From an uncultured Actinomycetes bacterium (GTDB lineage Bacteria > Actinomycetota > Thermoleophilia > Solirubrobacterales > Solirubrobacteraceae), in assembly GCA_963821355.1 (NCBI GenBank), contig CAWGDO010000003.1, positions 10,981-74,980 on the forward strand: a stretch of DNA of 64,000 nucleotides, written 5' to 3'. Within the stretch, counting starts at the first letter, position 1; each line of letters starts with the position of its first letter. Below the pieces are notes generated by a model, which did no database searches, had not been told where the DNA came from, and saw nothing but the letters and a program-made list of their open reading frames with translations. This document shows, piece by piece, positions 1 through 64,000 of the stretch. The position numbers and the translations under genes were made by a program.

Positions 1-302
1 AGTTGCTCGTCGGCCACCATAGGCGCCGCCTGCGCGGCCGCGGCGACGCCGGGGGCGCCCCGCTGTGGTGGCCACAGGGCAAGGTCGCCGGCGAGTACCT
101 CCCGCGCTGGCTGGTCGAGCACGGGATCACCCCTCCCGCCGGCGAGGAGCCACCCGAGGGCGGCATCACCGTCCGCCGATCGGTCAGGGCGCTCCGGGGC
201 GCTGAGGCGCAGCACCTGTTCGATCTCGCGCGCCGGCTTGACAGCTCCGATCCGGCGGTCGCGGCGCTCGGGCGCCGCGTGCGCGAGCTGCGCGATCGCT
301 GA
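1..302 (+). CDS. C-terminal fragment of an unidentified protein (5' end partial)
   Basis: Open frame running in from the window edge to a stop at 300-302. No competing ORF and no recognisable domain. Confidence 0.2.
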   Translation, partial: LLVGHHRRRLRGRGDAGGAPLWWPQGKVAGEYLPRWLVEHGITPPAGEEPPEGGITVRRSVRALRGAEAQHLFDLARRLDSSDPAVAALGRRVRELRDR

Positions 303-391
303 CGAGGGCTTGGGCTGCGGGGAACTACGGTGCAGATTGCGGATGAGGACCCGGATGTCAACCTCGCCGACTCGCCATAGGGTGGCGCGCC

Positions 392-2339
392 GTGACTGCT
401 GGCGGACGGACGAAGGTGATCTCGCCCGAGGCGGCGGCTCAATTGCTCCTCGACGGCGACACGCTGGCGGTCGGTGGGTTCGTCTGGCATCGCCGTTCCT
501 GAGCGGCTCCTCGTGGCGCTCGCGGAGCGCTTTGACGAAACTGGCGGACCGCGCGACTTGACGCTGGTGTTCGCCGCAGGACAGGGCGACGGCGACCGGC
601 GAGGGCTCAACCATCTCGCGCGCGAGGGGCTCGTCCGGCGAGCGATCGGGGCGCACTGGGGGCTGGCCCCCATGCTGGGCAGGCTCGCGCTCGACGGGCA
701 GATCGAGGCCTACTGCCTGCCGCAAGGCGTGATCACCCACCTGTTCCGCGAGACGGCCGCCGGCCGGCCCGGGCTGATCACGAAGGTCGGGCTGGGCACG
801 TTCGTCGACCCGCGCATGGAGGGCGGCCGGATGAACGCGATCTCGACCGACGAGGTGGTCCGGGTCATCGAGCTCGATGGCGAGGAACTGCTCTTCTATC
901 CGCGCCGCCCGATCGACGTGGCGTTTCTGCGCGGGACGACCGCCGACGAGCGCGGCAATGTGACCATGGAGCGTGAGGCCGCCACGCTCGACGCGCTCTC
1001 GATCGCGCAGGCCACGAAGAACTCGGGCGGGATCGTGCTCGTGCAGGTCGAGCAGGTCACGACCCGCCACGTGCTGGCCCCGCGTGAGGTCCGCATCCCC
1101 GGCGCCTTCGTCGATGGCGTCGTCGTCGCCGGCGGGAGCGCCGCGCACATGCAGACGTTCGCCGAGGCCTACAACCCCGCGTATTCCGGCGAGGTATGGG
1201 CCGGTTCGGACGCACCCGAGGCGATGACGCTTGACGCGCGGAAGGTCATCGCCCGCCGAGCCGCGATGCTGCTGAAGATCAACTCGATCGTGAACCTCGG
1301 GATCGGGATCCCCGAGGGCGTCGCCGCCGTGGCGGGCGAGGAGGGGATCCTCGACCGCATCACGCTCACGGTCGAGGCGGGCGCGATCGGCGGCGTGCCG
1401 GCCGGCGGGCTGAGCTTCGGCGCGGCCACCAACGCGCAGGCGATCATCGACCAGCCCTACCAGTTCGACTTCTACGACGGTGGGGGCTTGGATCAGGCCT
1501 TCCTCGGCATGGCGCAGGCCGACCGCCATGGCCATGTGAACGTCAGTCGCTTCGGTCGGCGGGTCGTCGGCGCCGGCGGCTTCATCAACATCAGCCAGTC
1601 CGCTCGCAGCGTCTTCTTCCTCGGATCCTTCACCGCCGGCGCCGACATCGCGGTCTATGACGGCCGGCTTCACATCCGCCGCGACGGCACCGTCGCAAAG
1701 CTGGTCGACGAGGTGGGCCAGGTCACCTTCAGCGGCGAGCGCGCCCGCGCAACGGGCCAGTCGGTGCTCTACATCACCGAGCGCTGCGTGCTGCGCCTCG
1801 GCGAAGACGGCCTCGAGCTCATCGAGGTCGCCCCCGGCGTGGATCTCGAATGCGATGTGCTCGACCGCATGGGCTTTCGCCCTCGAATCGCGCCCGAGCT
1901 GTGCGAGATGGACCCGGCCATCTTCACCGATGAGCCGCTCGGACTCGCCGCGCTTTCACCGCTCACGCTCGACGAGCGCTTCCACTACGACGCGAGCAAC
2001 AACCTCGTCTTCATCGACTTCGAGGGGGTCACGCTGGAGACGCTCGACGAGGCCGTGGAGCTCGCGAGGTTCCTCAGCGGGCGCCTGCAGAGCCTCGGCC
2101 GACGCGTAAACCTCGTCGTCAACTACGACAACTTCGAGCTCGGGCGCTCGGCGGCGCCACGCTTCTTCGAGATGGTCCGCGAGCACGAGCGGCGCTACTT
2201 CCTCTCCTCCACGCGCTACTCCACCAACGCCTTCCTACGCCGCAAGCTCGGCCGTGCGTTCGCCGAGGCCAAGCTCTCCCAGCGGATCTATCGAAGCTTC
2301 GAGGACGCCACGCACGCCCTCGCCGAGCACGCCTGCTGA
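392..2339 (+). CDS. Acyl-CoA:acetate/propionate CoA-transferase (YdiF/Pct family), interrupted by an apparent +1 frameshift near 482
   Basis: Residues from 474 align along their whole length to E. coli YdiF (QEGLV..HWG; PQGV; [12 protein letters not shown]). The N-terminal '[22 protein letters not shown]' lies in a neighbouring frame from GTG ~392. Deleting one base at ~482 restores [13 protein letters not shown]. Confidence 0.6.
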
Positions 2340-2362
2340 CCGCTCCAAGACGGTTATTGCTC

Positions 2363-3259
2363 CTACGCCTCGCCTTCGCCCGTGTCCGAGCCGCCGAGCT
2401 CGATGTCGGTGCGTGGGGGCACGAGCACGGGGCACGCGGTGTGGCGGATGACCCGCTCGGCTGTGCTGCCGAGCGCCAGCCGCTTGACCGGGCCCCAGCG
2501 GCGGGAGCCGAGGACGAGGAGGTCGAGGTCCTCGCTGGCGAGGACGAGTTCGCCGGCGGGGTCGCCGAGCACCACGTCGCCCTCGATGACGATGCCTGCA
2601 CATTGGGCGCGCCGCTCGGCGAGCAGCTCGCGCGCGGTGGCGATGCGAGTGTCGACGACCGTCTGGACCGACTCGCCGTACGCCGCAGTGAGCCCGTCGC
2701 CGGTCCACGCGGGCAGCCGATCGTCGGCCACCGCGATGAGGTGCAGGCGCGCGCCCGTCAAATGTGCCAGCTCGCAAGCAGCGTCGAGGGCGATCGCCGA
2801 CTCCGCGGTGGCGTCGACGCCGACGCCGATACGGTGCAGCTCGGGCCGCGGCGCGAGCGGATCTGGCGCGACGGCGACGGCGCAGCGCGCGCCGTGCAGC
2901 ACCTGCATCGCGTGATCGCTTTCGACGATGTGCCGGCGACGGCGACGGTGGCGCGAGCCGATCACGAGCAGGTCGGCATGTTCGTAGCGGGCCACGTGGC
3001 GTAGGGCGTGCGGGGGCGACATACCGGCGTGAACCTGAATGATCGCCTCGGGCGCGAGCTCGTCGCGCACGGCGCGCAGGTCGCGCTCGAGACCCTCGTG
3101 CTGGTCGGCGTAGGTGGTCGGGAACGGCAGCGGCGGGTTGTGGTGCACGCCGACGAGCAGCAGCCTCGCGCCCGTGGCCGCAGCGATCGTGTGCGCGAGC
3201 GACACCGCGCCGCGGCCGCGCTCGCGGCCGTTGCACCCGGCGACGATGGTGTGAAACAT
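2363..3259 (-). CDS. Universal stress protein, tandem UspA domains
   Basis: MFHTIVAGCNG start, two Usp domains, C-terminal GSRG..LGSTA...CPVLVV motif. AAGGAGGTGA Shine-Dalgarno sequence 8 nt upstream of ATG 3259. Confidence 0.8.
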   Translation of the reverse strand: MFHTIVAGCNGRERGRGAVSLAHTIAAATGARLLLVGVHHNPPLPFPTTYADQHEGLERDLRAVRDELAPEAIIQVHAGMSPPHALRHVARYEHADLLVIGSRHRRRRRHIVESDHAMQVLHGARCAVAVAPDPLAPRPELHRIGVGVDATAESAIALDAACELAHLTGARLHLIAVADDRLPAWTGDGLTAAYGESVQTVVDTRIATARELLAERRAQCAGIVIEGDVVLGDPAGELVLASEDLDLLVLGSRRWGPVKRLALGSTAERVIRHTACPVLVPPRTDIELGGSDTGEGEA

Positions 3260-3264
3260 CCGGG

Positions 3265-4194
3265 TCACCTCCTTGGGTCACCATAGAGCCGATGCCCCAC
3301 TGATCCATCCTTTTCAGCGTCGCCGAACTCGTCTTCCACCGCCGTGCGCGTGAGTACGAGCACCGGGCAGGGCGCCTGGTGGGTGAGCTTGCTCGACGTG
3401 CTGCCGAGCATCACGCGGCGCACGGGCCCATATCCGCGCGACCCGGTCACCAGCAGATCCAAGTCATTGGCGGCGTAGCACAGCTCGGGCACCGGGCTGC
3501 CGACGACGACCTCGCCGGTCGCGATGTCGCCGAGCTCCTCGAGCAGGTCGTCAAGGCGCTCCTGGGCCTCCTCGCGCGTCGCGGCGGCGCGCTCCTTCCA
3601 GTCGCGGTCGTAGCCGAGCCCCTCGCCGCCGGGCGTCGGCGGCTTCAGCACGAGGATCACGCGCAGCCGCGCGCCGATCGCGGCGGCGAACTCGGCGGCC
3701 AGGGTCGCCGCGGCGTGCGATTCCAGCGAGCCGTCATAGCCGACGCCGATCGTCCGGATGTCCCCGCCGTGCTCGGCGTAGCGGCGCGGCGCGACAATGA
3801 CCGGGCAGTGGGCTCCGTGCAGCGCGCCGGCGGTCACGTCGCCCGCCAGTACGCGCCCGATCGGGCCGCGGTGGTCCGAGCCGACCACGATGAGGTCGCT
3901 TTCGTGCCACTTGGCCGCCATGTGCAAAGCGCGACCCGGCGAGCCGTCCGGCAGCGCCATCGTGTGAGCGGTGATCCCGGCGCGTTCGAGCTCGTCCGCG
4001 ATGAGGCCCTGCGCGTTGCCGTGCAGGACGCTCTCGAAGTCCGGGGTCGAGCCGCGCGGGACGAAGAAGTCATAGGGATAGGCGTGAACTGCGACCAGCT
4101 CGCCGCCGAACAGCCGGCGGAGTCGCTCGCCGAGGGCGAGCGCGTCACGGCCGCCCTCGCGGCCGTCGATGCCGACGACGATCGTGTTGAACAC
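3265..4194 (-). CDS. Universal stress protein, tandem UspA domains
   Basis: MFNTIVVGIDGREGGRDALALG... and GSRGYGPVRRVMLGSTSSKLTHQAPCPVLVL. Paralogue of the adjacent USP. Confidence 0.8.
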   Translation of the reverse strand: MFNTIVVGIDGREGGRDALALGERLRRLFGGELVAVHAYPYDFFVPRGSTPDFESVLHGNAQGLIADELERAGITAHTMALPDGSPGRALHMAAKWHESDLIVVGSDHRGPIGRVLAGDVTAGALHGAHCPVIVAPRRYAEHGGDIRTIGVGYDGSLESHAAATLAAEFAAAIGARLRVILVLKPPTPGGEGLGYDRDWKERAAATREEAQERLDDLLEELGDIATGEVVVGSPVPELCYAANDLDLLVTGSRGYGPVRRVMLGSTSSKLTHQAPCPVLVLTRTAVEDEFGDAEKDGSVGHRLYGDPRR

Positions 4195-4281
4195 GGCCTG
4201 CTCCTCTCGTCCGGGTGCCCCTCATCGTCGCCCGCGGCTAAGCGCACGCCATCAGCACTGACGTGTGAATCGCGTGCGGGA

Positions 4282-4304
4282 AGTCCGCACCGTCCGGGCG
4301 GACT
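4282..4304. promoter_or_regulatory. Candidate operator: inverted repeat AGTCCGC-N9-GCGGACT in the USP / MMPL divergent intergenic region
   Basis: gggAAGTCCGCaccgtccggGCGGACTacgg read directly. The half-site resembles the DosR-box half-site AGTCCC, and the same half-site occurs at 41798-41830. Confidence 0.3.
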
Positions 4305-4500
4305 ACGGTCACCCGCCCGTCGCCGCCACGGATGGCGCGCGGTGGCAGCGGGCGTAGCGTCACCGTGAACCATCTGAATAGGAGGAGACCCTTGCCCGCT
4401 GTCCGCCGTCCGCTCGGGAACGGCATTCCGAAGCGCACACGGCGAGGGTCCATACCCCGTGTCGTGGCCGGCGCACGCGCCGCGCCGGAGGTCTAGAACC

Positions 4501-7500
4501 ATGCTTACGCTCGCCCGTCTCTCCTTGCGCCGTCCAGTCGTCGCGCTGCTGGCCTGGATCGGCGTCGCCCTCGCCCTGGGCCTCGTCGGCGTCGGGATCG
4601 AGAGTCGTCTCTCACCGTCGATCCTGGTCGTCCCGGGCAGCGGGTCCGCTCGCGCAGAGCACATCGCCAACGCGCAGTTCGGCCCGACCCAGCTGACCCC
4701 GATCCTGCTCAAGGGACCACGGGCCGCACTGGATCGCCAGGGGCCGTCGCTCGTGCGGGCACTGCGTCAGCGCCCGCACACGCGCGTCCTGTCGGCCTGG
4801 GACTCGGGCTCGGCGTCGGCCGAGCTTCGGCCCTCGTCGACCGCGCGCGTGATCGTCGTCTCGATCGACCGCTCCGAAACCCAGGTGATACGTCACGACC
4901 TGCCGCAGATCGAGCGGCTGGTAGATCAGCGCGTCAACGCGCCCGTCGTCTCGCACATCACCGGCCAGGCGTCGATCGACGCAGCGCTGAAGTCGGAGAT
5001 GATCGACCAGACGCGCCACGCCGAGCTGCTGGCGCTGCCGCTGCTCTTCCTCGTCCTGTTGCTGGGGCTGCGCGCGCCGGTCGCCGCCCTCGTCATCACC
5101 GGCTTCGGCGCGACCACCGTCTTCGCCGGCATGGGCGTGATGACCCTGCTTGCCCGCACGATGGACACCGATCCGACCGCCGTCGGCGTCGGCACCGTCG
5201 CCGGCCTCGCGCTCGGCGTCGGCTTCGCGCTCATGATGGTCGATCGCTTCCGCGAGGAGCGCCGACGCGGCATCGAACCGCGTCCGGCCGGGCTGGCCGC
5301 CGCGCGCGCCGTCTCCACGGCCGGACGCGCGGTCCTGTGGGCCGGCTCGGCGCTCGTCCTGTGTCTGATCCTCGCCGTGCTCATCGCGCCGACGGTGATC
5401 CTTGGATCGCTTGGCGTCGGCGTGCTCGTGTGCAGCATGCTGAGCATCGGCGCCGCGACCGTGGTCATGCCCGCCGTGCTGGTCATCCTCGGCAGCCGCC
5501 TGGAGTTCCTGAGCTTCGCGGCCCCGCGCCCGCTGGTCGCAGCGTGGCAGCGGCTCGTCGCCGGCGGGAGCTGGGTCACGAAGCACCCGGGACCGCTTGC
5601 CGCGATCGGCTGTGCGGCGCTGCTCGCGCTGGCCGTGCCGGCACTCGGGCTCGAAACCGGCCCACCGGGCATCAGCCAGCTCCCGAAGTCCTCGAAGGCG
5701 CGCGTGGACTTCGAGGCGGTCAGCGCGACGATGGGCCCCGGTTGGCCGACGCCGTACAACATCGTCGTCGCCAGCACCGACCGGCCGATCACGAGCCGCG
5801 CGCTGCTCCTCTCGCTCGACCGCTTCCAGACGCAGATCGCGCGTGACCCGCGCGTGGATTCGGTCATCGGCCCCGGCGCGCTCGTCGCCGAGACCAAGGA
5901 CCTGGGCAAGCTGCCAAAGAGCCTGAAGGACTCCAAAAAGCTCCTGACCAGCGGCAAGCGCGACCTGAACCGCCTCGCCGGCGGCCTCGGGCAGGCCGGC
6001 GCCGGCGCCCGCAAGCTGCGCAGCGGCCTCACACAGGCGGCCGGTGGCGCCGGGCAACTGCAGTCCGGCGGCACTGCCGCCCAGAGCGGCGCCGGCCAGC
6101 TCCATACCGGGCTGGCAAAGGCGAAGGCCGGCGCGGCTCAGATCAGCGCCGGGCTCACCGCGGCCCTGACCGGCGCGACGGCGCTGAAGGGCGGCGCCGG
6201 CCAGGCGCTGGCCGGATCGCGCCAGCTCGCCGGCGGGCTGGGAACGGGCGCCAAGACGGTCAAGGCCGGCCTTCCGGCCTTCAAGCAGCTCGCGGACAGC
6301 AGCGGCGCGGTCGCCGGCGGCGTCGGTGCGGCCAAGACGACCGCCTCCGGCGTGACCGGCCAGATCGACGACGCCCTCGCGAAGCTCTCCGGGATGACGA
6401 CCGGCAAGAGCGACCCGACCTACCAGGCCGCGGTCTCCGCCCTGACCCAGGCGCGGTCGAGCGCCGCCGGCCTTGGCAGCGCCCTCGACAGCCTCGGGCC
6501 CAAGGCAACCACCGCGGCGGGGCTGGCCAACGCGATCTCCACGCAGGGCACGCAGCTCAGCGCCGGTCTCAACAAGCTCAGCGCCGGATCCAACGCTCTG
6601 GCGTCCGGCATCGCCAAGCTGCAGCAGGGCAACAGCCAGCTCGCGACTGGCATCGGGAAGCTGAACGGTGGCGGCAAGCAGCTCAACGGCGGACTCGCCG
6701 CACTCACCGACGGCGCGGGCGCCCTCGAGGCGGGCCTCGGCCAGCTCAGCGCCGGCGCCGGGCAGCTCGCCACCGGCCTGAGCTCCGGCGCCCGCCCGAC
6801 CGGCAAGCTGGTCAGCGGCCTCGGCCTCATGGAGGCCAAGGTCCGCAAGTTCGGCGGGCAGCTTCCCTCGGCGAAGGACCTGCAGAAGCTCCAGCGCGAC
6901 GCGCCCGGGCTGTTCGACTCCGGCTACTTCGTGCTGGCTGCGGTCGAGGGCGCGCCCGCGGTACCGCGTGAGCAGGCGACGTTCACGATCAACCTGCTGC
7001 GCGGCGGCACCGCCGGCCAGATCGTCGTCGTGCCCAAGCAGGCGTCGACCGAGCCGGCCACGCGCGACCTCGGCAGCGACCTGAACGCCATGGTCGACGA
7101 CTACGCGGCCAAGACGCACACCCAGATGGCCGTCGGCGGCCCGGCGGGCAACCTCGCGGACTATCACCACGGTCAACTCGCAGCGGCTGCCGCTCGTCAT
7201 CCTCGGGCTGGCGCTCGCCACGTGGCTGCTGCTCATGCTCGCCCTGCGGGCGGTGCTCGCGCCCGCCGTCGCCGTCGTGCTGAATCTCCTCACGGTGGCG
7301 GCGACCTTCGGCGTCATGACGCTGCTGTTCGGGGGCGACGACCCGCTCCTCGGAGGGCCCGGCTACATCGACGCGATGTCGATCATCGCCATCTTCGCAG
7401 CGGTGTTCGGCCTGTCGATCGCCTACCAGGTCTTCCTGTTGACGCGGATGCGCGAGTACGTGCTCGCGGGCGACAGTCCGCGCGCGGCCGCGCGTCACGG

Positions 7501-7762
7501 GCTGCGGCACACCGCCGCGGCCGTCACCGGCACCGCGGCGACCATGGTCGCCGCAACGGTGCCCTTCCTGTTCACCGACCTGCTGAGCCTGCGCCAGTTC
7601 GGAATCGCCGTGGCGACCGCCGTGCTGCTCGACGCCCTGCTGGTGCGACCGGTCGTGTTGCCGGCCGCCGTCGAGCTGCTCGGGCGCCGGGCGTGGTGGC
7701 CCACGCGCGCCGCCCCGGCCGAGCCACCGCACGTGCCCGGCATGACCCACGCAAAGCCATGA
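4501..7762 (+). CDS. MMPL/RND-family membrane transporter with a long YhgE/Pip-like Gly/Ala/Gln-rich repeat insert; apparent +1 frameshift near 7165
   Basis: N-terminal MLTLARLSLRRPVVALLAWIGVALALG TM helix, MMPL hallmarks (LLALPLLFLVLLLG, MMVDRFRE), and ~450 aa of degenerate LxxGxGQL repeats. The C-terminal TM bundle (ITTVNSQRLPLVILGLALATWLLLMLALRAVLAP...) continues in the next frame after ~7165. Confidence 0.65.
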
Positions 7763-9564
7763 CCACAAGAGCCCCCATCCCACACGCCGACGTCGCAACG
7801 AAGACGCTGCCTGCCCTGCTGCGGGCAGCGATCGGCTCCCACTCGGGAGTGGCGCTGCGCTCCCCGTCGGCCACCGATGCCGGCGCGCTGACGTTCACCG
7901 ACGTCGCGCGCGCCGGCGACGAGATCGCCGCCGGCCTGGTGGCACTCGGCATCGAGCCCGGCGATCGCGTCGCGATCCTGTCCAGCACGCGCGCCGAATG
8001 GACGCTAGCCGACCTCGGCTCGCTCTGGGCGGGCGCCACGGTCGTGCCGATCTACAACACCAACTCGCCAGAAGAGTGCGAATACGTGCTGGCGCACTCC
8101 GCCTCACGTGCCGTCTTCTGCGAGGACGCCGCGCAGCTCGAGAAGGTCGACGCCGTGCGCGAGCGCTGCCCAGAGATCGAGCACCGCATTCTGCTCACCG
8201 GAGCAGCGGCCGACGGCGCGATGACCCTGGACGAGCTGCGCGAGCGCGGCCGCGGGCCGCAGACGGCGGCCGTCGTCGCCGCGCGAACCGCGGCCATCGG
8301 CCCCGACGCCATGGCCACGCTCGTCTACACGTCGGGCACGACCGGCCCGCCGAAGGGCTGCATCCTCACCCACGCCAACCTGCTTTCGACCGTGCAGATG
8401 TACCGCGAGCGCCTGGAGCTTGGGGCCGGCATGAGCGCCTACCTGTTCCTGCCGCTCGCGCACGCGCTCGCCCGCGTCACACAGCTGGTCGTGCTCATGG
8501 TCGGCGGCGAGATCATCTTCTGGCGCGGCGATCCCAAGCAGATCGTCGACGAGCTCTCCGAGGCGCATCCGACGCACTTCCCGTCGGTGCCCCGGGTCTT
8601 CGAGAAGATCCACACCACCATCCTCGGCGGCGTCGAGGAGCAGAGCCGGGTCAAGCGGCTCGTGTTCTCGTGGGCCGTCTCCGAAGGCGCGCGAGCCCGG
8701 CGCCGCGAGCGCGCCGGTGCACCGCCCGGCAGGCTGGCGCGTCGGCGCCATGCGCTGGCGGACCGGCTCGTGCTGTCCAAGGTGCGCGCCGCCTTCGGCG
8801 ACGGCCTGCACGTGGCGCTCACGGGCGCCGCGCCGATCGGCGCCGAGATCCTCGAGTTCTTCGACGCCTGCGGCGTGCTCATCCTCGAGGGCTACGGCCT
8901 CACCGAGAGCTGCGCCGCGTCGACGCTGAACACGATGCGCGAGCACCGTTTCGGCACCGTCGGGCGCCCGCTCCCCGGCACGGAGGTCCGCGTCGGGGCC
9001 GACGGCGAGTTGCTGTTGCGCGGCCCGCACGTCTTCGCCGGCTACTACCGCGACGACGAAGCCACGAGCGAGACGCTCGAGGATGGCTGGCTGCGCACGG
9101 GCGATCTCGGATCGGTCGACGACGACGGGTTCGTGCGCATCACCGGGCGCAAGAAGGAGCTGATCATCACCTCCAACGGCAAGAACATCTCGCCGACCAA
9201 CATCGAGGAGCTCCTGCGTGAGACCCGCTGGATCTCGCAGGCGATCGTCTTCGGCGACAACAAGCCGTATCTCGTCGCGCTGCTGACACTCGACCCCGAC
9301 GAGGCGGTCAAGCTGGCCGCGCGCGTCGGCGCTCCGGCCGGCGACCTCGCGGCACTGTCCCGCCATCCCGGCGTTCGTGGCGAGCTGCAGGCCGCGGTCG
9401 ACGCGGTGAACCAGCGGCTCGCCCGCATCGAGCAGATCAAGCGCTTCGCGATCCTCGACCACGATCTCAGCCAGGCCGCCGGCGAGCTCACGCCGACGCT
9501 CAAGATCAAGCGCCCGGTGGTGACCGAGCGCTACCACGACCTCGTCGAGCAGCTGTACGCCTGA
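7759..9564 (+). CDS. fadD: Long-chain fatty-acid--CoA ligase (AMP-binding, FadD-like)
   Basis: TSGTTGPPKG AMP-binding motif, GYGLTE, TGDLG...RKKELII, LKIKR. ATGA overlap with the MMPL stop. Confidence 0.85.
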   Translation: MTTRAPIPHADVATKTLPALLRAAIGSHSGVALRSPSATDAGALTFTDVARAGDEIAAGLVALGIEPGDRVAILSSTRAEWTLADLGSLWAGATVVPIYNTNSPEECEYVLAHSASRAVFCEDAAQLEKVDAVRERCPEIEHRILLTGAAADGAMTLDELRERGRGPQTAAVVAARTAAIGPDAMATLVYTSGTTGPPKGCILTHANLLSTVQMYRERLELGAGMSAYLFLPLAHALARVTQLVVLMVGGEIIFWRGDPKQIVDELSEAHPTHFPSVPRVFEKIHTTILGGVEEQSRVKRLVFSWAVSEGARARRRERAGAPPGRLARRRHALADRLVLSKVRAAFGDGLHVALTGAAPIGAEILEFFDACGVLILEGYGLTESCAASTLNTMREHRFGTVGRPLPGTEVRVGADGELLLRGPHVFAGYYRDDEATSETLEDGWLRTGDLGSVDDDGFVRITGRKKELIITSNGKNISPTNIEELLRETRWISQAIVFGDNKPYLVALLTLDPDEAVKLAARVGAPAGDLAALSRHPGVRGELQAAVDAVNQRLARIEQIKRFAILDHDLSQAAGELTPTLKIKRPVVTERYHDLVEQLYA

Positions 9565-9622
9565 TGGCCGCCACCACCAACCCCCGCATGGCGCTCGTCG
9601 GGGAGCTGCCGGGGGCGGTGCT

Positions 9623-10546
9623 TTGACCGATGGCGCCCGCCTGGCGGTCTTCGGGCCGCATCCGCTGCTGACGATCACGATCGAGCGGCGCGGTGACGCC
9701 GACGACGTCCACCTGCACGCGGGCGGCCAGGGCGTGTGGTCGAGCGGCATCGCCGGGCGCCTCGGCGCATGGCCGGTGCTCTGTGGCTTCGCCGGCGGCG
9801 AGACCGGCGTCGTCCTCAGGGCGCTGCTCGCACGCCAGCCCGGCGAGCGCCGGCTGGTCTTCACCAAGACGGCGACCGGCTGCTACGTCGTCGACCGTCG
9901 CAGCGGCGAGCGCGCGCTGCAGGCTGCCCGCCTGAGCGACGCGCCGTCGCGACACGAGCTCGACGACCTCGTCTCGATCACCTGCGCGGCGGCGCTGGAG
10001 AGCGAGCTCCTCCTCGTCTGCAATCCCTTCCCGGCCGACGCGCTGCCAACGGAGGCCTATGCGACGCTGGTCGCCGACGTCCGCGGCAACGGGACGCGGG
10101 TAGTCGTCGACCTCTCCAGCCCGCGCCTGGACGCCGCGCTGGAAGGCCACCCAGACGTCGTCAAGCTCAACGACTGGGAGCTGGCCGAGTACGTCCGCGA
10201 CGGGGTCGACGGCCCCCGCCTGCGCGCAGCCGCCGAACGGGTGCTGGCGGCCGGAGCGCGATCGGTGATCGTGACGCGGGGGCCAGAGCCGGCGCTCGTC
10301 CTCACCGCCGACCGGGCGTGGGAGATCGTCCCCCCGCGGTTCGAGCGCGGCTCGCGGGAGGGCTGCGGCGACGCGATGATGGGCGGGCTGGCCGCGGGCA
10401 TGGCCACCGGGCGAACCTGGGAGGAAGCGCTCGTGCTCGGCGCCGCCGCCGGCGCAGCGAACTTCCTGCGCCACGGCCTCGGCACCGCGACCGCCGAGAT
10501 CATCGGCGACCTGGCCGAGCGCGTGGAGCTGCGCCCACTGGATTGA
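9623..10546 (+). CDS. pfkB: PfkB-family carbohydrate kinase (1-phosphofructokinase/ribokinase fold)
   Basis: Ribokinase-like fold with C-terminal GCGDAMMGGLAAG. TTG start assumed. Mtb DosR-regulon homologue Rv2029c. Confidence 0.75.
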   Translation: MTDGARLAVFGPHPLLTITIERRGDADDVHLHAGGQGVWSSGIAGRLGAWPVLCGFAGGETGVVLRALLARQPGERRLVFTKTATGCYVVDRRSGERALQAARLSDAPSRHELDDLVSITCAAALESELLLVCNPFPADALPTEAYATLVADVRGNGTRVVVDLSSPRLDAALEGHPDVVKLNDWELAEYVRDGVDGPRLRAAAERVLAAGARSVIVTRGPEPALVLTADRAWEIVPPRFERGSREGCGDAMMGGLAAGMATGRTWEEALVLGAAAGAANFLRHGLGTATAEIIGDLAERVELRPLD

Positions 10547-10547
10547 G

Positions 10548-11282
10548 TCAGGGCAATGGCGCGAAGGGCGCCGCCACGTCTTCGCCGGCGACGATCGCCC
10601 GGGGCGCCTCGCGGGCGATCCACTCCAGCTGGCTGCGCGTCGGCTCGACCTCGGCCAGGCGCGCGAGCGCGCCCGACAGCCGCATCGGGCGGCCACCGTG
10701 CGAGGAATGCGCGTCGCTTGCGACGACGTGCAGGGCCCCGCGGCGCGCGAGCGCGAGCATCCCCTCGGCCGCCGGTCCGTCCTCGATGAACGCGGCAGTC
10801 GCCTGCACGAGCGCGCCGCGGCGCACGAGCGCCGCCAGGCGCTCGACGAGATCGGGGCCGAGGTGGCGCTCGGGATGGGCAATGACGCACCGCAGCCCGC
10901 GCGCCGCGAGGTGATCGACGGTCGCGGTCAGCGAGTCGGCGAGCGGGCCCGGCCGCGGCTCGAGCAGGATCCAGCGCCCGCCACCGCCCAGCGTGACCGC
11001 CCGCAGCTGTGCGTCGTCTAGGCGTTCGGCGATCGTCTCGGCGACCTCGCCACCGGAAAGGACGCGAGCCTGCGCGCCCGCCGCTTCCAGCGCGCGATTG
11101 AGCTCGGCCACGCGGTCGGCGAGCTCGGCGATGGCGACGCCATGGTCGTGGCGGATGTGCGGCGTGGCGCACACGAGCGCGACCCCGTCGGCGTCAGCCT
11201 GGCGCGCCATGGCGATGCTGTCGGCGACGTCGAGCGCGCCGTCGTCGACTCCGGGGAGGATGTGGCAGTGAAGGTCGATCAC
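10548..11282 (-). CDS. PHP-domain protein-tyrosine phosphatase (CpsB/YwqE-like)
   Basis: MIDLHCHILPGVDDG...CATPH...IAHPER...VASDAHS metal-ligand pattern of CpsB-type PHP phosphatases. GTG start. Confidence 0.7.
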   Translation of the reverse strand: MIDLHCHILPGVDDGALDVADSIAMARQADADGVALVCATPHIRHDHGVAIAELADRVAELNRALEAAGAQARVLSGGEVAETIAERLDDAQLRAVTLGGGGRWILLEPRPGPLADSLTATVDHLAARGLRCVIAHPERHLGPDLVERLAALVRRGALVQATAAFIEDGPAAEGMLALARRGALHVVASDAHSSHGGRPMRLSGALARLAEVEPTRSQLEWIAREAPRAIVAGEDVAAPFAPLP

Positions 11283-11361
11283 GTGACGAGCGAAGGAGAC
11301 GACGTGGAGCTGTCAGCAGGCCCAGGCCACTTCATCAAGAAGCTCTGACGGTCGCGTTTCC

Positions 11362-14163
11362 GTGGTCGAGGCCGTTGCGAACGCTCCGGACGCCGCGATC
11401 GAGCGTCTCTCCGAGTCGGAGGCGCTCGAGGCGGTCCGCAGCGGCCCGGCCGGGCTGAGCTCGGCCGAGGCCGGGGCGCGACTCGAGCGCTACGGCCACA
11501 ACCGGCTGCCCGAGCTCCACAAGCAATCGCCGCTGGTTCGCTTCCTGGCGCAGTTCGCCGACTTCTTCGCGATCCTGCTCGAGGTCGCCGGCACGATCAC
11601 GCTGGCGTCTTATTTCATCCAGGGCGAGCCCAACAGCCTCAAGGTCGCCATCGCGATCTACGCGGTCGTCCTGCTCAACGCGATCATCGGATTCGTCCAG
11701 GAGTACCGCGCCGAGCGCACCGCGGAGGCGCTCAAGCGGCTGCTCCCGGCGCGGGCACACGTGCTGCGCGACGGCGCGCCCGCCGAGGTGGAGGCGGCCG
11801 ACCTCGTGCCCGGCGACGTCGTGCTGCTCGCCGAGGGCGACGCGATCTCGGCCGATTGCCGCCTGATCGCCGCTGCGGAGCTGGCGACGAACGACGCCGC
11901 GCTGACCGGCGAGTCCGAGCCGGTCCGCCGCCAATCCGTGCCGATGCTCGAAGATGTGCCGCGCATCCAGGCGCGCAACCTCGTCTTCGCCGGGACGACC
12001 GTCGCCTCGGGGACCGCGCGCGCCGTCGTCTTCGCCACCGGCGCGCAGACGGAGTTCGGGCACATCTACCGGCTTGCCGGATCGGTGCACGACGAGCCCA
12101 GCCCGCTGCAGCGCGAGGTCGCGATCGCGGCGCGGCGGGTGGCGATCGTCGCCGTGCTCCTCGGAACGCTGCTGCTGGGGCTGCGCCTGCTCGCCGGCGC
12201 CCCGTTCGTCGACGCGTTCCTCTACGCGCTCGGCGTGATGGTGGCGCTGGTGCCCGAGGGCCTGCCGGCGGTGATGTCGGTCTCGCTGGCCATCGGGGTG
12301 CAGCGCATGGCGGCGGAGAAGGCCCTGATCAAGCGGCTGAGCTCCGTCGAGGCGCTCGGGTCCACGACGGTGATCTGCACCGACAAGACGGGCACGCTTA
12401 CCGCGGGCGAGATGACGGCGGTCCGGGTGTGGTGCGCGGGCGCGTCGTTCTCCGCCTCCGGCGTCGGCTATGCCCCCGAAGGGGCGCTGGAGACGGACGC
12501 CGGGCCGCTCGCCTCGGCGGCGATGCCCGACGCCCTGCGCTTGCTGCTGCGCGCCGCACTGCACTGCAACGACGCCCGGCTCGTCGAGAGCGACGAGGAC
12601 GGCTGGGCGGTCCTCGGCGACCCCACCGAGGGCGCCCTGCTCGTGTTGGCCGCCAAGGGCGGCTACGACGTCGAGGCCCAGCAGCGGCTCACGCCGCGCC
12701 TGCGTGAGATCCCCTTCGACTCCGAGCGCAAGCGGATGTCGGTCGTCGTCCGCGAGGGGCGCGAGCAGCGCCTGTACACCAAGGGCGCGGCGTCGGAGAT
12801 CGTGTCGCGGTCGACCCGCCTGACCACAGACGGGCACGTGCGCGACCTCACGGCCCGCGACCGCGCTGCGATCGACGCCGCCGTCGACGCGTTGGCGGGC
12901 GAGGCCCTGCGCGTGCTGGCCTTCGCCACCCGCGATCTCGAGCCCGGAGTCCCGCTGAGCCCCGGCGAGGTCGAGCGCGACCTCGTCTTCCTCGGGCTCG
13001 TCGGCCTGCAGGACCCACCGCGCCCCGAGGTCACACGCGCGGTGGCCCAGGCGCGCTCGGCCGGGATCGCCGTGGTCATGATGACCGGCGACTACGGGCT
13101 CACCGCCGAGGCGATCGCCCGCAAGATCGGCATCGTCAGCAAAGCGCACCCGGAGGTGTTGACCGGCGTCGAGCTCGACGCGCTCGGCGACGACGAGCTG
13201 CAGGAACGGCTCGCCGCGGTGAAGGAGGGCCACGAGCTGCTCTTCGCCCGGGTCGCGCCGGCCGACAAGCTGCGGGTCGTCGACGGCTTCAAGGCGCTCG
13301 ATCAGGTCGTCGCGGTCACCGGCGACGGCGTCAACGACGCTCCGGCCCTCAAACGGGCCGACATCGGCGTCGCAATGGGCGTGGCGGGCACCGACGTCGC
13401 AAAGGAGGCCGCCGTGATGGTGCTGCTCGACGACTCGTTCGCCACGATCGTCAAGGCGATCGAGCGCGGGCGTGCCGTCTACAACAACATCCGCCGCTTC
13501 CTGGTCTACCTCTTCACGCACAACATCGGCGAGCTGTTCCCGATCGTCTTCGCCACACTCGCCGGGCTGCCGGTCGTCCCGCTCAACGCGCTGCAGGTGC
13601 TTTCGATCGACCTCGGCAGCGACGTGCTGCCGGCGCTCGCGCTTGGCGCCGAGGAGCCCGAGCCGGGCCTGCTCGAACGCCCACCGCGCCCGCGCAACGA
13701 GCGGCTGATGTCGCGCAGCGTCATCGCTCGCTTCGCGTTCCTCGGGACCATCCAGGCGATCGGCGCCACCGCAAGCTTCTACTTCGCGCTGTACGCGGGC
13801 GGCTGGCGCTGGGGCGATCCGCTGTCCAGCTCGGACCACATCTACCACCAGGCGATCACGATGACCCAGGCCGCCATCGTCTTCTCGCAGGTCTTCAACG
13901 GCCTCGCCGTCCGCACCGATCGCCGCAGCGTGTTCTCGATCGGCGTGTTCTCGAACCGCGCGCTCGTCGCCGCCGAAGCGCTCGGCGTCGGCATCATGCT
14001 CGCGATCTCCTACGCCCCGCCGCTGCAGCGCCTGCTCGGCACCGCCGCGCTGCCGGCCTATTACTGGGCGGTCCCGGCCGCCTTCGGCGTCGTCGCGCTG
14101 ATCGCCGAGGAGCTGCGCAAGGCCTACGTGCGCCGGACCACTCCCGAGGGCGAGAATGGGTAG
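11362..14163 (+). CDS. ctpF: P-type cation-transporting ATPase (type IIA Ca2+/Mg2+-like, CtpF-like)
   Basis: DKTGTLT phosphorylation site, TGDGVNDAPAL, PEGLPAV and ten predicted TM segments. GTG start. Mtb DosR-regulon homologue CtpF. Confidence 0.85.
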   Translation: MVEAVANAPDAAIERLSESEALEAVRSGPAGLSSAEAGARLERYGHNRLPELHKQSPLVRFLAQFADFFAILLEVAGTITLASYFIQGEPNSLKVAIAIYAVVLLNAIIGFVQEYRAERTAEALKRLLPARAHVLRDGAPAEVEAADLVPGDVVLLAEGDAISADCRLIAAAELATNDAALTGESEPVRRQSVPMLEDVPRIQARNLVFAGTTVASGTARAVVFATGAQTEFGHIYRLAGSVHDEPSPLQREVAIAARRVAIVAVLLGTLLLGLRLLAGAPFVDAFLYALGVMVALVPEGLPAVMSVSLAIGVQRMAAEKALIKRLSSVEALGSTTVICTDKTGTLTAGEMTAVRVWCAGASFSASGVGYAPEGALETDAGPLASAAMPDALRLLLRAALHCNDARLVESDEDGWAVLGDPTEGALLVLAAKGGYDVEAQQRLTPRLREIPFDSERKRMSVVVREGREQRLYTKGAASEIVSRSTRLTTDGHVRDLTARDRAAIDAAVDALAGEALRVLAFATRDLEPGVPLSPGEVERDLVFLGLVGLQDPPRPEVTRAVAQARSAGIAVVMMTGDYGLTAEAIARKIGIVSKAHPEVLTGVELDALGDDELQERLAAVKEGHELLFARVAPADKLRVVDGFKALDQVVAVTGDGVNDAPALKRADIGVAMGVAGTDVAKEAAVMVLLDDSFATIVKAIERGRAVYNNIRRFLVYLFTHNIGELFPIVFATLAGLPVVPLNALQVLSIDLGSDVLPALALGAEEPEPGLLERPPRPRNERLMSRSVIARFAFLGTIQAIGATASFYFALYAGGWRWGDPLSSSDHIYHQAITMTQAAIVFSQVFNGLAVRTDRRSVFSIGVFSNRALVAAEALGVGIMLAISYAPPLQRLLGTAALPAYYWAVPAAFGVVALIAEELRKAYVRRTTPEGENG

Positions 14164-14166
14164 CGC

Positions 14167-14820
14167 ATGCGCGTGATCGTTCTTGGATGCGGGCGGCTCG
14201 GTGCCCGTGTGGCCAACATGCTCGACGCCGATGGCCACCGCGTGGCCGTCATCGATCGCGACCCGAGCGCCTTCGAGAAGCTGCGTCCTGCGTTCACCGG
14301 CGAGGCGGTCGTCGGTTTCGGGTATGACCGCCATACGCTCGAGCAGGTGCGCCTCGACCGCGCCGACGCCTTCATCGCCGCCACGGCCGGTGACAATCGC
14401 AACATCGTCGCCGCCATGGCAGCCAAGCGGCGCTTCCGGGTCCCACTCGTCGTCGCCCGGATCTACGACCCCGACCGCGCGGAGATCTACCTCGCCCAGG
14501 GCATCCGCACCGTTTCGCCGGTGCGCTGGTCGGTGGGAACGATCCGCGACCTTCTGCTGCACCCCGCGATCGAGACCGAGGACGAGTTCGGCAACGGCGA
14601 GGTCTCCCAGATCCGCGTCGAGGTGCCGCCCCACCTCCATGACCGCGCCGTCCAGGAGGTCACCGTGCCCGGCGATATCGCCGTCGCGGTCATTGTCCGC
14701 CGTGGAAGGGCGATCCTGCCGACGCTCGGCATGCGCTTCGAGCCAGGCGACGTCGCGCGCTTCGTCGTCGCGCGCGAGGCCTATGCCCGCTTCGAGACCT
14801 TCATGGGGATGCGCGGATGA
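14167..14820 (+). CDS. TrkA-family K+ transport regulatory protein (RCK N+C)
   Basis: MRVIVLGCGRLG Rossmann start. Begins 3 nt after the ctpF stop. Confidence 0.75.
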   Translation: MRVIVLGCGRLGARVANMLDADGHRVAVIDRDPSAFEKLRPAFTGEAVVGFGYDRHTLEQVRLDRADAFIAATAGDNRNIVAAMAAKRRFRVPLVVARIYDPDRAEIYLAQGIRTVSPVRWSVGTIRDLLLHPAIETEDEFGNGEVSQIRVEVPPHLHDRAVQEVTVPGDIAVAVIVRRGRAILPTLGMRFEPGDVARFVVAREAYARFETFMGMRG

Positions 14821-15491
14821 AGGTGCTCGTCGCCGGCGCCGGCAACGTCGGCAGGTACCTCGGCCGTATCCTCGTGCGCTCAGGCCACGAGGTCGTCCTC
14901 ATCGAGCAGGACGGTGCCCGCATCGCCCGCGCACACGAGGAGTCCGGCGCCGCCGTGATCCACGGCGACGCCACCGAGCCCGGCACGCTGGAGGAGACCG
15001 CGATCCGGGCGATGGACGTCGTCGTCGCGGCCACCGGTCACGACGAGGACAACCTGATCATCGCCAGCCTCGCCAAGTTCGAGTTCGGCGTCGCGCACGT
15101 CGTCGCACGGGTCAAGAACGCGATGAACGCCTGGCTCTACGAGCCTGACATGGGCGTGGACGTCCTCGTCAGCGCCCCGCACACCATCGCGCAGCTGATC
15201 GAGGAGCAGGTTGCCGTCGGCGACGTCGTCCAGCTCCTCGAGCTCGCCGAGGGGCGGGCCGCGCTCGTCGAGGCCACGCTGCCGGCTCACTCGTCGGTCG
15301 TCGGCAGGCTCGCGCGCGAGGTCGCGTGGCCGCCCGATTGCGTCGCGGCGGTGGTCATTCGCGGCACCCGCGTCCTGCCCGCCCCCGGCGAGATCGTCCT
15401 GCAGCCCGGCGACCGCGTGCTGTGCGTGACCGACGTCGCCCAGATGGAGCCGCTGCACCGGCTGCTCGGCAACGCCGACCCGCAGCGCTAA
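14817..15491 (+). CDS. TrkA-family K+ transport regulatory protein (second copy)
   Basis: MKVLVAGAGNVGRYLG. ATGA overlap with the upstream trkA. Confidence 0.75.
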   Translation: MKVLVAGAGNVGRYLGRILVRSGHEVVLIEQDGARIARAHEESGAAVIHGDATEPGTLEETAIRAMDVVVAATGHDEDNLIIASLAKFEFGVAHVVARVKNAMNAWLYEPDMGVDVLVSAPHTIAQLIEEQVAVGDVVQLLELAEGRAALVEATLPAHSSVVGRLAREVAWPPDCVAAVVIRGTRVLPAPGEIVLQPGDRVLCVTDVAQMEPLHRLLGNADPQR

Positions 15492-16258
15492 CGCCGACGC
15501 GGCAGCCACCGCCGGCGAGCCTTGCGGCGGCGAACCTTCAGCGGCTCGACGATGCCGAGAATGCGAGGCTGCGCGCGCGCCCTGCGGCGGGCCGCGAGGC
15601 CGCCGCCGAGCCCGATCGCCGCGAGGCCGGTGAGCACGAGCCCGGGCCGGGCGCGCAGGCGGCCGTACTCCTCCTGTACGGCCGGCCACAGCTCGTGGTC
15701 GACGATCTCGCTCACGACGTCGGCGCTGCCGGTGTGCGGTGCGGCGATCGGCGCCAGGAACGCCACCTGCACCCGCCGCGGCTTGGCGATGGGACCAAAC
15801 CACAGGTGCGACGTGCCGCTGATCGCGGTGGGGACGATCGGGGCACCGGTCTTCATCGCCAGGCGCCCCGCGCCGTGGTGCGGCGAGCCGAGCGCGTCCG
15901 GGTCCTCGACGCGCGTCCCCTCCGGGAAGACGACGACCACGCCGCCTTCCTCCAGGATCGCGCGCGCCGCCGCGATCGCCTCGGCGTCGGCCTGCCCGCG
16001 GCGAACGGGGAACGCGCCGAGGCGGAGGAGCAGCCACCGGAGCGGGCCCTTGAAGATCTCGGTCTTGGCCATGTAGCGCACACGCCGGTGCGTCGCGACG
16101 CCGATGAAGAACGCGTCCATGAAGCTCTTGTGGTTCGGAGCGACGATGGCGGGACCCTCGGCGGGGAGGTGGTCGGCGCCGGAGACCCGAAGGCGAAACC
16201 ACGCGCGCAGCACGGGGATCATCAGCGCCCGGACGGTCGCGTACAGCGGACCGCTCAT
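15488..16258 (-). CDS. plsC: 1-acyl-sn-glycerol-3-phosphate acyltransferase (PlsC/LPLAT)
   Basis: PNHKSFMDAF (HxxxxD) and VVVFPEGTR acyltransferase motifs. ATGA-coupled to the upstream hydrolase. Confidence 0.75.
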   Translation of the reverse strand: MSGPLYATVRALMIPVLRAWFRLRVSGADHLPAEGPAIVAPNHKSFMDAFFIGVATHRRVRYMAKTEIFKGPLRWLLLRLGAFPVRRGQADAEAIAAARAILEEGGVVVVFPEGTRVEDPDALGSPHHGAGRLAMKTGAPIVPTAISGTSHLWFGPIAKPRRVQVAFLAPIAAPHTGSADVVSEIVDHELWPAVQEEYGRLRARPGLVLTGLAAIGLGGGLAARRRARAQPRILGIVEPLKVRRRKARRRWLPRRR

Positions 16259-17415
16259 GCCGCGCGGCCGCCGAGGAACGCTCCCACCGCGGCATGCGTC
16301 TCCCTCGGTCGCTCGATCTGCGGGACGTGCCCGCAGTCGAGCTCGACGTGCCGGGCCCGCGGAAGGGCCTCGGCGACGTGTGGCGCGAACGCGATCGGCA
16401 CGAGGCGGTCGCGCCGGCCCCAGACGAACAGCGCCTCGGGCTCCAGCGCCTGCAGCCGGGGCCAGAAGCCGTTCGAGCCGTCGGGCTCCTCGAGGTAGAT
16501 CTGGCGGGCCGCCGCGTAGAAAGCGGCGCGGCCGGCCGGCGTCAGGTAGGCGCGCAGGAACTCGTCGACCCCCGCTGCCGTCCACCCGTGGTTGGCGCCG
16601 GGGATGAGCCGGTGGACGATCACCTCGACGGCCGGGCGGGGAGCGAGCTGGATCAGCCCGAGCTCGGGCCGGACGAGCCGTAGCAACGGCGCCCACCCAC
16701 GCCGGCGCCGCCAGGCCATCGAGGGGGCGAGCAGGGCCAGGCGACCGACGCGGTCGGGATGCCGCAGGCCGACCTCCAGCGCGATCCTGCCACCGAGGCT
16801 GTTGCCGATCAGGTGGGCGCGGTCGACGCCAAGCGTGTCGAGCAGCTCGATCACGACGTCGGCGAAGTAGCGCGCGTCGTAGGGCGCGCCGAGCGGCTTG
16901 TCGGAATCGCCGAAGCCCGGAAGGTCCGCGGCGATCACCCGATAGCGGTCGGCGAGCGCCGCCACGGTCGGCAGGAACGACCCCTTCGTCCCGCCCAGCC
17001 CGTGGAGGGCGACGACCACCGGTCCACGACCCGCCTCGAGCGTCGAGAGCCGCGCGCTCTCGGTGCGCACCGTGGCGAACCGCAGCTGCGCGCCGTCGCT
17101 CACGCCGCTGGTCGCGGCGAGGAACCCCACCCCCAGGTGCAGGTTGTGCAGGATCGAGAGCCGGCCCTTGAGGTAGGCGCGCATACCGCCGCTAACGTCC
17201 TTCGCGATGGCCTGCCAGGTCTGCCGATCCGCCGTGAGCGTCGCGTCGGCGCCGCCGGCGGGCGCCACGAGTCGCGCTCCGGCCCGCGACAGCAGCGCGT
17301 CCCACGCCTCGTTCTCGCCCACCGCCAGGCGCACGCGGGCCTGTCCGCCCACGGGCTCGAAGACCGCGCGGTCGTAGCGGGCCACCAGCGTCTGCAGGAC
17401 CTGCGGAGGTGGCAT
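16255..17415 (-). CDS. SCP2 (sterol-carrier-like) domain fused to an alpha/beta-hydrolase
   Basis: N-terminal SCP2-like region (...GMRAYLKGRLSI...). C-terminal VVALHGLGG...GNSLGGRIAL nucleophile elbow with a ...CGHVPQIE histidine box. Confidence 0.7.
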   Translation of the reverse strand: MPPPQVLQTLVARYDRAVFEPVGGQARVRLAVGENEAWDALLSRAGARLVAPAGGADATLTADRQTWQAIAKDVSGGMRAYLKGRLSILHNLHLGVGFLAATSGVSDGAQLRFATVRTESARLSTLEAGRGPVVVALHGLGGTKGSFLPTVAALADRYRVIAADLPGFGDSDKPLGAPYDARYFADVVIELLDTLGVDRAHLIGNSLGGRIALEVGLRHPDRVGRLALLAPSMAWRRRRGWAPLLRLVRPELGLIQLAPRPAVEVIVHRLIPGANHGWTAAGVDEFLRAYLTPAGRAAFYAAARQIYLEEPDGSNGFWPRLQALEPEALFVWGRRDRLVPIAFAPHVAEALPRARHVELDCGHVPQIERPRETHAAVGAFLGGRAA

Positions 17416-17607
17416 CGTCCCGAACCTACGCGCTGGGCGCCGCGCGCGAATCGGCGGCTGCCCGCACTGTGTGTCAGTGCCGAGTACGGATGCCCGCCGC
17501 CATGCAGCGCGGGCTTCGCCGGACACGCCGCGACTTGCGGGGAACCCGGGCCCGGCATGCGGGCGCGTGCGGATGCCCGAGCCCGCGCGCGGGGCGACGA
17601 TGGCCAC

Positions 17608-18960
17608 ATGCAGTTTCTCGACCGTCGCGAAGCGGGGCGGAAGCTGGCCGCGCAGGTGCTGGACCTGGCCCTCGAGGATCCCGTCGTCGTCGCGCTCCCG
17701 CGCGGCGGCGTCCCGGTGGGCGTCGAGATCGCCCGCGCCCTCGACGCGCCCCTCGACATCCTCGCGGTGCGCAAGCTCGGCGCCCCAGGCGACCCCGAGT
17801 TCGCAGTGGGGGCGATCGCCGAAGACGGCAGCGCCGTCGTCGACAGCGACACCGCGCGGCTCGTCGGCATGACGCAGGAGCTGCTCGAGGCGACGTTCGC
17901 GCGAGAGGCCCGTCAGCTGCGCCGACGGATCGCCCGCTATCGAGATCCTCGCATCGGTGGACACGAGCCGATCGACGTGAGCGGACGCACCGTCGTCGTG
18001 GTCGACGACGGCCTGGCGACCGGCCTCACCGACCTCGCGGCCGTCCGGGCGCTGCGGGCACGCGGCGCCCGGCGCATCGTCGTCGCGGTCCCGGTGGGAT
18101 CCAGCGACTCGGTCGCACTGGTCGCCCAGGAGGCCGACGAGGTCCTCTGCCACACGATCCCCCACGACTTTCTGGGTGTCGGCTGCTGGTACCAGGACTT
18201 CTCGCCGGTGTCCGATGGGGAGGTCCTCGCCCTCCTGAGCGACGAGGCGGCGCGCGGCGCCGAGCGCGGGCCGGCGCTCGCGCGCATCGGCGCGCCGGTG
18301 CCGCGGGAGCTACGGCTGGACGTCGGCGGCATCGTCGTTCCCGGCGATCTCAGCGTCCCCCTCGGCGCCAGAGGTCTCGTGATCGTTGCCCATGGCGGCG
18401 TCGGCAGCCGGCTGAGCCCTCGCGACCGCGTCGTCGCGCGCGCGCTCGACGAGGCGCGCTTCGCGACGCTGCGATTCGACCTGCTGACCGAAGCCGAGGA
18501 GCAACGCCGCGAGCGGGTGTTCGACGTCGCGCTGCTCGCACGGCGGCTCGAGCTGGTCACGCGCTGGGCGACCGAGGACCCCGAGACCGTCGGCCTGCCG
18601 ATCGGCTACCTCGGCGCGTCCACCGGTGCCGCGGGCGCCCTGCGCGCGGCCGCCGCCGTGGGCGACGTGGTGCGCGCGGTCGTCGCGCGCGCGGGCCGGC
18701 CCGACCTCGTGGCCGACCGTCTGCCGCTGGTCGCCGCCCCGACGCTGCTGGTGGTCGGCAGCCGCGACCCGGAGGTCCTCGAGTTGAACCGCCGCGCGAC
18801 GACGCTGCTGCGCTGCCCGCACAAGCTCGTGGTAATCGAGGGCGCGACCCACCTGTTCGCCGAGCCCGATGCCCTCGAGACGGTGGCGCGCCTCGCGACG
18901 GACTGGTTCGCCGGCCATCTCACGCCGGCAGCTCAGCGTCTCGCCGCCGCGAGGGCGTGA
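17608..18960 (+). CDS. Phosphoribosyltransferase-domain protein fused to a dienelactone-hydrolase-like esterase (Rv0571c-like)
   Basis: PRTase motif VVVVDDGLATG, then an alpha/beta hydrolase (VIVAHGGVGS...LGASTG). Same two-domain architecture as the Mtb DosR-regulon protein Rv0571c. Confidence 0.75.
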   Translation: MQFLDRREAGRKLAAQVLDLALEDPVVVALPRGGVPVGVEIARALDAPLDILAVRKLGAPGDPEFAVGAIAEDGSAVVDSDTARLVGMTQELLEATFAREARQLRRRIARYRDPRIGGHEPIDVSGRTVVVVDDGLATGLTDLAAVRALRARGARRIVVAVPVGSSDSVALVAQEADEVLCHTIPHDFLGVGCWYQDFSPVSDGEVLALLSDEAARGAERGPALARIGAPVPRELRLDVGGIVVPGDLSVPLGARGLVIVAHGGVGSRLSPRDRVVARALDEARFATLRFDLLTEAEEQRRERVFDVALLARRLELVTRWATEDPETVGLPIGYLGASTGAAGALRAAAAVGDVVRAVVARAGRPDLVADRLPLVAAPTLLVVGSRDPEVLELNRRATTLLRCPHKLVVIEGATHLFAEPDALETVARLATDWFAGHLTPAAQRLAAARA

Positions 18961-18965
18961 GCCCG

Positions 18966-19160
18966 ATGGCCGAGCGGCACGCCATGTCGAGCTCGACGGC
19001 GCTGCGCGCCGCCGTGCGCCCGACGGGCGGCGTCTTTGCGGCCGCCGAGACGATCGCCTCGCGCGGGGACTTCCCGGTCCTCGCCGCAGGCGACCGGCTC
19101 GCGGTGGCCGTCTGGCTGGACCGCGGCCGAATGATGGCCGCCGCGCGCGCCCCGGGTTGA
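18966..19160 (+). CDS. Small hypothetical protein (65 aa)
   Basis: Non-overlapping ORF between the PRTase gene and the secreted-protein gene. No recognisable homology. Confidence 0.2.
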   Translation: MAERHAMSSSTALRAAVRPTGGVFAAAETIASRGDFPVLAAGDRLAVAVWLDRGRMMAAARAPG

Positions 19161-19174
19161 AAGGAAGATCCGTC

Positions 19175-20582
19175 ATGAAGCTCAGAACATTCGCTTGCCT
19201 TCTCCTCGTCGCTGCGCTGGCTGTCGCCCCCGTGGGACCTGCGCGAGCCGCGACGTGGGTGTCCACGGTGGCGCTGTCCGACTGCCGTCGCCGCGACCGA
19301 CGACGTGCAGCTCGTGGCCGGCGCCGACGGCCGCGTGCTCGCCGTGTGGGACTTCCGCCTCGGCACCGGCGTGCGAGGCGTCGAGGCCGTGTCCCGGCGC
19401 CCGGACGGGCGCTGGGGGCCGCCTCGTCCGCTGGGGACGTGGGTGCCTGTCGCCGGAGCGCCCGCGAAGGTCACGGGCGTCGGCGACTTCTTGTTCCCCG
19501 TCGCAGCGTACGGCGCCAATCGCTGGCTCGGGCCGGCGATCGCTCAGGGCCGTGGAGCGGAGCAGCGGCTGGCCTGGTGGAACGGCACCACGATCGGCGC
19601 CGCGCAGCGTGGTGGCACGCTGCGCGAGGCGCCGTGGGAGGCGGGCCGGGTCGCAGGCTTCCCTGACGGCGCGGCGGTCATCGCGTACACCACGATGCGC
19701 CCGCGCCGGGGCGCGGGCAGCAACCTCCGGCCGCGCGTCGTCGTCGTGGCGCGCGGCTCGCACACCGGGTTCGGCGCGACGCGGCGCGTTTCGCCGCTGC
19801 CGCCCGGTCCGCCCTACGGCGCGGAGCTCGGGCCGGCGCTCTCGGCCACCGACGTCACCGTCGCCACAGGGGGCCGCGCCACCGTCGTCGTCGCGTGGCA
19901 ACGCGTCGGCCGCATCGAGGCGCGGGTCTCTCGCGACCGCGGCCGTACGTACGGCCCCATGCGCTACCTCGGACCATCGCCCGAGGCCTTCCCATCGCTC
20001 ACGGCACGCGTCTCGCCGGCCGGGAAGGTGCTCGTGGTCTGGGGCGGCCGCGAGGCGCAGGGGCCCACACGGGTGCTGGTGTCGCGTGCGGCGATTGCCG
20101 CCCCGGGCAAGGGCTTCGTGATGCGCGAGCTCGACCGCAGCGCCCCGCTGGATCTCTCGGCACCGTCGGCCCTCGACCAGCGCGGGCCGCGGACGCTGGC
20201 GGGCTTCGACGGTGAGACGCCGTGCGCGGCCTGGCAGACGGTCGTCGACGGCCGCACCGCCGTCCGCACGGCACGCCTGCAGGGCGACGCGATGACCGCC
20301 ACCTTCACGGCACCCGCGGGTGAGCATGCGCTGCTGGACGACCTCACGACCACGCGGCTCGGGTCGGCGGCGATCGGCTGGCACACGGTCACGGCGTTCG
20401 GCCGGCCGCAGAGCGGTTTCCTAGCGCAGGCGCCCGCAGGCGGGCCGTTCGGCGACGTCCAGCAGATCCCCGGGCCCGGTGTGACGGGGCTCCGTCTTGC
20501 CTATGAACCGACGGGCCTGCTCGCCGTATGGAACGCGAGTGCGGCGGTCACGAGCACCGTTATGGCCGCCGAGCTTCGCTGA
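19175..20582 (+). CDS. Secreted hypothetical protein (Sec signal peptide); apparent +1 frameshift near 19286
   Basis: AAGGAAG Shine-Dalgarno sequence, then MKLRTFACLLLVAALAVAPVGPARA signal peptide. The body continues in the adjacent frame (..LSD|AVAATDDVQLVAGADGRVLAVWD..) and is repetitive, rich in W, G and R. Confidence 0.5.
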
Positions 20583-22032
20583 CCGCTCGCGGTTCGGCCG
20601 CCTGCCGCGCCCGCGCCGCCTCGCGCGCCGCCACCGCGGCGGCGGCGTCGGCGACTTCGCGCAGCGCGGCCAGCTCGGTCTCGATGCCCGCGGCGACGAG
20701 CGCGGCGTCCGGTGCCGCGTCGCGGTCCGCGTGCACGCAGAAGAAGACCGTGCCGTCGTACGACAGGGCCGCCACGGCGACGGAGTGCTCGGCCGCGAGC
20801 GGGACGAGCGGGATGACCCGCCGCAGCGGAGAGCCGAACGCGTAGAGGGTTGTCGGCGAGCCGGGGACGTTGGTGACCGTGACGTTGAACAGTCGCGTCG
20901 CGAACAGCGCCTGGGCAACGACGCTGTGCAGCGCCGGCGGCGCCAGGCCGGCCAGGTCGACGAGCAGCTGGCCGCCCGCGGCCTGGTGGGCGGCCTTCAG
21001 GCGCATGGTCTCGGCGCGGACGCGCCGGTAGCGGGCGCGGGACTCGGCGACGGACACGGGCAGATGGACGAACAGCGAGGTGATGCGGTTGCCCAGCTCG
21101 AGGTGCTCGGCCGCGGCGCGGACGTTGACGGGGACCATCGCCCGCAGGCCGGCGGACGGCGGCGTCTCCCCGCGCGCGACGATCAGGTCGCGCAGGCCGG
21201 AGGTGACCAGCGAGAGGATGACGTCGTTGACCGTGCCGCCGAGAACGCGCTTGATGGTCTTGACCTCCTCCAGCGACACCTCGGCCACCGCGATGCGCCG
21301 ATGCTCGCTGAGCTCGACGTTGAGGCTCGCCCGCGGAGCGGCGATCAGCTCGTCGCGGATGAGCAGCTCGAGCAGGGCGCGCGCGGCGTCGAGCCCCTCT
21401 GCCGCGCGGCGGGGATGGCGAACGGCGCCGGCTGCCGCCTCTGCGGCCGCGACGGGCAGGCCGGCCAGGCGACGCATGGCGTTCGGCGTCGTCGGCTGAC
21501 GGATCACCGGCGGCGGCTTCTTCCAGGGGCCCGGCTTGGGCTCGGAATCGAGCAGGACGGTGCCGGCGTCGACCGATCCGACGCCGTCCACCAGGCAGTG
21601 ATGGGTCTTGGTGACGAGCGCCCAGCGGCCGCCCGCGAGGCCCTCGAGCAGTACCACGCGCCACAGCGGGCGCCCGCGGTCGAGCCGGTGCGACCAGAAG
21701 TCCGCGGCCCATTCGAGCAGCTGGCGCTCGCCACCGGGCCTCGGGAGGGCCGCGCGGGTGACGTGGGCGGCGATGTCGAAGCGCTCATCGGGCTCCCACT
21801 CGGGCCACCGGAGGCCGCCCGTGGCCCGGCGAGACAGCTTCTCGCGGTAGCGCGGCAGCGCCTCGATGCGCCGGTCGAGGTGGCGGCGCACCCGCGCGAG
21901 CGTGGGCGTTCCGCCCCCGGGCAGCGGATCGAAGACGAGCACCCCGCCGATGTGCATGTGCGCGGTGGTGTCGGCGTCCTCGAGCTCGAGGAAGGTGGCG
22001 TCGAGTGGGGATAGGGGCTCGTTCACGGACAT
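20560..22032 (-). CDS. tgs: Wax ester synthase / diacylglycerol O-acyltransferase (WS/DGAT, Tgs-like)
   Basis: HHCLVDG catalytic motif. N-terminus MSVNEPLSPLDATFLELEDADTTAHMHIGGV matches the WS/DGAT family start. Mtb DosR-regulon homologue Tgs1. Confidence 0.85.
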   Translation of the reverse strand: MSVNEPLSPLDATFLELEDADTTAHMHIGGVLVFDPLPGGGTPTLARVRRHLDRRIEALPRYREKLSRRATGGLRWPEWEPDERFDIAAHVTRAALPRPGGERQLLEWAADFWSHRLDRGRPLWRVVLLEGLAGGRWALVTKTHHCLVDGVGSVDAGTVLLDSEPKPGPWKKPPPVIRQPTTPNAMRRLAGLPVAAAEAAAGAVRHPRRAAEGLDAARALLELLIRDELIAAPRASLNVELSEHRRIAVAEVSLEEVKTIKRVLGGTVNDVILSLVTSGLRDLIVARGETPPSAGLRAMVPVNVRAAAEHLELGNRITSLFVHLPVSVAESRARYRRVRAETMRLKAAHQAAGGQLLVDLAGLAPPALHSVVAQALFATRLFNVTVTNVPGSPTTLYAFGSPLRRVIPLVPLAAEHSVAVAALSYDGTVFFCVHADRDAAPDAALVAAGIETELAALREVADAAAAVAAREAARARQAAEPRAVSEARRP

Positions 22033-22347
22033 GAGCTGACACTGCCACGGCGGCGCGCGCGCGACATCCGGCGCGCGCGGCACAGCGACTCCGTGGTTTG
22101 CCGCATTCTGCATGTGGTCGCCTCCGGTTTCGTCCGCCGAGCCGTGACTTGATGCTCGCCGCATGGTCGTCGCGCGTGGAAAGCACGGCACCGCCGCCCT
22201 CGAGCGGCACGCTCGCAAGCTCGACCTCGTCGTCGGCGAGCTGCGCAAGCGCGCGCCGCGCCATCCCGCACCGCAGCTGATCAACCGTGCGATCGAGGGC
22301 CTCGAGGCCGAGCTGGCCGCTGTGCGCCGCCAGCTCGGCCGGCGCTC

Positions 22348-23595
22348 GTGACCTCCGCCTCGCTGCTCGTCCTCGACGACGCCCACCACGTCGGGCTGAC
22401 CGCCGCCGAGGTGGTCGCCAATCGCATCCGCGCGCGCACACGCGCGCGCCTGCTTCTGCCCACAGGCCATACGCCGCGGGGCCTCTACGCCGCGCTGCGC
22501 GGCCATGCCGCCGACGGGTCGCTGCCCAGCGAGCACACGACGGTGCTCGGGCTCGACGAGTACCTCGGGCTGGGCGCCGATGACCCGCGCAGCTTCCGCG
22601 CCGACCTGGACCGCGAGCTGGACGGCATCGCGATCGGCCGCCGCGAGGCGCTCGACGGCTCCGCCGCCGACCCAGAGGCCGAGGCCGCCCGCTACCAGGC
22701 CGTGCTCGACACCGCACCGGTCGATCTCGCCGTCCTCGGCCTCGGACGCGACGCGCACGTCGCGTTCAACGAGCCGGGCGCCCGCCCGGGCGAGGGCGCG
22801 CACCGCGTGGCGCTGCACCCCACGACGATCGCCGCGGCCGCAGCCGAGTTCGGCGGGGCCGAGCACGTTCCCCGCGAAGCGCTGACGGTGGGCCTGCGGA
22901 CGCTGCTCGCGGCGCGCGAGGTCCTGCTCATCGTCACGGGCACCGAGAAGTCCGAGGCGCTGCGCGCGGCGCTCGAAGGGCCGATCGGGCCCGCCGCGCC
23001 AGCCTCGCTGCTGCGCCACCATCCATGCCTGACGGTTGTGTGTGACCGGGCGGCCGCCGGCCGGCTACGCGGCGCCGCGGGACGCGACAGCGATCACGTC
23101 GCAATCGTGCTCGGCCATCGCGAGCCGGGGATCAGCGCGGAGCACCGTATCTCCGCGCACTCGCGTGCCCGGCTCGCGCGGGCGGTGCGGCTGTGCCGGC
23201 GAAGCCCGGTCCGTGCCGTGGTGCTGACCGGCTACACGCTCACGGGCGGCCTCTCGGAGGCCGAGCAGATGCAGCGCGAATGGCCTCTGGCCGACGTCCC
23301 GGTCCTCCTCGAGGTCGCCGGGCGCAACACCGCCGAGAACGCATCGCGGTCGCTGCCGATCGTCCTGGCGCTCGGCGTGGCCGCGCGGGTGAGCGTCGTG
23401 ACCTCGATCTGGCACCTGCGCGCGCCGTATTTCTTCGCGCCGTATCGCGCCTTCGCGCTCGAGGTGCAGCTGTGTCCCGCGCGCCCCCTCCGCGGCTTCG
23501 GCCACCTCCTCGCCGAGGAGGTCGGCCGCCTTGCCGGGATGGCCGGTCAGCGCCGCTCGGCGATGGGCGCCGTGCGGCTGCCGGACGGTTCCTGA
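22348..23595 (+). CDS. Two-domain protein: glucosamine-6-P deaminase/6-phosphogluconolactonase-like N-terminus fused to DUF218 (YdcF/ElyC-like)
   Basis: NagB/Pgl-like GLGRDAHVAFNEPG, then a DUF218 signature (VVLTGYTLTGG...AGRNTAENA). GTG start. Confidence 0.55.
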   Translation: MTSASLLVLDDAHHVGLTAAEVVANRIRARTRARLLLPTGHTPRGLYAALRGHAADGSLPSEHTTVLGLDEYLGLGADDPRSFRADLDRELDGIAIGRREALDGSAADPEAEAARYQAVLDTAPVDLAVLGLGRDAHVAFNEPGARPGEGAHRVALHPTTIAAAAAEFGGAEHVPREALTVGLRTLLAAREVLLIVTGTEKSEALRAALEGPIGPAAPASLLRHHPCLTVVCDRAAAGRLRGAAGRDSDHVAIVLGHREPGISAEHRISAHSRARLARAVRLCRRSPVRAVVLTGYTLTGGLSEAEQMQREWPLADVPVLLEVAGRNTAENASRSLPIVLALGVAARVSVVTSIWHLRAPYFFAPYRAFALEVQLCPARPLRGFGHLLAEEVGRLAGMAGQRRSAMGAVRLPDGS

Positions 23596-24092
23596 CCCTC
23601 GGCGAGGAGCTGCTCGGCGACGCCGCGCGCCCACGCCTCGATGGCGGGCCAGTCGCGCGCGTCGCGCCGTTCGGTGGGCGTGTTCCTGAGCATTGCGCGC
23701 TCGACGAAGTTGCCGGGATCGGCCGGCACGCGGCCGCCGAACATCACGTTCTCGCGTGCGCCGATCTGCGCGGCCAGGCGCTCGGCGAAGGGCGGCATGG
23801 GCGCGGTCGGGTGCTCCTCGGGCGCGCCGAAGGGGCCGCTGCTGAACAGCCAGACCGGCAGCTCCCGCAGGGCGCGCCCGTGGCGACGCGCAAACCTCCG
23901 TGCCTCGGGCCGCCAGCGCTTCGCGTAGACCGCGCTGCCGAGCACGACGGCGTCGCAGCCGGACAGGTCGTCGACCTCGGAGGCCGGCCGCACCTCGACG
24001 GTGCAGCCGGCCCGCCGCATCGCGGCGCCGATGCGCTCGGCGATCTCCTCGGTGGAGGAGTGCTTGGTCGCATAGGCGATCAGGACGGACAT
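23547..24092 (-). CDS. Flavodoxin-like fold protein
   Basis: MSVLIAYATKHSSTEEIAERI...AVVLGSAVY flavodoxin-like start. Directly downstream of gap on the same strand. Confidence 0.6.
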   Translation of the reverse strand: MSVLIAYATKHSSTEEIAERIGAAMRRAGCTVEVRPASEVDDLSGCDAVVLGSAVYAKRWRPEARRFARRHGRALRELPVWLFSSGPFGAPEEHPTAPMPPFAERLAAQIGARENVMFGGRVPADPGNFVERAMLRNTPTERRDARDWPAIEAWARGVAEQLLAEGQEPSGSRTAPIAERR

Positions 24093-24099
24093 GGCAACC

Positions 24100-25164
24100 T
24101 CAGCTGACGACCGTCGCGCCCTGCGCGCTGAGCGGCGGCTCGTGCGCGGGCACGAGGACCCGCTCGGCGAGCTCGACCAGGCGCGTGGCGTAGCCCCACT
24201 CGTTGTCGTACCAGGCGATGACCTTGACTTGCGTCTTGTTCATGACGTTGGTCAGCGGCGCGTCGTAGATCGACGAGTACGGCGACTTGACGATGTCCGA
24301 GGAGACGATCGGGTCTTCGCTGTAGGCGAGGATGCCGGTCATCGGGCCGTGGTCGGCGCGAGCGCGGAAGGCGGCGTTGATCTCCTCGAGGCTCGTCGCG
24401 CGCTCGGCCTCGACGGTGAGGTCGACGAGCGAGCCGGTGGGCGTGGGGACGCGCACGGCGATGCCGTTGAGGCGGCCGGCGAGTTCGGGGATGACCAGCC
24501 CCAACGCCTTCGCGGCGCCGGTGCTCGTCGGCACCATGTTGATCGCAGCGGAGCGGGCGCGGCGCGCGTCCTTGTGCGGGCCGTCGAGCAGGTTCTGGTC
24601 GGCGGTGTAGGCATGGATCGTGGTCATCTGGCCATGGCGGATGCCGACCGTTTCGTGCAGCACCTTCGCGACCGGCGCCAGGCAGTTGGTCGTGCACGAG
24701 GCGTTGGTGATGATGTGGTGCTCGTCGGCGTTGTAGATCTCGTGGAAGTTCACGCCGAGCACGACGTTGGCGTCGACGGGCTCGGAGCCCTTGCTCGGGG
24801 CCGAGAGGATGACCTTGCGGGCGCCGGCCTGCAGATGACGCTCGGCGTCGGCGCGCGTGCGGAACTTCCCGGTGGACTCGATCACGACTTCAACGCCGAG
24901 GTCCGCCCACGGCAGGTCGCCGGGATCGCGCTCGTTGAGCAGCTGGATCTCGCTGCCGTCGAAGGCGAGCTTGTCCCCGTCCCGCGTCACGGCCGCGGGG
25001 AAGCGCCCGAACACGGAGTCGTACACGAGCAGGTTGGTGAGGGTCGCGGGATCGGCGACGTCGTTGACGGCGACGATCTCGATGTCGGCGCCGCGCTCAT
25101 ACGCGGCGCGCACGACGCTGCGACCGATGCGGCCGAAGCCGTTGATCGCGACGCGGGTGGGCAT
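24100..25164 (-). CDS. gap: Type I glyceraldehyde-3-phosphate dehydrogenase
   Basis: INGFGRIGR, ASCTTNCLAP active site, WYDNEWGY. AGGAGA Shine-Dalgarno sequence upstream. Confidence 0.9.
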   Translation of the reverse strand: MPTRVAINGFGRIGRSVVRAAYERGADIEIVAVNDVADPATLTNLLVYDSVFGRFPAAVTRDGDKLAFDGSEIQLLNERDPGDLPWADLGVEVVIESTGKFRTRADAERHLQAGARKVILSAPSKGSEPVDANVVLGVNFHEIYNADEHHIITNASCTTNCLAPVAKVLHETVGIRHGQMTTIHAYTADQNLLDGPHKDARRARSAAINMVPTSTGAAKALGLVIPELAGRLNGIAVRVPTPTGSLVDLTVEAERATSLEEINAAFRARADHGPMTGILAYSEDPIVSSDIVKSPYSSIYDAPLTNVMNKTQVKVIAWYDNEWGYATRLVELAERVLVPAHEPPLSAQGATVVS

Positions 25165-26713
25165 GGTGGCTCTCCTGGTCGTTCGATGGAGTGATCCGAC
25201 CGTATGGCGGTGGCGCGCAGGGGGCATCCGCGCGCACTGCGCATTCGCAGTCCGTAGCTCTCCGCTGCCGCGCCGTCGGGGCCGCACCGCGCAGCACCGC
25301 ATCGAGAATCCGGATCCAGCCCGCGAACTGGCGGTCGGCGAGGAAGTGCTCGCGCACGTGCTCGCGCCCGCGGATGCCCAGGTCATGGCCCATCTCGGGG
25401 TCGGCCAGTACGCGGTTGACGGCCGCGCCGAACGCGGCGAGGTCGCCGGGATCGTCGACGAGCAGCCCCGTGCGCCCATGCTCGATCTGATCCAGGTGAC
25501 CTCCGACCGCCGTCGCCACGACGGGGCGCGCCTTCCACAGCGCCTCGGTGACCCCGAGGCCGAAGCCCTCCTGAAGGCTCTTCTTCACGACGACCTCGGC
25601 CTCGGTCTGCAGCGCGTTGACAATGAGCGCGTTCTCCTCGACATCGGCCATCGGCAGCGTGGCGAGCTGAACGCGGCCGCGCTGAGCGTCCGGGAGGGCC
25701 CGCCAGGCGGCCCGGACCGCGGCGAACACGCGGCGCGCGTCGGGATCGTCGCTGACGGCCGTCACCGCCGGCCCCGCGACGACGAGGTGGGCGCGAGGAT
25801 CGTCGACATGGCGGCCGAAGGCCTGCACGATCCCGATCGGGTCCTTGAGCGCGTCCCAGCGCCCGAGCGCGACGACCAGCCGAGCCGCGCCCAGGGTCGG
25901 CGGCTCGCCGTCGCGGACGACGTAGGCGAGCCGCCGGGTCGGCGCCGGATCGGTCGTGACGAGCGAACCGGCCAGGCCGCTGCGCACGAGGATCGCGCGC
26001 GCGGTCGCGGCGGAGAGCACCCGGTTCTTGGGCGAGCACGGATCGATGGCCGGCGCCAGCAGATGCGTGCGGCCGGGATCGAGACCGGGCGCCACGAAGC
26101 CGTGGCGGGTGAACACGAAGCCGGCCGCGTCCTTCAGGTCCGGCAGCAGGAAGCTCCATGCCGCCTGCCCGGGCGCCCCGACGTGATCGGCGCCGACGTG
26201 GCAGCGCCAGACGACGACGATGCCCGCGCGCGCGAGCGCCGGCGTGAGGCCGGCGGTCTGCGGGTCCTGCAGGATGACGACGTCGCCCGGCGCGACGGTC
26301 TGAAGGAGCTCGGCGCCGAGGGCGCGCGATACGCGCTCGTAGAGCGCCCGGTCGCCAGCCCCCGGAGGACGCACGTCCTCCATGCCGTGCAGCAGCTCAT
26401 GCAGGCGCCTGGTGACGCGAAAGAACGCGTCGGGCGCTTCGATCACGACCCAGCGTGCATCGAGGCCCGCGCCACGCCAGTACGGCAGCAGCGAGCGCAT
26501 CATCTCGGCGACGCCACCTCCGCTCGCGGTCGAGCTCACCGACCACACGCGGCGCCCGCCGAGGAGCTCGCGGGCGTTGTCGCGGGCCTCGTCGAGCCGA
26601 CGCCAGGCCGCGGCGCTCAGCGCGGGGGCGAGCAGGGCGAACGGCCGGGTCTCGAGACCCATCTCCCGGATCGCCGGCGGCCGCGACGCGCGGCGCGTGC
26701 CGGTGGCGCTCAT
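25097..26713 (-). CDS. GT4-family glycosyltransferase, trehalose-synthase (TreT)-like
   Basis: SSTASGGGVAEMM N-terminal GT-B motif and a C-terminal EGFGLGVTEA GT4 motif. The last ~20 codons overlap the gap start, so the 3' end is uncertain (possible frameshift). Confidence 0.6.
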   Translation of the reverse strand: MSATGTRRASRPPAIREMGLETRPFALLAPALSAAAWRRLDEARDNARELLGGRRVWSVSSTASGGGVAEMMRSLLPYWRGAGLDARWVVIEAPDAFFRVTRRLHELLHGMEDVRPPGAGDRALYERVSRALGAELLQTVAPGDVVILQDPQTAGLTPALARAGIVVVWRCHVGADHVGAPGQAAWSFLLPDLKDAAGFVFTRHGFVAPGLDPGRTHLLAPAIDPCSPKNRVLSAATARAILVRSGLAGSLVTTDPAPTRRLAYVVRDGEPPTLGAARLVVALGRWDALKDPIGIVQAFGRHVDDPRAHLVVAGPAVTAVSDDPDARRVFAAVRAAWRALPDAQRGRVQLATLPMADVEENALIVNALQTEAEVVVKKSLQEGFGLGVTEALWKARPVVATAVGGHLDQIEHGRTGLLVDDPGDLAAFGAAVNRVLADPEMGHDLGIRGREHVREHFLADRQFAGWIRILDAVLRGAAPTARQRRATDCECAVRADAPCAPPPYGRITPSNDQESHHAHPRRDQRLRPHRSQRRARRV

Positions 26714-27225
26714 CGCCGCGGGCGGTCCTCGGAGACGTCGGCGACGACGGCGCCCGCGGCGCGCACGAGATCCATGGCGTCGAGCAGCACGCTGTGGCGG
26801 TGATCGCCGCCGCTGCAGAGGACACGGTTGTAGGTCAGGAGCCGGCGGTCCACGACGTGCTCGTCGACCGGCACGGGGCCCAACGGCGGCACGGCGCCGA
26901 TCTCGAACCGCGCGAAGCGCGCCGCGATCTCGGCCTCGTCGGCGAGATGCAGCGAGCGCCGGCGCGCCAGGGCGGCGCGCACCTTGTGCAGGTCCAGGCG
27001 CTCGCAGGCCGGCAGCGCGACCACCACGACGTCGGCGCCGTCGCGAAGGACCACAGTCTTGGCCGTCTGCTCGGCGGGGATCCGCGCCGCGCGCGCCTCG
27101 AAGCGTGCCTCGAACGTCGGCTCGTGCTCGATGACCTGATAGTCGATCGCCTGGTCGCGAAGCCACTGCTCGAGCGCGTCGATGCCCGACGTGGACTCGG
27201 AGTTCAGAGCTGTTTCGGACGCCAT
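26710..27225 (-). CDS. YbaK/ProX-type aminoacyl-tRNA deacylase-like protein
   Basis: YbaK-fold features (...KTVVL..., GAVPPLG). Stop overlaps the GT4 start (ATGA). Confidence 0.55.
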   Translation of the reverse strand: MASETALNSESTSGIDALEQWLRDQAIDYQVIEHEPTFEARFEARAARIPAEQTAKTVVLRDGADVVVVALPACERLDLHKVRAALARRRSLHLADEAEIAARFARFEIGAVPPLGPVPVDEHVVDRRLLTYNRVLCSGGDHRHSVLLDAMDLVRAAGAVVADVSEDRPRR

Positions 27226-27321
27226 CGTGACTCCTCTCGAGGACAACCCCGAGGTTAGGCCCGACGCCTGGCCGGAACATGCGTGGTTCGCCGCGACATG
27301 AACGTGAGAATCCGCAGCGCC

Positions 27322-28290
27322 TCAGGCAGGCGCCGCGGTGGGCGCCCGGACCGGCGCGCGGGCGCCGCGTAGGCCGACCAGCGCGACGACGGCCGCCAGC
27401 ACGGCGACGGCGGCCGCCGTCCACATCGCCGCGTGGAACCCGGCCATGAACGCCGTCGCCGCGGCATCCCTCGCGACGGGCCCGGCCGCGCGACCGATGG
27501 GCCGAAGCTGGCCGCCGTCGGCAAGATCGCCGAGGCGGGCGGCCTGCGCGCGCAGCGCTCCGGGGACGCCCTGCACGAACTCGTCCGAGCGCGCCGCGAT
27601 GCGCACGCTGGCCACGGCGCTGAGCACCGCGATCCCCAGCGCCCCGCCGACCTGCCGCGCGGTGTTGAGCACGCCGGACGCGACGCCGGCCCTGTCCGCG
27701 TCGATGGCGTTCATGGCGGTCGCGCTCACCGTCGGCATGGCGAGCGCGGCGCGGCGCCGGCGCCGCACAGCACGAACAGGGGCCAGATCGATGAGTACGC
27801 GCTGTCGGCGTCCAGACGGGCCATGCCGGCCAGCCCGGCGGCGAGCAGCAGCATCCCGGCCGTCGCCGGTGCCCGCGCGCCGATGGCGCCAGACAGGCGG
27901 CCGGCAAGCGGCGCGACGAGGAGGATCATCCTCGTCCAGGGCAGCGTCCGGACACCCGCCTGCAGCGCCGAATAGCCCTGGACGTTCTGCAGGTAGAGCG
28001 CGGCGTAGAAGATCGCGCCGAACATCGCGAAGCCACGAGTCCCATGACGGCGTCGGACGCGCTGAACAGTCGGCGCGCGAAGAAGCCCAGCGGCAGCATC
28101 GGGTCGGGTGCGCGCCGCTCCCACACGATGAAGGCGGCGGCAGCAGCACCAGCCCGGCGGCCAGGAAACCGAGCACGTAGAACGAGCCGAAACCGTGGCT
28201 CTCGCTCTTGATCAGCCCCCACACCACGCAGAAGAGCGCGAGGGTGACCAGCCCGCTGCCGCGTAGGGGGCGCGGGCGCAGGCGCGCCTC
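27322..28290 (-). pseudogene. MFS (DHA2/EmrB-QacA-type) transporter remnant: N-terminal ~7 TM segments missing, remaining half split over three frames
   Basis: TM6-like ...LVTLALFCVVWGLI..., then central-loop ...FIVWERRAPDPMLPLGFFARRLF..., ...FAMFGAIFYAALYLQNVQGYSALQAG..., ...MPTVSATAMNAIDADRAGVASGVLNTARQVGGALG... lie in three different frames. The upstream half is replaced by the DUF47 and pit genes. Confidence 0.55.
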
Positions 28291-28312
28291 GTAGTTCTCC
28301 GAAGCGCTCGGG

Positions 28313-28939
28313 TCAGCTCTCCTTGACGACCACGTAGATGACGCGCTCGGCGACGTCGACGGCGCCCTCGCCGATCCGCGAGCAGCGACGGTAGAGCTCG
28401 CGCCGCGCGGTGACCTCGCGGAGGTCGTCGATCTCCAGCAGGGCGGCCATCCCCGCCCGGTAGGCGCGCTCGAGACGGCGTTCGGCCTTGATCGCGGCAT
28501 CGGCCGGCTCGGTGGCATCGCCATCCTTGCCGTCGAGCCGGCCGACGGCCTCGCCAATGTGCCGGACCGCCTCGGCGAGCAACGCGGTCATCCGAGCCAG
28601 CGCGTCGTCGGGCGGGCACGCCATGTCCTCGGACTCGTTGATCGTGTCCTTGGCGTGGTTGAGCATCCAGTCGATCCCTCGGGACAGCGCGAAGACGTCC
28701 TCGGGCTCCAGCGCGGTGACGAAGGCCGCGCGCAGGGCCTCGCGAACCTCGGACTTGGCGTCGTCGGCGCGATGCTCGCACGCGCGCACCGTGTCGGCGG
28801 CACCCGCGTCACCCGCAGCCCACGCCGCGAAGGCGTCCATGCCCTCGACCGTCGCGCGGAGCTGTCCACGCAGCAGGCCGAGGACGTCGGGCGTCTCGGG
28901 CAGAAACCATCGTTCGCGGGTCACGCCAGCCACCTCCAT
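28313..28939 (-). CDS. DUF47 (PhoU-like) phosphate-transport accessory protein
   Basis: Typical Pit-associated DUF47 helical protein. Overlaps the pit stop. Confidence 0.7.
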   Translation of the reverse strand: MEVAGVTRERWFLPETPDVLGLLRGQLRATVEGMDAFAAWAAGDAGAADTVRACEHRADDAKSEVREALRAAFVTALEPEDVFALSRGIDWMLNHAKDTINESEDMACPPDDALARMTALLAEAVRHIGEAVGRLDGKDGDATEPADAAIKAERRLERAYRAGMAALLEIDDLREVTARRELYRRCSRIGEGAVDVAERVIYVVVKES

Positions 28940-29931
28940 ACGACGAGCGCGACCGCCGCCAGCGCGGCGGTCGCCGGCATCGTAATCAGCCACGCGAGGC
29001 CCATGTGACGGACGATCGCCCAGTGCACGTGGTGCCAGCGCCGGCGGCCGCCACCGACGCCGACCACCGACGACGCCACCACCTGGGTGGTGGAGACCGG
29101 GCCGCCGACCAGCGAGGCGCCAAGGATCACCCCGGCGCCCGCGGCGCTGCTGGCGAGCCCGTCGACGGGGCGGATCCGGTAGATGCGCCGGCCGACCGTC
29201 TTGACGATCCGCCACCCGCCGAGCGCCGTGCCGAACGTGAGCGCCGCAGCACAGGCGACCTCGACCCAGGTGGGCGGTGCCAGCCGGTCGATCCGCCCGT
29301 CGGCGAGCAGCAGCGCGGCGACGATGCCGGCCGCCTTCTGGGCGTCGTTGGCCCCGTGGCTGAAGGCCAGCGCGGCGCCCGTCGCCCATTGGCCGGCGCG
29401 CACTGGCGCCCGCCAGCGCCGCGTCGCGCGCCGGCCGGCGGCGCGCAGCGCGCGGATCCCCAGGAGCGCGGCGAGCCCGCCCAGGACGGGTGAGACGGCG
29501 AGCGCGATCAGCGTGCCGAAGACGCCGACCGGGTGAATGCCGTCCATCCCGCCCCAGCGGATGGCATCGACGCCCCCCTCGAGCAGCCCAGCGCCCACAA
29601 GGCCGCCGACCAGCGCGTGGCCGGAGCTCGAGGGCAGCCCCAACCACCACGTCAGCAGGTTCCAGCACACGGCGGCCATCAGGCCGGCGCCGATCACTTC
29701 GATCGCCTCTGCCGACGCCAGCGTCACAATGCCACCGATCGTGTCGGCCACCGCGGCGCCGACGACGAGCGGCCCAAGCACGTTGAACACGGAGGCCAGC
29801 ACGATCGCCTGCAACGGGCCCGCCGCGCGCGTCGCGACGAGCGTCGCGATCGCGTTCGAGGCGTCGTGGAAGCCGTTGGTGAAGGCAAAGGCGAGGGCCA
29901 GCACGATGGCGAGGCCGAAGCCCGCGGTCAT
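28921..29931 (-). CDS. pitA: Inorganic phosphate transporter, PiT family
   Basis: Duplicated GFHDASNAIAT and FSHGANDAQK PiT signature motifs. Confidence 0.8.
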   Translation of the reverse strand: MTAGFGLAIVLALAFAFTNGFHDASNAIATLVATRAAGPLQAIVLASVFNVLGPLVVGAAVADTIGGIVTLASAEAIEVIGAGLMAAVCWNLLTWWLGLPSSSGHALVGGLVGAGLLEGGVDAIRWGGMDGIHPVGVFGTLIALAVSPVLGGLAALLGIRALRAAGRRATRRWRAPVRAGQWATGAALAFSHGANDAQKAAGIVAALLLADGRIDRLAPPTWVEVACAAALTFGTALGGWRIVKTVGRRIYRIRPVDGLASSAAGAGVILGASLVGGPVSTTQVVASSVVGVGGGRRRWHHVHWAIVRHMGLAWLITMPATAALAAVALVVWRWLA

Positions 29932-29980
29932 CGCACGACCCTAGACGCGAGCACGGCGCCCGGCGGGCACGCGCCCGGGC

Positions 29981-30121
29981 TCAGACGAAGAACGCCACCG
30001 CAATCGCCACCACCATGACGGCGCCGCTGAACAGCATGATCAGGTAGGCGGCATCCAGCATCAGATCGGCGATGCGATCAGTCCGCTCTGCAGTCCTTCG
30101 ATCGTCAATAGCCGTGTGCAT
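29981..30121 (-). CDS. Small single-TM membrane protein (46 aa)
   Basis: GAGGAGG Shine-Dalgarno sequence 6 nt upstream of ATG. MHTAIDDRRTAERTDRIADLMLDAAYLIMLFSGAVMVVAIAVAFFV. Sits immediately upstream of pit on the same strand. Confidence 0.4.
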   Translation of the reverse strand: MHTAIDDRRTAERTDRIADLMLDAAYLIMLFSGAVMVVAIAVAFFV

Positions 30122-30224
30122 GGTGGCCTCCTCGCGGATGGGGGGACGCCACCACTCTGGGCGCACGGCGCCGGGCCGCCAACCGCGCAGACCACGCAAT
30201 CGCATCCGTGGAAACGTGCGAGAT

Positions 30225-30533
30225 CTACGTCTCGCGGGTGAGGAAGTGCAGCCCTTCGAGCCCCTCGAGCGAGAATCCCTCGGCGGCGCCGTTGCGAACG
30301 TCGAGGATGAGACGCGGCTTGCCCCAGCGCCGATACTGCTCGCCGTCGATGTAGAACGGCACGCCGCCGACGCGGCCCAGCAGCAGGTCATACGGTCCCG
30401 GCGGCAGGTCGCCGGCGGCCAGGCAGATCGGGGAGCTGCCCTCGCAGCAGCCCCCCGACTGGAAGATCGTCAACTCGCCGTGACGCGACCGGAGGCGCTC
30501 GATGAGCTCGAGCGCCTCCGGGGTCGCTGTCAC
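30225..30533 (-). CDS. DUF779 protein (aldehyde-dehydrogenase-associated)
   Basis: (V)TATPEALELIERLRSRHGELTIFQSGGCCEGSSP, the characteristic DUF779 CC..GS motif. GTG start chosen. Confidence 0.65.
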   Translation of the reverse strand: MTATPEALELIERLRSRHGELTIFQSGGCCEGSSPICLAAGDLPPGPYDLLLGRVGGVPFYIDGEQYRRWGKPRLILDVRNGAAEGFSLEGLEGLHFLTRET

Positions 30534-30552
30534 CAACGACGCGACCGGGTCT

Positions 30553-30741
30553 CTAGAAGAAGCCGAGCGGGTTGGGGTCATAGCTGACGAGCAGGCACTT
30601 GGTCTGCGTGTAGTGGTCGAGCATCATCTTGTGCGTCTCGCGGCCGACGCCCGAGGTCTTGTAACCGCCGAACGCGGCGTGTGCGGGGTACAGGTGGTAG
30701 CAGTTGGTCCATACCCTGCCCGCCTGGATCCCGCGGCCCAT
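30553..30741 (-). pseudogene. C-terminal ~60-aa remnant of an aldehyde dehydrogenase
   Basis: [12 protein letters not shown]...[12 protein letters not shown] is the extreme C-terminus of the ALDH family. No ALDH-like sequence exists upstream, and homology ends at an inverted repeat. Confidence 0.6.
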
Positions 30742-30742
30742 C

Positions 30743-30794
30743 CGGAAACCGCGGCTGCCGTCGCGGCTCCCTCGATCATGTGGTTTCCGGCCGG
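30743..30794. repeat. 9-bp perfect inverted repeat CCGGAAACC...GGTTTCCGG bounding a 52-bp segment at the ALDH truncation point
   Basis: Read directly from sequence. Further GC palindromes (CTGCGCGCG-a-GGCGCGCAG at ~30826) and a CGTAGTT direct repeat (30910-30935) lie just downstream. Confidence 0.3.
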
Positions 30795-31094
30795 CGGACG
30801 CCGACCGCCACGCGCGCTGCGCGCGAGGCGCGCAGCGCGCGCATGGTTAGGAGACGACCGTCCCACGGCCGGGCCGCGACGCCATCGGTGCGTTCTGCCG
30901 CAGCCCGACCGTAGTTGTCCGCGCGCTTCGTAGTTCCCATTGACGCAGGCCCCGCGGAGGCCGTCTGCGCCCTTCCTCCATTGGGGATCAGCCGTGCCGC
31001 ACTTGTGGATGTCCACGGATGCCCGCGCGTCGGTCGCGGCCTACGTTAGAAGCGCGCGCATTGCGCATGCTTCGACAAGCAGGAGGTGACGAGA

Positions 31095-31960
31095 ATGTCC
31101 ACCTGGGTGATCATCGCCGTGGTCGGCGTGCTGGCCGTTGTCGTGCTGTGCACGTCGGTGCGGATCCTCAAGCAGTACGAGCGCGGCGTGCAGTTCCGCC
31201 TCGGCCGCCTCAAGGACGGACCGCGCGGTCCGGGCCTCATCTTCATCATCCCCCTGGTCGACCACGTGCGGCGCGTGTCGCTGCGGATCGTGACGATGCC
31301 GATCCAGTCGCAGGGGATCATCACTCGCGACAACGTCAGCGTCGACATCGCCGCGGTCGCCTACTACCGCGTCAAGGACCCCGTGCGCTCGGTCGTCGCG
31401 ATCGAGGACGTGGCCGCCGCGATCGACCAGATCGCCCAGACGACGCTGCGCTCCGTCGTCGGCCAGCACACGCTCGACGAGGCGCTCGCCGAGACCGAGA
31501 CGATCAACCAGCACATCCGCGAGATCCTCGACGTCCAGACCGAGGACTGGGGCGTCGAGGTGACGCTGGTCGAGCTCAAGGACATCCAGCTGCCCGACAG
31601 CATGAAGCGCGCCATGGCCAAGCAGGCCGAGGCCGAGCGCGAGAAGCGGGCCAAGATCATCGCCGCCGAGGGCGAGGCGCTGGCCGCCGGCGAGCTGGCC
31701 GACGCGTCGGACATCATGATGGCCCACCCGCTGGCCCTGCAGCTGCGCAACCTGCAGACGCTGATCGAGATCTCGGTCGAGAAGAACTCGACGATCGTCT
31801 TCCCCGCGCCGCTCATGAGCACCATCCAGGAGCTGGGCGCCTTCCTTCGGCACGAGGGCGAGAGCGCGCAGCCGCTCCGCGGGCCCGCCGCCCGCGGGAT
31901 CGGTCGTCAACGGCGCGGGCGCTCCGCTTCCCGGCGTCGCCGCGAGCTGGGAGCCGGTCG
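31095..31960 (+). CDS. SPFH/Band-7 (stomatin/prohibitin) family protein
   Basis: AGGAGGT Shine-Dalgarno sequence, N-terminal TM helix and SPFH domain ([14 protein letters not shown]...). No in-frame stop precedes the next gene's signal peptide, so the 3' end is uncertain. Confidence 0.7.
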
Positions 31961-32595
31961 GATGACCTTGGTCCGCACCTGGCTGCTCGCCTCGGCGGTC
32001 GGCCTGGCCTTCGCCGCCTCTGCGGGCGCACAACGGGGCGTGTTCGAGACCCGCACCTTCGCGGAGCCGGCCAGGCCCGGCCTCGCGGTGACCGGCGCCC
32101 TCAGCGGCTATCGCGTGACGTCCGTCGGACGCGTGGTCGTCCCCACCGGCTGGCGCAGCCTTGCTGCACCGGCCGGCACGCTTCGCTTCCTGACCGGTCG
32201 GCAACCCGAGCTGCCGCTACACCGTGACCTACACCGTCAAGTCGGTGCTGGCGCCGACCCAGGATGCCTCGTCGTACGTCACGGCGGGCCTGCCGGCGCC
32301 CAGCGCGCGGCACCTGCTCGACAGCGGCGTGCACGGCAACCGCGCCTTTCGCGTCGTGCGCCAGCCCGGGATCGGCGGGCGGGTCCGCCTCGACGCGCTG
32401 TGGGCCGGTGTGCTGACCAAGCGCACGGACATCGCGCCGGCTGGGCAGGTGGCGTGGACCGAGATCCGCGTGACGGCGGTGTCCCGCGCGGGCGACGAAT
32501 GCCACTCGGGCACCTGGCGGCAGGCGCTCGGGCCGACCATCGGCGACTCGCTCGCCGTCGCCCGCACGAGCCTCCGTTTCACGAGGTCGGCCTGA
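31961..32595 (+). CDS. Secreted hypothetical protein (signal peptide); apparent +1 frameshift near 32217
   Basis: [24 protein letters not shown] signal peptide. The body continues in the next frame (..RQPELP|[16 protein letters not shown]..). Same reading frame as stomatin upstream. Confidence 0.4.
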
Positions 32596-32985
32596 GCGAC
32601 GCGCGGCGGCTCACGAGCTGCGGAGAACCACGCGGTGCCCTTTCGGTGGGTCCGCGCGATCAATCGGGTCTTACTGGGTGGCGAGGACGCCGGCGGCGAC
32701 GTGACCACTGGGCCTGGCGAGTGGCACCGCCCGGTGGCGGCCACCTACGCGGCCCATCCTTCGCTCACGGTCGCGGCCCTGTCTTCGATCAGGCGGGTCC
32801 GACTCCCGCACTCGCCACTCAGCTGCGACCACGTCGAGGCCTTCGCGCCGCCGTCCGTGGTCCAGGCCCGCCGCCAACGACGGATTGCGGCTCTTCCGCA
32901 GGCTGAAGGCGCGGTCGACCCGGATGGCGGCCCGTCGTGCGATGCCTAGGCTCGGATCATGTACTCCGAGTCCGAGGTCGCCGAC

Positions 32986-33891
32986 ATGTTCACCACCATC
33001 GTCGTCGGAGTCGACGGGCTCCCGGGAGGTCGCGACGCGCTCGTGCTGGCGCAGCACATCGCGGACCTCGCCGGTGGAGACCTCGTCGCCGTCCACGTGC
33101 ATCCCTACGAGCCGTTCCCGCTGCGCGGCCTGCGCACGGACGTCGAAGCGCTGGCGCACGAGGAGGCGCAGGCGCTGCTCGAAGGCCAGCTCGCCGAGGC
33201 CGGCGTGCCGGCCCGGGCGATCGCGACCCCCGAGACGTCCCCGGGCCGGGGCCTGCACCGGATCGCCGACGGGCTCGATGCCGATCTAATCGTCATTGGC
33301 TCGCCGCATCGCGGCCCGCTCGGCCGCGTCATCGCCGGCGACACCGCGCGCGCCGTCATCCAGGGCGCCACGCGGCCTGTCCTCGTGGCGCGCCAGAGCG
33401 CGGCGACGCCGTTCGCCGGCCAGGTCATCGGCGTCGGCTACGACGGCTCGCCCGAGAGCCGCGTCGCGCTGGCCTGGGCGGGACGCTTCGCGCTCGCCGT
33501 CGGCGCCACCGTCCACGTCCTCTGCGCGGCCGAGCCCCCGCAGGGGTTCTCGCCCAGCATCTCCTACGGCATCAACTGGGTGGCTCTCGCTCCCGAGCGT
33601 CGCGAGTACGCCGAGACGATCGTCGCCGAGGCCGTGGCCGAGCTCGGCAACGGCGCCACCGGCGAGGCGGTCGTCGGCGTGGCACGCGAGGAGCTCGTCA
33701 GGCTCTCCGAGCGCGTGGACCTCCTGGTCCTCGGCTCGCGCGGCTACGGTCCCGTTCGCCGCGCCCTGCTCGGCGGCTCCGCGGACCGGGTCGTCCACGA
33801 AGCGGCCTGCCCGGTGATCGTCGTCCCGCGCGGCGCCTGCGAGGACCATGCGGCCGAGCACAGAGCGGCGGACGAGGTCACGGCCGGTTGA
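32986..33891 (+). CDS. Universal stress protein, tandem UspA domains
   Basis: MFTTIVVGVDGLPGGRDAL...GSRGYGPVRRALLGGSADRVVHEAACPVIVV. Confidence 0.8.
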   Translation: MFTTIVVGVDGLPGGRDALVLAQHIADLAGGDLVAVHVHPYEPFPLRGLRTDVEALAHEEAQALLEGQLAEAGVPARAIATPETSPGRGLHRIADGLDADLIVIGSPHRGPLGRVIAGDTARAVIQGATRPVLVARQSAATPFAGQVIGVGYDGSPESRVALAWAGRFALAVGATVHVLCAAEPPQGFSPSISYGINWVALAPERREYAETIVAEAVAELGNGATGEAVVGVAREELVRLSERVDLLVLGSRGYGPVRRALLGGSADRVVHEAACPVIVVPRGACEDHAAEHRAADEVTAG

Positions 33892-34371
33892 TCGCCGCCC
33901 CCTCGGTGTCCTCGCCGCCGTCACGACCCGTGCGGGCGGCACGCGGGACGACGATCACCGGGCACGCGGCTGCGCGGCAGATGCTCTCCCGTGCTCCCGG
34001 GCACAATCCGCCGCAGGCGGCCGGTGTGGCTCGAGCCCACGACGATGGCCGCCGCGCCCGCGTCGGCCGCGGCCCGCGCCAGCGCATGCGCCGGGTCACG
34101 ATCGGCGGCCGCGAGCGCGCGGGACCCGGCTCGCCAACCAGCCGCGCCAGCGTCGCCTCTGCTGCGCACGGAGGGCGCGCACGTAGCTTGCGCCGCCGTC
34201 GCCGCTCATGAGCGCGTCGGCCGGGTAGGCGCAGACGAGCAGCAGCCCGCCCGAGCGCCCGGCGATCCGACGCGCGAGAGCGAGCGCATCCAGCGAGCGC
34301 TCGGACTCCTCGACCCCGGCGACGATCGTTCGCATCTCCGTGCAGCCGTGGCGGCGCCCCGTAGTTGCCAC
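33885..34371 (-). pseudogene. USP paralogue remnant, split over three frames
   Basis: MRTIVAGVEESERSLDALALARRIAG.. / ..IVVGSSHTGRLRRIVPGSTGEHL.. / ..CPVIVVPR lie in three frames. Together they form one Usp domain paralogous to the USP at 52022-52888. Confidence 0.5.
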
Positions 34372-34481
34372 GGACGGCGGGGCGCGAGCCCGAATCTAGG
34401 GTCTGCGCATGCTCACTCCGAAGGTTACGTGCCTCACCACACTGCCCACCGCTTACGGGTCGCGGTTGCAGTCCGGGGCCG

Positions 34482-34970
34482 TCAGCGCCGCGAAGCGCTG
34501 AGCTCGGAGGCGAGCTCGGCGACGGCCCGCTCGACGGCGGGGCTCAGGCGCTCGCCGGCCCTGAAGCTCGCGCCCTCGACCGCATAAACGTCGAGCTGAT
34601 CCGGGAGGCGCCCCAGCGCCCGCGCCAGCTCGATGGCGTCCGAGACTCCGAACGCGTGCGTCGACGAGCGCAGGGCGCGCACCGGCAAGGCGTCGGCCCC
34701 GGCGTCGAAACGCCGGATGGTGCCCGGCGCCGCCCCCGACTCGGCGGCGTCGACGACGACGACGTGCTCGGCCCCGGACCACGCGTCCATCAGCGCCGTG
34801 GCATCTCCCTCGACCTCGCGCACGTCGACCCCGGTGGGCGCCAGCGCGCGCACGCGCCGCGCGACGGCGAGGCCGGCGGCGTCGTCGCCGCGCCAGCCAT
34901 TGCCGACGCCGATGAGGATCACTCGCGGTCGATCTCCAGGCGCAGGAAGTGCGTCGCGCACGAGATGCAC
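34482..34970 (-). CDS. Hydrogenase maturation endopeptidase (HycI/HoxW family)
   Basis: [18 protein letters not shown] and HxFG motifs of the hydrogenase C-terminal-processing protease. Start uncertain because it overlaps the large-subunit 3' end. Confidence 0.65.
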
Positions 34971-36208
34971 GGGTCGTAGCTACGCACCGCCTGCTCGCAG
35001 CGCAGGCGCAGCTCGTCGTCGTCGAGATCGACGTGGCGCTGGACGAACCCGTGCAGGCTCTGCTCGATGCGGCCCTGGTTCTGCGAGGTCGGCGGGACGA
35101 TGCGGGCATCGACGATGGTGCCCTCGGCGTCGATCTCGTAGCGATGCCACAGCATCCCGCGCGGCGCCTCGGTCCAGCCGAACCCGACGCCAGCGCGCGG
35201 CACGACCTCGGCGGCCGGCGGATCGGGGGGCTCGTAAGCATCGAGCAGGCGCAGCGCCTCGTCGAGCGCGTAGAGGATCTCCACCGCGCGGACGACGATG
35301 CTGCGGAACGGGTTGCGGCACACGGCCTCCAGCCCTGCCGCGTCGGCCGCCTCGCGCGCACCGGGTGACAGGCGGTCGCGGTTCAGGGCGTAGCGCGCGA
35401 GCGGGCCGACGAGATAGCGCGTGCCGTCGAGCAGGCGCGAGTGCAGCGCCGTGGAGTGCGGCACCTGCTCTTCGACGACGTACTCGTCGTAGTCCGCGGG
35501 CGCGAGGTCCAGGCCCGTGCTGGACACCAGCCGGCCGGACTCGATGGCGTAGACGTCGGGGTCGCGCAGCGCGAGGAAGACGAAGTCCTCCTCGAAGTCC
35601 GGGAACGGCAGCCCGGCCGTCCACGCCACCGCCTCGCGCGCGAACTCGCGCGCGCGCTCGAGCTGCTCAACGACCGGCGCCAGCTCGGCACGCGTCGGCG
35701 CGCGGTAGAAGCCCCCGACGCGGACGTTGATCGGGTGGATCTCGCGCCCCCCGATCACGCGCATGAGCGCGTTGCCGGCTTTCTTGAGCGCCAGCGCCGA
35801 TTCCACGATCCCGGGGTGGTCGCCGGCCATCTCGAAGGCGTGCGAGTAGCCGAGGAAATCCGGCGCGTGCAGCATGAAGACATGCAGCGCGTGGCTCTCG
35901 ACCCACTCGCCGCAGTAGAGCATCCGACGCAGGGCGCCGACCTGCTCGGGGACCTCGACGCCGCAGACGTCCTCCATCGCCGCGATCGAGCTCATCTGGT
36001 AGGCGACCGGGCAGATGCCGCAGATGCGGGCGGTGATGTCGGGGACCTCGTTGAAGCGCCTCCCGCGCAGGAACGCCTCGAAGAAGCGCGGCGGCTCGTA
36101 GATGCGCAGCTTGACGTCCTGCACCTGGCCGTCGCGCACGCGGACCTCCATGGCGCCCTCGCCTTCCACGCGGGCGAGCACCTCGGTGAGGATCTCGCGC
36201 TCAGCCAC
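34919..36208 (-). CDS. hydA: [NiFe]-hydrogenase large subunit, group-3b (sulfhydrogenase alpha)-like
   Basis: N-terminal [10 protein letters not shown] and C-terminal DPCISCATH Ni-Fe ligand motifs. GTG start whose junction with the delta stop reads GTGGCTGA. Confidence 0.85.
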
Positions 36209-36974
36209 GGCGCGCCTCGCTCTCCGCGCGGAACTGCGGCGCGCCCGCGTAGAACGTGCGGTAGAGCCGCACGACGTCACGCTCGGGCAGACCGTGCCTG
36301 GTGAGCCAGCTGCCGAGCGAGCCCGGGTTCGGCTGCTCCATCGGCCCGAAGCACCCGTAGCAGCCTCGGTGGTAGCTGGGGCACAGCGCGCCGCAGCCGG
36401 CGTGCGTGACCGGGCCCATGCACGCCGTCCCGTGGGCGACCATCACGCAGACATTGCCGCGGCGTTTGCATTCCACGCACACGCTGTACGCGCCGATCTG
36501 CGGCTTGCGCTCGTTGAGGTAGGCGCTGATCACCTCGAGCAGCTGGCCCTTGTCGGGCGGGCAGCCGTTGAGCTCGAAGTCGACCGCGACGTGTTCGGAC
36601 GCCGGAGTGGAGTACGCGAGCGTCGAGATGTACTGCGGGCTCGCGTAGACGACCGAGACGAAGTCCTCCACGTCGGCGAAGTTGCGCAGCGCCTGGATGC
36701 CGCCCGCGGTGGCGCACGCGCCGATGCAGACCAGGCGACGGGAGCGCGCGCGGATCTCGCGGATGCGCTCGGCCTCCTCGGAGGTCGTGATCGAGCCCTC
36801 GACGATCGACAGGTCGTACTCGCCCTCGGCGCGCTCGAGCCCGGCCTCGGTGAAGTAGGCGATGTCGATCTCGCCCGCAAGGGCGATGAGCTCGTCCTCG
36901 CAATCCAGCAGCGAAAGCTGGCAGCCGTCGCACGAGGAGAACTTCCAGACTGCGAGGCTGCGTCGCTCGCTCAT
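36201..36974 (-). CDS. hydD: [NiFe]-hydrogenase small subunit (group-3b delta)
   Basis: [23 protein letters not shown] proximal-cluster cysteines and a NuoB-like fold. ATGA overlap with the gamma stop. Confidence 0.8.
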
Positions 36975-37789
36975 AGCTCGGGCACCCGCATGAGCGGCTC
37001 GACGATGTCGCGTCGCAGGACCGGCCCGTCCTTGCACATGAAGAGCGGACCGAGCTGGCAATGCCCACAGTGTCCCGTGGCACAGGTCATGCTGCGCTCG
37101 AGCGAGAGCCAGATGCGGTCGTCGGTCAAGCCCGCGTCCTGCAGCGCAACAGCCGCGAAGCGCATCATCACCTCGGGGCCGCACATCATCGCCACTGCGC
37201 TGCCCGGGTCAAAGACGGCGCGCGGGATGAGCCGCGTGACGACGCCAACGCGCCCGCGCCAGTCGCTGTCGGCGACGTCGACGGTCACGTCGACATCGGC
37301 GTCGAACCGCGCCCGCCAGCCTTCGAGCTCCTCCACGTAGAGCAGCTCGGCCGGGGAGCGCCCGCCGTACAGAATCGACACGTCCCCGAAGCGCTCGCGG
37401 TTGGCAAGAAGCTCATGGATGACCGGGCGCAGCGGTGCGAGGCCGATGCCGCCGGCGACCACGACGACATCACGGCCCTCGGCCTCGCGCACGGGCCACG
37501 CCGTCCCGAACGGGCCGCGAACGCCGAGCACCTCGCCCGGCTTTGCGGCGCAGATCGCCTCGGTCACCGCGCCGACGGCGCGCACCGTGTGCACGACCGC
37601 GCCGTCGCCGCCGATGCTGCTGATCGAGATCGGCGCCTCGCCCACGCCGAACGCGTAGAGCATCGCGAACTGCCCAGGAGAGAACGGCTTGCCGGGCGGC
37701 GCGCCCGCGGGCTCGAGGCGCAGCGTCCAGGTGTCCCCGGTCTCGCGCTGCTTGTCAGCAACACGGTAGGCCGTGGGCAGCTCAGCCAC
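36971..37789 (-). CDS. hydG: Hydrogenase gamma subunit (FAD/NAD(P)-binding, 2Fe-2S, oxidoreductase)
   Basis: FNR-like fold ([14 protein letters not shown]) and a C-terminal [12 protein letters not shown]...C iron-sulfur motif. GTG start overlapping the upstream stop as GTGGCTGA. Confidence 0.8.
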
Positions 37790-38249
37790 CGCCCGCCCTT
37801 CCGTACATGTCGAGGAGCCGCAGCCGGGTGTCCTGGAGACGCTCGACGAAGACGCCCGACAGCAGCTTGAGCATGTCGTAACCCAGGGCCGGGTCGGCCT
37901 CGCACTTGCCGCGCAGGCACGCACCGTCGAGCGAGATGGCGTAGGTCGTCCCCACGGAGCGCGCGTCGAAGGCCGTGCGGTACGGCGGCACGAGCCACGA
38001 CCAGCCGAGTAGCTCGCCGTCGTGCAGCGTCTGCAGCACCACCGCTCCGCGCCCCGGGACCTCGGTCTCCAGCGCGACCGCGCCCTCGCGGATGACGTAG
38101 AACGCGTTGGCCGGCTCGCCCTCGCGCATGATCCGCTCGCCGGGCTGGAAGATGCAGTTGCGTGCACAGCCCGCGACCGTGTCGCGGTGGTCGGGCGCCA
38201 GCGCTTGCAGCGCCGGGACCTCGCTCAGCAGCTCCTCAATCGTCCGCAT
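37782..38249 (-). CDS. Stand-alone cyclic-nucleotide-binding (CAP effector) domain protein embedded in the hydrogenase operon
   Basis: 155 aa. ...[28 protein letters not shown]...[12 protein letters not shown]...RTAFDARSV... is the cNMP-binding beta-roll pattern. No HTH or other output domain. Overlaps hydB 3' and hydG 5'. Confidence 0.75.
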
Positions 38250-39375
38250 GGCCGCCCTCCCGCAGATCGGTGGCGCGGATGGCCGCGGTCTCCTCGGTGA
38301 TGTCGATCGCGACCGGGCACCAGGTGATGCAGCGGCCGCAGCCCACGCACCCCGAGGTGCCGAACTGGTCGATCCAGGTCGACAGCTTGTGGGTCATCCA
38401 CTGCCGGTAGCGCGAGCGCCCGGTTCGGCGCACGCTGCCGCCGTGCACGTAGGAGTGCTCGAGCGTGAAGCACGAGTCCCAGAGGCGTGCGTGCTCGGTC
38501 TCGCCGCCCGCGAGGTCGGTGGTGTCCTCGACCGTGCTGCAGAAGCAGGTCGGGCACACCATCGTGCAGTTGCCGCAGCTCAGGCAGCGGTCGGCGACCT
38601 CGTCCCAGCGCGGGTGGTCCAGGTTGCCCTGCAGCAGGTCGCGGATGTCGGTGACGTCGAGCGTCCGGCCCATCGAGGCCGCGGCCCGCGCGGCCGCCTC
38701 GTCGGGTGCGCGCTCCTCGTCGCCCTCCGCCGCGCGATGCTCAATCGCGGCGAGGACTTCGGCGCCGCGCTCGCTCCCGACCTCCACGACGAAGCGGTGC
38801 CCGTCGTCGTCGAGGAGCTCGGTCAGCGCCAGGTCGAAGCCGCCGGTCACGCGCGGCCCGGTGTCCATCGAGACGCAGAAGCAGGTCCCGCCGGCGCGCC
38901 CGCAGTTGACGGCTACGAAGAACGCGTCGCGCCGACGCGCCTCGTAGTCGGGGTCGGCGTAGCGGTCGCCGATGAAGACGCGGTCCTGGATCGTGACGGC
39001 GTGCAGGTCGCACGAGCGCACGCCGAGGAAGGCGTAGCGCGGCGGCGGCTCGGGAGCCTGCACGTCGAGCCCTCCGTCGAGCCCGCGCCGCGCGCGCCAG
39101 ATGCTGAGCTGGGGGGGGAAGAGGAAGCGCTTGAGCGAGTCGTGGCCGACGGTATGCGCGAAGAGCGCTCCGTCGCCGGTGCGCTGAAGGCGGAAGCTGC
39201 CGCCCTCCTGGACGTCGACCCAGCCGCCGGGAAGCTCGTCGGCGCTGTGCACCTCGTCGTAGACCAGCGACTGCGAGCGGACCGTCGGTCCGATGACCGT
39301 GTAGCCGCGCTGCCAGAGCGCGTCCAGCAGGCCGTCGAGCTCAGCTCGCTCGATGATCGCGGGGGCGGCGTTCAT
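38236..39375 (-). CDS. hydB: Hydrogenase beta subunit (4Fe-4S, HydB/sulfhydrogenase beta-like)
   Basis: Cys clusters [16 protein letters not shown] and [15 protein letters not shown] start at 39375. Confidence 0.8.
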
Positions 39376-39487
39376 CGGAGTGCGTACGCTACACCCGCCG
39401 CGCTGCACGGTGGTCCGTGTTTTTCCGTGCCCCCTCGTGGTCCACCCCCGATGGCGATCGGCGCCGACGGCATTAGCTTGCCGTGCC

Positions 39488-40435
39488 ATGGCCGATTCGA
39501 TCGATCCCCCGCTCTTCGAGCGCATCGTCGTCGGCGTCGACGGCGAACGGGGAGGCCGCGACGCGCTCGCCCTCGCAGCGCTGCTACAGCGCGCGGGCGG
39601 CGGAGAGCTCATCGCCGTCCACGTCCACGCTCCCGCGCACACCGTCGACCTGTCGCACCCTGGGCGCGCGGAGGCGGCGCTCGCCGCGGAGCAGTTCGAG
39701 CTGCTCGAGCGCGAGCTCGCCGCGGCGGGCCTGCAGGCGCACGCCACCGTCATGACCGAGAACTCGCCGGCGCGCGCGCTGCACACGGCCGCCGAGCGCC
39801 ACGCCGCGCAGCTCATCGTCGTCGGGGCCTGCCACCTCACCGGTGCCGAGCGCGTCGTGGCCGGCGACGACGCGACGGGGACCCTGCACGGCGCACCATG
39901 CGCCGTCGCGGTCGCCCCGCGTGGCTTCGCCTGCTCCGGCGGCGAGCTGCGGCTCGTCGGCGTCGGCGTCGACGACTCGCCCGAGGCAAGCGCGGCCCTC
40001 GAGCTCGCGCGCCGCCTCGCCCGGCGAGTCGGCGCCGTCATCCGTGCGACGACCGTCGTCCACCTGGAGCACCCGTTCGGGTCGTTCACTGCGTGGGAGC
40101 CGGCGTGGCCGGTCGACGTGCCCGACGCGCGGGACACGGGCCAGCGGCTCCTCGACCGCCTTCTGGCCGATCCCGAGCACAACGCGACCGGCGAAGTCGC
40201 GGTCGGCACGACGTGGGAGCAGCTCGCCTCGCGCAGTGGCGACCTCGACCTCCTCGTCCTCGGCGCGCGCAACCACAGCCCGCTGCGACGCCTCGTGCTG
40301 GGCAGCACCTCGACGAAGCTCGTGCGCCACATCCCCTGTCCGCTGCTCGTGCTCCCGCGAACCGCCGACGCCCGCCGCGACCAGGCCGCGACCGGCGCGA
40401 TCGCCGCTCGCGAGGCGCACGTCGCGCGACGGTGA
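39488..40435 (+). CDS. Universal stress protein, tandem UspA domains
   Basis: MADSIDPPLFERIVVGVDGERGGRDAL...GARNHSPLRRLVLGSTSTKLVRHIPCPLLVL. Confidence 0.8.
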   Translation: MADSIDPPLFERIVVGVDGERGGRDALALAALLQRAGGGELIAVHVHAPAHTVDLSHPGRAEAALAAEQFELLERELAAAGLQAHATVMTENSPARALHTAAERHAAQLIVVGACHLTGAERVVAGDDATGTLHGAPCAVAVAPRGFACSGGELRLVGVGVDDSPEASAALELARRLARRVGAVIRATTVVHLEHPFGSFTAWEPAWPVDVPDARDTGQRLLDRLLADPEHNATGEVAVGTTWEQLASRSGDLDLLVLGARNHSPLRRLVLGSTSTKLVRHIPCPLLVLPRTADARRDQAATGAIAAREAHVARR

Positions 40436-40650
40436 GCAAGCAGACCGCTGCCGCGCAACCCGACCGGCACGCGCAACCACCGGACGAGGTGCTCGAGCAC
40501 GGTCTTCGTGGCGCTTGCGTTCATGCACGACGTCTTCGGCTCTGCGCGCCTCGACGTCCAGGCGCTCGCCACCGCGGCGGCGGGGCGCTCGGCGTTCTGC
40601 CGGTCACCGCCCTCGAAGAGCGCTGGCGCCGCTGGCGGCTGGCACCACGC

Positions 40651-41550
40651 TCACCCTGACGAGGCGATGAGCGCCTCGAGCGGCGCCTGCACACCGCGCG
40701 GCAAGACGATGACCGGGCAGTGCGCCTCCGCCACCACCCGCCGCGAGACGCCGCCCAGCAGGACGGCGCGCACGGGCCCATAGCCGCGCGACCCGCACAC
40801 CAGCAGATCGAGATTCTCCGAAACCCTGATGAGCGACTGCGCCGGATCCTCCAGGAACGCGTCGACCTGCACGGGCACGTCGTCCTCGAGCGCACCGACC
40901 GCGGTGCGCGCCGCGGCCTCGGCCCGCACTCGATGCTCGCCCTCAACCGCGTCGAAGCCCTTGTGCTGCTCGGTCTCGGCGTACCAGCCCGTGCGGACCT
41001 TGGCCACGGTGAGCACCCGCAGCGTCGCTTCAGCGCGGCGCGCCAGCGCGAACGCACCGCGGAGCGCCTCGCGCCCTTCCTCGCTGTCGACGTAGGCAAC
41101 GCCGATCGTGCGCAGTCCCCCGCCGGCCTGCCAGCCGTGCGGCACAACCGCGATGGGACACGGCGCGCCATGCATCAACCGCTCGGCGGTGGAGCCGGGC
41201 AGCACGCGGCCGACGGCACCACGGTGCGTCGAGCCGACGACGAGCAGCCCGGCATCCTCGGCCTCCGCTGCCTCGTGCAGAGCGCGGGCGGCGCTCGTGC
41301 TGGCCAGGTCGCGGCACTGCGCCGCGATGCCCTGTGCGTGCAACTCGCCGCGGACCTCGTCGAGCGTCTCGCCGACGTCCGCGACGAGCTCCTCAGCCAT
41401 CTGCCCGGCGATGAGCTCGTCATCGCCGGCGTCGTGGACCGAAGCGATGACGAGCTCGGCACCCGTGAAGCGGGCCGCCGCGACGCCGAAGTGGACCGGA
41501 GCGCGGTCGTGGGTGTGCGGGTCGTAGCCGATGAGGATGGGCTTGCTCAT
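40651..41550 (-). CDS. Universal stress protein, tandem UspA domains
   Basis: MSKPILIGYDPHTHDRAPV...GSRGYGPVRAVLLGGVSRRVVAEAHCPVIVL. Start overlaps the ACP stop (TGATG). Confidence 0.8.
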   Translation of the reverse strand: MSKPILIGYDPHTHDRAPVHFGVAAARFTGAELVIASVHDAGDDELIAGQMAEELVADVGETLDEVRGELHAQGIAAQCRDLASTSAARALHEAAEAEDAGLLVVGSTHRGAVGRVLPGSTAERLMHGAPCPIAVVPHGWQAGGGLRTIGVAYVDSEEGREALRGAFALARRAEATLRVLTVAKVRTGWYAETEQHKGFDAVEGEHRVRAEAAARTAVGALEDDVPVQVDAFLEDPAQSLIRVSENLDLLVCGSRGYGPVRAVLLGGVSRRVVAEAHCPVIVLPRGVQAPLEALIASSG

Positions 41551-41765
41551 CAGGCTGTCGGGGCGCCGGAAACTGTGCGCGCGTCGAGGTAGCGCGGGAT
41601 CGCGGCCATCGTGGTCAGCTCGCCGTAGTCCTGCTCGGGGATGTTGATGCCGGTCGCCTCGTTGAGGGCGATGACGATGTTCAAGATGTCCATGGAGTCG
41701 AGCTCGAGATCCTCGCGCAGCAGAGCACCGTTGTCGAGCGTCGCACGATCGATGTCGGGCGCCAC
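41550..41765 (-). CDS. Acyl-carrier-protein-like carrier protein (71 aa)
   Basis: ...LREDLELDSMDILNIVIALNEATGINIPEQDYGELTTMAAIPRYL. The DSMD phosphopantetheine-attachment context and length match the ACP/PCP fold. Confidence 0.6.
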   Translation of the reverse strand: MAPDIDRATLDNGALLREDLELDSMDILNIVIALNEATGINIPEQDYGELTTMAAIPRYLDARTVSGAPTA

Positions 41766-41799
41766 GTCGAGCGCCGCGTCGACGACCTCGCTGTGGAAA

Positions 41800-41830
41800 G
41801 TCCGCAGACGTGCAGCACGTATCTGCGGAC
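41800..41830. promoter_or_regulatory. Candidate operator: perfect 9-bp inverted repeat GTCCGCAGA-N13-TCTGCGGAC in the ACP-USP / OsmC divergent intergenic region
   Basis: ggaaAGTCCGCAGAcgtgcagcacgtaTCTGCGGACgtg read directly. The AGTCCGC half-site is shared with 4282-4304. Confidence 0.35.
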
Positions 41831-41863
41831 GTGCCGGACCCCTCAGTGGCGTTCACTGTGGAC

Positions 41864-42274
41864 ATGAGCCTCACCGCCACCGCCCGGTCGGTCGGCAACA
41901 GTTTGCGCCAGGACGTCCTGGTGGACAATCGCCACCGGCTGGTCACCGACGAGCCGCAGCGGCTCGGGGGCACCGACACGGGACCGGCGCCGCACGAGCT
42001 GCTGCCGGCGGCACTGGCTGCCTGCATCGCCGTGACGATCCGGATGTACGCCCGGACGAAGGGCTGGGAGCTCGGCGAGCTGAGCGTGGACGTCGTCTAC
42101 GACAACGTCTCGACGCCCCGGCGCTTCGACGTCACCATCGACCTGCCGCGCGGGCTGAGCCCCGAGCAGGTGCGGCGTCTGATGCGCGTCGCCGAGGCCT
42201 GCCCCCTGCGCCGCTCCATCGAGGCCGGCATGGTCTTCGACGAGCACCTGCCGCGCGGGCGCGACGCCGCCTGA
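41864..42274 (+). CDS. OsmC/Ohr-family peroxiredoxin-like protein
   Basis: Typical OsmC length (~136 aa) with two conserved cysteines (..AACIAV.., ..AEACPL..). Confidence 0.7.
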   Translation: MSLTATARSVGNSLRQDVLVDNRHRLVTDEPQRLGGTDTGPAPHELLPAALAACIAVTIRMYARTKGWELGELSVDVVYDNVSTPRRFDVTIDLPRGLSPEQVRRLMRVAEACPLRRSIEAGMVFDEHLPRGRDAA

Positions 42275-42281
42275 GCGCGCG

Positions 42282-43199
42282 TCAGGCCGCGCCGCGAGCG
42301 CGGAGCAGCCCGAGACCCGAGCGCACGGCCGCGAGTGGCCGCACGGTGCGAAACGCGATCATCGCCGCAACGATGCCAAGGCACGCGTTGACCATCGTGA
42401 CGCCGACCTGCATGCCCACCGAGAACGACACCGCGGCCGCGGCCGCGACCGTCTGGTGCAGTGCGGCGGCGAGCATGAGCTGCTGTGTGCCGGCGCCCCC
42501 GGGCGTGAGCGGCACCACCGTCGAGAGCCCGGCCACGACCATCACGAGCCCCGCTGCGGGGAGGGAGGCGGGCAGGCCGAACGCCTCGAGCAGGAGGAAG
42601 ACCACCGCGATCCGGCAGACCCACGCCCCCGCCTGCACGAGCGCCACCCTGCGTGCGTAGTGCCGCGGGGTCCGCAGGATCGCGCCGCCCTGCGCAACGG
42701 CGTGGCGCAGCGCGCGCAGGCGCGCGGCGAGGCGCGGCATCGCCAGGGCGCCCCCGATCACGGCGAGCACCGCGACCGCCGCGGCAAGCGCGACGCCGAT
42801 GCCCGGCGAGGGCAGGCTGGGAGCAAACGCGACAGCGCCCGACGCGCAGACAAGCACGACGAGGGCCGTGCCGGCCAGCGTGTCGAAAAGCACGACGACC
42901 GACATCGTCGCCGCGATCGTCGCCACGCTGGACCCGGCGACCCGCGCGCGGGCGAGCGCGACCTTGGCGGCGTCACCGCCGCGGCCGGGCAGGGCGGCGT
43001 TGAGTGCGACGCCGACCGCGTAGGCCGCACCGACGTCCAGGAGGCTGACACGGCGGTCGGGATACGCGGCGGCGAGCACGTTGCGCCAGGCGACCGATCG
43101 CAGCACGTGGTTGGCCAGGTGGAAGCACAGGGCCAGCACGGCCAGCCGGAGGTCGACCTGCTCGAAGCGCTCCCCCACGGCAGCGACGAGCGCGATCAT
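42282..43199 (-). CDS. UPF0104 / lysylphosphatidylglycerol-synthase-TM-like (flippase-like) membrane protein
   Basis: ~8 predicted TM helices and AAYAVGVALNAALPGRGGDAAKV, matching the LPG_synthase_TM domain. Confidence 0.55.
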   Translation of the reverse strand: MIALVAAVGERFEQVDLRLAVLALCFHLANHVLRSVAWRNVLAAAYPDRRVSLLDVGAAYAVGVALNAALPGRGGDAAKVALARARVAGSSVATIAATMSVVVLFDTLAGTALVVLVCASGAVAFAPSLPSPGIGVALAAAVAVLAVIGGALAMPRLAARLRALRHAVAQGGAILRTPRHYARRVALVQAGAWVCRIAVVFLLLEAFGLPASLPAAGLVMVVAGLSTVVPLTPGGAGTQQLMLAAALHQTVAAAAAVSFSVGMQVGVTMVNACLGIVAAMIAFRTVRPLAAVRSGLGLLRARGAA

Positions 43200-43855
43200 G
43201 CCCCCACGCGGAGGTCAGCCAGCTCGGCGGCCACGAGCTCGGGACGCTCGGTGATGAGTCCCTGGACGCCCCAGCCCACCAGGTCGCGCACCTGCTCGCA
43301 CGTCTGCACCGGCCACGTCATCACCAGCTTGGCCCGGCGGCGCAGGTCCCACACCGTCGGCGCGTCGAGCAGCTTGCGATGGATCGAGACCCCGTGCAGC
43401 ATGCGGCCCTCGAAGCGACGGCGCAGCGCCTCGAGCTGGCGACGGGCTCCAATCGAGTGCACCGGGCGAGCGCCCGGGATCGCCGCCACCCCATCGAGCA
43501 GGGGCCAGTGGCGGGCGCAGACGGTCACCGGGGCGCCGGGGGGGTGCTCGGCCAGCTCAGCGGCGACGAGCGCCGTCAGGCGAGCGTCGCGACCCTTGAG
43601 GTCGAGCAACAGCTCCGTGCCCGGGCACACCGCGGCGAGCAGCGCGCCGAGGCGCAGCCGCGGCGTCCACGGCGGGGCGAGCGTCCAGCAGTCCCAGAGC
43701 AGCGGCACCGGGCCGAGGGTCTTGAGGTGGCGAACCTCGATCCGGCCCGCATACAGGTGCAGGTCCGCCTCGACGACTGGCAGGCCGAGCTGCTGGGCCC
43801 GGCGCAGGCCGTCGAGATCGTTGCCCGACCGATGGGCGATGACGAACGGCCCCAT
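43196..43855 (-). CDS. Glycerophosphodiester phosphodiesterase (GDPD) family protein
   Basis: N-terminal FVIAHRSGN and ...VEADLH..., the catalytic GDPD pattern. ATGA overlap with the downstream gene. Confidence 0.65.
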   Translation of the reverse strand: MGPFVIAHRSGNDLDGLRRAQQLGLPVVEADLHLYAGRIEVRHLKTLGPVPLLWDCWTLAPPWTPRLRLGALLAAVCPGTELLLDLKGRDARLTALVAAELAEHPPGAPVTVCARHWPLLDGVAAIPGARPVHSIGARRQLEALRRRFEGRMLHGVSIHRKLLDAPTVWDLRRRAKLVMTWPVQTCEQVRDLVGWGVQGLITERPELVAAELADLRVGA

Positions 43856-44567
43856 CGCGGGCGAGTGTAGGACGCCGCGGCCGGCGTCCCGCACGGTCCA
43901 CGACAACGAGGGTAGAAACTACGATCAGCGTCCCGACCACGACGTCCAGGACGAAGTGGTTGGCCGTCGCGATCACGGCCAGCACCATCGCGATCGGCAT
44001 GAGCACGGCGAAGGCCCGCAGCGCCCGCTGTTCGGTGGCCCGGAAGATCACGATGCCCAGCAGAACGTTCCAGCCGGCATGGAAGCTCGGCATCGCGGCG
44101 TACTCGTTGACCAGCGCAGCGGGCAGGACGGAGCGGTATCCGCTCGCGTAGTACGTGACGGTGTCGACCGCGCCCATGCCCGCCAGCCGGGGCGGCGCGA
44201 CAGGGAACAGCACGAAGATCACGAGGCCGACGGCGCCCGAGATCAGGCAGACGTTGCGCAGAAGCCGGTAGTCCCGGGGCCGGTAGCGAAAGAGCAGCAC
44301 GCCTGACAGCACCAGCAGCGGCCAGTGGCCGAAGATGTAGATCCAGTTGGCGATCGCCACGAGCATGTGGTGGCCGAGGATCGCGGCCTGCGCTGCGTGC
44401 TCCCACTCGATGCCCGCGAGGCGCTCGACGCGCTCGACCGAGTCGGCGTTGGCGACGGCCTGCGGGACGCTGCCCTCGGTGAGAGCGCGGACGCCGAAGT
44501 AGGTCAGGTAGCCGCCCGCGAAAATCGCGAGCTCGCGGACGCCGAGCCACCGGGCGCGCGCCTCCAC
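43557..44567 (-). CDS. PAP2 (type-2 phosphatidic-acid phosphatase) superfamily membrane protein
   Basis: PAP2 motifs (..KxxxxxRP..PSFHAGW..) and six TM helices. The last ~100 codons are low-complexity and overlap GDPD, so the true 3' end is probably earlier. Confidence 0.55.
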   Translation of the reverse strand: MEARARWLGVRELAIFAGGYLTYFGVRALTEGSVPQAVANADSVERVERLAGIEWEHAAQAAILGHHMLVAIANWIYIFGHWPLLVLSGVLLFRYRPRDYRLLRNVCLISGAVGLVIFVLFPVAPPRLAGMGAVDTVTYYASGYRSVLPAALVNEYAAMPSFHAGWNVLLGIVIFRATEQRALRAFAVLMPIAMVLAVIATANHFVLDVVVGTLIVVSTLVVVDRAGRRPRRPTLARDGAVRHRPSVGQRSRRPAPGPAARPASRRGGPAPVCGPDRGSPPQDPRPGAAALGLLDARPAVDAAAAPRRAARRGVPGHGAVARPQGSRRSPDGARRR

Positions 44568-44568
44568 G

Positions 44569-45738
44569 TCACACCCCCGCGCTCGCCCGGGCCGCTGGAC
44601 GGTGCGGTGCCCGGAAGTCGTCGAGCGCGCGCGTGGCCGCCTCGTAGCCCTGGCGGATCAGCCGCGGCCAGTGCGAGCGATCGATGAACAGGTCATAGAA
44701 TCTGACGCCGCGCAGCTCGCGATAGTCGACCGGGTCGACGATCGTCAGGGCGTCGCCCAGACGGCGTTTGGTCCGTTGGGCGAACTCGAGGTGGTAGCCC
44801 TGCTCGAGCTGGCGACTGGCCCGCAGAATGCCGAGCCGGTGGGCCTGCCAGCCGGTGATGTCCTGCGGCTCGAACTGCGCCGGGAGCATGAAGTTCGCGC
44901 CGACGACGTAGTCAAAGTCGCCGTCTTCGAGCACCGGCTCGGCGGGGAAGAGCTCGATGATCCCGCCGTCGACGTAGAGGTGGCCACGCACGGGGACCGC
45001 TTCGATGAAGACCGGCAGGGCGATCGCGATGCGAACGAGTTCGCCGATCGTGAGCTCCGGCGTGCGGCGCGTTCCGAAGTACTCCACGCGGCCGAGGTCC
45101 ATGTTGTAGACGATCGTCGTGATCGGAAAGCGCGTCTCGCCCACGGCCATGCCGCGCGTCCGCTCCTCGAACAGGTGTTGCACGGCCTCGCCCTTCGCCA
45201 GGCCGGTGAACCCGCGCAGCGCAGCGAGCGCGAAGCGGGGCGCATTGCGCCACTGGATGTCGAGGTAGTCCTCGGGACGCCACGACAGCGAGAAGCGCGC
45301 CATCTCGTAGGCGCTGAGCCCCGCCGCCCACATCGCGCCCCAGATGGCACCGCCGGAGCACGCGCTGAGCGCGGCCGGCCGGATCCCCGCCTCTTCGAAG
45401 GCCCGTGCGATGCCGATCAGCGACACGCAGGCGCCACCGCCGCCGCTGGCGATGACCGCCACGCGCTTGCCCTCGAGGGCCGGCACCGGCCGCAAGACGG
45501 GTCGGGGCGGTAGGGGGTTCTCGACGCGCGGGGCGTGGTCGACGTACGGAATCGGCAGCAGCGCATGCCGCGCGCGCAGCAGGAACGCCGGATCCGCCGT
45601 CTCGCGGACCAGGTCGCCGAGCTCGTTGGCTCGCGCGAACGCCCGTTTGAGGCCGTAGAGATCAAGCAGATCCACCATGCCTTCGACGTTAGTCCCGAGC
45701 ACCGCGCCCGCCATCCGCGCGGCGCCGCGTACCGCCAT
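44569..45738 (-). CDS. Patatin-like phospholipase
   Basis: IASGGGGAC glycine-rich oxyanion motif, GxSxG-type CSGGA and a DGG catalytic dyad motif. Start uncertain (45678-45738). Confidence 0.7.
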   Translation of the reverse strand: MAVRGAARMAGAVLGTNVEGMVDLLDLYGLKRAFARANELGDLVRETADPAFLLRARHALLPIPYVDHAPRVENPLPPRPVLRPVPALEGKRVAVIASGGGGACVSLIGIARAFEEAGIRPAALSACSGGAIWGAMWAAGLSAYEMARFSLSWRPEDYLDIQWRNAPRFALAALRGFTGLAKGEAVQHLFEERTRGMAVGETRFPITTIVYNMDLGRVEYFGTRRTPELTIGELVRIAIALPVFIEAVPVRGHLYVDGGIIELFPAEPVLEDGDFDYVVGANFMLPAQFEPQDITGWQAHRLGILRASRQLEQGYHLEFAQRTKRRLGDALTIVDPVDYRELRGVRFYDLFIDRSHWPRLIRQGYEAATRALDDFRAPHRPAARASAGV

Positions 45739-45868
45739 GTGGTGAATCCCGGAGCGCGAGCGTGGCGGCTTTCTACCGAGGCGATGCGCACGGCCGCCCG
45801 GATGCGGACCGCCCCGCAGACGCCTAGCGTCAAACCCGGAACGTGTGCCCATCGAAGGGAGGTATGAC

Positions 45869-46306
45869 ATGCCCGGAACCCTCATTCGCTGGGATCCCTT
45901 CGCCGAGCTGCCGGAGTTCCGCGGCTGGTTCGACCGGCTGCTGGACGACTTCGGGACTGCCCGTGCGCGCGAGTGGACGCCGGCCGTGGACGTGGTCCGC
46001 GACAACGGCAACCTCATCCTGCGCGCGGACGTGCCGGGGATCGAGCCCGAGGAGATCAGGATCGAGATCCGCGAGGGCTATCTGACGTTATCCGGCGAGC
46101 ACGAGGAGACCACGGAGGAAACGGAGAAGCAGTACGTGCGCCGCGAACGGCGCTATGGCAGCTTCTCCCGGAGCGTCCCGCTGCCCGAGGGCGTCGAGGC
46201 CAAGAAGATCAAGGCCAAGACGCACGACGGCGTGCTCGAGGTGACGATCCCGCTACCGAAGCAGGTGGCGGTGGAGCCGATCACGATCACGCCGACCGTC
46301 GAGTAG
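45869..46306 (+). CDS. Hsp20/alpha-crystallin small heat-shock protein (HspX/Acr-like)
   Basis: GAAGGGAGG Shine-Dalgarno sequence 6 nt upstream. ACD domain with DV(R/K)..L.L.A.LPGV...I.I and an IxI-like C-terminus. Confidence 0.85.
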   Translation: MPGTLIRWDPFAELPEFRGWFDRLLDDFGTARAREWTPAVDVVRDNGNLILRADVPGIEPEEIRIEIREGYLTLSGEHEETTEETEKQYVRRERRYGSFSRSVPLPEGVEAKKIKAKTHDGVLEVTIPLPKQVAVEPITITPTVE

Positions 46307-46325
46307 CCCGCTTCCAGGTCAGGCC

Positions 46326-46359
46326 GATGGGCGGCGTCCATTGCCGGTCGCCGCCCATC
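46326..46359. terminator. GC-rich hairpin: 11-bp perfect inverted repeat GATGGGCGGCG-N12-CGCCGCCCATC between hsp20 and acg
   Basis: Read directly from sequence, 20 nt after the hsp20 stop. No U-tract follows, which is common in high-GC genomes. Could be a terminator, an attenuator or a protein-binding site. Confidence 0.3.
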
Positions 46360-46451
46360 CGGCTGCAGGGGCCGCCCACCGTACTTTCTGCGGTCGCTGG
46401 ACGCGGCCCTCTGCCGATGATCGCCTGACCCGCATCGGTCACGGTCGTCGC

Positions 46452-47444
46452 ATGAGCAAGATCACCGCGCGCGAGGCGCGACACCTGGCGCCGGAGGCGC
46501 TCGACACGATTCTGCGCGCCGCTGTCCTCGCGCCCTCCACGCACAACACGCAGCCCTGGACATTCGCCCTCGAGCCCGGCGTCGTCGACCTGCGCGCGGA
46601 CCGCACGCGCGCGCTGCCCGTCAACGATCCGGAGGACCGCGAGCTGACCATCAGCTGCGGTGCCGCGCTGTTCAACCTGCGCGTGGCGGCGTGCCACGCC
46701 GGCGCCGCGCCTGCGATCGAGCTGCTGCCAGATCCGGGCGACCCGGACCTGCTGGCCACCGTCGTGCTGCACGGCGGCGGCCGGCCTCCCGCGGACGTCG
46801 AGCGCCTGAACGCGGCGATCGCACGGCGCCGCACCCACCGCGACGGCTTCGCCGACCTCGACCTACCGCCGTGCCTGGGCAACGAGCTGCGAGGCATCGG
46901 CCATGCCGAGGGCGCCTGGCTGGAGCTCGTGGACGTGGACACGCTCGACGACCTGGCCGATCTCATCGCCGAGGCCGACCGCATGCAATGGGCCAACCGC
47001 CATTGGCGCCGCGAGCTCGCCGCGTGGATGCATCCGCGTCGCGCCAACGACGGCCTCGCCATGCCCGACCTCGTCGCGCCGCTGGCGCGCGCGACGGTCG
47101 CGACGCTGGACGTCGGTATGCCGACCGCCGCCCGCGACCGCGATCGCGCGCGGGAGGCGCCGGCGATCGTCGTCCTCGACACCCACGGCGACCGCCCGCG
47201 CGACTGGCTCATCACCGGCATGGCGCTCGAACACGCCCTTCTGCACGCGGCGTCACAAGGCGTCCAGGCCTCCTATCTCAACCAACCGATCCAGGTCGCC
47301 GAGCTGCGGATGCGAGTGGCCTCGCTGCTCGAACGTCCGTGCTTCCCGCAGGTGGTCATGCAACTCGGGCATCCGGCACATCCGGCCGGCCCGGCCCGGC
47401 GCCGCCCGCTGGCCGACGTGATCGAGTCCGCCGAGGGCCCCTGA
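46452..47444 (+). CDS. acg: Acg-family nitroreductase-like protein (tandem nitroreductase folds)
   Basis: LAPSTHNTQPW (NfnB-like FMN-site motif) and a 330-aa two-lobed architecture like Mtb Acg/Rv2032. Confidence 0.8.
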   Translation: MSKITAREARHLAPEALDTILRAAVLAPSTHNTQPWTFALEPGVVDLRADRTRALPVNDPEDRELTISCGAALFNLRVAACHAGAAPAIELLPDPGDPDLLATVVLHGGGRPPADVERLNAAIARRRTHRDGFADLDLPPCLGNELRGIGHAEGAWLELVDVDTLDDLADLIAEADRMQWANRHWRRELAAWMHPRRANDGLAMPDLVAPLARATVATLDVGMPTAARDRDRAREAPAIVVLDTHGDRPRDWLITGMALEHALLHAASQGVQASYLNQPIQVAELRMRVASLLERPCFPQVVMQLGHPAHPAGPARRRPLADVIESAEGP

Positions 47445-49891
47445 TGGCCTCCCGCAACGGGAGCCGCCCCGACAGGCGCGCCGCGGCCGGCGCCGCCGAG
47501 CTTGGGCCCGACGAGCTGCGCAGGCGCTGCGACCCGGCGACGCTCGGCTTCACCACTACCTCAGAGCTGCCCTCGCTGCCGGGCCAGATCAACCAGGACC
47601 GGCCGGCTGCCGCGATCGACTTCGCCCTGGACATGCAGGGCCGCGGGTACAACCTCCTCGTCACCGGGGTCCCCGGGACCGGCCGCCGGACGACCGTCCT
47701 CGCGCGCCTAGCCGCGCACGGCGCCAAGCGCCCGACGCCGCCAGACTGGGTCTACCTCTTCAACTTCGCCGAGCCCGCACGCCCGCTCGCCGTGGCGCTG
47801 CCCACTGGTCGCGCCCGCGAGCTCGCCGCCGCGATGGAGGCGTTCGTGGAGGCCGTGGGCAAGGAGATCCCGCGCGCCTTCGAGAGCGAGAGCTACCGCG
47901 AGCGCCATGACGCGGCCGTCGCCGACCTTGAGCGCCGCCGGCAGGAGGGCCTGGATCGCGTGCGCGGCCACGCCGCCCGGCGGGGGCTCGCGCTCGAGCT
48001 CACGCCCTCCGGGGTGGTGATGATGGCGCTCGTGGACGGCCACCCGGTCGGTCCGGAGGACTTTGCGCGTCTCCCGCAGGAGACCAGGGACGAGCTCAGC
48101 GCTGCCCAGCGCGAGATCGAGAGCGAGATGACCGACCTCATGGGCGTCGTCCGCGAACTCGATCGCGAGGGGCGCGAGCGCATCCGCAAGCTCGATCGAG
48201 AGGTCGCGCTGTTCGCCGTGGGGCACCTGATCGACGACCTCAAGGCGGCCTTCCAGGAGCCGGACGCGATCGGCCGCTGGCTCGAGCAGGTACGCGAGGA
48301 CGTCATCGCGAACCTCGCCCGGTTCGTCGGCGAACCGGAGAACGACGCGGTCGCCCTCCGCCAGATCGCGGGCATGACGGGCGGCCAGGCGGGCGCCCGA
48401 TTTCCACGGCGCTATGGCGTCAATGCGTTCGTCGCGCACGACGGCGCCGACGGGGCGCCGATCGTGGTGGAGACGAATCCCAGCTATCAGAGCCTGTTCG
48501 GGCGCATCGAGTTCGAGAGCATGCTCGGCGCGGTCGCCACCGACCACGGCCACCTGCGGGCGGGCGCGGTCCACCGTGCCAACGGCGGCTACCTCGTCCT
48601 GCGCACGCTCGAGGTCATCACGCGGCCCCTGCTCTGGAGCAAGCTCAAGGAGGTCCTGCGAACCGGGAGCGTGCGGCTGGAGAATCCCGGCGAGCAGCTC
48701 ATGCTGTTCCCGACCGCGTCGCTGACTCCGGAGGCCGTCGACGTCGACCTCAAGGTCGTGCTCGTGGGCTCGCCGGAGATCCACCGGCTGCTGGACGCCC
48801 TCGACGAGGACGTCCGCGATCTCTTCCGCGTGCGCGCCGAGTTCGACATCGAAGTGCCGTGGAGCGACGAGCAGGTCCGCGAGTACGCCGGCTTCGTCGC
48901 CGACTACGTCCGCGAGCGCGGCCTGCGCCACTTCGATCCGGGCGCCGTGGCCCGCGTGGTCGAGCACGGCGCCCGCGTCGCCGGCGATCAGCGCAAGCTC
49001 ACCACGCGTTTCGCGGGCATCGGCGAGCTCGTCGCGGAGGCCAGCCACTGGGCGGGCGAGGCGGGCCGCGAGACGGTGACCGGCGCCGACGTGCAGGACG
49101 CGATCGAGCGCCGGATCCACCGCTCCGACCTGCTCGAGAACCGCCTCGACGAGCTCATCGCCGACGGGACGCTGATGATCGCCGTCGACGGCGAGCGAGT
49201 CGGCCAGGTCAACGGCCTGTCGGTCGTGGCGCTCGGGGACTACGACTTCGGCCGGCCGATCCGGATCACCGCCACGACCGCCGGCGGTCGCGGCGAGGTG
49301 GTCAGTATCGACCGGGAGACGGAGCTCAGCGGCGCGATCCACGACAAGGGCTTCCTCGCCCTGCGCGGCTACCTCGAGCAGCGTTACGGCGAACGCGCCC
49401 CGCTGACGCTCGTCGCCAGCGTGACGTTCGAGCAGTCCTACGCCGGCGTCGAGGGCGATTCCGCCGCCAGCGCCGAGCTCTACGCGTTGCTCTCGAGCCT
49501 CGCCCGCGTCCCGCTGCGCCAGGGCATCGCGGTCACGGGGTCGGTCAACCAGCACGGCGAGGTCCAGGCGATCGGCGGCGTAAACGAGAAGATCGAAGGC
49601 TTCTACCGCGTCTGCAGCCGCGCAGGGCTGACCGGCGAGCAGGGCGTGCTCATCCCCCGCGCCAACGTGCGCCACCTGATGCTCAGCGACGAGATCGTCG
49701 AGGCGGTCAGGGCCGGGCGCTTCCACGTCTGGGCGGTCGCCACCATCGACGAAGGTCTGGAGTTGCTGACCGGCCTGCCGGCCGGCAGCCGCGGCCCGGA
49801 CGGCGCCTTCCCGGAAGGCACCGTGCACTGCCGCGTGGAGGAACGGCTGTTCTCGCTGGGCGACGCGGCTGGCACTCTCGAGGAGGTCTAG
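47444..49891 (+). CDS. Lon-like ATP-dependent protease (AAA+ domain + S16 Lon proteolytic domain, COG1067/LonB-like)
   Basis: Walker A LLVTGVPGTGRRT, an AAA+ core, and a C-terminal S16 domain (..GDSAASAELYALLSSLARVPLRQGIAVTGSVNQHGEVQAIGGVNEKIEGF..). ATG overlaps the acg stop (TGATG). Confidence 0.8.
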   Translation: MASRNGSRPDRRAAAGAAELGPDELRRRCDPATLGFTTTSELPSLPGQINQDRPAAAIDFALDMQGRGYNLLVTGVPGTGRRTTVLARLAAHGAKRPTPPDWVYLFNFAEPARPLAVALPTGRARELAAAMEAFVEAVGKEIPRAFESESYRERHDAAVADLERRRQEGLDRVRGHAARRGLALELTPSGVVMMALVDGHPVGPEDFARLPQETRDELSAAQREIESEMTDLMGVVRELDREGRERIRKLDREVALFAVGHLIDDLKAAFQEPDAIGRWLEQVREDVIANLARFVGEPENDAVALRQIAGMTGGQAGARFPRRYGVNAFVAHDGADGAPIVVETNPSYQSLFGRIEFESMLGAVATDHGHLRAGAVHRANGGYLVLRTLEVITRPLLWSKLKEVLRTGSVRLENPGEQLMLFPTASLTPEAVDVDLKVVLVGSPEIHRLLDALDEDVRDLFRVRAEFDIEVPWSDEQVREYAGFVADYVRERGLRHFDPGAVARVVEHGARVAGDQRKLTTRFAGIGELVAEASHWAGEAGRETVTGADVQDAIERRIHRSDLLENRLDELIADGTLMIAVDGERVGQVNGLSVVALGDYDFGRPIRITATTAGGRGEVVSIDRETELSGAIHDKGFLALRGYLEQRYGERAPLTLVASVTFEQSYAGVEGDSAASAELYALLSSLARVPLRQGIAVTGSVNQHGEVQAIGGVNEKIEGFYRVCSRAGLTGEQGVLIPRANVRHLMLSDEIVEAVRAGRFHVWAVATIDEGLELLTGLPAGSRGPDGAFPEGTVHCRVEERLFSLGDAAGTLEEV

Positions 49892-49896
49892 GCGCG

Positions 49897-50622
49897 GTGT
49901 CGCCTGCGCAGGCCGCGATCCGGGTCGACCGGCTGCTCGTCCGGCGCGGCGGCAACGAGGTTCTCCACCGCGTCTCGCTCGCAGTGCCCGCCGGGGAGAT
50001 CACCGGACTGCTGGGCCCGAGCGGGTGCGGCAAGACGACGCTCATGCGCGCGATCGTGGGCGTCCAGATCATCGATTCGGGCACCGTCGAGGTGCTCGGC
50101 CTGCCGGCGGGGGCGCCGGCGCTGCGGCGCCGGGTCGGCTACATGACGCAGTCGCCCTCGGTCTACCGTGATCTGACGACCCGCGAGAACCTACGCTACT
50201 TCGCTCGCGTGCTCGCTGCGCCCGCCGGCCGAGTCGACGAGGTGATCGCCACCGTCGACCTTGGCGACCGCGCCGACCGTGTTGTGAGCTCGCTCTCGGG
50301 AGGCGAGCAGGCCCGCGCCTCCTTGGCGACCGCTCTGCTGGCCGAGCCGCAGCTGCTCGTCCTCGACGAGCCGACGGTCGGCCTCGACCCGCTCCTGCGG
50401 CGGGAACTGTGGAGCACGTTCAGAGCGCTGGCGTCCCGGGGCGTCACGCTGCTCGTCTCCAGTCACGTGATGGACGAGGCCGAGCACTGCGACGCGCTCG
50501 TCCTCATGCGCGACGGCGACGTGGTCGCCAACGAGGCACCGGACGACCTGCGGCGGCGGACCCGCTGCGACGACCTCGAGGAGGCGTTCGTCGCGCTGAT
50601 CGAGCATCGGGTCCCGGCATGA
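49897..50622 (+). CDS. ABC transporter ATP-binding protein
   Basis: Walker A GPSGCGKTT, LSGGEQ signature and Walker B LLVLDEPT. AGGAGG Shine-Dalgarno sequence 10 nt upstream of the GTG start. Confidence 0.85.
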   Translation: MSPAQAAIRVDRLLVRRGGNEVLHRVSLAVPAGEITGLLGPSGCGKTTLMRAIVGVQIIDSGTVEVLGLPAGAPALRRRVGYMTQSPSVYRDLTTRENLRYFARVLAAPAGRVDEVIATVDLGDRADRVVSSLSGGEQARASLATALLAEPQLLVLDEPTVGLDPLLRRELWSTFRALASRGVTLLVSSHVMDEAEHCDALVLMRDGDVVANEAPDDLRRRTRCDDLEEAFVALIEHRVPA

Positions 50623-51356
50623 GTCCCGGGGTCGCCGCAGCCACCGCCGCCCGCGTGCTCACCCAACTGTGGCGCGACCCACGAACAATTGCGCTGCTGC
50701 TGGTCGTCCCGTGCGCGCTGGTCACGCTCCTGAAGTACGTCTTCGCCTCGCGCCCATTGGCCTTTCAGGCCATCGGCGGCCCGCTGCTCGGCCTGTTCCC
50801 CTTCATCACGATGTTCCTCGTCACCTCGATCACCATGCTGCGCGAGCGCACCACCGGTACGCTCGAGCGGCTGATGAGCATGCCGTTGGGCAAGCTCGAC
50901 CTGCTCCTGGGATACGGGGTCGCCTTCGCGGCCGTTGCGATCGTCCAGGCCGTCACGGTGAGCCTCCTGGCCTTCGGCGCGTTGGGCCTCGACACGGCCG
51001 GGTCCGTGGGCGCCGTCATCGCGCTCGCGGTCGCCAACGCGGTTCTGGGGATGGCGCTCGGCCTCTTCGTGTCGGCGTTCGCGACCACCGAGTTCCAGGC
51101 CGTCCAGTTCATGCCCGCCGTCGTGTTCCCGCAGCTGCTGCTGTGCGGATTGTTCATCTCGCGCACGGAGATGGCGGCGGGCCTGCGCTGGGCGTCGGAC
51201 GCCCTCCCCCTCACCTACGCGTACGACGCGCTCGACCGCGTCACGAGCCAGGGAGCGCTCGGATCGCGCGGCGCCATCGACGTGGTCGTCGTCTTCGGGG
51301 CCACCGTCCTCGCACTCGCGCTCGGTGCGGCGACGCTGCGTAGGCGCACGCCCTGA
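50619..51356 (+). CDS. ABC-2 type transporter permease
   Basis: Six TM helices. ATGA overlap with the ATPase gene. Confidence 0.8.
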   Translation: MSPGVAAATAARVLTQLWRDPRTIALLLVVPCALVTLLKYVFASRPLAFQAIGGPLLGLFPFITMFLVTSITMLRERTTGTLERLMSMPLGKLDLLLGYGVAFAAVAIVQAVTVSLLAFGALGLDTAGSVGAVIALAVANAVLGMALGLFVSAFATTEFQAVQFMPAVVFPQLLLCGLFISRTEMAAGLRWASDALPLTYAYDALDRVTSQGALGSRGAIDVVVVFGATVLALALGAATLRRRTP

Positions 51357-51361
51357 CTAAC

Positions 51362-52009
51362 CTAGTCGTCTTCGGTCCAGGTCAGCTCCGACCGCACGGT
51401 GACGACGCCCGGCACCTTGGCGACGAGCTTCGGCAGGATGTCGGCCTCGGTGCGCCGGCGGACGCTGCCCGCGAGCGTCGTCTCGCCGTTACGGACCTGC
51501 ACGTCGATCGTGCCGTTCTCGAGCCCGAGCGCCTCGTGCAGGGAGACCTGCTCGCTGATCTCGCGGGCGATCTCCTCGTCGGTGCGCGCGAACGCGCGCA
51601 CGAGGTCCGCGCGGGTGACGATCCCGACGAGCCGCCCCTGATGGACCACCGGAAGGCGGTTGACACCGTGCTCGAGCATGATCTGCGCGGCTGAGGGGAT
51701 CGTCCAGAACGGCTCGATCGTGATCGCGGGCGATGTCATCGCCTCGCCGGCGGTCCGGGCGGCGGCCTTGGCTGCCGCCTCGGGATCGCGACGCGCGACC
51801 AACCGCGCCAGCGGGCCCGGCTCCTCGGGCTCCGGGCGCTCCTTGGCCAGGACGTCGGCCTCGGAGACCACTCCGACGACCTCGCCGTCGTCGCCGACGA
51901 CCGGCAGGCCGGAGATGCCACGCGCGACGAGCGCGCGCGCGACGTCCTTCAGCGATGCCCCAGGCGCGACGGTGGTGACGTCGCGCGTCATGACCTCTTG
52001 CACTCTCAT
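51362..52009 (-). CDS. CBS-pair + BON-domain protein (hypoxic-response-protein-like)
   Basis: Two CBS motifs (MTRDVTTV..., ...GRLVGIVTRADL) followed by a BON-like C-terminus. Relates to Mtb Hrp1/Rv2626c. Confidence 0.75.
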   Translation of the reverse strand: MRVQEVMTRDVTTVAPGASLKDVARALVARGISGLPVVGDDGEVVGVVSEADVLAKERPEPEEPGPLARLVARRDPEAAAKAAARTAGEAMTSPAITIEPFWTIPSAAQIMLEHGVNRLPVVHQGRLVGIVTRADLVRAFARTDEEIAREISEQVSLHEALGLENGTIDVQVRNGETTLAGSVRRRTEADILPKLVAKVPGVVTVRSELTWTEDD

Positions 52010-52021
52010 GCGCCGACCTTG

Positions 52022-52888
52022 TCAATCATTCGGCGACATGCCATCCGGCGTCACCACTGCCCCGGGTCGGGAGTTCCCACGGATCTTCGCGCCGGCTCCG
52101 CGCGCAACGATTATCACCGGGCACGCCGCTGTCCGGATCAGGCGACCCGACGTGGCGCCCGCCAGCACCGCGTGCAGCGGTCCGTAGCCGCGCGAGCCGG
52201 TGACGAGCAGATCGAGCGAGGACGAGGCGCGCGCGAGCTCGTCGACCGGCTCGCCGCTGCGCACCAGCGGCCGAGCCTGCACGGCGGGGTCGAGCCGCGC
52301 GACGACGCGCGACAGGTCATCGGCGGCGCCGCTTTCGCCGGGCGGCTCGACGACGCGAATGACGTCCAGCCGGGCGCCGAGCCGGCGGGCGACGTCCTCG
52401 GCCGTCGCGAGCGCTCGGTGCGCCTCCGCCGAGCCGTCGTAGGCGCAGCCCACCGCCGCGAAGGGCACGTCCCCGCGCTCGCCGTATCCGCGTGGCGCGA
52501 TCGCAACCGGACACGGCGCGCTGTGAAGCAGGTGCTCGCCCGTGCTCCCGGGCAGGATCCGGCGCAGCGCGCAGGCGTGGCTCGAGCCGACCACGATAAG
52601 CGCCGCGCGCTCCTCGGTCGCGACCTCCTGGAGCCCCCAAGCCGGATGAGCGGCCGCGACGGCGCGGGTCACGGTTCCAGGCGAGCCGGAAAGACGGGCG
52701 AGGGTCGCCTCGGCGTCTGCTCGCAATGCCCGCGGGTAGGCCGCGCCACCCTCGCCTGCGTAGACTGGATCGCCGGGGTAGACGCACACGAGCAGCAGCC
52801 TGGCCGAGGGCTCGGCGAGGCCCCGTGCGAGCGCAAGCGCGTCGACGGAACGCTCGGAATCCTCGACGCCTACGACGACCGTTTCCAT
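52022..52888 (-). CDS. Universal stress protein, tandem UspA domains
   Basis: METVVVGVEDSERSVDALALARGL...GSRGYGPLHAVLAGATSGRLIRTAACPVIIV. Confidence 0.8.
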   Translation of the reverse strand: METVVVGVEDSERSVDALALARGLAEPSARLLLVCVYPGDPVYAGEGGAAYPRALRADAEATLARLSGSPGTVTRAVAAAHPAWGLQEVATEERAALIVVGSSHACALRRILPGSTGEHLLHSAPCPVAIAPRGYGERGDVPFAAVGCAYDGSAEAHRALATAEDVARRLGARLDVIRVVEPPGESGAADDLSRVVARLDPAVQARPLVRSGEPVDELARASSSLDLLVTGSRGYGPLHAVLAGATSGRLIRTAACPVIIVARGAGAKIRGNSRPGAVVTPDGMSPND

Positions 52889-53072
52889 CGCGCTCCTCCT
52901 CATCAGCGACCTTAGAGCGACGCGCCGGGCAGCGCCACCGTATTGGACCGCCACGCACCGGCGCGCCCGCAGTGCATGGGTACTTCTCCGCACGGCCCTG
53001 CGTGCAAGGGCGGATGCCGGCCGCGCGACGGAGCGCAAAGCTCGCGGTGAACTTCAAATCCGGGAGGTCGTC

Positions 53073-53525
53073 ATGACCACGAGGATCCAGCCCTACCAGG
53101 GCAGCTACCTGACACCGAGCTTCGAGACAGCCACCGTCGCCGACGCGATGCGCACCGGGGTGATGAGCTGCCCGCCCGACGTGGCGGCGAGCGTCGTCGC
53201 TCGGATGATGGCGACCTACCACATCCATTCCGTCGTCGTCGAGGGCGTTTACCAGGACCCCATCCATGGCGAGCAGCTGAAATGGGGCGTCGTCTCCGAC
53301 ATGGATCTGCTGCGCGCGGCACGCGCGGGCATCGAGGAGCTGACGGCAGGAGAGATCGCCATCACCGAGGCCGTCACCGTCGAGCCCACGCGTGCGCTCG
53401 ACGAGGCAGCGCGCCTGATGGACGAGCACGAAACCGCGCACCTGATCGTCGTCGACCGTGGGCGGCCCGTGGGGATCCTCTCCACGCTGGACGTCGCCGG
53501 CGTGCTGGCGTGGGGCCGCACGTGA
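53073..53525 (+). CDS. CBS-domain pair protein
   Basis: Two CBS motifs (...HSVVVEG..., ...GRPVGILSTLDV). Confidence 0.75.
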   Translation: MTTRIQPYQGSYLTPSFETATVADAMRTGVMSCPPDVAASVVARMMATYHIHSVVVEGVYQDPIHGEQLKWGVVSDMDLLRAARAGIEELTAGEIAITEAVTVEPTRALDEAARLMDEHETAHLIVVDRGRPVGILSTLDVAGVLAWGRT

Positions 53526-53541
53526 GGAGGTGACGCATCAC

Positions 53542-53970
53542 ATGCCGACGACACATCCACGTATCCTCGACCGCAGCGTCCAGAAGACCAACATCTGGCT
53601 GAGGGACCTCTGTGACGAGCTCGAGTCCGGCGACCGTCAGTACGCCTACCGCGTCCTGCGCGCCTTCCTGCACGCGTTGCGCGATCGCATCCCGGTCGAC
53701 GAGTCCGCGCAGCTGGCCGCGCAGCTGCCGCTGATCGTCCGCGGCGTCTACTACGACGGCTGGGTGCCCGCCCACACGCCGCAGACCTACCACGATCTGC
53801 GCACCTTCCTCGACCGCGTCGCCGCCGAGGCGAACCTCGCGGGCGACACGGAGGCGCTGTTCGCGGCGAGCGCAGCGGCGCGCGTGCTGCGCGCCCACGT
53901 GTCCGGTGGGGAGGTCGACGACGTCGTGAGCGTGCTGCCGCCACCCGTGCGCGAGATCTTCGCCGGTTAG
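53542..53970 (+). CDS. DUF2267-family protein
   Basis: GGAGG Shine-Dalgarno sequence 12 nt upstream. ...FLHALRDRIPVDESAQLAAQLP... matches the DUF2267 helical-repeat pattern. Confidence 0.6.
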   Translation: MPTTHPRILDRSVQKTNIWLRDLCDELESGDRQYAYRVLRAFLHALRDRIPVDESAQLAAQLPLIVRGVYYDGWVPAHTPQTYHDLRTFLDRVAAEANLAGDTEALFAASAAARVLRAHVSGGEVDDVVSVLPPPVREIFAG

Positions 53971-53993
53971 GCGCGCGGCGTTAGGGTGCGGCC

Positions 53994-54413
53994 GTGCCGT
54001 CGCTCCTGCAGCGCTTCCGGCGCATCGTCGCACCCCCGGGTCGTCCCGGCGAGGCCGTTGGCGTGCCCGCGTCCGGCACCGAGCTGGAGGGCGAGCTCGA
54101 ACCGGTGCTCGAGCGCCTCGACGACGTCGACGCCGAGGCATCCGAGATCGAGGCGCAGGCCACCGCCGAGGCCGAGCGCAGGCGTGAGGAGGCCGCTCGC
54201 AAGGCAGAGGCGATCCTTGCGGAGGCGCGGGTCGCGGCGGAGGCCGAGCGCGCCCGGGCCGCAGGCGAGCTGCGGACCGCGGCAGAGCACGATGCCGCCG
54301 CCGAACGCGAGGGCGCCGCGCGTGAGGTCGAGCGGATCGAGGCCGTCCGCGAGGAGCGCCTGGCACAGCTGGTCGGCGAGGTGGTCGCATGCGTGCTGCA
54401 CAGCGGGCACTGA
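53994..54413 (+). CDS. A/V-type ATPase peripheral-stalk subunit (G/H-like, coiled-coil)
   Basis: Highly charged Ala/Glu/Arg coiled-coil (AEAERRREEAARKAEAILAEARVAAEAERARAAGEL). First gene of the atp cluster. Start uncertain. Confidence 0.45.
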   Translation: MPSLLQRFRRIVAPPGRPGEAVGVPASGTELEGELEPVLERLDDVDAEASEIEAQATAEAERRREEAARKAEAILAEARVAAEAERARAAGELRTAAEHDAAAEREGAAREVERIEAVREERLAQLVGEVVACVLHSGH

Positions 54414-55336
54414 CCCCGGGGTGGGTCGCGGGGAGCGTTCGCGCCCGCAACATGCTCGCGCGGCGCATCGGGCGCGAGCAGGCACGCCGGCTGGCCGTGG
54501 CGGGCTCGCTCGACGATGCGCTGGCCGAGCTGTCCGCCAGTGCCTACGGGCGCTTCGTGCAGCCCGGGATGGACCTCGCGCGCGCGCAGCGCGGAATCGC
54601 CGAGACCGCCCTCTGGCACGTGCGCGTGCTCGCCGGCTGGTCGCCTCCGGGGGCGATCGAGGCGATCCGAGCGCTCGCGGCCTGGTTCGAGCTTGCCAAC
54701 ATCGAAGACCACCTCGTGTATCTGGCCGGCGGCGAGGCCCCGACGCCATTCGTGCTCGGCGGGCTGGCCACCGCCTGGGAGCGCGTGGCCGAGACTCGCA
54801 CGCCGTCCGAGGCCCGGGCTGCCCTCGCAGGCTCGCCGTGGGGCGACCCGGGAGCGGACGACCTCGCCGGCGTGCTGCTCGGCCTGCGGCTGGCATGGGC
54901 GCGCCGTCTGCTGGACAGCCTCGACGACGTCGGCCCGTGGGTGCAGGGAGCGGTCGCGCTGCTGGTCGCCCGCGAGCTCTTCCTGGCCGGCCGCGCCCCG
55001 GACGAGCTGCTCGCGCGCCGACCGCGGGACATCGGCACCGCGTGGGCCCAGGCAGGGAGCCTGCGTGCCCTGCGCGATGCGCTTCCCGCCGAGGCGGCCT
55101 GGGTGCTCGACGGCGTCGAAGAACCGGCGGACCTGTGGAGCGCTGAGGTCGCGTGGTGGCGCCGCGTTGAGCTCGACGCCGAGGCCCTCGCCCATGCGCC
55201 GCTGATGGGCGAGCAGTGGGTCGTGGGCACCATCGTCCTGCTGGGTGTCGACGCATGGCGCGCCGCGGGCGCGCTGGAGTCCGCCGCGCGCGGCGGCACG
55301 GCCGACGCCCTGGAGGTGTTCGACCGCATTGGCTGA
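54389..55336 (+). CDS. atpC: A/V-type ATPase subunit C (d)
   Basis: ~315-aa helical protein placed where subunit C sits in A/V operons. Weak family-level similarity. Confidence 0.55.
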   Translation: MRAAQRALTPGWVAGSVRARNMLARRIGREQARRLAVAGSLDDALAELSASAYGRFVQPGMDLARAQRGIAETALWHVRVLAGWSPPGAIEAIRALAAWFELANIEDHLVYLAGGEAPTPFVLGGLATAWERVAETRTPSEARAALAGSPWGDPGADDLAGVLLGLRLAWARRLLDSLDDVGPWVQGAVALLVARELFLAGRAPDELLARRPRDIGTAWAQAGSLRALRDALPAEAAWVLDGVEEPADLWSAEVAWWRRVELDAEALAHAPLMGEQWVVGTIVLLGVDAWRAAGALESAARGGTADALEVFDRIG

Positions 55337-55355
55337 CCACCGCTCCCCAACACCG

Positions 55356-57359
<2,004 letters not shown>

Positions 57360-57363
<4 letters not shown>

Positions 57364-57860
57364 GCTTGGGCACGGCCCGCGACGCGCTGCTCGACGACGC
57401 GCGCCGCCAGGCGCAGGAGATCGTCGCCGCCGGAGAGGCCGAGGCCGACCAGCGCCTGCGCGCGGCACGGCGCGACGCCGACGAGCTGCTCGCGCGCGCC
57501 CGCGCGGAGGGCGAGGCCGAGGGCCGGCGCGCGGCCATCCGCGCGCAGGCCCGGCAGCGCTTCGGCGCGCACATGCAGGTGCTCGCGGCCCGCCGGGCGT
57601 CCTACGACGCGCTTGCGCAGCGCGCCCGCGCCGACGCGCTGGCGCTGCGCGCGGAGCCCGGCTATCCGCAGCTGCTCGAGCTGCTCACCGCGGCGGCCCG
57701 CGCCGACCTCGGCGCCGACGCCGAGGTGACCGTCGATCCGCCCGGACTCGGGGGCGTGATCGCGCGGGCGGGCACGCGCGCGGTCGACTACACCCTGGTC
57801 GCGATCGCCGAGCGCTGCGTGCAGGACCTCGGGCCGCGGGTGGCGGAGCTGTGGAGCTGA
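57360..57860 (+). CDS. atpE: A/V-type ATPase subunit E
   Basis: N-terminal charged coiled-coil typical of subunit E, and operon position. Confidence 0.55.
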
Positions 57861-59583
57861 CCGCGCCCACCGTCACCCGTGTCAGCGGGCCCGTGGTCGA
57901 GATCGCGGGCATGGCGGGCGCTCACCTGCTCGACCTCGTCGAGGTCGGCCCCGATCGCCTCGCCGGCGAGGTCATCTCGCTGAGCGGCGAGGCGGCGGTC
58001 GTCCAGCTTCACGAGTACACCGGCGGCCTGGGACCCGGCACCGAGGCGCGGCTGGGCACCGGGCCGCTGACCGCCGAGCTCGGACCAGGGCTGCTCGGGG
58101 CGGTGTTCGACGGGATGCTGCGACGGCTCGACGCGCTCGGCGACCGACTTCCTCCCGGGACGCGAAGCCGCGACCCTGCCCCTCGAGCGCCGCTGGCACT
58201 TCACCCCGGCCGCGAGCGAGGGCGCACACGCCGGCGCCGGGACCGTGCTCGGCACGGTGCCCGAGAGCGAGGCGATCGTGGCGCGCGTGCTCGTGCCCCC
58301 GCACGTCGCCGGGACGATCGAGTGGCTCGCGCCGGAAGGCGACTACACGGTCGCCGAGCCCGTCGCCCGGATCGACGGCCACGACGTCCGGCTGTCGCAC
58401 CCGTGGCCGCTGCGCCGGCCGCGGCCCAGTGGGATCCGACTCGAAGCGTCGGTGCCGCTGAGCACCGGGCAGCGCGCGCTGGACCTACTCTTCCCGGTCG
58501 CGCGCGGGTCGACGGCCTCGGTGCCGGGCGGCTTCGGCACCGGCAAGACCGTGCTGCTGCAGCAGGTGGCCAAGTGGTGCGACGCGGACGTGATCGTCTA
58601 CGTCAGCTGCGGCGAGCGCGGCAACGAGCTGGCCGACGTCCTGCACGAGATCGCGACGCTCGAGGACCCGCGGACCGGGCGCTCGCTGCTGGACCGCACG
58701 GTGCTCGTCGCCAACACCTCGAACATGCCGCTGATGGCGCGCGAGGTCAGCGTCCACGCGGGCGTGACGGTGGCCGAGCTCTACCGCGACATGGGCTACG
58801 ACGCGCTCGTCATCGCCGACTCGACGTCGCGCTGGGCGGAGGCGCTGCGGGAGATCGCGTCGCGCACCGGGGAGCTGCCCGCCGAGGAGGGCTATCCGGC
58901 GAGCCTCGCGCCGACGCTCGCCTCGTTCTACGAGCGCGCGGCGCGCGTGCAGACGCTGGCCGGCGCGGTCGGCTCGGTGACCATCCTCGGCGCGATCTCG
59001 CCGCCCGGCGGCGACATGGCCGAGCCGGTGACCGCACACACCGAGCGCTTCGTGCGCGCGGTCTGGTCGCTTGATCGCGACCTCGCCTACGCGCGCCACT
59101 ACCCGGCCGTGAGCTGGACCGCCTCGACGTCACGCGACGTCGCCCAGGTGTCGCGTTGGCACGCCGACGAGGGCGGCGACGCCGCGTGGGGCGAGCGCCG
59201 CGCGCGAGCGGTCGCGCTGCTGGCCGAGGCCGATCGCGTGCTGGCGGTCGCCGAGCTCGTCGGGGCGGCCTCGCTGCCCGATCGCGAGCGCGTCGTGCTG
59301 CTCACCGGCCGCCTGCTGCGCGAGGCGGTGCTGCAGCAGAACGCGCTCAGCGACAACGACGTCTGGTCCGCGCGCGCCCAAGCAGGCCGCGCTGCTGGCG
59401 ATGGTGCTGGCCATCCACGACCGCGCGATTGAGCTGATCGGCGCGGGGGTGCCCGGCGCGCGCATCGAGGAGCTCGACTTCTCCGACGCCGCGCGAGCGC
59501 GCGACCGCGCGGGCCCCGAGGACGCCGCCGGCGTCGACGCGATCTCGCGACGAGCTTTGGTGCGCATGGAGGCGCTCTCGTGA
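57851..59583 (+). pseudogene. atpA: A/V-type ATPase catalytic subunit A, disrupted by two +1 frame shifts (~58148 and ~59379)
   Basis: Aligns end-to-end with Thermus AtpA across three frames: ..GPGLLGAVFDGMLRRL.. | ..LGTVPE..GGFGTGKT (Walker A)..VYVSCGERGNE..DSTSRWAEALREI..PPGGDMAEPVT.. | ..KQAALLAMVLAIHDRAIELIGAGV... GTG start. Confidence 0.7.
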
Positions 59584-59631
59584 GGGCCCCGGTCGAGCAC
59601 ACGCGCGTGGACTCCGTCCGCGGCCCGCTGC

Positions 59632-60959
59632 ATGGTCGTCGGTGACGTCGCGGGCGTCGGCTGGGACGAGATCGCCGAGATCCGCCTGGCCTCAGGCGAG
59701 CGGCGCCACGGTGTCGTCCTCGACGTCCACGACGACCTGGCGGTGATCCAGGTCGTCGAGGGGACCGACGGCGTCGGGACCGACGGGGCTGCGGGTGGCG
59801 TTCACCGGCGCGCCGCTGCGCGTCCCGGTCGGGGAGGACTGGCTGGGCCGCGTGTGCAACGGCCGCGGCGAGCCGCTCGACGGCGGCCCGCCGATCCTCG
59901 GTGAGCTGCGCGCAGGTCGCCGGCGACCCCATCAACCCGTGGCGGCGCGACGCCCCGAGCGAGCCGGTGCTCACCGGAGTGTCGGCGATCGACGGCCTGG
60001 CCACGCTCGTGCGCGGACAGAAGCTCCCGATCTTCTCGGTCGGCGGCCTGCCGCACCTCGAGCTGGCCGCTCAGATCGCAGCGCAGGCCCGCGCCGGCGA
60101 GGGCGAGCCGTTCGCGGTGGTCTTCGCCGCGATCGGGATCACCCACGCCGACGCGGCGGAGGTCGATGCCATCCTCGCCACGCGCGCCGAGGGCGACCTC
60201 GTCGTGCTGCTCAACACGGCCGACGACCCGCTCGTCGAGCGGCTCGTCACGCCGCAGATCGCCCTCACCGTGGCCGAGCACCTGGCCTTCGAGCGTGGCC
60301 GCCACGTGCTCGTCGTGATGGCCGACCTCACCAGCTACTGCGAGGCGCTGCGCGAGGTCGCCGCCTCGCGCGGCGAGATCCCGTCGCGGCGCGGCTATCC
60401 CGGCCACCTGTACAGCGACCTGGCGGCGCTGCTCGAGCGCGCCGGCAGGATCAAGGAAAAGCGGGGCTCGGTGACACAGCTTCCGGTCCTGACCATGCCC
60501 GCCGGCGATGTCAACCACCCGGTTCCCGACACCGTCGGCTACATCACCGAGGGCCAGCTCGTGCTGGCGCCCGAGCTGCACGCGCAGGGCATCTACCCGC
60601 CCTTCGACCCCCTCGGCTCGCTCTCGCGTTTGATGCGCCTGGGCGCCGGCCCGCGGCGCACGCGCGACGATCACCTCGAGCTGGCAGCGCAGCTCTATTC
60701 CCTGGCGGCCGAGGCGCGCCGCGCCCGCGAGCTCGCCGAGGTGCTCGGCGAAGACGCGCTGTCCGACGCCGAGCGCCGCCGCCTCGCGTTCGCGCAGGCG
60801 CTGAACGCCGACTTCATCGGGCAGGAGCGCGGCGAGCGGCGATCGCTCGAGGAGACCCTGGATCGCGGCTGGAGAGTCGTGTCGCGGCTGCCGCGCGCCG
60901 AGCTGACGATGCTCTCCGACGCCTCGCTCGACGCCCACTACGACGGGGCCGGCCGATGA
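59632..60959 (+). pseudogene. atpB: A/V-type ATPase subunit B, disrupted by two +1 frame shifts (~59787 in a GGGG run and ~59915)
   Basis: Three frames together align with Thermus AtpB: MVVGDV..AVIQVVEGTDGVG | ..TGAPLRVPVGEDWLGRVCNGRGEPLDGGPP.. | ..TGVSAIDGLATLVRGQKLPIFS..FAAIGI..ADLTSYCEALREV..GYPGHLYSDLA..GSVTQLPVLTMPAGDVNHPVPD... Confidence 0.7.
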
Positions 60960-61570
60960 AGGTCCGCCATCCACCCGGCCGCGCGGGCCGCCCGTGGCTC
61001 GTCCACCGCCTCGCGGTCGCGCGCCGCGGCGCTGAGCTGCTCGACGAGAAGTTCCGCGCGCTTGCGCGCGAGCACGCCCGGCTGGAGCCGCAGGCCGCCC
61101 AGGCAGGCGCCGAATGGGAGCACAGCGCGCGCGAGGCCGAGCGCTGGCTGACGCGCGCGGCGGTGATGAGCGGCGAGCGCCAGCTCGCGCTCGCCGCCGC
61201 GGCGATCCCCGCGCCCGCGTCGGTGACCGTCGGCTGGCGCGCGATCCTCGGCGTCAGCTGCCCCGCCGACGCCACGGTCGCTCGCGGCTCCGAGGCCTCG
61301 CTCGCCGGCGGCGCCGCGCTGCTGTGCGCCGCCGAGGCGCATCGGGGCGCGCTGGAGCGCGCGCTCGCCGCAGCGGTGGCCGAGGGCGCGCTGCGGCGGA
61401 TCGAGGCCGAGCTGCGCGCCACGCGGCTGCGCCGCAACGCGATCGTCCACACGTGGATCCCGGCTCACGAGAAGGCGCTCAGGACGCTCGAGCTCGCGCT
61501 CGAGGAGCTCGAGCGCGAGGATGGCGTCGCGCCTGCGGCGGGTCACGCAGCGGGCATAGGCGCGGCGAGC
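60956..61570 (+). CDS. atpD: A/V-type ATPase subunit D (3' end uncertain)
   Basis: ATGA overlap with atpB. MKVRH...LDEKFRAL...TRLRRNAIVHTWIPAHEKALRTLELALEELERE matches the subunit D coiled-coil pattern. No in-frame stop is seen, so the end may hide another frameshift. Confidence 0.5.
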
Positions 61571-62024
61571 TCGGCGGCGATCCGGTCGACGAGGGGATCG
61601 ATGCACGCCGCCACCGGATCGGTGATCTCGGTGCCGACCACGGTCGATCCGGGCTGGGCACCGTGCAGCACGAGCTCCTGGGGCCAGGCGCCGCTGAGCC
61701 GTGCCGCGCCGAGCAGGTCGGCCAGGCCATCGCGGCCATCGCCGCAGAAGCGCATGAAGCTGCGCCGGCTGACGCCGCGCTCGGTCAGCCGCTGTTCGAG
61801 CACGCGTGCCGATCCTAACCCGCGTCAGGCGCGGATCGCGAGGGTGATAAGCGGCCGCCGCTGTGCAGCAGACCGTGGTGGCGGCCTGTGGTGCCGGAGG
61901 TCAGCTCGCCGCGCTCGACGAGCGTGACACGCAAACCCCGGAGCGCGAGATCGTGCGCCAGGGCACCGCCGGTGCCGCCGCCTCCGACGATCAGGACGTG
62001 AGCGTCATGCCGAGCGGTGGCCAT
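61543..62024 (-). pseudogene. N-terminal remnant of an FAD-dependent glycerol-3-phosphate-dehydrogenase-like (GlpA/GlpD) oxidoreductase
   Basis: [48 protein letters not shown] is the GlpA/GlpD dinucleotide-binding start. The frame is lost after ~70 aa and no C-terminal body is present. Confidence 0.4.
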
Positions 62025-62030
62025 GGCAGA

Positions 62031-62861
62031 TCACTCCGACCCCATCGCTCGGAGCACGTCCAGTGTCGAGACGACTCCCACCGGGAAGCCGTCGCTGTCG
62101 ACGACCACGACGTGGCCGACGGCGGTCTCCGCGACGAGCTGCGCAGCGTGCTCCAGGGTCGTATGTTCGGTGACGGCCGCGAGCCCGGAGCTGGCGAGCT
62201 CTCGGGCGGTGGGCAGGGGCCAGCCCCGCAGCGCGGCGCCGACGAGGTCCATGTCGGTGATGAACGCCATCCCGCCTTCGCGCCACACCATCGCCGTATG
62301 GGTCCGGCGCTCCACGAGCGCGGACGCCACGTCGGTGAGCGGCGCGGTCGACGGGCAGGTGATGATGCCCCGATGCATGACGTCGCGCACGGCGCGGGCG
62401 GCAAGGGGGCGAGGGCTGAGCGCCGGCCGCGCCGGCGATGGACGAACGATCCGCGCGATGCGCGGCTCGTGGCCGGCGAGCACGGCGACGATGTCGAAGC
62501 TCGAGAGCACGCCGCGCGCCCGGCCGTGGCCGTCGTCGCGCACGACGACGTGCCCCTCGCCTGCCTGCACCATGCGCTCGGCAGCAGTGAGCAACGTCTC
62601 GTCAGGGGCGACCGACGCCGGCTCTGGGACGTTCACCTCGCTCGCGCTCGTCGCGCCGGCAAGCCCGGCACGGATGACGTCGCGCGCGGTGATCAGTCGG
62701 GGGGTGCCAGGATCGACGAGCACGGCGTGCACCTGGTGGACGACCATCAGCGTCGCGAGCTCACTGAGTGCAGCGCACGGCGGGCAGGTGACCAGCCCAG
62801 GTGACATGACGGTGTGCGCCTCGATGGTGGCAAGCCGAAAGGCTGCGGTCGTCGTCGTCAT
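62031..62861 (-). CDS. Protein with four CBS domains (two CBS pairs)
   Basis: Four repeats of the CBS pattern (...HQVHAVLVD..., ...GHVVVRDD..GRARGVLSSFDIV, ...MHRGIITC..., ...GHVVVVDSDGFPVGVVSTLDVL). Confidence 0.7.
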   Translation of the reverse strand: MTTTTAAFRLATIEAHTVMSPGLVTCPPCAALSELATLMVVHQVHAVLVDPGTPRLITARDVIRAGLAGATSASEVNVPEPASVAPDETLLTAAERMVQAGEGHVVVRDDGHGRARGVLSSFDIVAVLAGHEPRIARIVRPSPARPALSPRPLAARAVRDVMHRGIITCPSTAPLTDVASALVERRTHTAMVWREGGMAFITDMDLVGAALRGWPLPTARELASSGLAAVTEHTTLEHAAQLVAETAVGHVVVVDSDGFPVGVVSTLDVLRAMGSE

Positions 62862-62961
62862 GATGCGACCGTAGTCCGCGCGGCAGCACCTGCCATCCGC
62901 ATTCAACACGGAGCGCGCAGCCGGAGAAGCACGGACGATCGCGACGGCACATCGTGGTGCA

Positions 62962-63873
62962 GTGGAAGACGTGGCAGCTCACGCCGCCAACACGATCGAG
63001 TCGTCCGGCGCTGCCGCGGCTGCTTTGGAGTCCGTCCTCGCCAGACGCATGGTCTTCGTCACCGGCAAGGGCGGCGTCGGCAAGAGCACCATGGCCGCCG
63101 CGCTGGCGGTGGCCGCGCGTGCGCGGGGACGCCGCGCGATCGTCTTCGAGCCCAGTGGGATCGACCGCGACGCGGCACTGGCTGAGTGGATGACCAGAAA
63201 CATCGGCCGTCGCGGCGCCGCGCTGCTGAAGCACTCGGACGCCTTTCGCTATTTCGTGGCGGCGGCGCCCGGAGCGCGCGAGCTTGTGACGATCGGCAAG
63301 GCGTGGGACCTGACGCGGCCCGGCACCGGGCGGCCCAACGACCGCATTGTCGTGGTCGACGGGCCCGCCACCGGTCACGCGATCGCGCTGCTTCAGGCGC
63401 CGCGTACGTACAGCCAGTTGGACCGCGTCGGGCCGATCGGCCGGCAGGCGGGCCAGATCCGCGACTTCCTCGGCGACCCGTCGCGCAGCGCGGTCGTCCT
63501 GGTCTGCACGCCCGCCGAGATGCCGGTGAGCGAGACGCTGGAGCTCGTCGTCGCCGTCGAGGAGGCGACCGGCCGTCCACCCGACGTCGTCATCGCCAAC
63601 CGGGTGCTCCCCGATCGCTTCGACGAGGACGAAGTCGCGCGGATCGACGACGCGCTGAGCGCCGGCGAGGACCCGTGGGTCCGAGCGGCGGCTCGCCACG
63701 CGCTCACCTCGTGGCGCCGCGCCCGCGAGCAGGAGACCCAGCTGCGGCGACTGCGCGCGGGCGTGGCCATCCCGATCCTCGAGCTGCCATTCCTCTTCGT
63801 CCCGGCGCTCGGTGAGCGGGAGCTTGGTGTCCTGGCCGCTCACCTGGCGCCGGGCAGCAACGGTCCCCTCTGA
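62962..63873 (+). CDS. ArsA/GET3-like anion-transporting ATPase family protein (ParA/MinD superfamily)
   Basis: Deviant Walker A VTGKGGVGKST, and DGPATGH and ..CTPAEMPVSE.. ArsA-family motifs. Confidence 0.7.
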   Translation: MEDVAAHAANTIESSGAAAAALESVLARRMVFVTGKGGVGKSTMAAALAVAARARGRRAIVFEPSGIDRDAALAEWMTRNIGRRGAALLKHSDAFRYFVAAAPGARELVTIGKAWDLTRPGTGRPNDRIVVVDGPATGHAIALLQAPRTYSQLDRVGPIGRQAGQIRDFLGDPSRSAVVLVCTPAEMPVSETLELVVAVEEATGRPPDVVIANRVLPDRFDEDEVARIDDALSAGEDPWVRAAARHALTSWRRAREQETQLRRLRAGVAIPILELPFLFVPALGERELGVLAAHLAPGSNGPL

Positions 63874-63952
63874 TCTCGGCTGTTGTGCGGCACAGGAAGG
63901 GCACGGAAGACGAACCGGTCGTGGTCGCAGCCAGCCTGATGCGGACGGGCGC

Positions 63953-64000
63953 TACTTGACCTCGAAGGGCAGCTTCTGGCCGGCGGCGAAGTGCCCGGCC
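63953..64000 (-). CDS. 3' end of an unidentified gene running off the window (..PGHFAAGQKLPFEVK*)
   Basis: Open frame on the minus strand ending in a TAG at 63953-63955. Too short to classify. Confidence 0.15.

Follow-up and report, generated by a model that had tools for sequence, protein, structure and literature searches.

What does a protein made of a cyclic nucleotide-binding (CNB) fold and nothing else do between two subunit genes of a [NiFe] hydrogenase operon? The question is raised by a 64,000-nucleotide stretch of DNA from an uncultured actinomycete of the family Solirubrobacteraceae, referred to here as the window. An initial annotation, made from the sequence alone, described a group-3b hydrogenase operon with a gene for such a protein between hydB and hydG, and considered the product to be either a cAMP/cGMP-sensing regulatory subunit or a chaperone-like factor. 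Group-3b hydrogenases are widespread in soil bacteria, where they have been linked to fermentative H2 production and to redox balancing during hypoxia, and they have been modelled as four-subunit enzymes (HyhBGSL) after those of Pyrococcus and M. smegmatis.

The hydrogenase operon

All genes of the operon lie on the minus strand of the window. The first, hydB (hyhB; 38236–39375), encodes a 379-aa beta subunit with 4Fe-4S clusters resembling AsrA and ShyB (Pfam Fer4_22, E 3.2e-32; NCBIfam ShyB, 2.4e-44, and AsrA, 2.1e-34). It is followed by the CNB-only gene (37782–38249; 155 aa), assigned from PF00027, AlphaFold2, Foldseek and a survey of related loci, and by hydG (hyhG; 36971–37789), which has a GTG start and encodes a 272-aa gamma subunit binding FAD/NAD(P) and 2Fe-2S (NAD_binding_1 and DHODB_Fe-S_bind; NCBIfam AsrB, 1.5e-56, and HydG, 5.4e-44). 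The small subunit of 257 aa is encoded by hydD (hyhS; 36201–36974; Oxidored_q6, E 2.4e-24) and the [NiFe] large subunit of 429 aa by hydA (hyhL; 34919–36208), again with a GTG start (NiFeSe_Hases; ShyA, 5.9e-87; PDB sulfhydrogenase alpha, E 3.4e-74). Finally, a gene for a HycI-type hydrogenase maturation protease (34482–34970; PF01750; TIGR00072, E 9.4e-33) overlaps the 3' end of hydA.

The best PDB matches of HydA are sulfhydrogenase alpha subunits (9nez/9e15/5yxy, E 1e-73 to 3e-74), while its top NCBIfam matches are ShyA (292 bits) and HydA (263 bits), both under the archaeal equivalog cut-offs. Its translation carries the Ni-Fe ligand CxxC motifs at the N- and C-terminus (RICGICP and DPCISCATH). 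One operon holds this protein together with the AsrA-like 4Fe-4S beta subunit, the AsrB-like FAD/NAD(P) gamma subunit and the Oxidored_q6 small subunit, and these matches identify the neighbours of the CNB gene as a group-3b-type (Hyh/sulfhydrogenase) [NiFe] hydrogenase. The genes around the operon in the window resemble a stress/dormancy island.

Direct reading of the sequence agrees with the gene order given by the initial annotation and with every gene overlap that it listed. The hydB stop (TGA, 38238–38236) lies downstream of the CNB start (ATG, 38249–38247), giving an overlap of 14 nt (38236–38249), and a Shine-Dalgarno-like GGGAGGG (38255–38261) is found 5 nt 5' of this ATG. The CNB stop (TGA, 37784–37782) lies inside the octamer GTGGCTGA (37789–37782), the GTG of which is the hydG start, supported by orthologue alignments that begin at residues 1–5. 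hydG and hydD overlap as ATGA (36974–36971), and a second copy of GTGGCTGA (36208–36201) is common to the hydD stop and the hydA start. The octamer is thus present at both junctions, as had been noticed, but its recurrence is not beyond chance: the window contains four copies against 1.98 expected, and four were reached in 18 of 100 shuffles. That both junctions have an identical octamer is therefore not significant in itself, and a meaning for the repeat was rejected.

An Rfam scan of the whole window at gathering thresholds gave no RNA element. Scanning 34–40 kb for promoters and terminators revealed one promoter-like site on the operon strand, located inside hydG (37212–37185). Terminator-like sites were confined to the opposite strand, where three overlap one another (39395–39420). 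A DosR-type operator (GGGACNNNNGTCCC, at most one mismatch) was rejected as well, with four matches against 5.4 expected and none upstream of hydB.

Fold and domain content of the CNB protein

PF00027 is the sole Pfam domain of the 155-aa protein (E 6.6e-11, residues 34–116, above the gathering score), and the AlphaFold2 model (pLDDT 83.4) consists of a beta-roll and a long C-terminal helix. In a Foldseek search, GlxR and M. tuberculosis CRP (MtCRP) ranked highest, matching through their effector domains (TM 0.74), and cAMP-bound CRP and PKA-R domains are also among the structural matches. Neither Pfam nor AlphaFold2 gave a helix-turn-helix DNA-binding domain, and the chain stops at residue 155, just past the C-helix. 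The earlier description of a single CAP effector domain with no output domain is therefore upheld by Pfam, AlphaFold2 and Foldseek alike. Compared with CRP/FNR factors, the protein has the make-up of the GlxR, MtCRP and DNR effector domains (TM 0.72–0.74), namely N-terminal helices, a beta-roll of eight strands and a long C-helix, but it lacks the helix-turn-helix, and in profile alignments the Glu and Arg of its phosphate-binding cassette are out of register. The C-terminal helix (residues 120–151; 37797–37892, minus strand; DSSP on the AlphaFold2 model) is presumed to be a dimerisation helix as in CRP/FNR proteins, and by analogy with that family and with HoxI2 the CNB protein is probably a dimer.

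Homologues are numerous, with 3574 at E<=1e-3, the 120 listed being ~155 aa each, and the length of the family is kept at 150–158 aa. On sequence evidence, the CNB open reading frame is clearly a real gene.

Distribution and conserved position

Relatives are encoded in at least 596 species genomes. A survey of related loci for a CAP-domain gene at the same position, as proposed by the initial annotation, covered the 80 best species loci and was positive in 79, which are colinear as hydB-CNB-hydG-hydD-hydA(-protease) and span about ten phyla. Represented are Thermoleophilia, Acidobacteriota, Zixibacteria, Alpha- and Betaproteobacteria, as well as Ignavibacteria, Bacteroidota, KSB1, Sumerlaeota and Clostridia. 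In about 50 of the 80 loci, hydB and the CNB gene overlap by exactly 14 nt, and in most others the spacing is -4, -8 or -17 nt. The cluster is annotated by RefSeq in Rhodococcus and Burkholderiaceae and is present on Paraburkholderia and Rhodococcus plasmids. When sampled from the HyhL side, which covered 15 plasmid-borne group-3b loci, a CNB gene of the family was found with every locus, embedded in 11 and 9–18 kb away in the other four (Streptomyces records). M. smegmatis (MSMEG_3931-3927) and Streptomyces sp. NBC_01340 have no embedded CNB gene, and thus the enzyme can work without the CNB protein.

The arrangement is real and almost certainly functional; it is under-studied, not new. The initial annotation knew of no such arrangement among Hyh/sulfhydrogenase-type enzymes, yet it occurs in hundreds of public genomes, is annotated by RefSeq, appears in a list in PMC13332983 and includes a gene that PMC12319191 names "HoxI", after a subunit that itself sets a precedent. 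As to the further argument that translational coupling implies stoichiometric synthesis, gene overlap alone is weak evidence for it in a genome with 73% G+C, and the conservation of the 14-nt overlap and the gene fusions described below weigh more. Together with the conserved gene position and the subunit-tracking divergence, these do show the protein behaving like a component produced along with the enzyme.

Gene fusions and a probable fifth subunit

In some lineages, the CNB domain is covalently joined to a hydrogenase subunit. A CNB::HydG fusion of 468 aa recurs as 10 distinct full-length proteins in independent samples and was found in place at one surveyed locus (L086). At two loci (L087 and L088), a HydB::CNB fusion of 542 aa precedes a further CNB gene that is free, and such a pair of fused and free domains fits a CNB dimer. 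Tandem CNB-CNB proteins (P0124 and P0126) were considered as covalent dimers of hydrogenase operons and rejected, as their contigs are without hydrogenase genes. The CNB protein also diverges at a pace similar to that of its neighbours: mean pairwise divergence is 0.451 for CNB, 0.445 for HydG and 0.416 for HydB, and correlating the distance matrix of CNB with that of each of the four subunits gives r = 0.63–0.78, the values among the subunits being 0.68–0.85.

The two kinds of fusion and the subunit-tracking divergence point to a fifth accessory subunit docked at HydB/HydG. From these comparisons we infer physical association with the enzyme, and on balance it is probable that the CNB protein is a non-catalytic accessory subunit of the bacterial group-3b NAD(P)-linked [NiFe] hydrogenase. 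The protein would be produced from the same mRNA as the enzyme, its translation coupled to that of HydB, and would dock on the diaphorase half, in the region of the HydB C-terminus and the HydG N-terminus. The docked form would most likely be a dimer held by the long C-helix, and it would influence how the enzyme is activated, in which direction it works or how it oligomerises.

The phosphate-binding cassette and a possible ligand

In cyclic nucleotide-binding domains, the cassette Glu contacts the ribose 2'-OH, while the cassette Arg of R-[ST]-A (R82-S83-A84 in CRP) binds the cyclic phosphate. Profile alignments and orthologue conservation reveal a remodelled cassette in the CNB protein (residues 78–98; 37956–38018, minus strand), with the family hallmark G-W-S-W-L-x-P-P-Y-R-W. 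Among 119 diverse cluster representatives, W83 is conserved in 96, S84 in 106, W85 in 111 and P89 in 115. In three independent profile alignments (E. coli CRP, MtCRP and HoxI), W83 aligns with the cassette Glu (CRP E72, in F-G-E-L), and position 83 is Trp in 73 of 82 orthologues. Arg91 is present in 63 of the 82, and position 92 is Trp, not Ser/Thr, in 50. The cassette of the window protein reads R91-T92-A93, and in the profile register R91 precedes the cassette Arg by one residue, with a one-residue loop shift being possible. The structure model, proposed at the outset as a check on the domain, contains the beta-roll, but its cassette has no helix and is of low confidence.

Because of this remodelled cassette, the CNB protein is unlikely to be a classical cAMP/cGMP receptor, and the absence of conserved phosphate-binding residues, which the initial annotation had itself named as evidence against its proposal, is largely what the alignments revealed. 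A true cAMP/cGMP-sensing subunit, which would make hydrogenase activity dependent on a cyclic-nucleotide second messenger, would be in keeping with the genuine CNB fold, with the best sequence and structure matches being cAMP-binding proteins (PKA-R, GlxR and MtCRP), and with the conserved beta-roll glycines (G44, G56, G78 and G82 in the orthologue alignment). In addition, Y-R91-T-A in the clade of the window resembles the canonical R-[ST]-A and might bind a cyclic phosphate. Yet the substituted Glu, the displaced and partly conserved Arg and the missing cassette helix all speak against it, no cyclase gene is found among the ~40 annotated open reading frames of the window, and for the analogue HoxI the link is to NADPH rather than cAMP (PMC12319191). 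Cyclic-nucleotide sensing is thus an unlikely role for the subunit. Instead, the aromatic and basic cassette would most likely form a site for another nucleotide-like ligand or a protein-protein interface, and by analogy a candidate ligand may be NAD(P)H, as proposed for HoxI.

Cysteines are a second conserved feature: the main clade keeps Cys28, Cys111 and Cys116, and Cys28 and Cys111 are near-invariant except in the Rhodococcus orthologue, which lacks both and has only 41% identity. A role as FNR-type [4Fe-4S] ligands was rejected, as FNR C122 falls on Ile105 and C29 precedes helix A when the E. coli FNR sequence is aligned by eye and by profile.

Comparison with HoxI and other known systems

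The closest parallel is HoxI of the NAD+-reducing soluble hydrogenase of Cupriavidus necator H16 (HoxHYFUI2, group 3d), a subunit that occurs as a dimer, can dissociate and is not essential (PMC3189943), and that has been proposed to bind NADP(H) (PMC12319191). HoxI, a 167-aa product encoded on pHG1 (L004:24836–25339), is likewise a single CNB-fold domain of ~17–18 kDa with no output domain, and its gene is part of an operon for a cytoplasmic NAD(P)-linked [NiFe] hydrogenase. HoxI has no canonical cassette Arg, with His at that position. However, HoxI is only 21% identical to the window protein and keeps the cassette Glu (G-E-L-G-F), in contrast to G-W-S-W-L in the group-3b family. While the group-3b CNB gene lies between diaphorase subunits of an AsrAB-like HydBG enzyme, hoxI ends its own operon, after the protease gene hoxW, and serves an enzyme with complex-I-like HoxFU. 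pHG1 was absent among tblastn matches at E<=1e-3, and the HMM of the group-3b family scores MtCRP (52.4 bits) above HoxI (43.6 bits), which argues against orthology and for a pair of analogues or very distant relatives.

For P. furiosus and M. smegmatis, the group-3b enzymes that have been purified are described as having four subunits (PMC13332983). P. furiosus SHI (hydBGDA) and M. smegmatis Hyd3/Hyh (MSMEG_3931-3928) resemble the window operon in their four subunits, gene order, domains and similar sizes, followed by a HycI-type protease, and the genes surrounding Hyd3/Hyh also suggest a hypoxia/stress setting. They differ in having nothing between hydB and hydG, where the window and the surveyed loci have the CNB gene. 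Kinetoplastid PKA regulatory subunits, which bind nucleosides, share the CNB fold and a substituted cassette, and 6h4g, 6hyq and 6flo are among the structural matches, but no specific sequence relationship between them and the hydrogenase-linked family was found. Hydrogenases are not mentioned in the 2007 CNB classification paper, and a literature search returned nothing relevant on a structure or cryo-EM of a bacterial group-3b enzyme or SHI.

It could be speculated, as a tentative extension of the subunit model, that the CNB protein is a built-in ligand or redox sensor defining a five-subunit bacterial group-3b class. The Trp-rich cassette, and possibly Cys28/Cys111, would respond to something other than a cyclic nucleotide, e.g., a nucleoside, the redox state or the ratio of NAD(P)H to NAD(P)+, and would gate HydB/HydG electron flow, and with it H2 evolution versus uptake or an on/off state, in hypoxia.

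Alternative roles outside the mature enzyme

The CNB protein might also be co-expressed with the enzyme and act outside it as a free soluble regulator or ligand buffer, e.g., by binding a transcription factor or sequestering a metabolite in hypoxia or dormancy. CNB domains of this type do occur in unrelated settings, namely tandem CNB-CNB proteins, a CNB-CBS-BON protein and orphan paralogues in Streptomyces, the latter beside Usp and G6PD genes and away from hydrogenase genes; the domain is thus not exclusive to hydrogenases. Such off-locus relatives, another of which is found at L077, would suit a free regulator, as would the stress/dormancy-like character of the window and the ease with which HoxI dissociates from its own enzyme. 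Still, in-frame fusions to both HydG and HydB in independent lineages are hard to explain in this way, and so is the strict hydB-hydG position across phyla unless the protein contacts the enzyme, leaving a free regulator improbable.

A transient assembly or maturation factor for the iron-sulfur and flavin module of HydB/HydG, absent from the mature enzyme and corresponding to the chaperone-like factor of the initial annotation, would agree with a gene placed between two cofactor-rich subunits, with the three cysteines of the main clade and with characterised four-subunit enzymes that have no CNB protein, but it is very doubtful given the permanent covalent fusions, which argue for stable association, and the Rhodococcus orthologue without Cys28 and Cys111; moreover, CNB domains are not known to act as chaperones.

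Significance

The survey reveals a conserved fifth gene in the group-3b operon of many bacterial lineages, covalently fused to hydG or hydB in some. The system as such is of a known kind, and the fifth gene is a detail of it that has been overlooked and can be tested; the family also provides a conserved example of a CNB fold with a re-purposed nucleotide cassette. If the CNB protein is a true subunit, it should be part of biochemical and structural work on bacterial Hyh and of heterologous expression aimed at regenerating NAD(P)H, and it may explain differences in activation and regulation between lineages. If the sensor reading is also true, many phyla would have a redox enzyme with a CNB domain as its allosteric subunit.

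Operon layout and gene junctions

The CNB gene (37782-38249) is located on the minus strand within a group-3b [NiFe] hydrogenase operon, between hydB (38236-39375) and hydG (36971-37789), which encode AsrA/ShyB-like (Fer4_22) and AsrB/HydG-like proteins, respectively, as assigned by Pfam and NCBIfam. On the same strand follow hydD (36201-36974), encoding an Oxidored_q6 small subunit, and hydA (34919-36208), which like hydG starts with GTG. The product of hydA is nearest to sulfhydrogenase alpha, and its best solved relatives are the group-3b enzymes of P. furiosus and T. kodakarensis (E about 1e-73). A sixth gene, also on the strand of hydBGDA, encodes a HycI-type protease (34482-34970); its open reading frame (GTG at 34970) overlaps the hydA 3' end by about 52 nt (34919-34970), and an overlap of about 46 nt is seen in many orthologous loci.

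All junctions described in the initial annotation were seen in the sequence. The hydB stop and the ATG of the CNB gene overlap by 14 nt, with a GGGAGGG Shine-Dalgarno sequence 5 nt 5' of the ATG, while the TGA of the CNB gene lies within GTGGCTGA, whose GTG is the hydG start. The hydG/hydD overlap is ATGA, and the hydD/hydA junction is a second copy of GTGGCTGA. The identity of these two junctions is not beyond chance, as GTGGCTGA occurs four times in the window (G+C 73%) against about two expected; since 18 of 100 shuffles reach at least four copies, the repeat is a curiosity rather than a signal.

Fold and binding pocket of the CNB protein

The 155-aa product has PF00027 as its sole Pfam match (E 6.6e-11), and its AlphaFold2 model (pLDDT 83.4) comprises N-terminal helices, a beta-roll and a long C-terminal helix (residues 120-151), after which it ends. 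The initial description of a single CNB domain lacking any DNA-binding or enzymatic domain thus holds, including the expected beta-roll. In Foldseek, its structural neighbours are the GlxR, M. tuberculosis CRP and DNR effector domains (TM about 0.74). The best NCBIfam match (residues 2-123, E 6.6e-07, far below cut-off) is NF041163, the CNB insertion of family 2B encapsulin shell proteins.

The residues of the cNMP phosphate-binding cassette had been named in the initial annotation as a test of its reading. To set the cassette register, the family was compared with E. coli CRP, M. tuberculosis CRP and HoxI (translated from pHG1) by MAFFT and by three independent profile-to-sequence alignments; FNR was aligned separately. 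All alignments set G82-W83-S84-W85-L86 against the canonical G-E-L-x-[LIF], so that the cassette Glu, which binds the ribose 2'-OH, is replaced in this family by Trp, which occurs in 73 of the 82 orthologues linked to hydrogenases and in 96 of the 119 diverse representatives. Arg91 aligns one residue ahead of the canonical Arg, and only 63 of the 82 orthologues have it. The next two residues are Thr-Ala in the window's own clade alone; in most lineages Trp comes directly after Arg91. The AlphaFold model is of low confidence across residues 81-94 and shows no cassette helix in this region. Conservation within the family peaks at G-W-S-W-L-x-P-P-[YH]-R-W-x-F-D-A-R-A, with further conservation at Cys28, Asn31, Arg54, Asp108, Cys111, Arg113, Lys115, Asp119, Gly123, Arg137, Asp147 and Tyr149.

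At the sequence level, such strong conservation of an aromatic and basic cassette points to a functional site, which may serve a different ligand or an interface, and the remodelling argues against classical cAMP/cGMP binding. A one-residue loop shift could restore the cassette Arg and with it some cyclic-nucleotide binding; given the substituted Glu and the apparently off-register, incompletely conserved Arg91, a true cAMP/cGMP sensor, one of the roles first proposed, is unlikely.

Distribution of the embedded CNB gene

The CNB gene is a real and conserved feature. Database searches gave 3574 homologues at E<=1e-3; almost all of the top 120 have a length of 155 aa. Among 1.84 billion cluster representatives, 105 clusters matched at E<=1e-30 and 1930 at E<=1e-10. 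When one genome per species was scanned, at least 596 genomes proved to encode a relative. When all six window proteins were searched by tblastn against 80 retained species loci, hydB, CNB, hydG, hydD, hydA and usually the protease gene were colinear in 79, the exception being an orphan CNB gene in a Streptosporangiaceae genome. These loci span Thermoleophilia (probably related to the window), Acidobacteriota, Zixibacteria, Alphaproteobacteria, Burkholderiales, Ignavibacteria, Bacteroidota, KSB1, Sumerlaeota and Clostridia. The CAP-domain reading frame is therefore found in the same position across many phyla, and the suggestion that the arrangement was novel does not stand.

Reverse sampling from the large subunit yielded 15 plasmid-borne group-3b loci, 11 of which embed the CNB gene by coordinates. 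In the other four, all Streptomyces records, hydG directly follows hydB, and a GWSWL-type CNB-only paralogue (about 36% identical) lies 9-18 kb off on the opposite strand, as in Streptomyces sp. NBC_01340 (10066-14775 and 23444-23860). Relocation of the CNB gene, not its loss, seems to have taken place. Another Streptomyces paralogue (locus L002, 5980-6417) adjoins Usp, carbonic anhydrase and G6PD genes. M. smegmatis Hyd3 also lacks an embedded CNB gene, as its beta, gamma, delta, alpha and protease genes carry consecutive locus tags (MSMEG_3931-3927). Embedding of the CNB gene is therefore common among bacterial group-3b operons, but some of them lack it.

Genomic neighbourhood

The operon lies within an apparent dormancy/hypoxia-type gene island (11287-61000) containing four tandem-Usp genes and genes for a CBS-BON protein, SPFH/slipin, OsmC, a WS/DGAT triacylglycerol synthase, a P-type cation ATPase, a nitroreductase-like protein, a LonB/LonC-like protease and GAPDH. 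Example positions within the island are 20560-23064, 11287-14163, 46245-47444, 32959-33891, 39353-40435, 40651-41592, 51362-53053 and 31050-32906. The gene content resembles the mycobacterial DosR regulon; DosR-box enrichment was sought in the window and none was found. Usp genes also flank the five-gene hydrogenase cluster on Paraburkholderia pOLGA1 (1450-4196, with a slipin gene) and Rhodococcus pDK1 (8-898 and 11257-12135), and the stress-gene association appears to travel with the cluster on plasmids of unrelated phyla. In P0260, a 390-aa protein, a CNB domain of the hydrogenase-linked family is joined to two CBS domains and one BON domain, and the window carries a separate CBS-BON gene (51362-52021) 13 kb from the operon; this co-occurrence hints at a recurring functional neighbourhood. 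The window, from what is probably a Thermoleophilia-like actinobacterium, also contains a V/A-type ATPase operon (53400-61000; I subunit 55206-56729, A 58071-59432, B 59646-60959) and a single 1728-aa open reading frame (4378-9564). This frame, which may be one gene or two adjacent in-frame genes, spans both an MMPL transporter region and the domain of an AMP-binding (acyl-adenylate-forming) enzyme.

Association with the hydrogenase and proposed role

Of the 80 loci, about 50 from different phyla have a hydB/CNB overlap of exactly 14 nt, and most of the remainder one of 4, 8 or 17 nt, with gene starts picked by a heuristic. Two natural fusions, both in frame with intact domains, join the CNB protein to its neighbours. 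CNB::HydG (468 aa) forms a cluster of 11 members, 10 of which are full-length, differ in sequence and come from independent JGI and ENA samples, and on a 96-kb contig its gene is placed between hydB and the small-subunit gene. HydB::CNB (542 aa) occurs in two independent assemblies of one lineage (L087, 2924-5110; L088, 1739-3925), where another CNB gene, free and diverged and with the cassette GYCWLIPPYQC, comes after the fusion. The fused and free copies could form a CNB heterodimer; such a pair is expected if the unit is a CNB dimer, and agrees with the CRP-type C-helix and with the HoxI2 stoichiometry reported for the Cupriavidus enzyme (PMC3189943). Across 61 complete loci and the window, mean p-distance is 0.451 for CNB versus 0.445 for HydG and 0.416 for HydB, and the correlations between the CNB distance matrix and the matrices of the four subunits (r = 0.63-0.78) overlap in range with those among the subunits (0.68-0.85). 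These data show that the CNB gene is co-inherited with the hydrogenase genes as a module and strongly suggest, short of proof, that its product contacts the HydB C-terminus and HydG N-terminus.

With moderate confidence, we propose that the CNB protein is a fifth, non-catalytic accessory subunit, probably a dimer, that would dock at HydB/HydG. Its re-purposed cassette would take a ligand other than a cyclic nucleotide, or serve as an interface, and the subunit may modulate activation, direction or oligomeric state of the hydrogenase. A co-expressed but free regulator or ligand buffer is slightly less probable than the unlikely cyclic-nucleotide sensor, and a transient assembly factor is a little less probable still.

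Functionally, the proposed accessory subunit has its nearest precedent in HoxI, a 167-aa CNB-only protein (pHG1 locus L004, 24836-25339) of the group-3d soluble hydrogenase from C. necator. HoxI is only 21% identical to the window protein and scores below M. tuberculosis CRP against the group-3b family profile. It retains the cassette Glu, where the window family has Trp, and has His in place of Arg; moreover, hoxI lies 3' of the protease gene, whereas the CNB gene lies between diaphorase subunits. HoxI is therefore an analogue and not a family member. The group-3b gene has been listed within the Hyd-3b cluster of R. equi 103S (WP_013415449.1; PMC13332983) and named "HoxI" in a methanotroph (PMC12319191), in both cases without analysis, and our searches for biochemistry or structure of a bacterial group-3b enzyme containing the CNB protein found none. 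The window locus is thus one more case of an arrangement abundant in public annotation, noted in the literature and with a described analogue, yet, with Hyh commonly pictured as a four-subunit enzyme, the family as such has been given less weight than it deserves.

Follow-up and report, generated by a model that had tools for sequence, protein, structure and literature searches.

A probable 5'-truncated acyl carrier protein relic beside a tandem universal stress protein gene, and a recurring 17-bp putative promoter motif, in an uncultured Actinomycetes bacterium

In a 64,000-nucleotide stretch of DNA from an uncultured Actinomycetes bacterium (the window), a small open reading frame (ORF) resembling an acyl carrier protein (ACP) lies between a universal stress protein (USP) gene and a divergent OsmC-like gene. 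The USP gene (40651..41550, minus strand) encodes 299 amino acids and matches PF00582 (E = 6.8e-40) in two stretches, and thus contains two Usp domains in tandem. Its ortholog in one relative (L003; related loci are designated here by L numbers) follows an intact ACP operon. The small ORF (41550..41765, minus strand) encodes 71 amino acids, begins with GTG, and retains a serine (Ser24) within the sequence DSMD. Its TGA stop codon (41552-41550) overlaps the ATG of the USP gene (41550-41548) to form TGATG (41548-41552). The 20 nt before this ATG contain no GGAG-like run, and the USP gene lacks its own Shine-Dalgarno sequence; by sequence, the two reading frames have the layout of a translationally coupled pair. 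The OsmC-like gene (41864..42274, plus strand) encodes a protein that is 86% identical to the OsmC protein encoded divergently from the intact operon in L006 and L012. Between the two divergent units is a perfect 9-bp inverted repeat, GTCCGCAGA-N13-TCTGCGGAC (41800..41830), with arms at 41800-41808 and 41822-41830. An initial annotation of this DNA had described the DSMD-containing ORF, its TGATG overlap with the tandem USP gene, and the inverted repeat in front of the divergent OsmC gene, and all three are present.

The same annotation had suggested comparing the 71-residue protein with PP-binding models, and its score against PF00550 (22.3 bits) does exceed the cut-off of 20.8 bits. NCBIfam ACP models also match the ORF (E ~1e-9, ~37 bits), the equivalog cut-offs of these models being ~70 bits. 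An AF2 model of the protein (pLDDT 81) matches only ACP structures in Foldseek (TM 0.72-0.77), and a helix spanning residues 24-38 begins at Ser24, a column that is invariant in the family alignment. The model contains only three helices (II-IV) instead of a complete four-helix bundle. Alignments of the ORF to ACP profiles begin at profile position ~17-24. The homologs in this family are 86 aa in length with the N-terminus MTTDMTAxVVDALLEVAPD, and the window ORF begins at family residue 16, the first 15 residues (MTTDMTAxVVDALLE, part of helix I) being absent. No in-frame ATG, GTG or TTG is found upstream, and the ORF is thus not the complete carrier protein that had been proposed. Neither a Shine-Dalgarno sequence before the GTG nor a leaderless promoter for this start was found. 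Every residue of the retained part that is invariant in the family is still present, including the serine. A CTG at the position equivalent to Met1 would give an in-frame product of 85 aa, so that some residual expression of the remnant may occur.

In relatives, this ACP is encoded by the last gene of an operon that also encodes an acetate-CoA ligase (NF003313), PDH-like E1alpha and E1beta subunits (TIGR03182 and NF006667, PDH E1 subunits) and a lipoyl E2 protein. Among GTDB genomes, genes for the AMP-ligase, E1alpha, E1beta and E2 are directly upstream of the ACP gene in 62 of the 66 loci with enough flanking sequence. In this arrangement the ACP gene follows the E2 gene without a gap and overlaps it. 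The E2 gene is upstream in 70 of 73 loci, and a USP gene is downstream in 1 of 80. At least 181 species representatives carry the cassette. In L006, L007 and L012 an OsmC gene is divergent from the intact operon. As far as the literature was searched, the cassette appears to be uncharacterised, and nothing specific was found on it in a DosR context. No match to E1 or E2 occurs within the 64 kb window, and the OsmC gene abuts the ACP remnant.

The sequence between the remnant and OsmC belongs to a putative promoter class that recurs in the window and in relatives. The shared cis element is a 17-bp palindrome, GTGCGG-N5-CCGCAC, whose spacing to a CCGATG box, a -10 hexamer and an ATG is fixed. 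The complete layout consists of the palindrome, N17-19, the CCGATG box, N17-18, the -10 hexamer, N6 and the ATG. The motif recurs before USP, MMPL and OsmC genes and before the intact operon. A PWM trained on relatives only has four matches of at least 15.4 bits in the window, compared with 0.08 expected, and the intergenic matches at this threshold precede tandem USP genes by 58 and 80 nt. The best copy (GTGCGGGAAGTCCGCAC, 4274..4290; 17.4 bits, rank 1) is located between a USP gene (3265..4194, minus strand) and an MMPL-like gene. A complete predicted promoter (32885..32961, plus strand; motif 15.4 bits) precedes the tandem USP gene at 32959..33891 and reads TTGCGGCTCTTCCGCAG-N18-CCGGATGGCG-N17-TAGGCT-N6-ATG. 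The full layout is also present in instances that were not used for training, before MMPL in L012 and before OsmC in L164. In a metagenome scan for TGCGG-N5-CCGCA-N18-20-CCGATG, just 2 of the 124 matches listed (in 120 stretches) have the full layout, so most of the metagenome matches are attributable to chance; one of the two precedes an OsmC ortholog. Judging from conservation, we infer that these regions act as promoters with leaderless starts and that the motif is an activator site.

The motif copy at the ACP locus (CTGCGGACTTTCCACAG on the minus strand, 41791..41807; 10.4 bits, rank 7) is homologous to the motif that, in relatives, precedes the acetate-CoA-ligase operon by ~65 nt. Towards OsmC the layout is complete. 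The predicted OsmC core promoter (41825..41863, plus strand) consists of the box GCGGACGTG (41825-41833), an 18-nt spacer, the putative -10 hexamer TTCACT (41852-41857), 6 nt, and a leaderless ATG, and is organised like the promoter of the L164 OsmC ortholog and the others of this class. In the direction of the remnant and USP only the motif is kept, and the CCGATG box and -10 hexamer are deleted. A scan of 40.5-42.4 kb for sigma-70 and terminator consensus sequences returned nothing.

Of the two arms of the 9-bp inverted repeat, one lies inside the 17-bp motif and the other partly coincides with the box in the -35 region of the predicted OsmC promoter. The repeat would then arise incidentally from two promoter elements, each of which contains TGCGGA. 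Inverted repeats with perfect 9-bp arms and loops of 3-30 nt are also common in this DNA (107 in the window versus 56 +/- 10 in random sequence), and no second sequence close to the complete 31-bp repeat occurs in the window. Given the number of such repeats and the composition of the two arms, we do not retain the earlier assignment of the repeat as an operator of the ACP-USP operon. A role as an RNA hairpin was considered and rejected, the fold z-score (-0.61) being unremarkable.

Upstream of the GTG, the frame of the remnant continues through seven more ACP-derived codons, VVDAALD (41766..41786, minus strand), which correspond to family codons 9-15. From 41786 downstream the window is identical to intact ACP genes at 35 of 42 nt, compared with 2-3 of 22 nt upstream of this position, where the match is instead to the promoter motif found in L009 and L015. 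The deletion junction is at CGAG (41787..41790, minus strand), with the promoter flank CACCGAGGT joined to the ACP sequence GTCGTCGAC, possibly through GT or GGT microhomology. Homology of L093 and L094 to the window likewise begins at 41786. The same junction is found in two independent assemblies, L001 (97.6% identity; an ENA contig) and L002 (99.3% identity; a separate run), and a fourth contig is recorded as containing the ORF. We rejected a reading of the in-frame upstream residues LRTFHSE as a degenerate ACP helix I because the promoters of relatives show the regulatory motif there and because of the low identity of this stretch to ACP 5' ends.

These comparisons establish that sequence has been deleted at this locus and that the ACP gene has been truncated. 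We consider it highly probable that the 71-aa ORF is the 5'-truncated relic of an ACP gene from the five-gene operon, produced by a deletion of ~5.1 kb. The ancestor would have carried the operon with the ACP gene last, OsmC divergent upstream, and USP downstream. The deletion would have fused the sequence just after the upstream 17-bp motif of the operon to ACP codon 9, so that all four enzyme genes were lost, together with the core promoter, the start codon of the ACP gene and part of helix I. It would have left an open 3' part of the ACP gene that ends in TGATG on the USP start, and a motif whose distance is canonical for just one promoter, the divergent leaderless one of OsmC. The window copy itself has presumably lost its function as a carrier, and an intact copy of the operon that is served by the remnant might be present outside the 64 kb window.

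Decay of the ACP gene is also evident in sister lineages. In L011 the attachment serine has been lost through a Ser-to-Phe change (DFMD), and the breakpoint is different. L093-95 contain an in-frame TAG and a 1-nt insertion, and in L092 an independent deletion joins ligase codon 201 to ACP codon 16. The decaying sister remnants still retain TGATG and the USP gene. For the ACP remnant dN is 0.089, versus 0.036 for USP. The dN/dS of the remnant relative to L011 is 0.45 (13 non-synonymous and 9 synonymous substitutions), a small number of changes that is compatible with neutral evolution or weak constraint. The cassette is widespread and is decaying repeatedly in these soil lineages.

The retention of TGATG raises the question of whether the remnant, useless as a carrier, has been kept open as an upstream ORF from which termination and reinitiation feed ribosomes to the USP gene. 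An ORF still reaches TGATG in three lineages with different kinds of damage, and L094 uses an out-of-frame ATG that is put into frame by the 1-nt insertion. Furthermore, the window USP gene has no Shine-Dalgarno sequence, whereas its ortholog in L003 has GGAGG and a 75-nt spacer. However, at 73% G+C chance alone easily keeps frames of 60-70 codons open, the start of the remnant has neither a Shine-Dalgarno sequence nor a leaderless promoter, and the dN/dS of the remnant gives no support either way. We therefore regard this explanation as unlikely. A more speculative proposal, which we think has only a slim chance of being correct, is that the ACP frame has been kept for a new job, either as an upstream ORF for the USP start or as a helix-I-less fragment that binds USP, and that the 17-bp element separately defines a dormancy regulon of this high-G+C actinobacterial lineage under a regulator that does not use the DosR box.

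It is very unlikely that the remnant is a functional stand-alone carrier (of 71 aa, or of 85 aa from the CTG) that forms with USP an acyl-lipid or second-messenger stress module, as had been suggested. The PP-binding match, the ACP-like model, the serine at the start of helix II and the preservation of all invariant residues fit such a carrier, as do the TGATG overlap retained in three lineages and the lipid genes elsewhere in the window. However, this ACP family is almost never found without its E2 and E1 partners, and the cassette is its normal context. The window copy lacks the start codon, part of helix I and a Shine-Dalgarno sequence, and its core promoter was lost in the deletion. Sister remnants have lost the serine or gained a stop and frameshift while USP is conserved, and the USP ortholog in L003 and L006 has its own ribosome-binding site or is unlinked to ACP. 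With the remnant explained as an operon leftover and the palindrome as pieces of the OsmC promoter, no new carrier-plus-stress-protein module is called for.

The inverted repeat had also been interpreted as a DosR/NarL-type operator with altered spacing, common to the ACP-USP unit and to the USP/MMPL pair. In its favour, the gene content of the window parallels that of the DosR regulon in mycobacteria (USPs, hsp20, nitroreductase, pfkB, P-type ATPase, WS/DGAT and hydrogenase), a cis element is common to both loci, and GCGGACTTT is similar to the left half of the Dev box. The second palindrome on which it relied, AGTCCGC-N9-GCGGACT, is indeed present at 4282-4304. The motif copy at 4274..4290 overlaps its left arm and part of its spacer, and the right arm GCGGACT (4298-4304) is outside. 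However, such palindromes are no more frequent than expected by chance, as the window contains 14 occurrences of AGTCCGC versus 22 expected and three of GTCCGC-N0-30-GCGGAC versus 3.4 expected. The arms that relatives conserve are TGCGG/CCGCA, and the supposed DosR-like half-site AGTCC is the variable motif centre in two sites only; the centre is GTTTC or CTTTC in relatives, so AGTCC is not conserved. In the Dev box, GGGACT is contacted in each half of the palindrome, and G5 and C7 are essential in both (PMC3177182). The left half of the window site (CGGACTT) fits this definition, but the right half (CCACAG) does not and lacks AGTCCC, and the half-sites are everted compared with the Dev box. 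The site in relatives, GCGGGTTTCCCGC, lacks the A-C of GGGAC. In all instances examined there is one motif copy per promoter, compared with the two or more tandem boxes of Dev-box promoters. Additionally, the spacings of the two palindromes are unequal (N13 versus N9), and repeats of this kind abound in the window. We therefore give a DosR-type operator very little credence. No HTH, LuxR or response-regulator protein was found among the ~55 ORFs of the window scanned with Pfam. The suggestion of one regulator for the loci at 41.8 kb and 4.28 kb holds to the extent that they share a cis element, but that element is GTGCGG-N5-CCGCAC, neither AGTCCGC nor a DosR box.

Finally, although related long-read MAG contigs contain fragmented genes (L005, L092), the identical junction in the window, L001 and L002 and the ORF in a fourth contig make an assembly artefact from a chimeric or collapsed contig extremely improbable.

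We regard the locus as an ordinary gene relic within an island of the dormancy type. Attributing the odd ACP-USP pairing to gene decay removes a tempting but wrong lead. The promoter architecture, with its 17-bp palindrome, core elements at fixed distances and putative leaderless starts, links USP, OsmC, MMPL and the cassette in this island, and the motif is a concrete handle for regulon prediction in these uncultured Actinomycetes.

As in type II ACPs (PF00550 / TIGR00517), the DSMD serine is at the N-terminus of helix II, and the model superposes on AcpP-type structures. Unlike these proteins, the window ORF is without the first 15 family residues/helix I, a start codon at the family position, and partner enzymes. 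An E1/E2/ACP arrangement (QncN/QncL/QncM, SclQ1-4) has been shown to load a C2 unit onto ACP (PMC6335953). The operon in relatives likewise encodes ThDP-dependent E1alpha/E1beta, a lipoyl/acyltransferase E2 and a small ACP. However, by score its E1 subunits are those of PDH, the operon additionally encodes an acetate-CoA ligase, and NRPS/PKS genes are absent nearby. Compared with the Qnc and Scl cassettes, the window keeps only the 3' part of the ACP gene.

The window USP resembles Rv2623-type tandem USPs, with two PF00582 domains in ~300 aa, and belongs to a set of several paralogs within this dormancy-type island. Nothing unusual was found in the protein, its sole peculiarity being a start on the stop codon of a relic. 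In gene repertoire the island is comparable to the DosR/DevR regulon, and in both a palindromic upstream element is common to several USP genes. However, DosR/DevR sites are tandem 18-20-bp GGGACT-WW-AGTCCC boxes ending near -33, whereas the window motif is a single GTGCGG-N5-CCGCAC copy centred near -65 of a predicted leaderless start.

A 71-aa ORF with a GTG start (41550..41765, minus strand; protein MAPDIDRATLDNGALLREDLELDSMDILN...) had been read in the initial annotation as a carrier protein paired with a universal stress protein (USP), possibly in a stress module. The ORF does match the PP-binding family in Pfam (PF00550), just above the curated cut-off (22.3 bits versus 20.8). It also matches a dozen NCBIfam acyl carrier protein (ACP) models with E values between 1e-9 and 1e-5, although every score falls well short of the model's equivalog cut-off. 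Nearly all of the 53 ACP homologs are 86 aa long, with the N-terminus MTTDMTAxVVDALLEVAPDVD. The first residue of the window ORF corresponds to family residue 16 (V of LEVAPD), and the 29 open codons upstream in the same frame contain no ATG, GTG or TTG. An AlphaFold model built from a 31-sequence alignment (pLDDT 81) places helices at residues 24–38, 44–49 and 55–66. These are ACP helices II–IV, with Ser24 beginning helix II; helix I is absent. Foldseek searches with the model returned only ACPs (TM 0.72–0.77 over 55–61 columns). As modeled, the ORF is a carrier fold minus the first helix. All of the invariant family residues are retained. The stress-module interpretation is mostly wrong, as the ORF is a gene relic, left next to the OsmC promoter by deletion of a conserved gene cassette.

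In every well-assembled homolog locus the ACP is the last gene of a single operon, following genes for an AMP-binding ligase, E1alpha, E1beta and E2. The E2 combines lipoyl, E3-binding and 2-oxoacid_dh domains, and its stop codon overlaps the ACP start. We identified at least 181 ACP relatives among the GTDB species representatives scanned and fetched 80 of their loci. Among the 66 loci whose upstream flank reached 5.3 kb or more, the set to which this test was limited, 62 have all four enzymes in order; E2 lies directly upstream of the ACP in 70 of 73. A USP follows the ACP in only one of the 80. Hosts include Rhodobacterales, Hoeflea, Cellulomonas, Pseudarthrobacter, Acidimicrobiales and uncultured Actinomycetes MAGs. 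The ligase is an acetate-CoA ligase by NCBIfam NF003313 (874 bits, above cut-off) and the E1 subunits are assigned, also above cut-off, to pyruvate dehydrogenase E1alpha (TIGR03182) and E1beta (NF006667); E2 has only below-cut-off NCBIfam matches. Our literature searches turned up no function for the cassette. Its arrangement is like that of QncN/L/M and SclQ1-4, in which a ThDP-dependent E1 works with a lipoyl E2 to load a dedicated ACP with a C2 unit (PMC6335953), and by analogy it may work in a similar way. In Rhodobacterales loci, including those of Sagittula salina (L010/L018), the order is ligase, fused E1alpha-beta, E2 and ACP, a form widespread in marine Alphaproteobacteria. The Sagittula cassette adjoins genes for a P-type cation ATPase and pyruvate-phosphate dikinase, both of which also accompany actinobacterial dormancy islands.

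The intact arrangement in the related loci L006, L007 and L012 consists of a USP on the minus strand, S30AE, OsmC on the minus strand and then, divergently, the ligase, E1alpha, E1beta, E2 and ACP genes. Compared with these loci, the window shows 86% identity in OsmC and 77% in the ACP part, and the four cassette enzymes between the two are missing. No match to E1 or E2 was found anywhere in the 64 kb window. From position 41786 downstream (GTCGTCGAC...) the window shares 35 of 42 positions with intact ACP genes, while the 22 nt immediately upstream match at only 2–3 of 22. Instead, this segment, CTGCGGACTTTCCACAGCGAGG, can be aligned with an element conserved ahead of the ligase gene across four diverged relatives (GTGCGGGTTTCCCGCACCGAGG in L015, GTGCGGGTTTCCCGCACCGACG in L006/L012, CTGCGGCTTTCCCACACCGAAG in L009 and TTGCGGCTTTCCCGTAGCA in L014). 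Together these matches show that approximately 5.1 kb has been lost, from just past the ligase-upstream element through ACP codon 8, with the junction at 41787–41790. An assembly artefact is rejected, as L001 (97.6% identity) and L002 (99.3%), which were assembled independently, share the identical junction.

Three further types of remnant were found in sister lineages. L011, with 93.5% identity across the remnant and USP, breaks at window position 41760 and has DFMD in place of DSMD. The match in L093–L095 (91% identity) starts at the same ACP position, 41786, next to unrelated upstream DNA, and these copies have a 1-nt insertion as well as a TAG, in frame, at LEV. In L092 (6406–7192), beside transposase genes, an independent deletion has joined codon 201 of the ligase to codon 16 of the ACP. 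The ligase and E1alpha are fragmented in L005 (2689–4182), near-identical to the intact L006; the cassette thus decays independently elsewhere. Between the window and L011, dN is 0.089 for the remnant and 0.036 for the USP, and dN/dS is 0.45 (13 non-synonymous to 9 synonymous changes) and 0.30, respectively, which suggests relaxed constraint on the remnant and is not decisive. Because the window copy keeps all invariant residues, its deletion may be recent. A second decayed gene may be the aldehyde dehydrogenase ORF at 30553–30741 (minus strand), which retains only the last ~47 residues and adjoins a DUF779 gene.

The reported TGATG overlap is present: the ATG of the USP (40651..41550, minus strand; 299 aa, two Usp domains) shares a base with the remnant's TGA. 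Its orthologs are the USP downstream of the intact L003/L014 operon (78% identity) and the one across OsmC in L006 (72%). The L003 USP is preceded by a 75-nt spacer with a GGAGG ribosome-binding site. The window clade has lost this spacer; its USP ATG overlaps the ACP stop and has no visible Shine-Dalgarno sequence, so the overlap is derived in this clade. Translation of the USP may now depend on ribosomes reading the relic, a possibility that could rival or complement its interpretation as a deletion remnant.

The perfect 9-bp inverted repeat GTCCGCAGA-N13-TCTGCGGAC (41800–41808 and 41822–41830) and the divergent OsmC-family gene (plus strand, starting at 41864) both exist as described, but the repeat is not supported as an operator of the ACP-USP pair. 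The window contains 107 perfect 9-bp inverted repeats with loops of 3–30 nt versus 56 ± 10 in first-order random sequence, and one in a 100-bp spacer at 73% G+C is unremarkable. The predicted RNA fold is not unusually stable (z = -0.61). The first arm is the right arm of a 17-bp palindrome, GTGCGG-N5-CCGCAC, and the second overlaps the putative OsmC -35-region box. Because TGCGGA is present in both elements, the repeat arises as their by-product. On the plus strand the motif (41791–41807) is followed after 17 nt by GCGGACGTG (41825–41833), after 18 nt by TTCACT (41852–41857) and after 6 nt by the ATG. This predicted promoter layout is exactly that preceding the OsmC ortholog in metagenome contig L164, CTGCGGCTTTCCCGCAC-N17-CCGATGCGC-N17-TTCACT-N6-ATG. 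In L164 (180–520) this promoter has as its divergent neighbour a gene similar to the one that opens the window's hydrogenase operon. The deletion took away the CCGATG box and -10 hexamer on the ACP side, where a consensus scan detected no sigma-70-like promoter.

The ligase promoters of the relatives have a fixed layout: the 17-bp palindrome, N18–19, CCGATG(A/G)C, N17, TACGGT or TAGCGT, N6 and ATG. We infer that these elements represent, in order, a site for an upstream factor with its centre near -65, a box in the -35 region, a -10 hexamer and a leaderless start. A PWM built solely from the four diverged relatives gave four hits of at least 15.4 bits in the window versus 0.08 expected. The strongest (4274–4290, 17.4 bits) is 80 nt before the USP at 3265..4194. 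Another (32885–32901, 15.4 bits) lies 58 nt before the tandem USP at 32959..33891 and has the full layout, TTGCGGCTCTTCCGCAG-N18-CCGGATGGCG-N17-TAGGCT-N6-ATG. The remaining hits are within a Lon-like gene (48063, 15.4 bits) and the hydrogenase small-subunit gene (36256–36272, 16.4 bits), the latter conserved but coding. This hydrogenase copy is 48 nt before the large-subunit start and is kept in L001 and L015. The ACP-side copy (41791–41807) ranks seventh at 10.4 bits. Outside the training set, full-layout instances also precede the MMPL gene of L012 and the OsmC ortholog of L164. Extra pentamers flank the motif (GTCCG-N4-GTCCG-N2-CGGAC at 4283–4303; CGGAC-N4-CGGAC at 41826–41839) and are either auxiliary half-sites or chance. 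While the relic is an ordinary finding, the cassette and this promoter class are modestly useful by-products.

The second palindrome noted initially, AGTCCGC-N9-GCGGACT, is present at 4282–4304, flanked by the tandem USP (3265..4194, minus strand) on one side and by an MMPL-like gene (4459–7783, plus strand) on the other. Relatives match the latter in two reading frames (4963–5505 and 7148–7783), which suggests a frameshift or split gene; a strong Shine-Dalgarno sequence and TTG precede it at ~4380–4395. AGTCCGC repeats are not enriched in the window: AGTCCGC occurs 14 times versus 22 expected, and GTCCGC-N0–30-GCGGAC three times versus 3.4. The AGTCC falls in the variable centre of the motif at the two sites (ACTTT, ACTTC; GTTTC or CTTTC in relatives). 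The proposal of one regulator for both loci was right in spirit, as they share a cis element, but that element is neither AGTCCGC nor a DosR box. No HTH regulator was found among the ~55 window ORFs scanned.

The window (1–64000) is a dormancy-type gene island with six USP genes (2363–3268, 3265–4194, 32959–33891, 39488–40435, 40651–41550 and 52022–52672) and a group-3b-like [NiFe] hydrogenase operon (34482–39375, minus strand) that includes a cyclic-nucleotide-binding-domain subunit (37782–38249). It also encodes PfkB, a P-type ATPase with two TrkA proteins, WS/DGAT, a phosphoribosyltransferase-hydrolase, GAPDH, a TreT-like protein, flavodoxin, Hsp20, nitroreductase, a Lon-like (LonC-like) protease, CBS/BON proteins, DUF2267 and a V/A-type ATPase operon (55356–60959). 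This gene content matches that of the mycobacterial DosR regulon, and the regulatory instinct behind the DosR comparison was therefore reasonable. However, DevR contacts GGGACT in both halves of its site, G5 and C7 being essential in each, and the promoters it regulates all carry two or more boxes in tandem, with the proximal box located near -33 (PMC3177182). In the promoter class described here the conserved bases are instead the arms TGCGG and CCGCA, five bases apart and in one copy per promoter, with AGTCC variable and no tandem boxes.

Follow-up and report, generated by a model that had tools for sequence, protein, structure and literature searches.

A LonC-type protease gene beside hsp20 and acg in an actinobacterial dormancy-type gene island

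The closest known system to the protease described here is the LonC of the thermophile Meiothermus taiwanensis (MtaLonC; PDB 4FW9/4FWD and 8K8V–8K94; MEROPS S16 subfamily C). MtaLonC lacks ATPase activity and its proteolysis is limited to unfolded substrates (PMC3391209); a dual function as chaperone and protease has also been described (PMC13069640). In these two papers the structure is well characterised and the idea of ‘fuel-free proteolysis under stress’ is raised for LonC, but the cellular role is left open and no genomic or physiological context is described (PMC3391209, PMC13069640). Acg has been reported to sequester flavin and to be without NAD(P)H activity (PMC11841060, PMC13494985).

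In Mycobacterium tuberculosis, an alpha-crystallin small heat-shock gene (hspX, Rv2031c) lies beside an Acg-family gene (acg, Rv2032), as it does at the locus reported here. The mycobacterial genes are divergent, whereas hsp20 and acg are co-directional in our sequence and share the locus with genes for a LonC and an ABC-2 exporter. M. tuberculosis is not known to have a Lon. In Escherichia coli, the small heat-shock proteins IbpA and IbpB and the clients bound to them are Lon substrates; a holdase that needs no ATP thus works with a protease of the Lon family in protein quality control, a comparison that the genes reported here invite. In E. coli the protease is an ATP-dependent LonA with its gene elsewhere, whereas the partner here would be a LonC of the ATP-independent type, the gene of which lies one or two genes 3′ of the small heat-shock gene.

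Gene content of the locus and assignment of LonC

By Pfam annotation, the window (the whole 64-kb stretch of DNA that was analysed) has the gene content of a large dormancy-type stress island, with at least five USPs, pfkB, a P-type ATPase, a PRTase-hydrolase, WS/DGAT, TreT, GAPDH, Band-7, NiFe hydrogenase, CBS proteins and DUF2267. All of the families by which we compared it with the DosR regulon are represented (sHSP, Acg, USPs, pfkB, P-type ATPase, PRTase, tgs and CBS; regulon content from PMC3110807 and PMC3177182, plus established knowledge). The likeness extends to individual members, including a ctpF-like P-type ATPase, an Rv0571c-like PRTase, a tgs1-like WS/DGAT and a CBS-pair protein. 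This content, spread across the whole window, fits the setting of stress and non-replicating cells that a first-pass annotation of the sequence had proposed.

Within the island, five co-directional genes (hsp20, acg, lonC and those for an ABC ATPase and an ABC-2 permease) occupy positions 45869–51356 of the forward strand (Table 1), and GC3 values of 0.89–0.94 in the reading frames of all five support their coding status. The block is most likely a lineage-specific arrangement inside a dormancy or stress island of a Solirubrobacteraceae-like actinobacterium; its host, in contrast to that of MtaLonC, is presumably a mesophilic soil organism. Profile and structure–sequence matches bear out the gene identities given in the first-pass annotation, and the sequence features lie where it had placed them. 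The start codon of the ABC ATPase gene is GTG, not ATG. Orthologues of Hsp20 (145 aa, 74–79% identity) occur at the equivalent position in related loci. The acg product matches the NCBIfam model NF047509 (‘Acg family FMN-binding oxidoreductase’) with 281 bits against a cutoff of 199, over profile positions 2–319 of 319, and matches MsAcg (2YMV) nearly full length (E=7e-23, residues 18–321). This full-length match above a curated cutoff, with the duplicated nitroreductase fold of MsAcg, places it in the Acg family.

Table 1. Features of the hsp20–acg–lonC–exporter block and its promoter-like sites (window positions)
Feature	Position	Strand	Basis
Promoter-like site of divergent patatin-like gene, CGGATG-N20-TAACGT	45686–45717	−	conserved in L081–L084
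hsp20 promoter-like site, CTACCG (45772–45777)-N21-CGGATG (45799–45804)-N20-TAGCGT (45825–45830)	45772–45830	+	exact CGGATG-N20-TANNNT member
hsp20, alpha-crystallin small heat-shock protein, 145 aa	45869–46306	+	Pfam HSP20 PF00011, E=1.7e-24
GC-rich hairpin, perfect 11-bp stem, 12-nt loop, no U-tract	46326–46359	+	folding, shuffles, conservation
acg promoter-like element, CCGATG-N20-CACGGT	46414–46445	+	82-column alignment with L081–L084
acg, Acg-family FMN-binding, nitroreductase-fold protein, 330 aa	46452–47444	+	NF047509, 2YMV
lonC, LonC-type Lon-like protease/chaperone, 815 aa, soluble	47444–49891	+	Pfam domains, MtaLonC 4FWD match
AGGAGG Shine–Dalgarno sequence of ABC ATPase, within last lonC codons	49881–49886	+	sequence
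ABC transporter ATPase, 241 aa, GTG start	49897–50622	+	PF00005, E=3e-32
ABC-2 type permease, 245 aa	50619–51356	+	PF01061, E=1.3e-29

The third gene product carries the Pfam domains AAA_32 (9e-45), LonB_AAA-LID (1e-23), LonC_helical (PF20437; 2e-11, 43.9 bits against a cutoff of 24) and Lon_C (PF05362; E=7e-9). It aligns with the MtaLonC structure 4FWD across most of its length (E=2e-93) and with its orthologues from residue 1. Like MtaLonC, it joins an AAA-like domain that bears the LonC helical insertion to a LID domain and an S16 protease domain, and it is soluble, with no transmembrane segment (maximum 19-residue Kyte–Doolittle hydropathy, 1.26). No Pfam hit to a LonA N-domain was found, and scores against the LonA and LonB equivalog models fall far below their cutoffs. 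The protein is thus not a classical LonA, as the first-pass annotation had said; an S16 dyad, the helical insertion, the lack of both a LonA N-domain and a LonB anchor, and degenerate Walker A and B motifs together assign it to the LonC subfamily.

The Ser–Lys dyad is intact; homology to the solved LonC structures settles this point, which the first-pass annotation had raised. Neither Ser673 nor Lys716 varies in any of 120 LonC homologues, and the motifs that contain them, EGDSAAS and NEKIEGF, align with the catalytic GDSA...Ser and (N/A)K(I/V)EGF Lys motifs of MtaLonC. The description ‘AAA+ / S16 Lon-like’ therefore stands for its S16 part and is overstated for its AAA+ part, as the Walker motifs are degenerate. 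Walker A reads GVPGTGRRT, with arginine in place of both the lysine and the following Ser/Thr, and the Walker B position reads YLVLRT, with no Asp–Glu. The pattern is family-wide among the 120 homologues (GxxGxG[K/R]R[TS], with P, R or D at the Asp position). Because these motifs are degenerate, LonC is probably ATP-independent and not an ATPase. The Walker motifs of MtaLonC are degenerate as well (PMC3391209), but it keeps the Walker A lysine (GPPSLGKHE) and the Walker B aspartate (GYLILDA), whereas both are arginine here (GVPGTGRRT and GYLVLRT), and even nucleotide binding may therefore have been lost.

The position of lonC, one or two genes 3′ of a small heat-shock gene in a dormancy-type island, provides context evidence for the idea of fuel-free proteolysis under stress. 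It points to conditions (hypoxia, starvation and heat) and to candidate partners of LonC, namely Hsp20 and Acg. A reading of LonC as a component of anti-phage defence similar to BREX BrxL was rejected because LonC matches no PADLOC model; hsp20, Acg and the permease also have no PADLOC hit, and the ABC ATPase has generic ATPase hits only.

The two ABC genes meet the generic ABC_tran and ABC2_membrane Pfam models, and the permease has approximately 6–7 hydrophobic segments. The pair resembles DrrAB-type daunorubicin-resistance exporters (TIGR01188/TIGR00025) in having overlapping genes for an ATPase and an ABC-2 permease, and DrrAB-type models are the best NCBIfam matches of both subunits. However, every score is below its curated cutoff (ATPase against DrrA TIGR01188, 172 bits, cutoff 312; permease against DrrB-type TIGR00025, 117 bits, cutoff 147, and against TIGR01247, 38 bits, cutoff 223), and the substrate of the exporter is therefore not assignable.

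A promoter-like motif in place of DosR boxes

The DosR regulon has DosR boxes, whereas the genes of this island have a different signal, CGGATG-N20-TANNNT. The window holds 8 exact sites (0.2 expected), one of them before hsp20, and 12 sites when one mismatch is allowed (0.67 expected); all lie 6–75 nt 5′ of co-oriented start codons. In 541 kb of unrelated loci there are approximately three independent hits. Elsewhere, a copy of the motif precedes lonC itself in three loci (L001, where lonC is leaderless, L006 and L085), and lonC thus belongs to the same promoter class there; in other Solirubrobacterales loci, then, lonC stands behind the promoter type of the island genes. The motif might nevertheless be a general promoter type of the lineage instead of one that is specific to stress. 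Two other readings of CGGATG were discarded: as half of a palindrome, because its flanks are not palindromic, and as an ECF-type −35, because any GTT/CGT element lies too far away by the standard of sigma consensus motifs. A sigma-70 consensus scan of positions 45300–52200 returned 0 sites.

At hsp20 the motif is extended by a further upstream block, and the blocks are invariant in a five-locus alignment (A1) of the window with four related loci (L081–L084), in all of which they are present. The hsp20 ATG also has a GGGAGG 7 nt upstream. The divergent patatin-like gene has a promoter-like site of its own, and this promoter pair is kept in L081–L084. Because the ATG of the patatin-like gene lies only 7 nt past the −10, its mRNA is probably leaderless.

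By contrast, matches to the core GGGACN4GTCCC of the DosR box TTSGGGACTWWAGTCCCSAA with up to two mismatches are rarer in the window than expected (49 against 74), and none lies 5′ of hsp20 or acg. A DosR half-site near 45683 was rejected, as it overlaps the ribosome-binding region of the patatin-like gene. Among approximately 50 window ORFs scanned, none encodes a response regulator or a GAF/histidine-kinase protein, nor was a DosR/DosS gene found among them; the regulator may lie elsewhere. The locus thus presents a DosR-like gene set in an actinobacterial class that is distant from the mycobacteria. DosR boxes are missing and the promoter signal is apparently a different one, which bears on the evolution of dormancy programmes in soil Actinobacteria.

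Hairpin, acg upstream region and transcription layout

After hsp20, the 11-bp hairpin described in the first-pass annotation has a perfect stem, with arms GATGGGCGGCG (46326–46336) and CGCCGCCCATC (46349–46359), and its folding energy beats that of most shuffled sequences (64-nt piece, −37.7 kcal/mol, z=−3.3, 2 of 200 shuffles equally good). The entire 146-nt spacer between hsp20 and acg is also strongly structured (z=−3.85, 0 of 200 shuffles as good), and because no Rfam family reaches its gathering score anywhere in the window, it is not a known RNA. The stem is as GC-rich as an intrinsic (Rho-independent) terminator requires, but it is followed by CGGCUGCAGGGG and no U-tract was found 3′ of it, so it falls outside that class; a scan for intrinsic terminators across 45300–52200 returned 0 terminator-like sites. 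A homologous hairpin, GGGCGGCG...CGCCGCCC, occurs in L081–L084 and the structure is therefore conserved in all five loci. In L082–L084 the next gene begins 3–5 nt past the hsp20 stop and the hairpin lies inside its 5′ end, so transcription must pass the hairpin there. The element, although it has no U-tract, probably terminates part of the transcription or stabilises the 3′ end. At the other end of the block, the convergent junction at 51356/51362 has no terminator, just a 6-bp stem (z=+0.4).

The region upstream of acg is conserved for at least 80 nt whichever gene precedes it, hsp20 in the window or lonC in L081–L084; the alignment of the five loci (A3) is gap-free over 82 columns, with 88% column identity. 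It contains a promoter-like element that departs from the island motif in both hexamers (CCGATG and CACGGT), in which A at position 2 and T at position 6 of the −10-like hexamer are invariant. The element ends 6 nt 5′ of the acg ATG. As this ATG has no Shine–Dalgarno sequence, the acg mRNA is probably leaderless. No exact CGGATG-N20-TANNNT site lies 5′ of acg, lonC or the ABC genes in the window, and none was found in the LonC-to-Acg spacer of the relatives, in which the degenerate CCGATG-N20-[C/G]ANNNT alone is present. Beyond acg, the junctions are tight (−1, 5 and −4 nt). The acg TGA (47442–47444) and the lonC ATG (47444–47446) share one base as TGATG, the AGGAGG sits 10 nt 5′ of the ABC ATPase start at 49897, and an ATGA overlap at 50619–50622 joins the ABC ATPase and permease genes; the first-pass annotation had reported all three.

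From these observations we infer transcript boundaries and co-induction, and lean towards a layout of two co-regulated, partly nested units within a lineage-specific stress-island arrangement. In the first unit, the island-type promoter CTACSG-N21-CGGATG-N20-TANNNT would drive hsp20, and the 3′ hairpin would probably end or stabilise most transcripts and let some transcription through. The second unit, acg–lonC–abcAB, would start from the weaker copy of the island promoter architecture. Its acg mRNA would be leaderless, TGATG would couple the translation of lonC to that of acg, the ABC ATPase would use its own AGGAGG and the permease would be coupled to the ATPase through ATGA. In this two-unit layout, Hsp20 would hold unfolding proteins without ATP; LonC, like its Meiothermus counterpart, would need no ATP to break down unfolded proteins or to serve as a chaperone, which would suit energy-starved, non-growing cells; Acg would bind or sequester FMN, as mycobacterial Acg does; and the ABC-2 exporter would be an optional accessory. 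We hold this layout, with the roles assigned in it, to be somewhat better than an even bet.

The first-pass annotation had instead placed the genes in one transcription unit. In such a model, a single five-gene operon would be read from the hsp20 promoter, with the hairpin as an attenuator or mRNA-stability element and no promoter for acg. The five genes are indeed co-directional with near-abutting junctions after acg, exact motif copies are missing inside the block, the hairpin has no U-tract and read-through of it clearly happens in L082–L084. Nevertheless, the structured 146-nt spacer parts hsp20 from acg, the hairpin is kept in all five loci and both gene orders retain the promoter-like region before the Shine–Dalgarno-less acg ATG. 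Such conservation would be difficult to account for if acg had no start of its own. A single unit is thus doubtful.

Adjacency of acg and lonC in relatives

The neighbourhood of Acg and LonC is real and confined to one narrow lineage. Among close LonC orthologues (71–76% identity), Acg abuts LonC in six of seven readable loci, and hsp20, LonC and Acg occur together in the same fraction (6/7); the exception, L085, has a LonC with neither hsp20 nor Acg adjoining. Outside this clade, none of 80 LonC loci (36–56% identity) and none of 80 Acg loci (27–64% identity) showed the pairing. Co-occurrence of the two families, which the first-pass annotation had suggested looking for, therefore holds within the orthologous clade and fails beyond it. 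Nor is the proposed hsp20–acg–Lon–exporter module fixed, as Acg is upstream of LonC in two orthologous loci and downstream in four, and the ABC pair is found in only two; in four loci hsp20 and lonC are separated by a gene for a phosphoribosyltransferase. The acg–lonC–ABC order is thus a lineage-specific variant, not a general module. The orthologous loci are few and related, and shared ancestry could account for much of the conserved adjacency.

Adjacency that survives rearrangement would also be explained if Acg and LonC were functional partners, with Acg as a flavin- or redox-dependent regulator, adaptor or preferred substrate of the protease. For example, LonC may degrade apo-Acg or Acg and free stored FMN on exit from dormancy. 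The two genes stay together despite the switch of sides and the gain and loss of genes around them, and the TGATG coupling in the window has a parallel in a called overlap in the P0008 contig. Against this, the pairing is absent from the 80 LonC loci and the 80 Acg loci of other taxa and from L085, no Acg–Lon fusion occurs among the 120 LonC homologues listed and the loci sampled are few and span a narrow phylogenetic range. Genes of both kinds are commonplace in stress islands, and co-regulation alone accounts for the proximity of the two. We consider such a partnership unlikely. Quite improbable, in our judgement, is a more ambitious version, in which a dedicated Acg–LonC pair (the flavin or redox state of Acg gating LonC, or LonC turning over Acg to release FMN at entry into or exit from dormancy) belongs to a DosR-independent dormancy regulon with a previously undescribed CTACSG-N21-CGGATG-N20-TANNNT promoter architecture.

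Least probable of all is that the genes, each under its own regulation, are juxtaposed incidentally in a recombination-prone region, or that the protease and the ABC-2 exporter form a module for peptide processing and export or for immunity that has no relation to hsp20 and acg: gene order is fluid in close relatives, the ABC pair comes and goes and 13 of 80 distant loci have an ABC ATPase within 6 kb of LonC, but most orthologous loci do without the pair, which LonC therefore does not require, LonC fits no defence-system model, the overlapping or near-abutting start and stop codons favour co-transcription of acg–lonC–abcAB, and LonC has an island-type promoter in three other loci.

A LonC gene in a dormancy-type island

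Over its whole length (1–64000) the window is a dormancy/stress island, with gene families that match those of the mycobacterial DosR regulon. Pfam annotation identified at least five universal stress proteins (USPs), pfkB, a P-type cation ATPase, TrkA, a phosphoribosyltransferase (PRTase)–hydrolase fusion, WS/DGAT, a flavodoxin-like protein, GAPDH, a TreT-type trehalose synthase, PHO4, Band-7 and a [NiFe]-hydrogenase cluster with a cNMP-binding protein. LPG-synthase-TM, PAP2 and patatin genes precede the hsp20–acg–lonC–ABC block; CBS–BON, USP, CBS and DUF2267 genes and then a V/A-type ATPase operon follow it. These families closely parallel hspX, acg, USPs, pfkB, ctpF, Rv0571c, tgs1 and hrp1 of the DosR regulon (PMC3110807, PMC3177182, and established knowledge). 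DosR-box-like sequences are not enriched in the window, with none at the promoters of the hsp20/acg block, and the window ORFs that were scanned include neither a response regulator nor a sensor kinase. Second-tier Solirubrobacterales lonC genes (53–56% identity) have pfkB/CpsB, 2-oxoacid dehydrogenase, P-type ATPase, USP and MscS genes as neighbours.

The first-pass annotation of the block was accurate in its coordinates, junctions and hairpin. The window is 69–77% G+C, and frames with GC3 of 0.87–0.95 give a clean gene map (table). No part of the block falls outside known families (LonC, Acg, HSP20 and ABC-2). Acg scores 281 bits with the NCBI curated Acg-family model, above its cutoff of 199, and aligns nearly end to end with Mycobacterium smegmatis Acg (PDB 2YMV; E=7e-23). 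The Lon-like protein carries the Pfam domains AAA_32, LonB_AAA-LID, LonC_helical and Lon_C, matches the LonC structure of Meiothermus taiwanensis (MtaLonC; E=2e-93) and falls far under the cutoffs of both the LonA and LonB equivalog models, bearing out the earlier view that it is not a classical LonA. Its Ser–Lys dyad, which had been flagged for checking, is intact: Ser673 (GDSA) and Lys716 (EKIEGF) do not vary across 120 aligned LonC homologues. In that alignment Walker A has the pattern GxxGxG[K/R]R[TS], with R replacing K in the window and close relatives, and the Walker B Asp position is P, R or D (R in the window). A search of the window LonC for a TM-like segment found none, and PADLOC defence models gave no match. 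MtaLonC is devoid of ATPase activity; its proteolysis needs no ATP and is restricted to unfolded substrates (PMC3391209), and it can turn into a chaperone form (PMC13069640); both papers leave its cellular role open. Generic models (ABC_tran and ABC2_membrane) recognise the ABC ATPase and permease, which most resemble DrrAB-type exporters yet lie under every curated cutoff.

Coordinates of block genes, promoter-motif sites and other window features
Feature	Coordinates	Strand	Details
Motif site	352-383	+	
Motif site	3280-3311	-	
Motif site	4329-4360	+	
MMPL/AMP-binding frame	4525-9564	+	1679 aa
Competing ORF	7235-7762	+	
Motif site	25199-25230	-	
Motif site	27252-27283	-	
Motif site	31016-31047	+	
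Band-7/SPFH ORF	31086-32906	+	
High-GC3 frame	32194-32595	+	within Band-7/SPFH span
Motif site	32921-32952	+	
Motif site	34371-34402	+	
[NiFe]-hydrogenase cluster	34482-38249	-	
cNMP-binding protein	37782-38249	-	
Long ORF	38236-40572	-	778 aa
Motif site	39448-39479	+	directed at leaderless ATG 39488
USP-like ORF	39488-40435	+	
Motif site	45686-45717	-	patatin
Motif site	45799-45830	+	hsp20
hsp20	45869-46306	+	145 aa; Pfam HSP20 E=1.7e-24
hsp20–acg spacer			146 nt; perfect 11-bp hairpin at 46326-46359
acg	46452-47444	+	330 aa
lonC	47444-49891	+	815 aa; ATG shares one base with acg TGA (TGATG)
lonC–ABC ATPase gap			5 nt; AGGAGG 49881-49886 within lonC 3′ end
ABC ATPase	49897-50622	+	GTG start codon
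ABC-2 permease	50619-51356	+	ATGA overlap with ABC ATPase gene
Convergent junction	51354-51364		
V/A-type ATPase operon	53994-~61900	+	
Motif site	62868-62899	-	

Promoter motif and transcription of the block

The motif CGGATG-N20-TANNNT has eight exact sites in the window (0.2 expected), all spaced by exactly 20 nt, and 12 sites when one mismatch in CGGATG is allowed (0.67 expected); the background is about three independent matches in 541 kb of unrelated loci. Every site lies 6–75 nt upstream of a start codon in the same orientation, and CTACSG occurs exactly 21 nt upstream of CGGATG at four of the eight exact sites. At five sites an ATG follows the −10-like hexamer by 6–8 nt, as is typical for leaderless actinobacterial mRNAs. 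To our knowledge, the motif resembles neither DosR boxes nor sigma consensus motifs; it might be the general promoter type of the lineage. Simple sigma-70 and terminator scans of the block returned 0 sites.

The divergent patatin/hsp20 region has invariant blocks in a five-locus alignment, and both of its motif sites are kept in four loci with LonC homologues, L081–L084. Because lonC has its own motif copy in the homologous loci L001 (leaderless), L006 and L085 (CGGATG-N20-CACGGT-6 nt-ATG), lonC genes that are not behind hsp20 sit behind the same promoter type. Upstream of acg there is no exact site, and a Shine–Dalgarno sequence is absent there in the window and L081–L084. All five acg upstream regions read CTGCCGAT(G/C)-N20-[C/G]ANNNT-N6-ATG, a pattern suggestive of a leaderless promoter with the same architecture, though weaker. 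A gap-free alignment of 82 nt, which ends just inside acg, has 88% column identity across both gene orders, behind hsp20 in the window and behind lonC in L081–L084, indicating that acg moved along with its own 5′ region.

Of 200 shuffles, 198 fold less well than the hairpin region after hsp20 (z=−3.3), and all 200 fold less well than the whole spacer (z=−3.85). The hairpin has no U-tract on its 3′ side. A GC-rich hairpin is kept at this position in 5/5 loci (z −3.3 to −5.1). In L082–L084, PRTase starts 3–5 nt past the hsp20 stop and the hairpin lies within its first codons, so a full terminator is impossible there. The PRTase AUG sits within the closing stem of a conserved Y-shaped structure (L082, 9221-9289; L083, 8637-8705; L084, 2358-2426; z about −4.7 to −5.0), which might hold down PRTase translation or work as a switch that responds to temperature or structure.

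We infer, for transcript structure and induction alike, that the block most likely comprises two nested, co-regulated units. P(hsp20) would drive hsp20, with a hairpin that limits or stabilises the transcript and still lets some transcription past; P(acg) would drive leaderless acg, with lonC coupled translationally and the ABC genes next. A single operon led by hsp20, as the first-pass annotation had it, is possible but unlikely: acg has its own conserved 5′ region, and the strongly structured 146-nt spacer parts it from hsp20.

Linkage of acg and lonC across genomes

The Acg–LonC pairing is real, rearranged and limited to a narrow clade. LonC orthologues in a large protein database form a tier at 71–76% identity, followed by a fall to ≤60%. 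The window reads patatin(−)/hsp20–acg–lonC–ABC–ABC2, and contig P0008 has the same order with a nitroreductase-fold gene, presumably acg by its weak Pfam match, in second place. Downstream placement is found in L081 (hsp20–lonC–acg–CBS–DUF2267–V-type ATPase), L084 (hsp20–PRTase–lonC–acg–CBS–DUF2267), and L082 and L083 (hsp20–PRTase–lonC–acg, then contig end). L085 reads DUF1918(−)/lonC–non-Acg gene, and contig P0003 hsp20–PRTase–lonC–cut gene. By the arrangements in the window, P0008 and L081–L085, Acg adjoins LonC in 6/7 readable orthologous loci (upstream in two, downstream in four, with the P0008 acg presumed), a small, phylogenetically narrow sample in which every relative is an uncultured MAG or metagenome contig. 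The L083 LonC orthologue (9426-11875) is in two ORFs (191 aa and 624 aa) broken at about residue 159/160; the split is a frameshift, so that the gene is a pseudogene or the assembly is at fault here.

A proposed search for wider co-occurrence found the pairing among close orthologues and in neither of two wider sets of 80 loci. A specific Acg–LonC partnership would suit the adjacency among close orthologues but is improbable: no Acg gene lies near LonC in the best 80 loci from GTDB species representatives (36–56% identity; bacteria and archaea; flanks ≤6 kb), and neither LonC nor hsp20 lies near Acg in 80 metagenomic Acg loci (27–64% identity). Any hsp20 is near LonC in only two of those best 80 GTDB loci, adjacent in neither. 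Least probable of all are incidental neighbours or a protease–exporter module. The ABC pair is found only in loci with acg upstream of lonC.

In non-growing cells the two nested units would sustain proteostasis while sparing ATP and would help to manage cofactors, with Hsp20 as a holdase, LonC as an ATP-independent protease/chaperone, Acg as a flavin binder (PMC11841060, PMC13494985) and the ABC-2 exporter as an optional add-on. New here are the embedding of lonC in a dormancy-type island with a promoter type common to both, a linkage of lonC with hsp20 and acg that is specific to the clade, and a non-DosR promoter signature on a DosR-like gene set; we found no description of these in the searchable literature. 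Above all, the locus gives LonC a physiological context that is concrete and can be tested.

Other features of the island

The ABC-2 permease and convergent CBS–BON genes end 5 nt apart, both stops within a small GACUA/UAGUC stem; significant structure was not found at this junction (z=+0.4), so there is no obvious terminator between the two units. The V/A-type ATPase operon (subunits I, c, E, A, B and D) directly follows CBS–DUF2267, an order kept in L081 (14589-22178), and is unusual within an actinobacterial stress island.

The [NiFe]-hydrogenase cluster encodes a HycI protease, large and small subunits and an NAD-binding/Fe-S subunit, with the small cNMP-binding protein at its upstream end. 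Pfam matches of the 778-aa minus-strand ORF are confined to its C-terminal Fe-S part, and the ORF opposite has high GC3 and a USP-like N terminus (...FERIVVGVD); the former is probably over-extended, with a further USP gene antisense to it. GC3 in the Band-7/SPFH ORF exceeds 0.9 over about the first 1080 nt and is then 0.55–0.70, a drop that could reflect a frameshift, an assembly error or two genes. The 1679-aa frame, which spans a competing ORF, combines an MMPL-type transporter region (residues 106–326) with an AMP-binding enzyme (1118–1679) and may be a fusion, or two genes sharing a frame with no stop between them.
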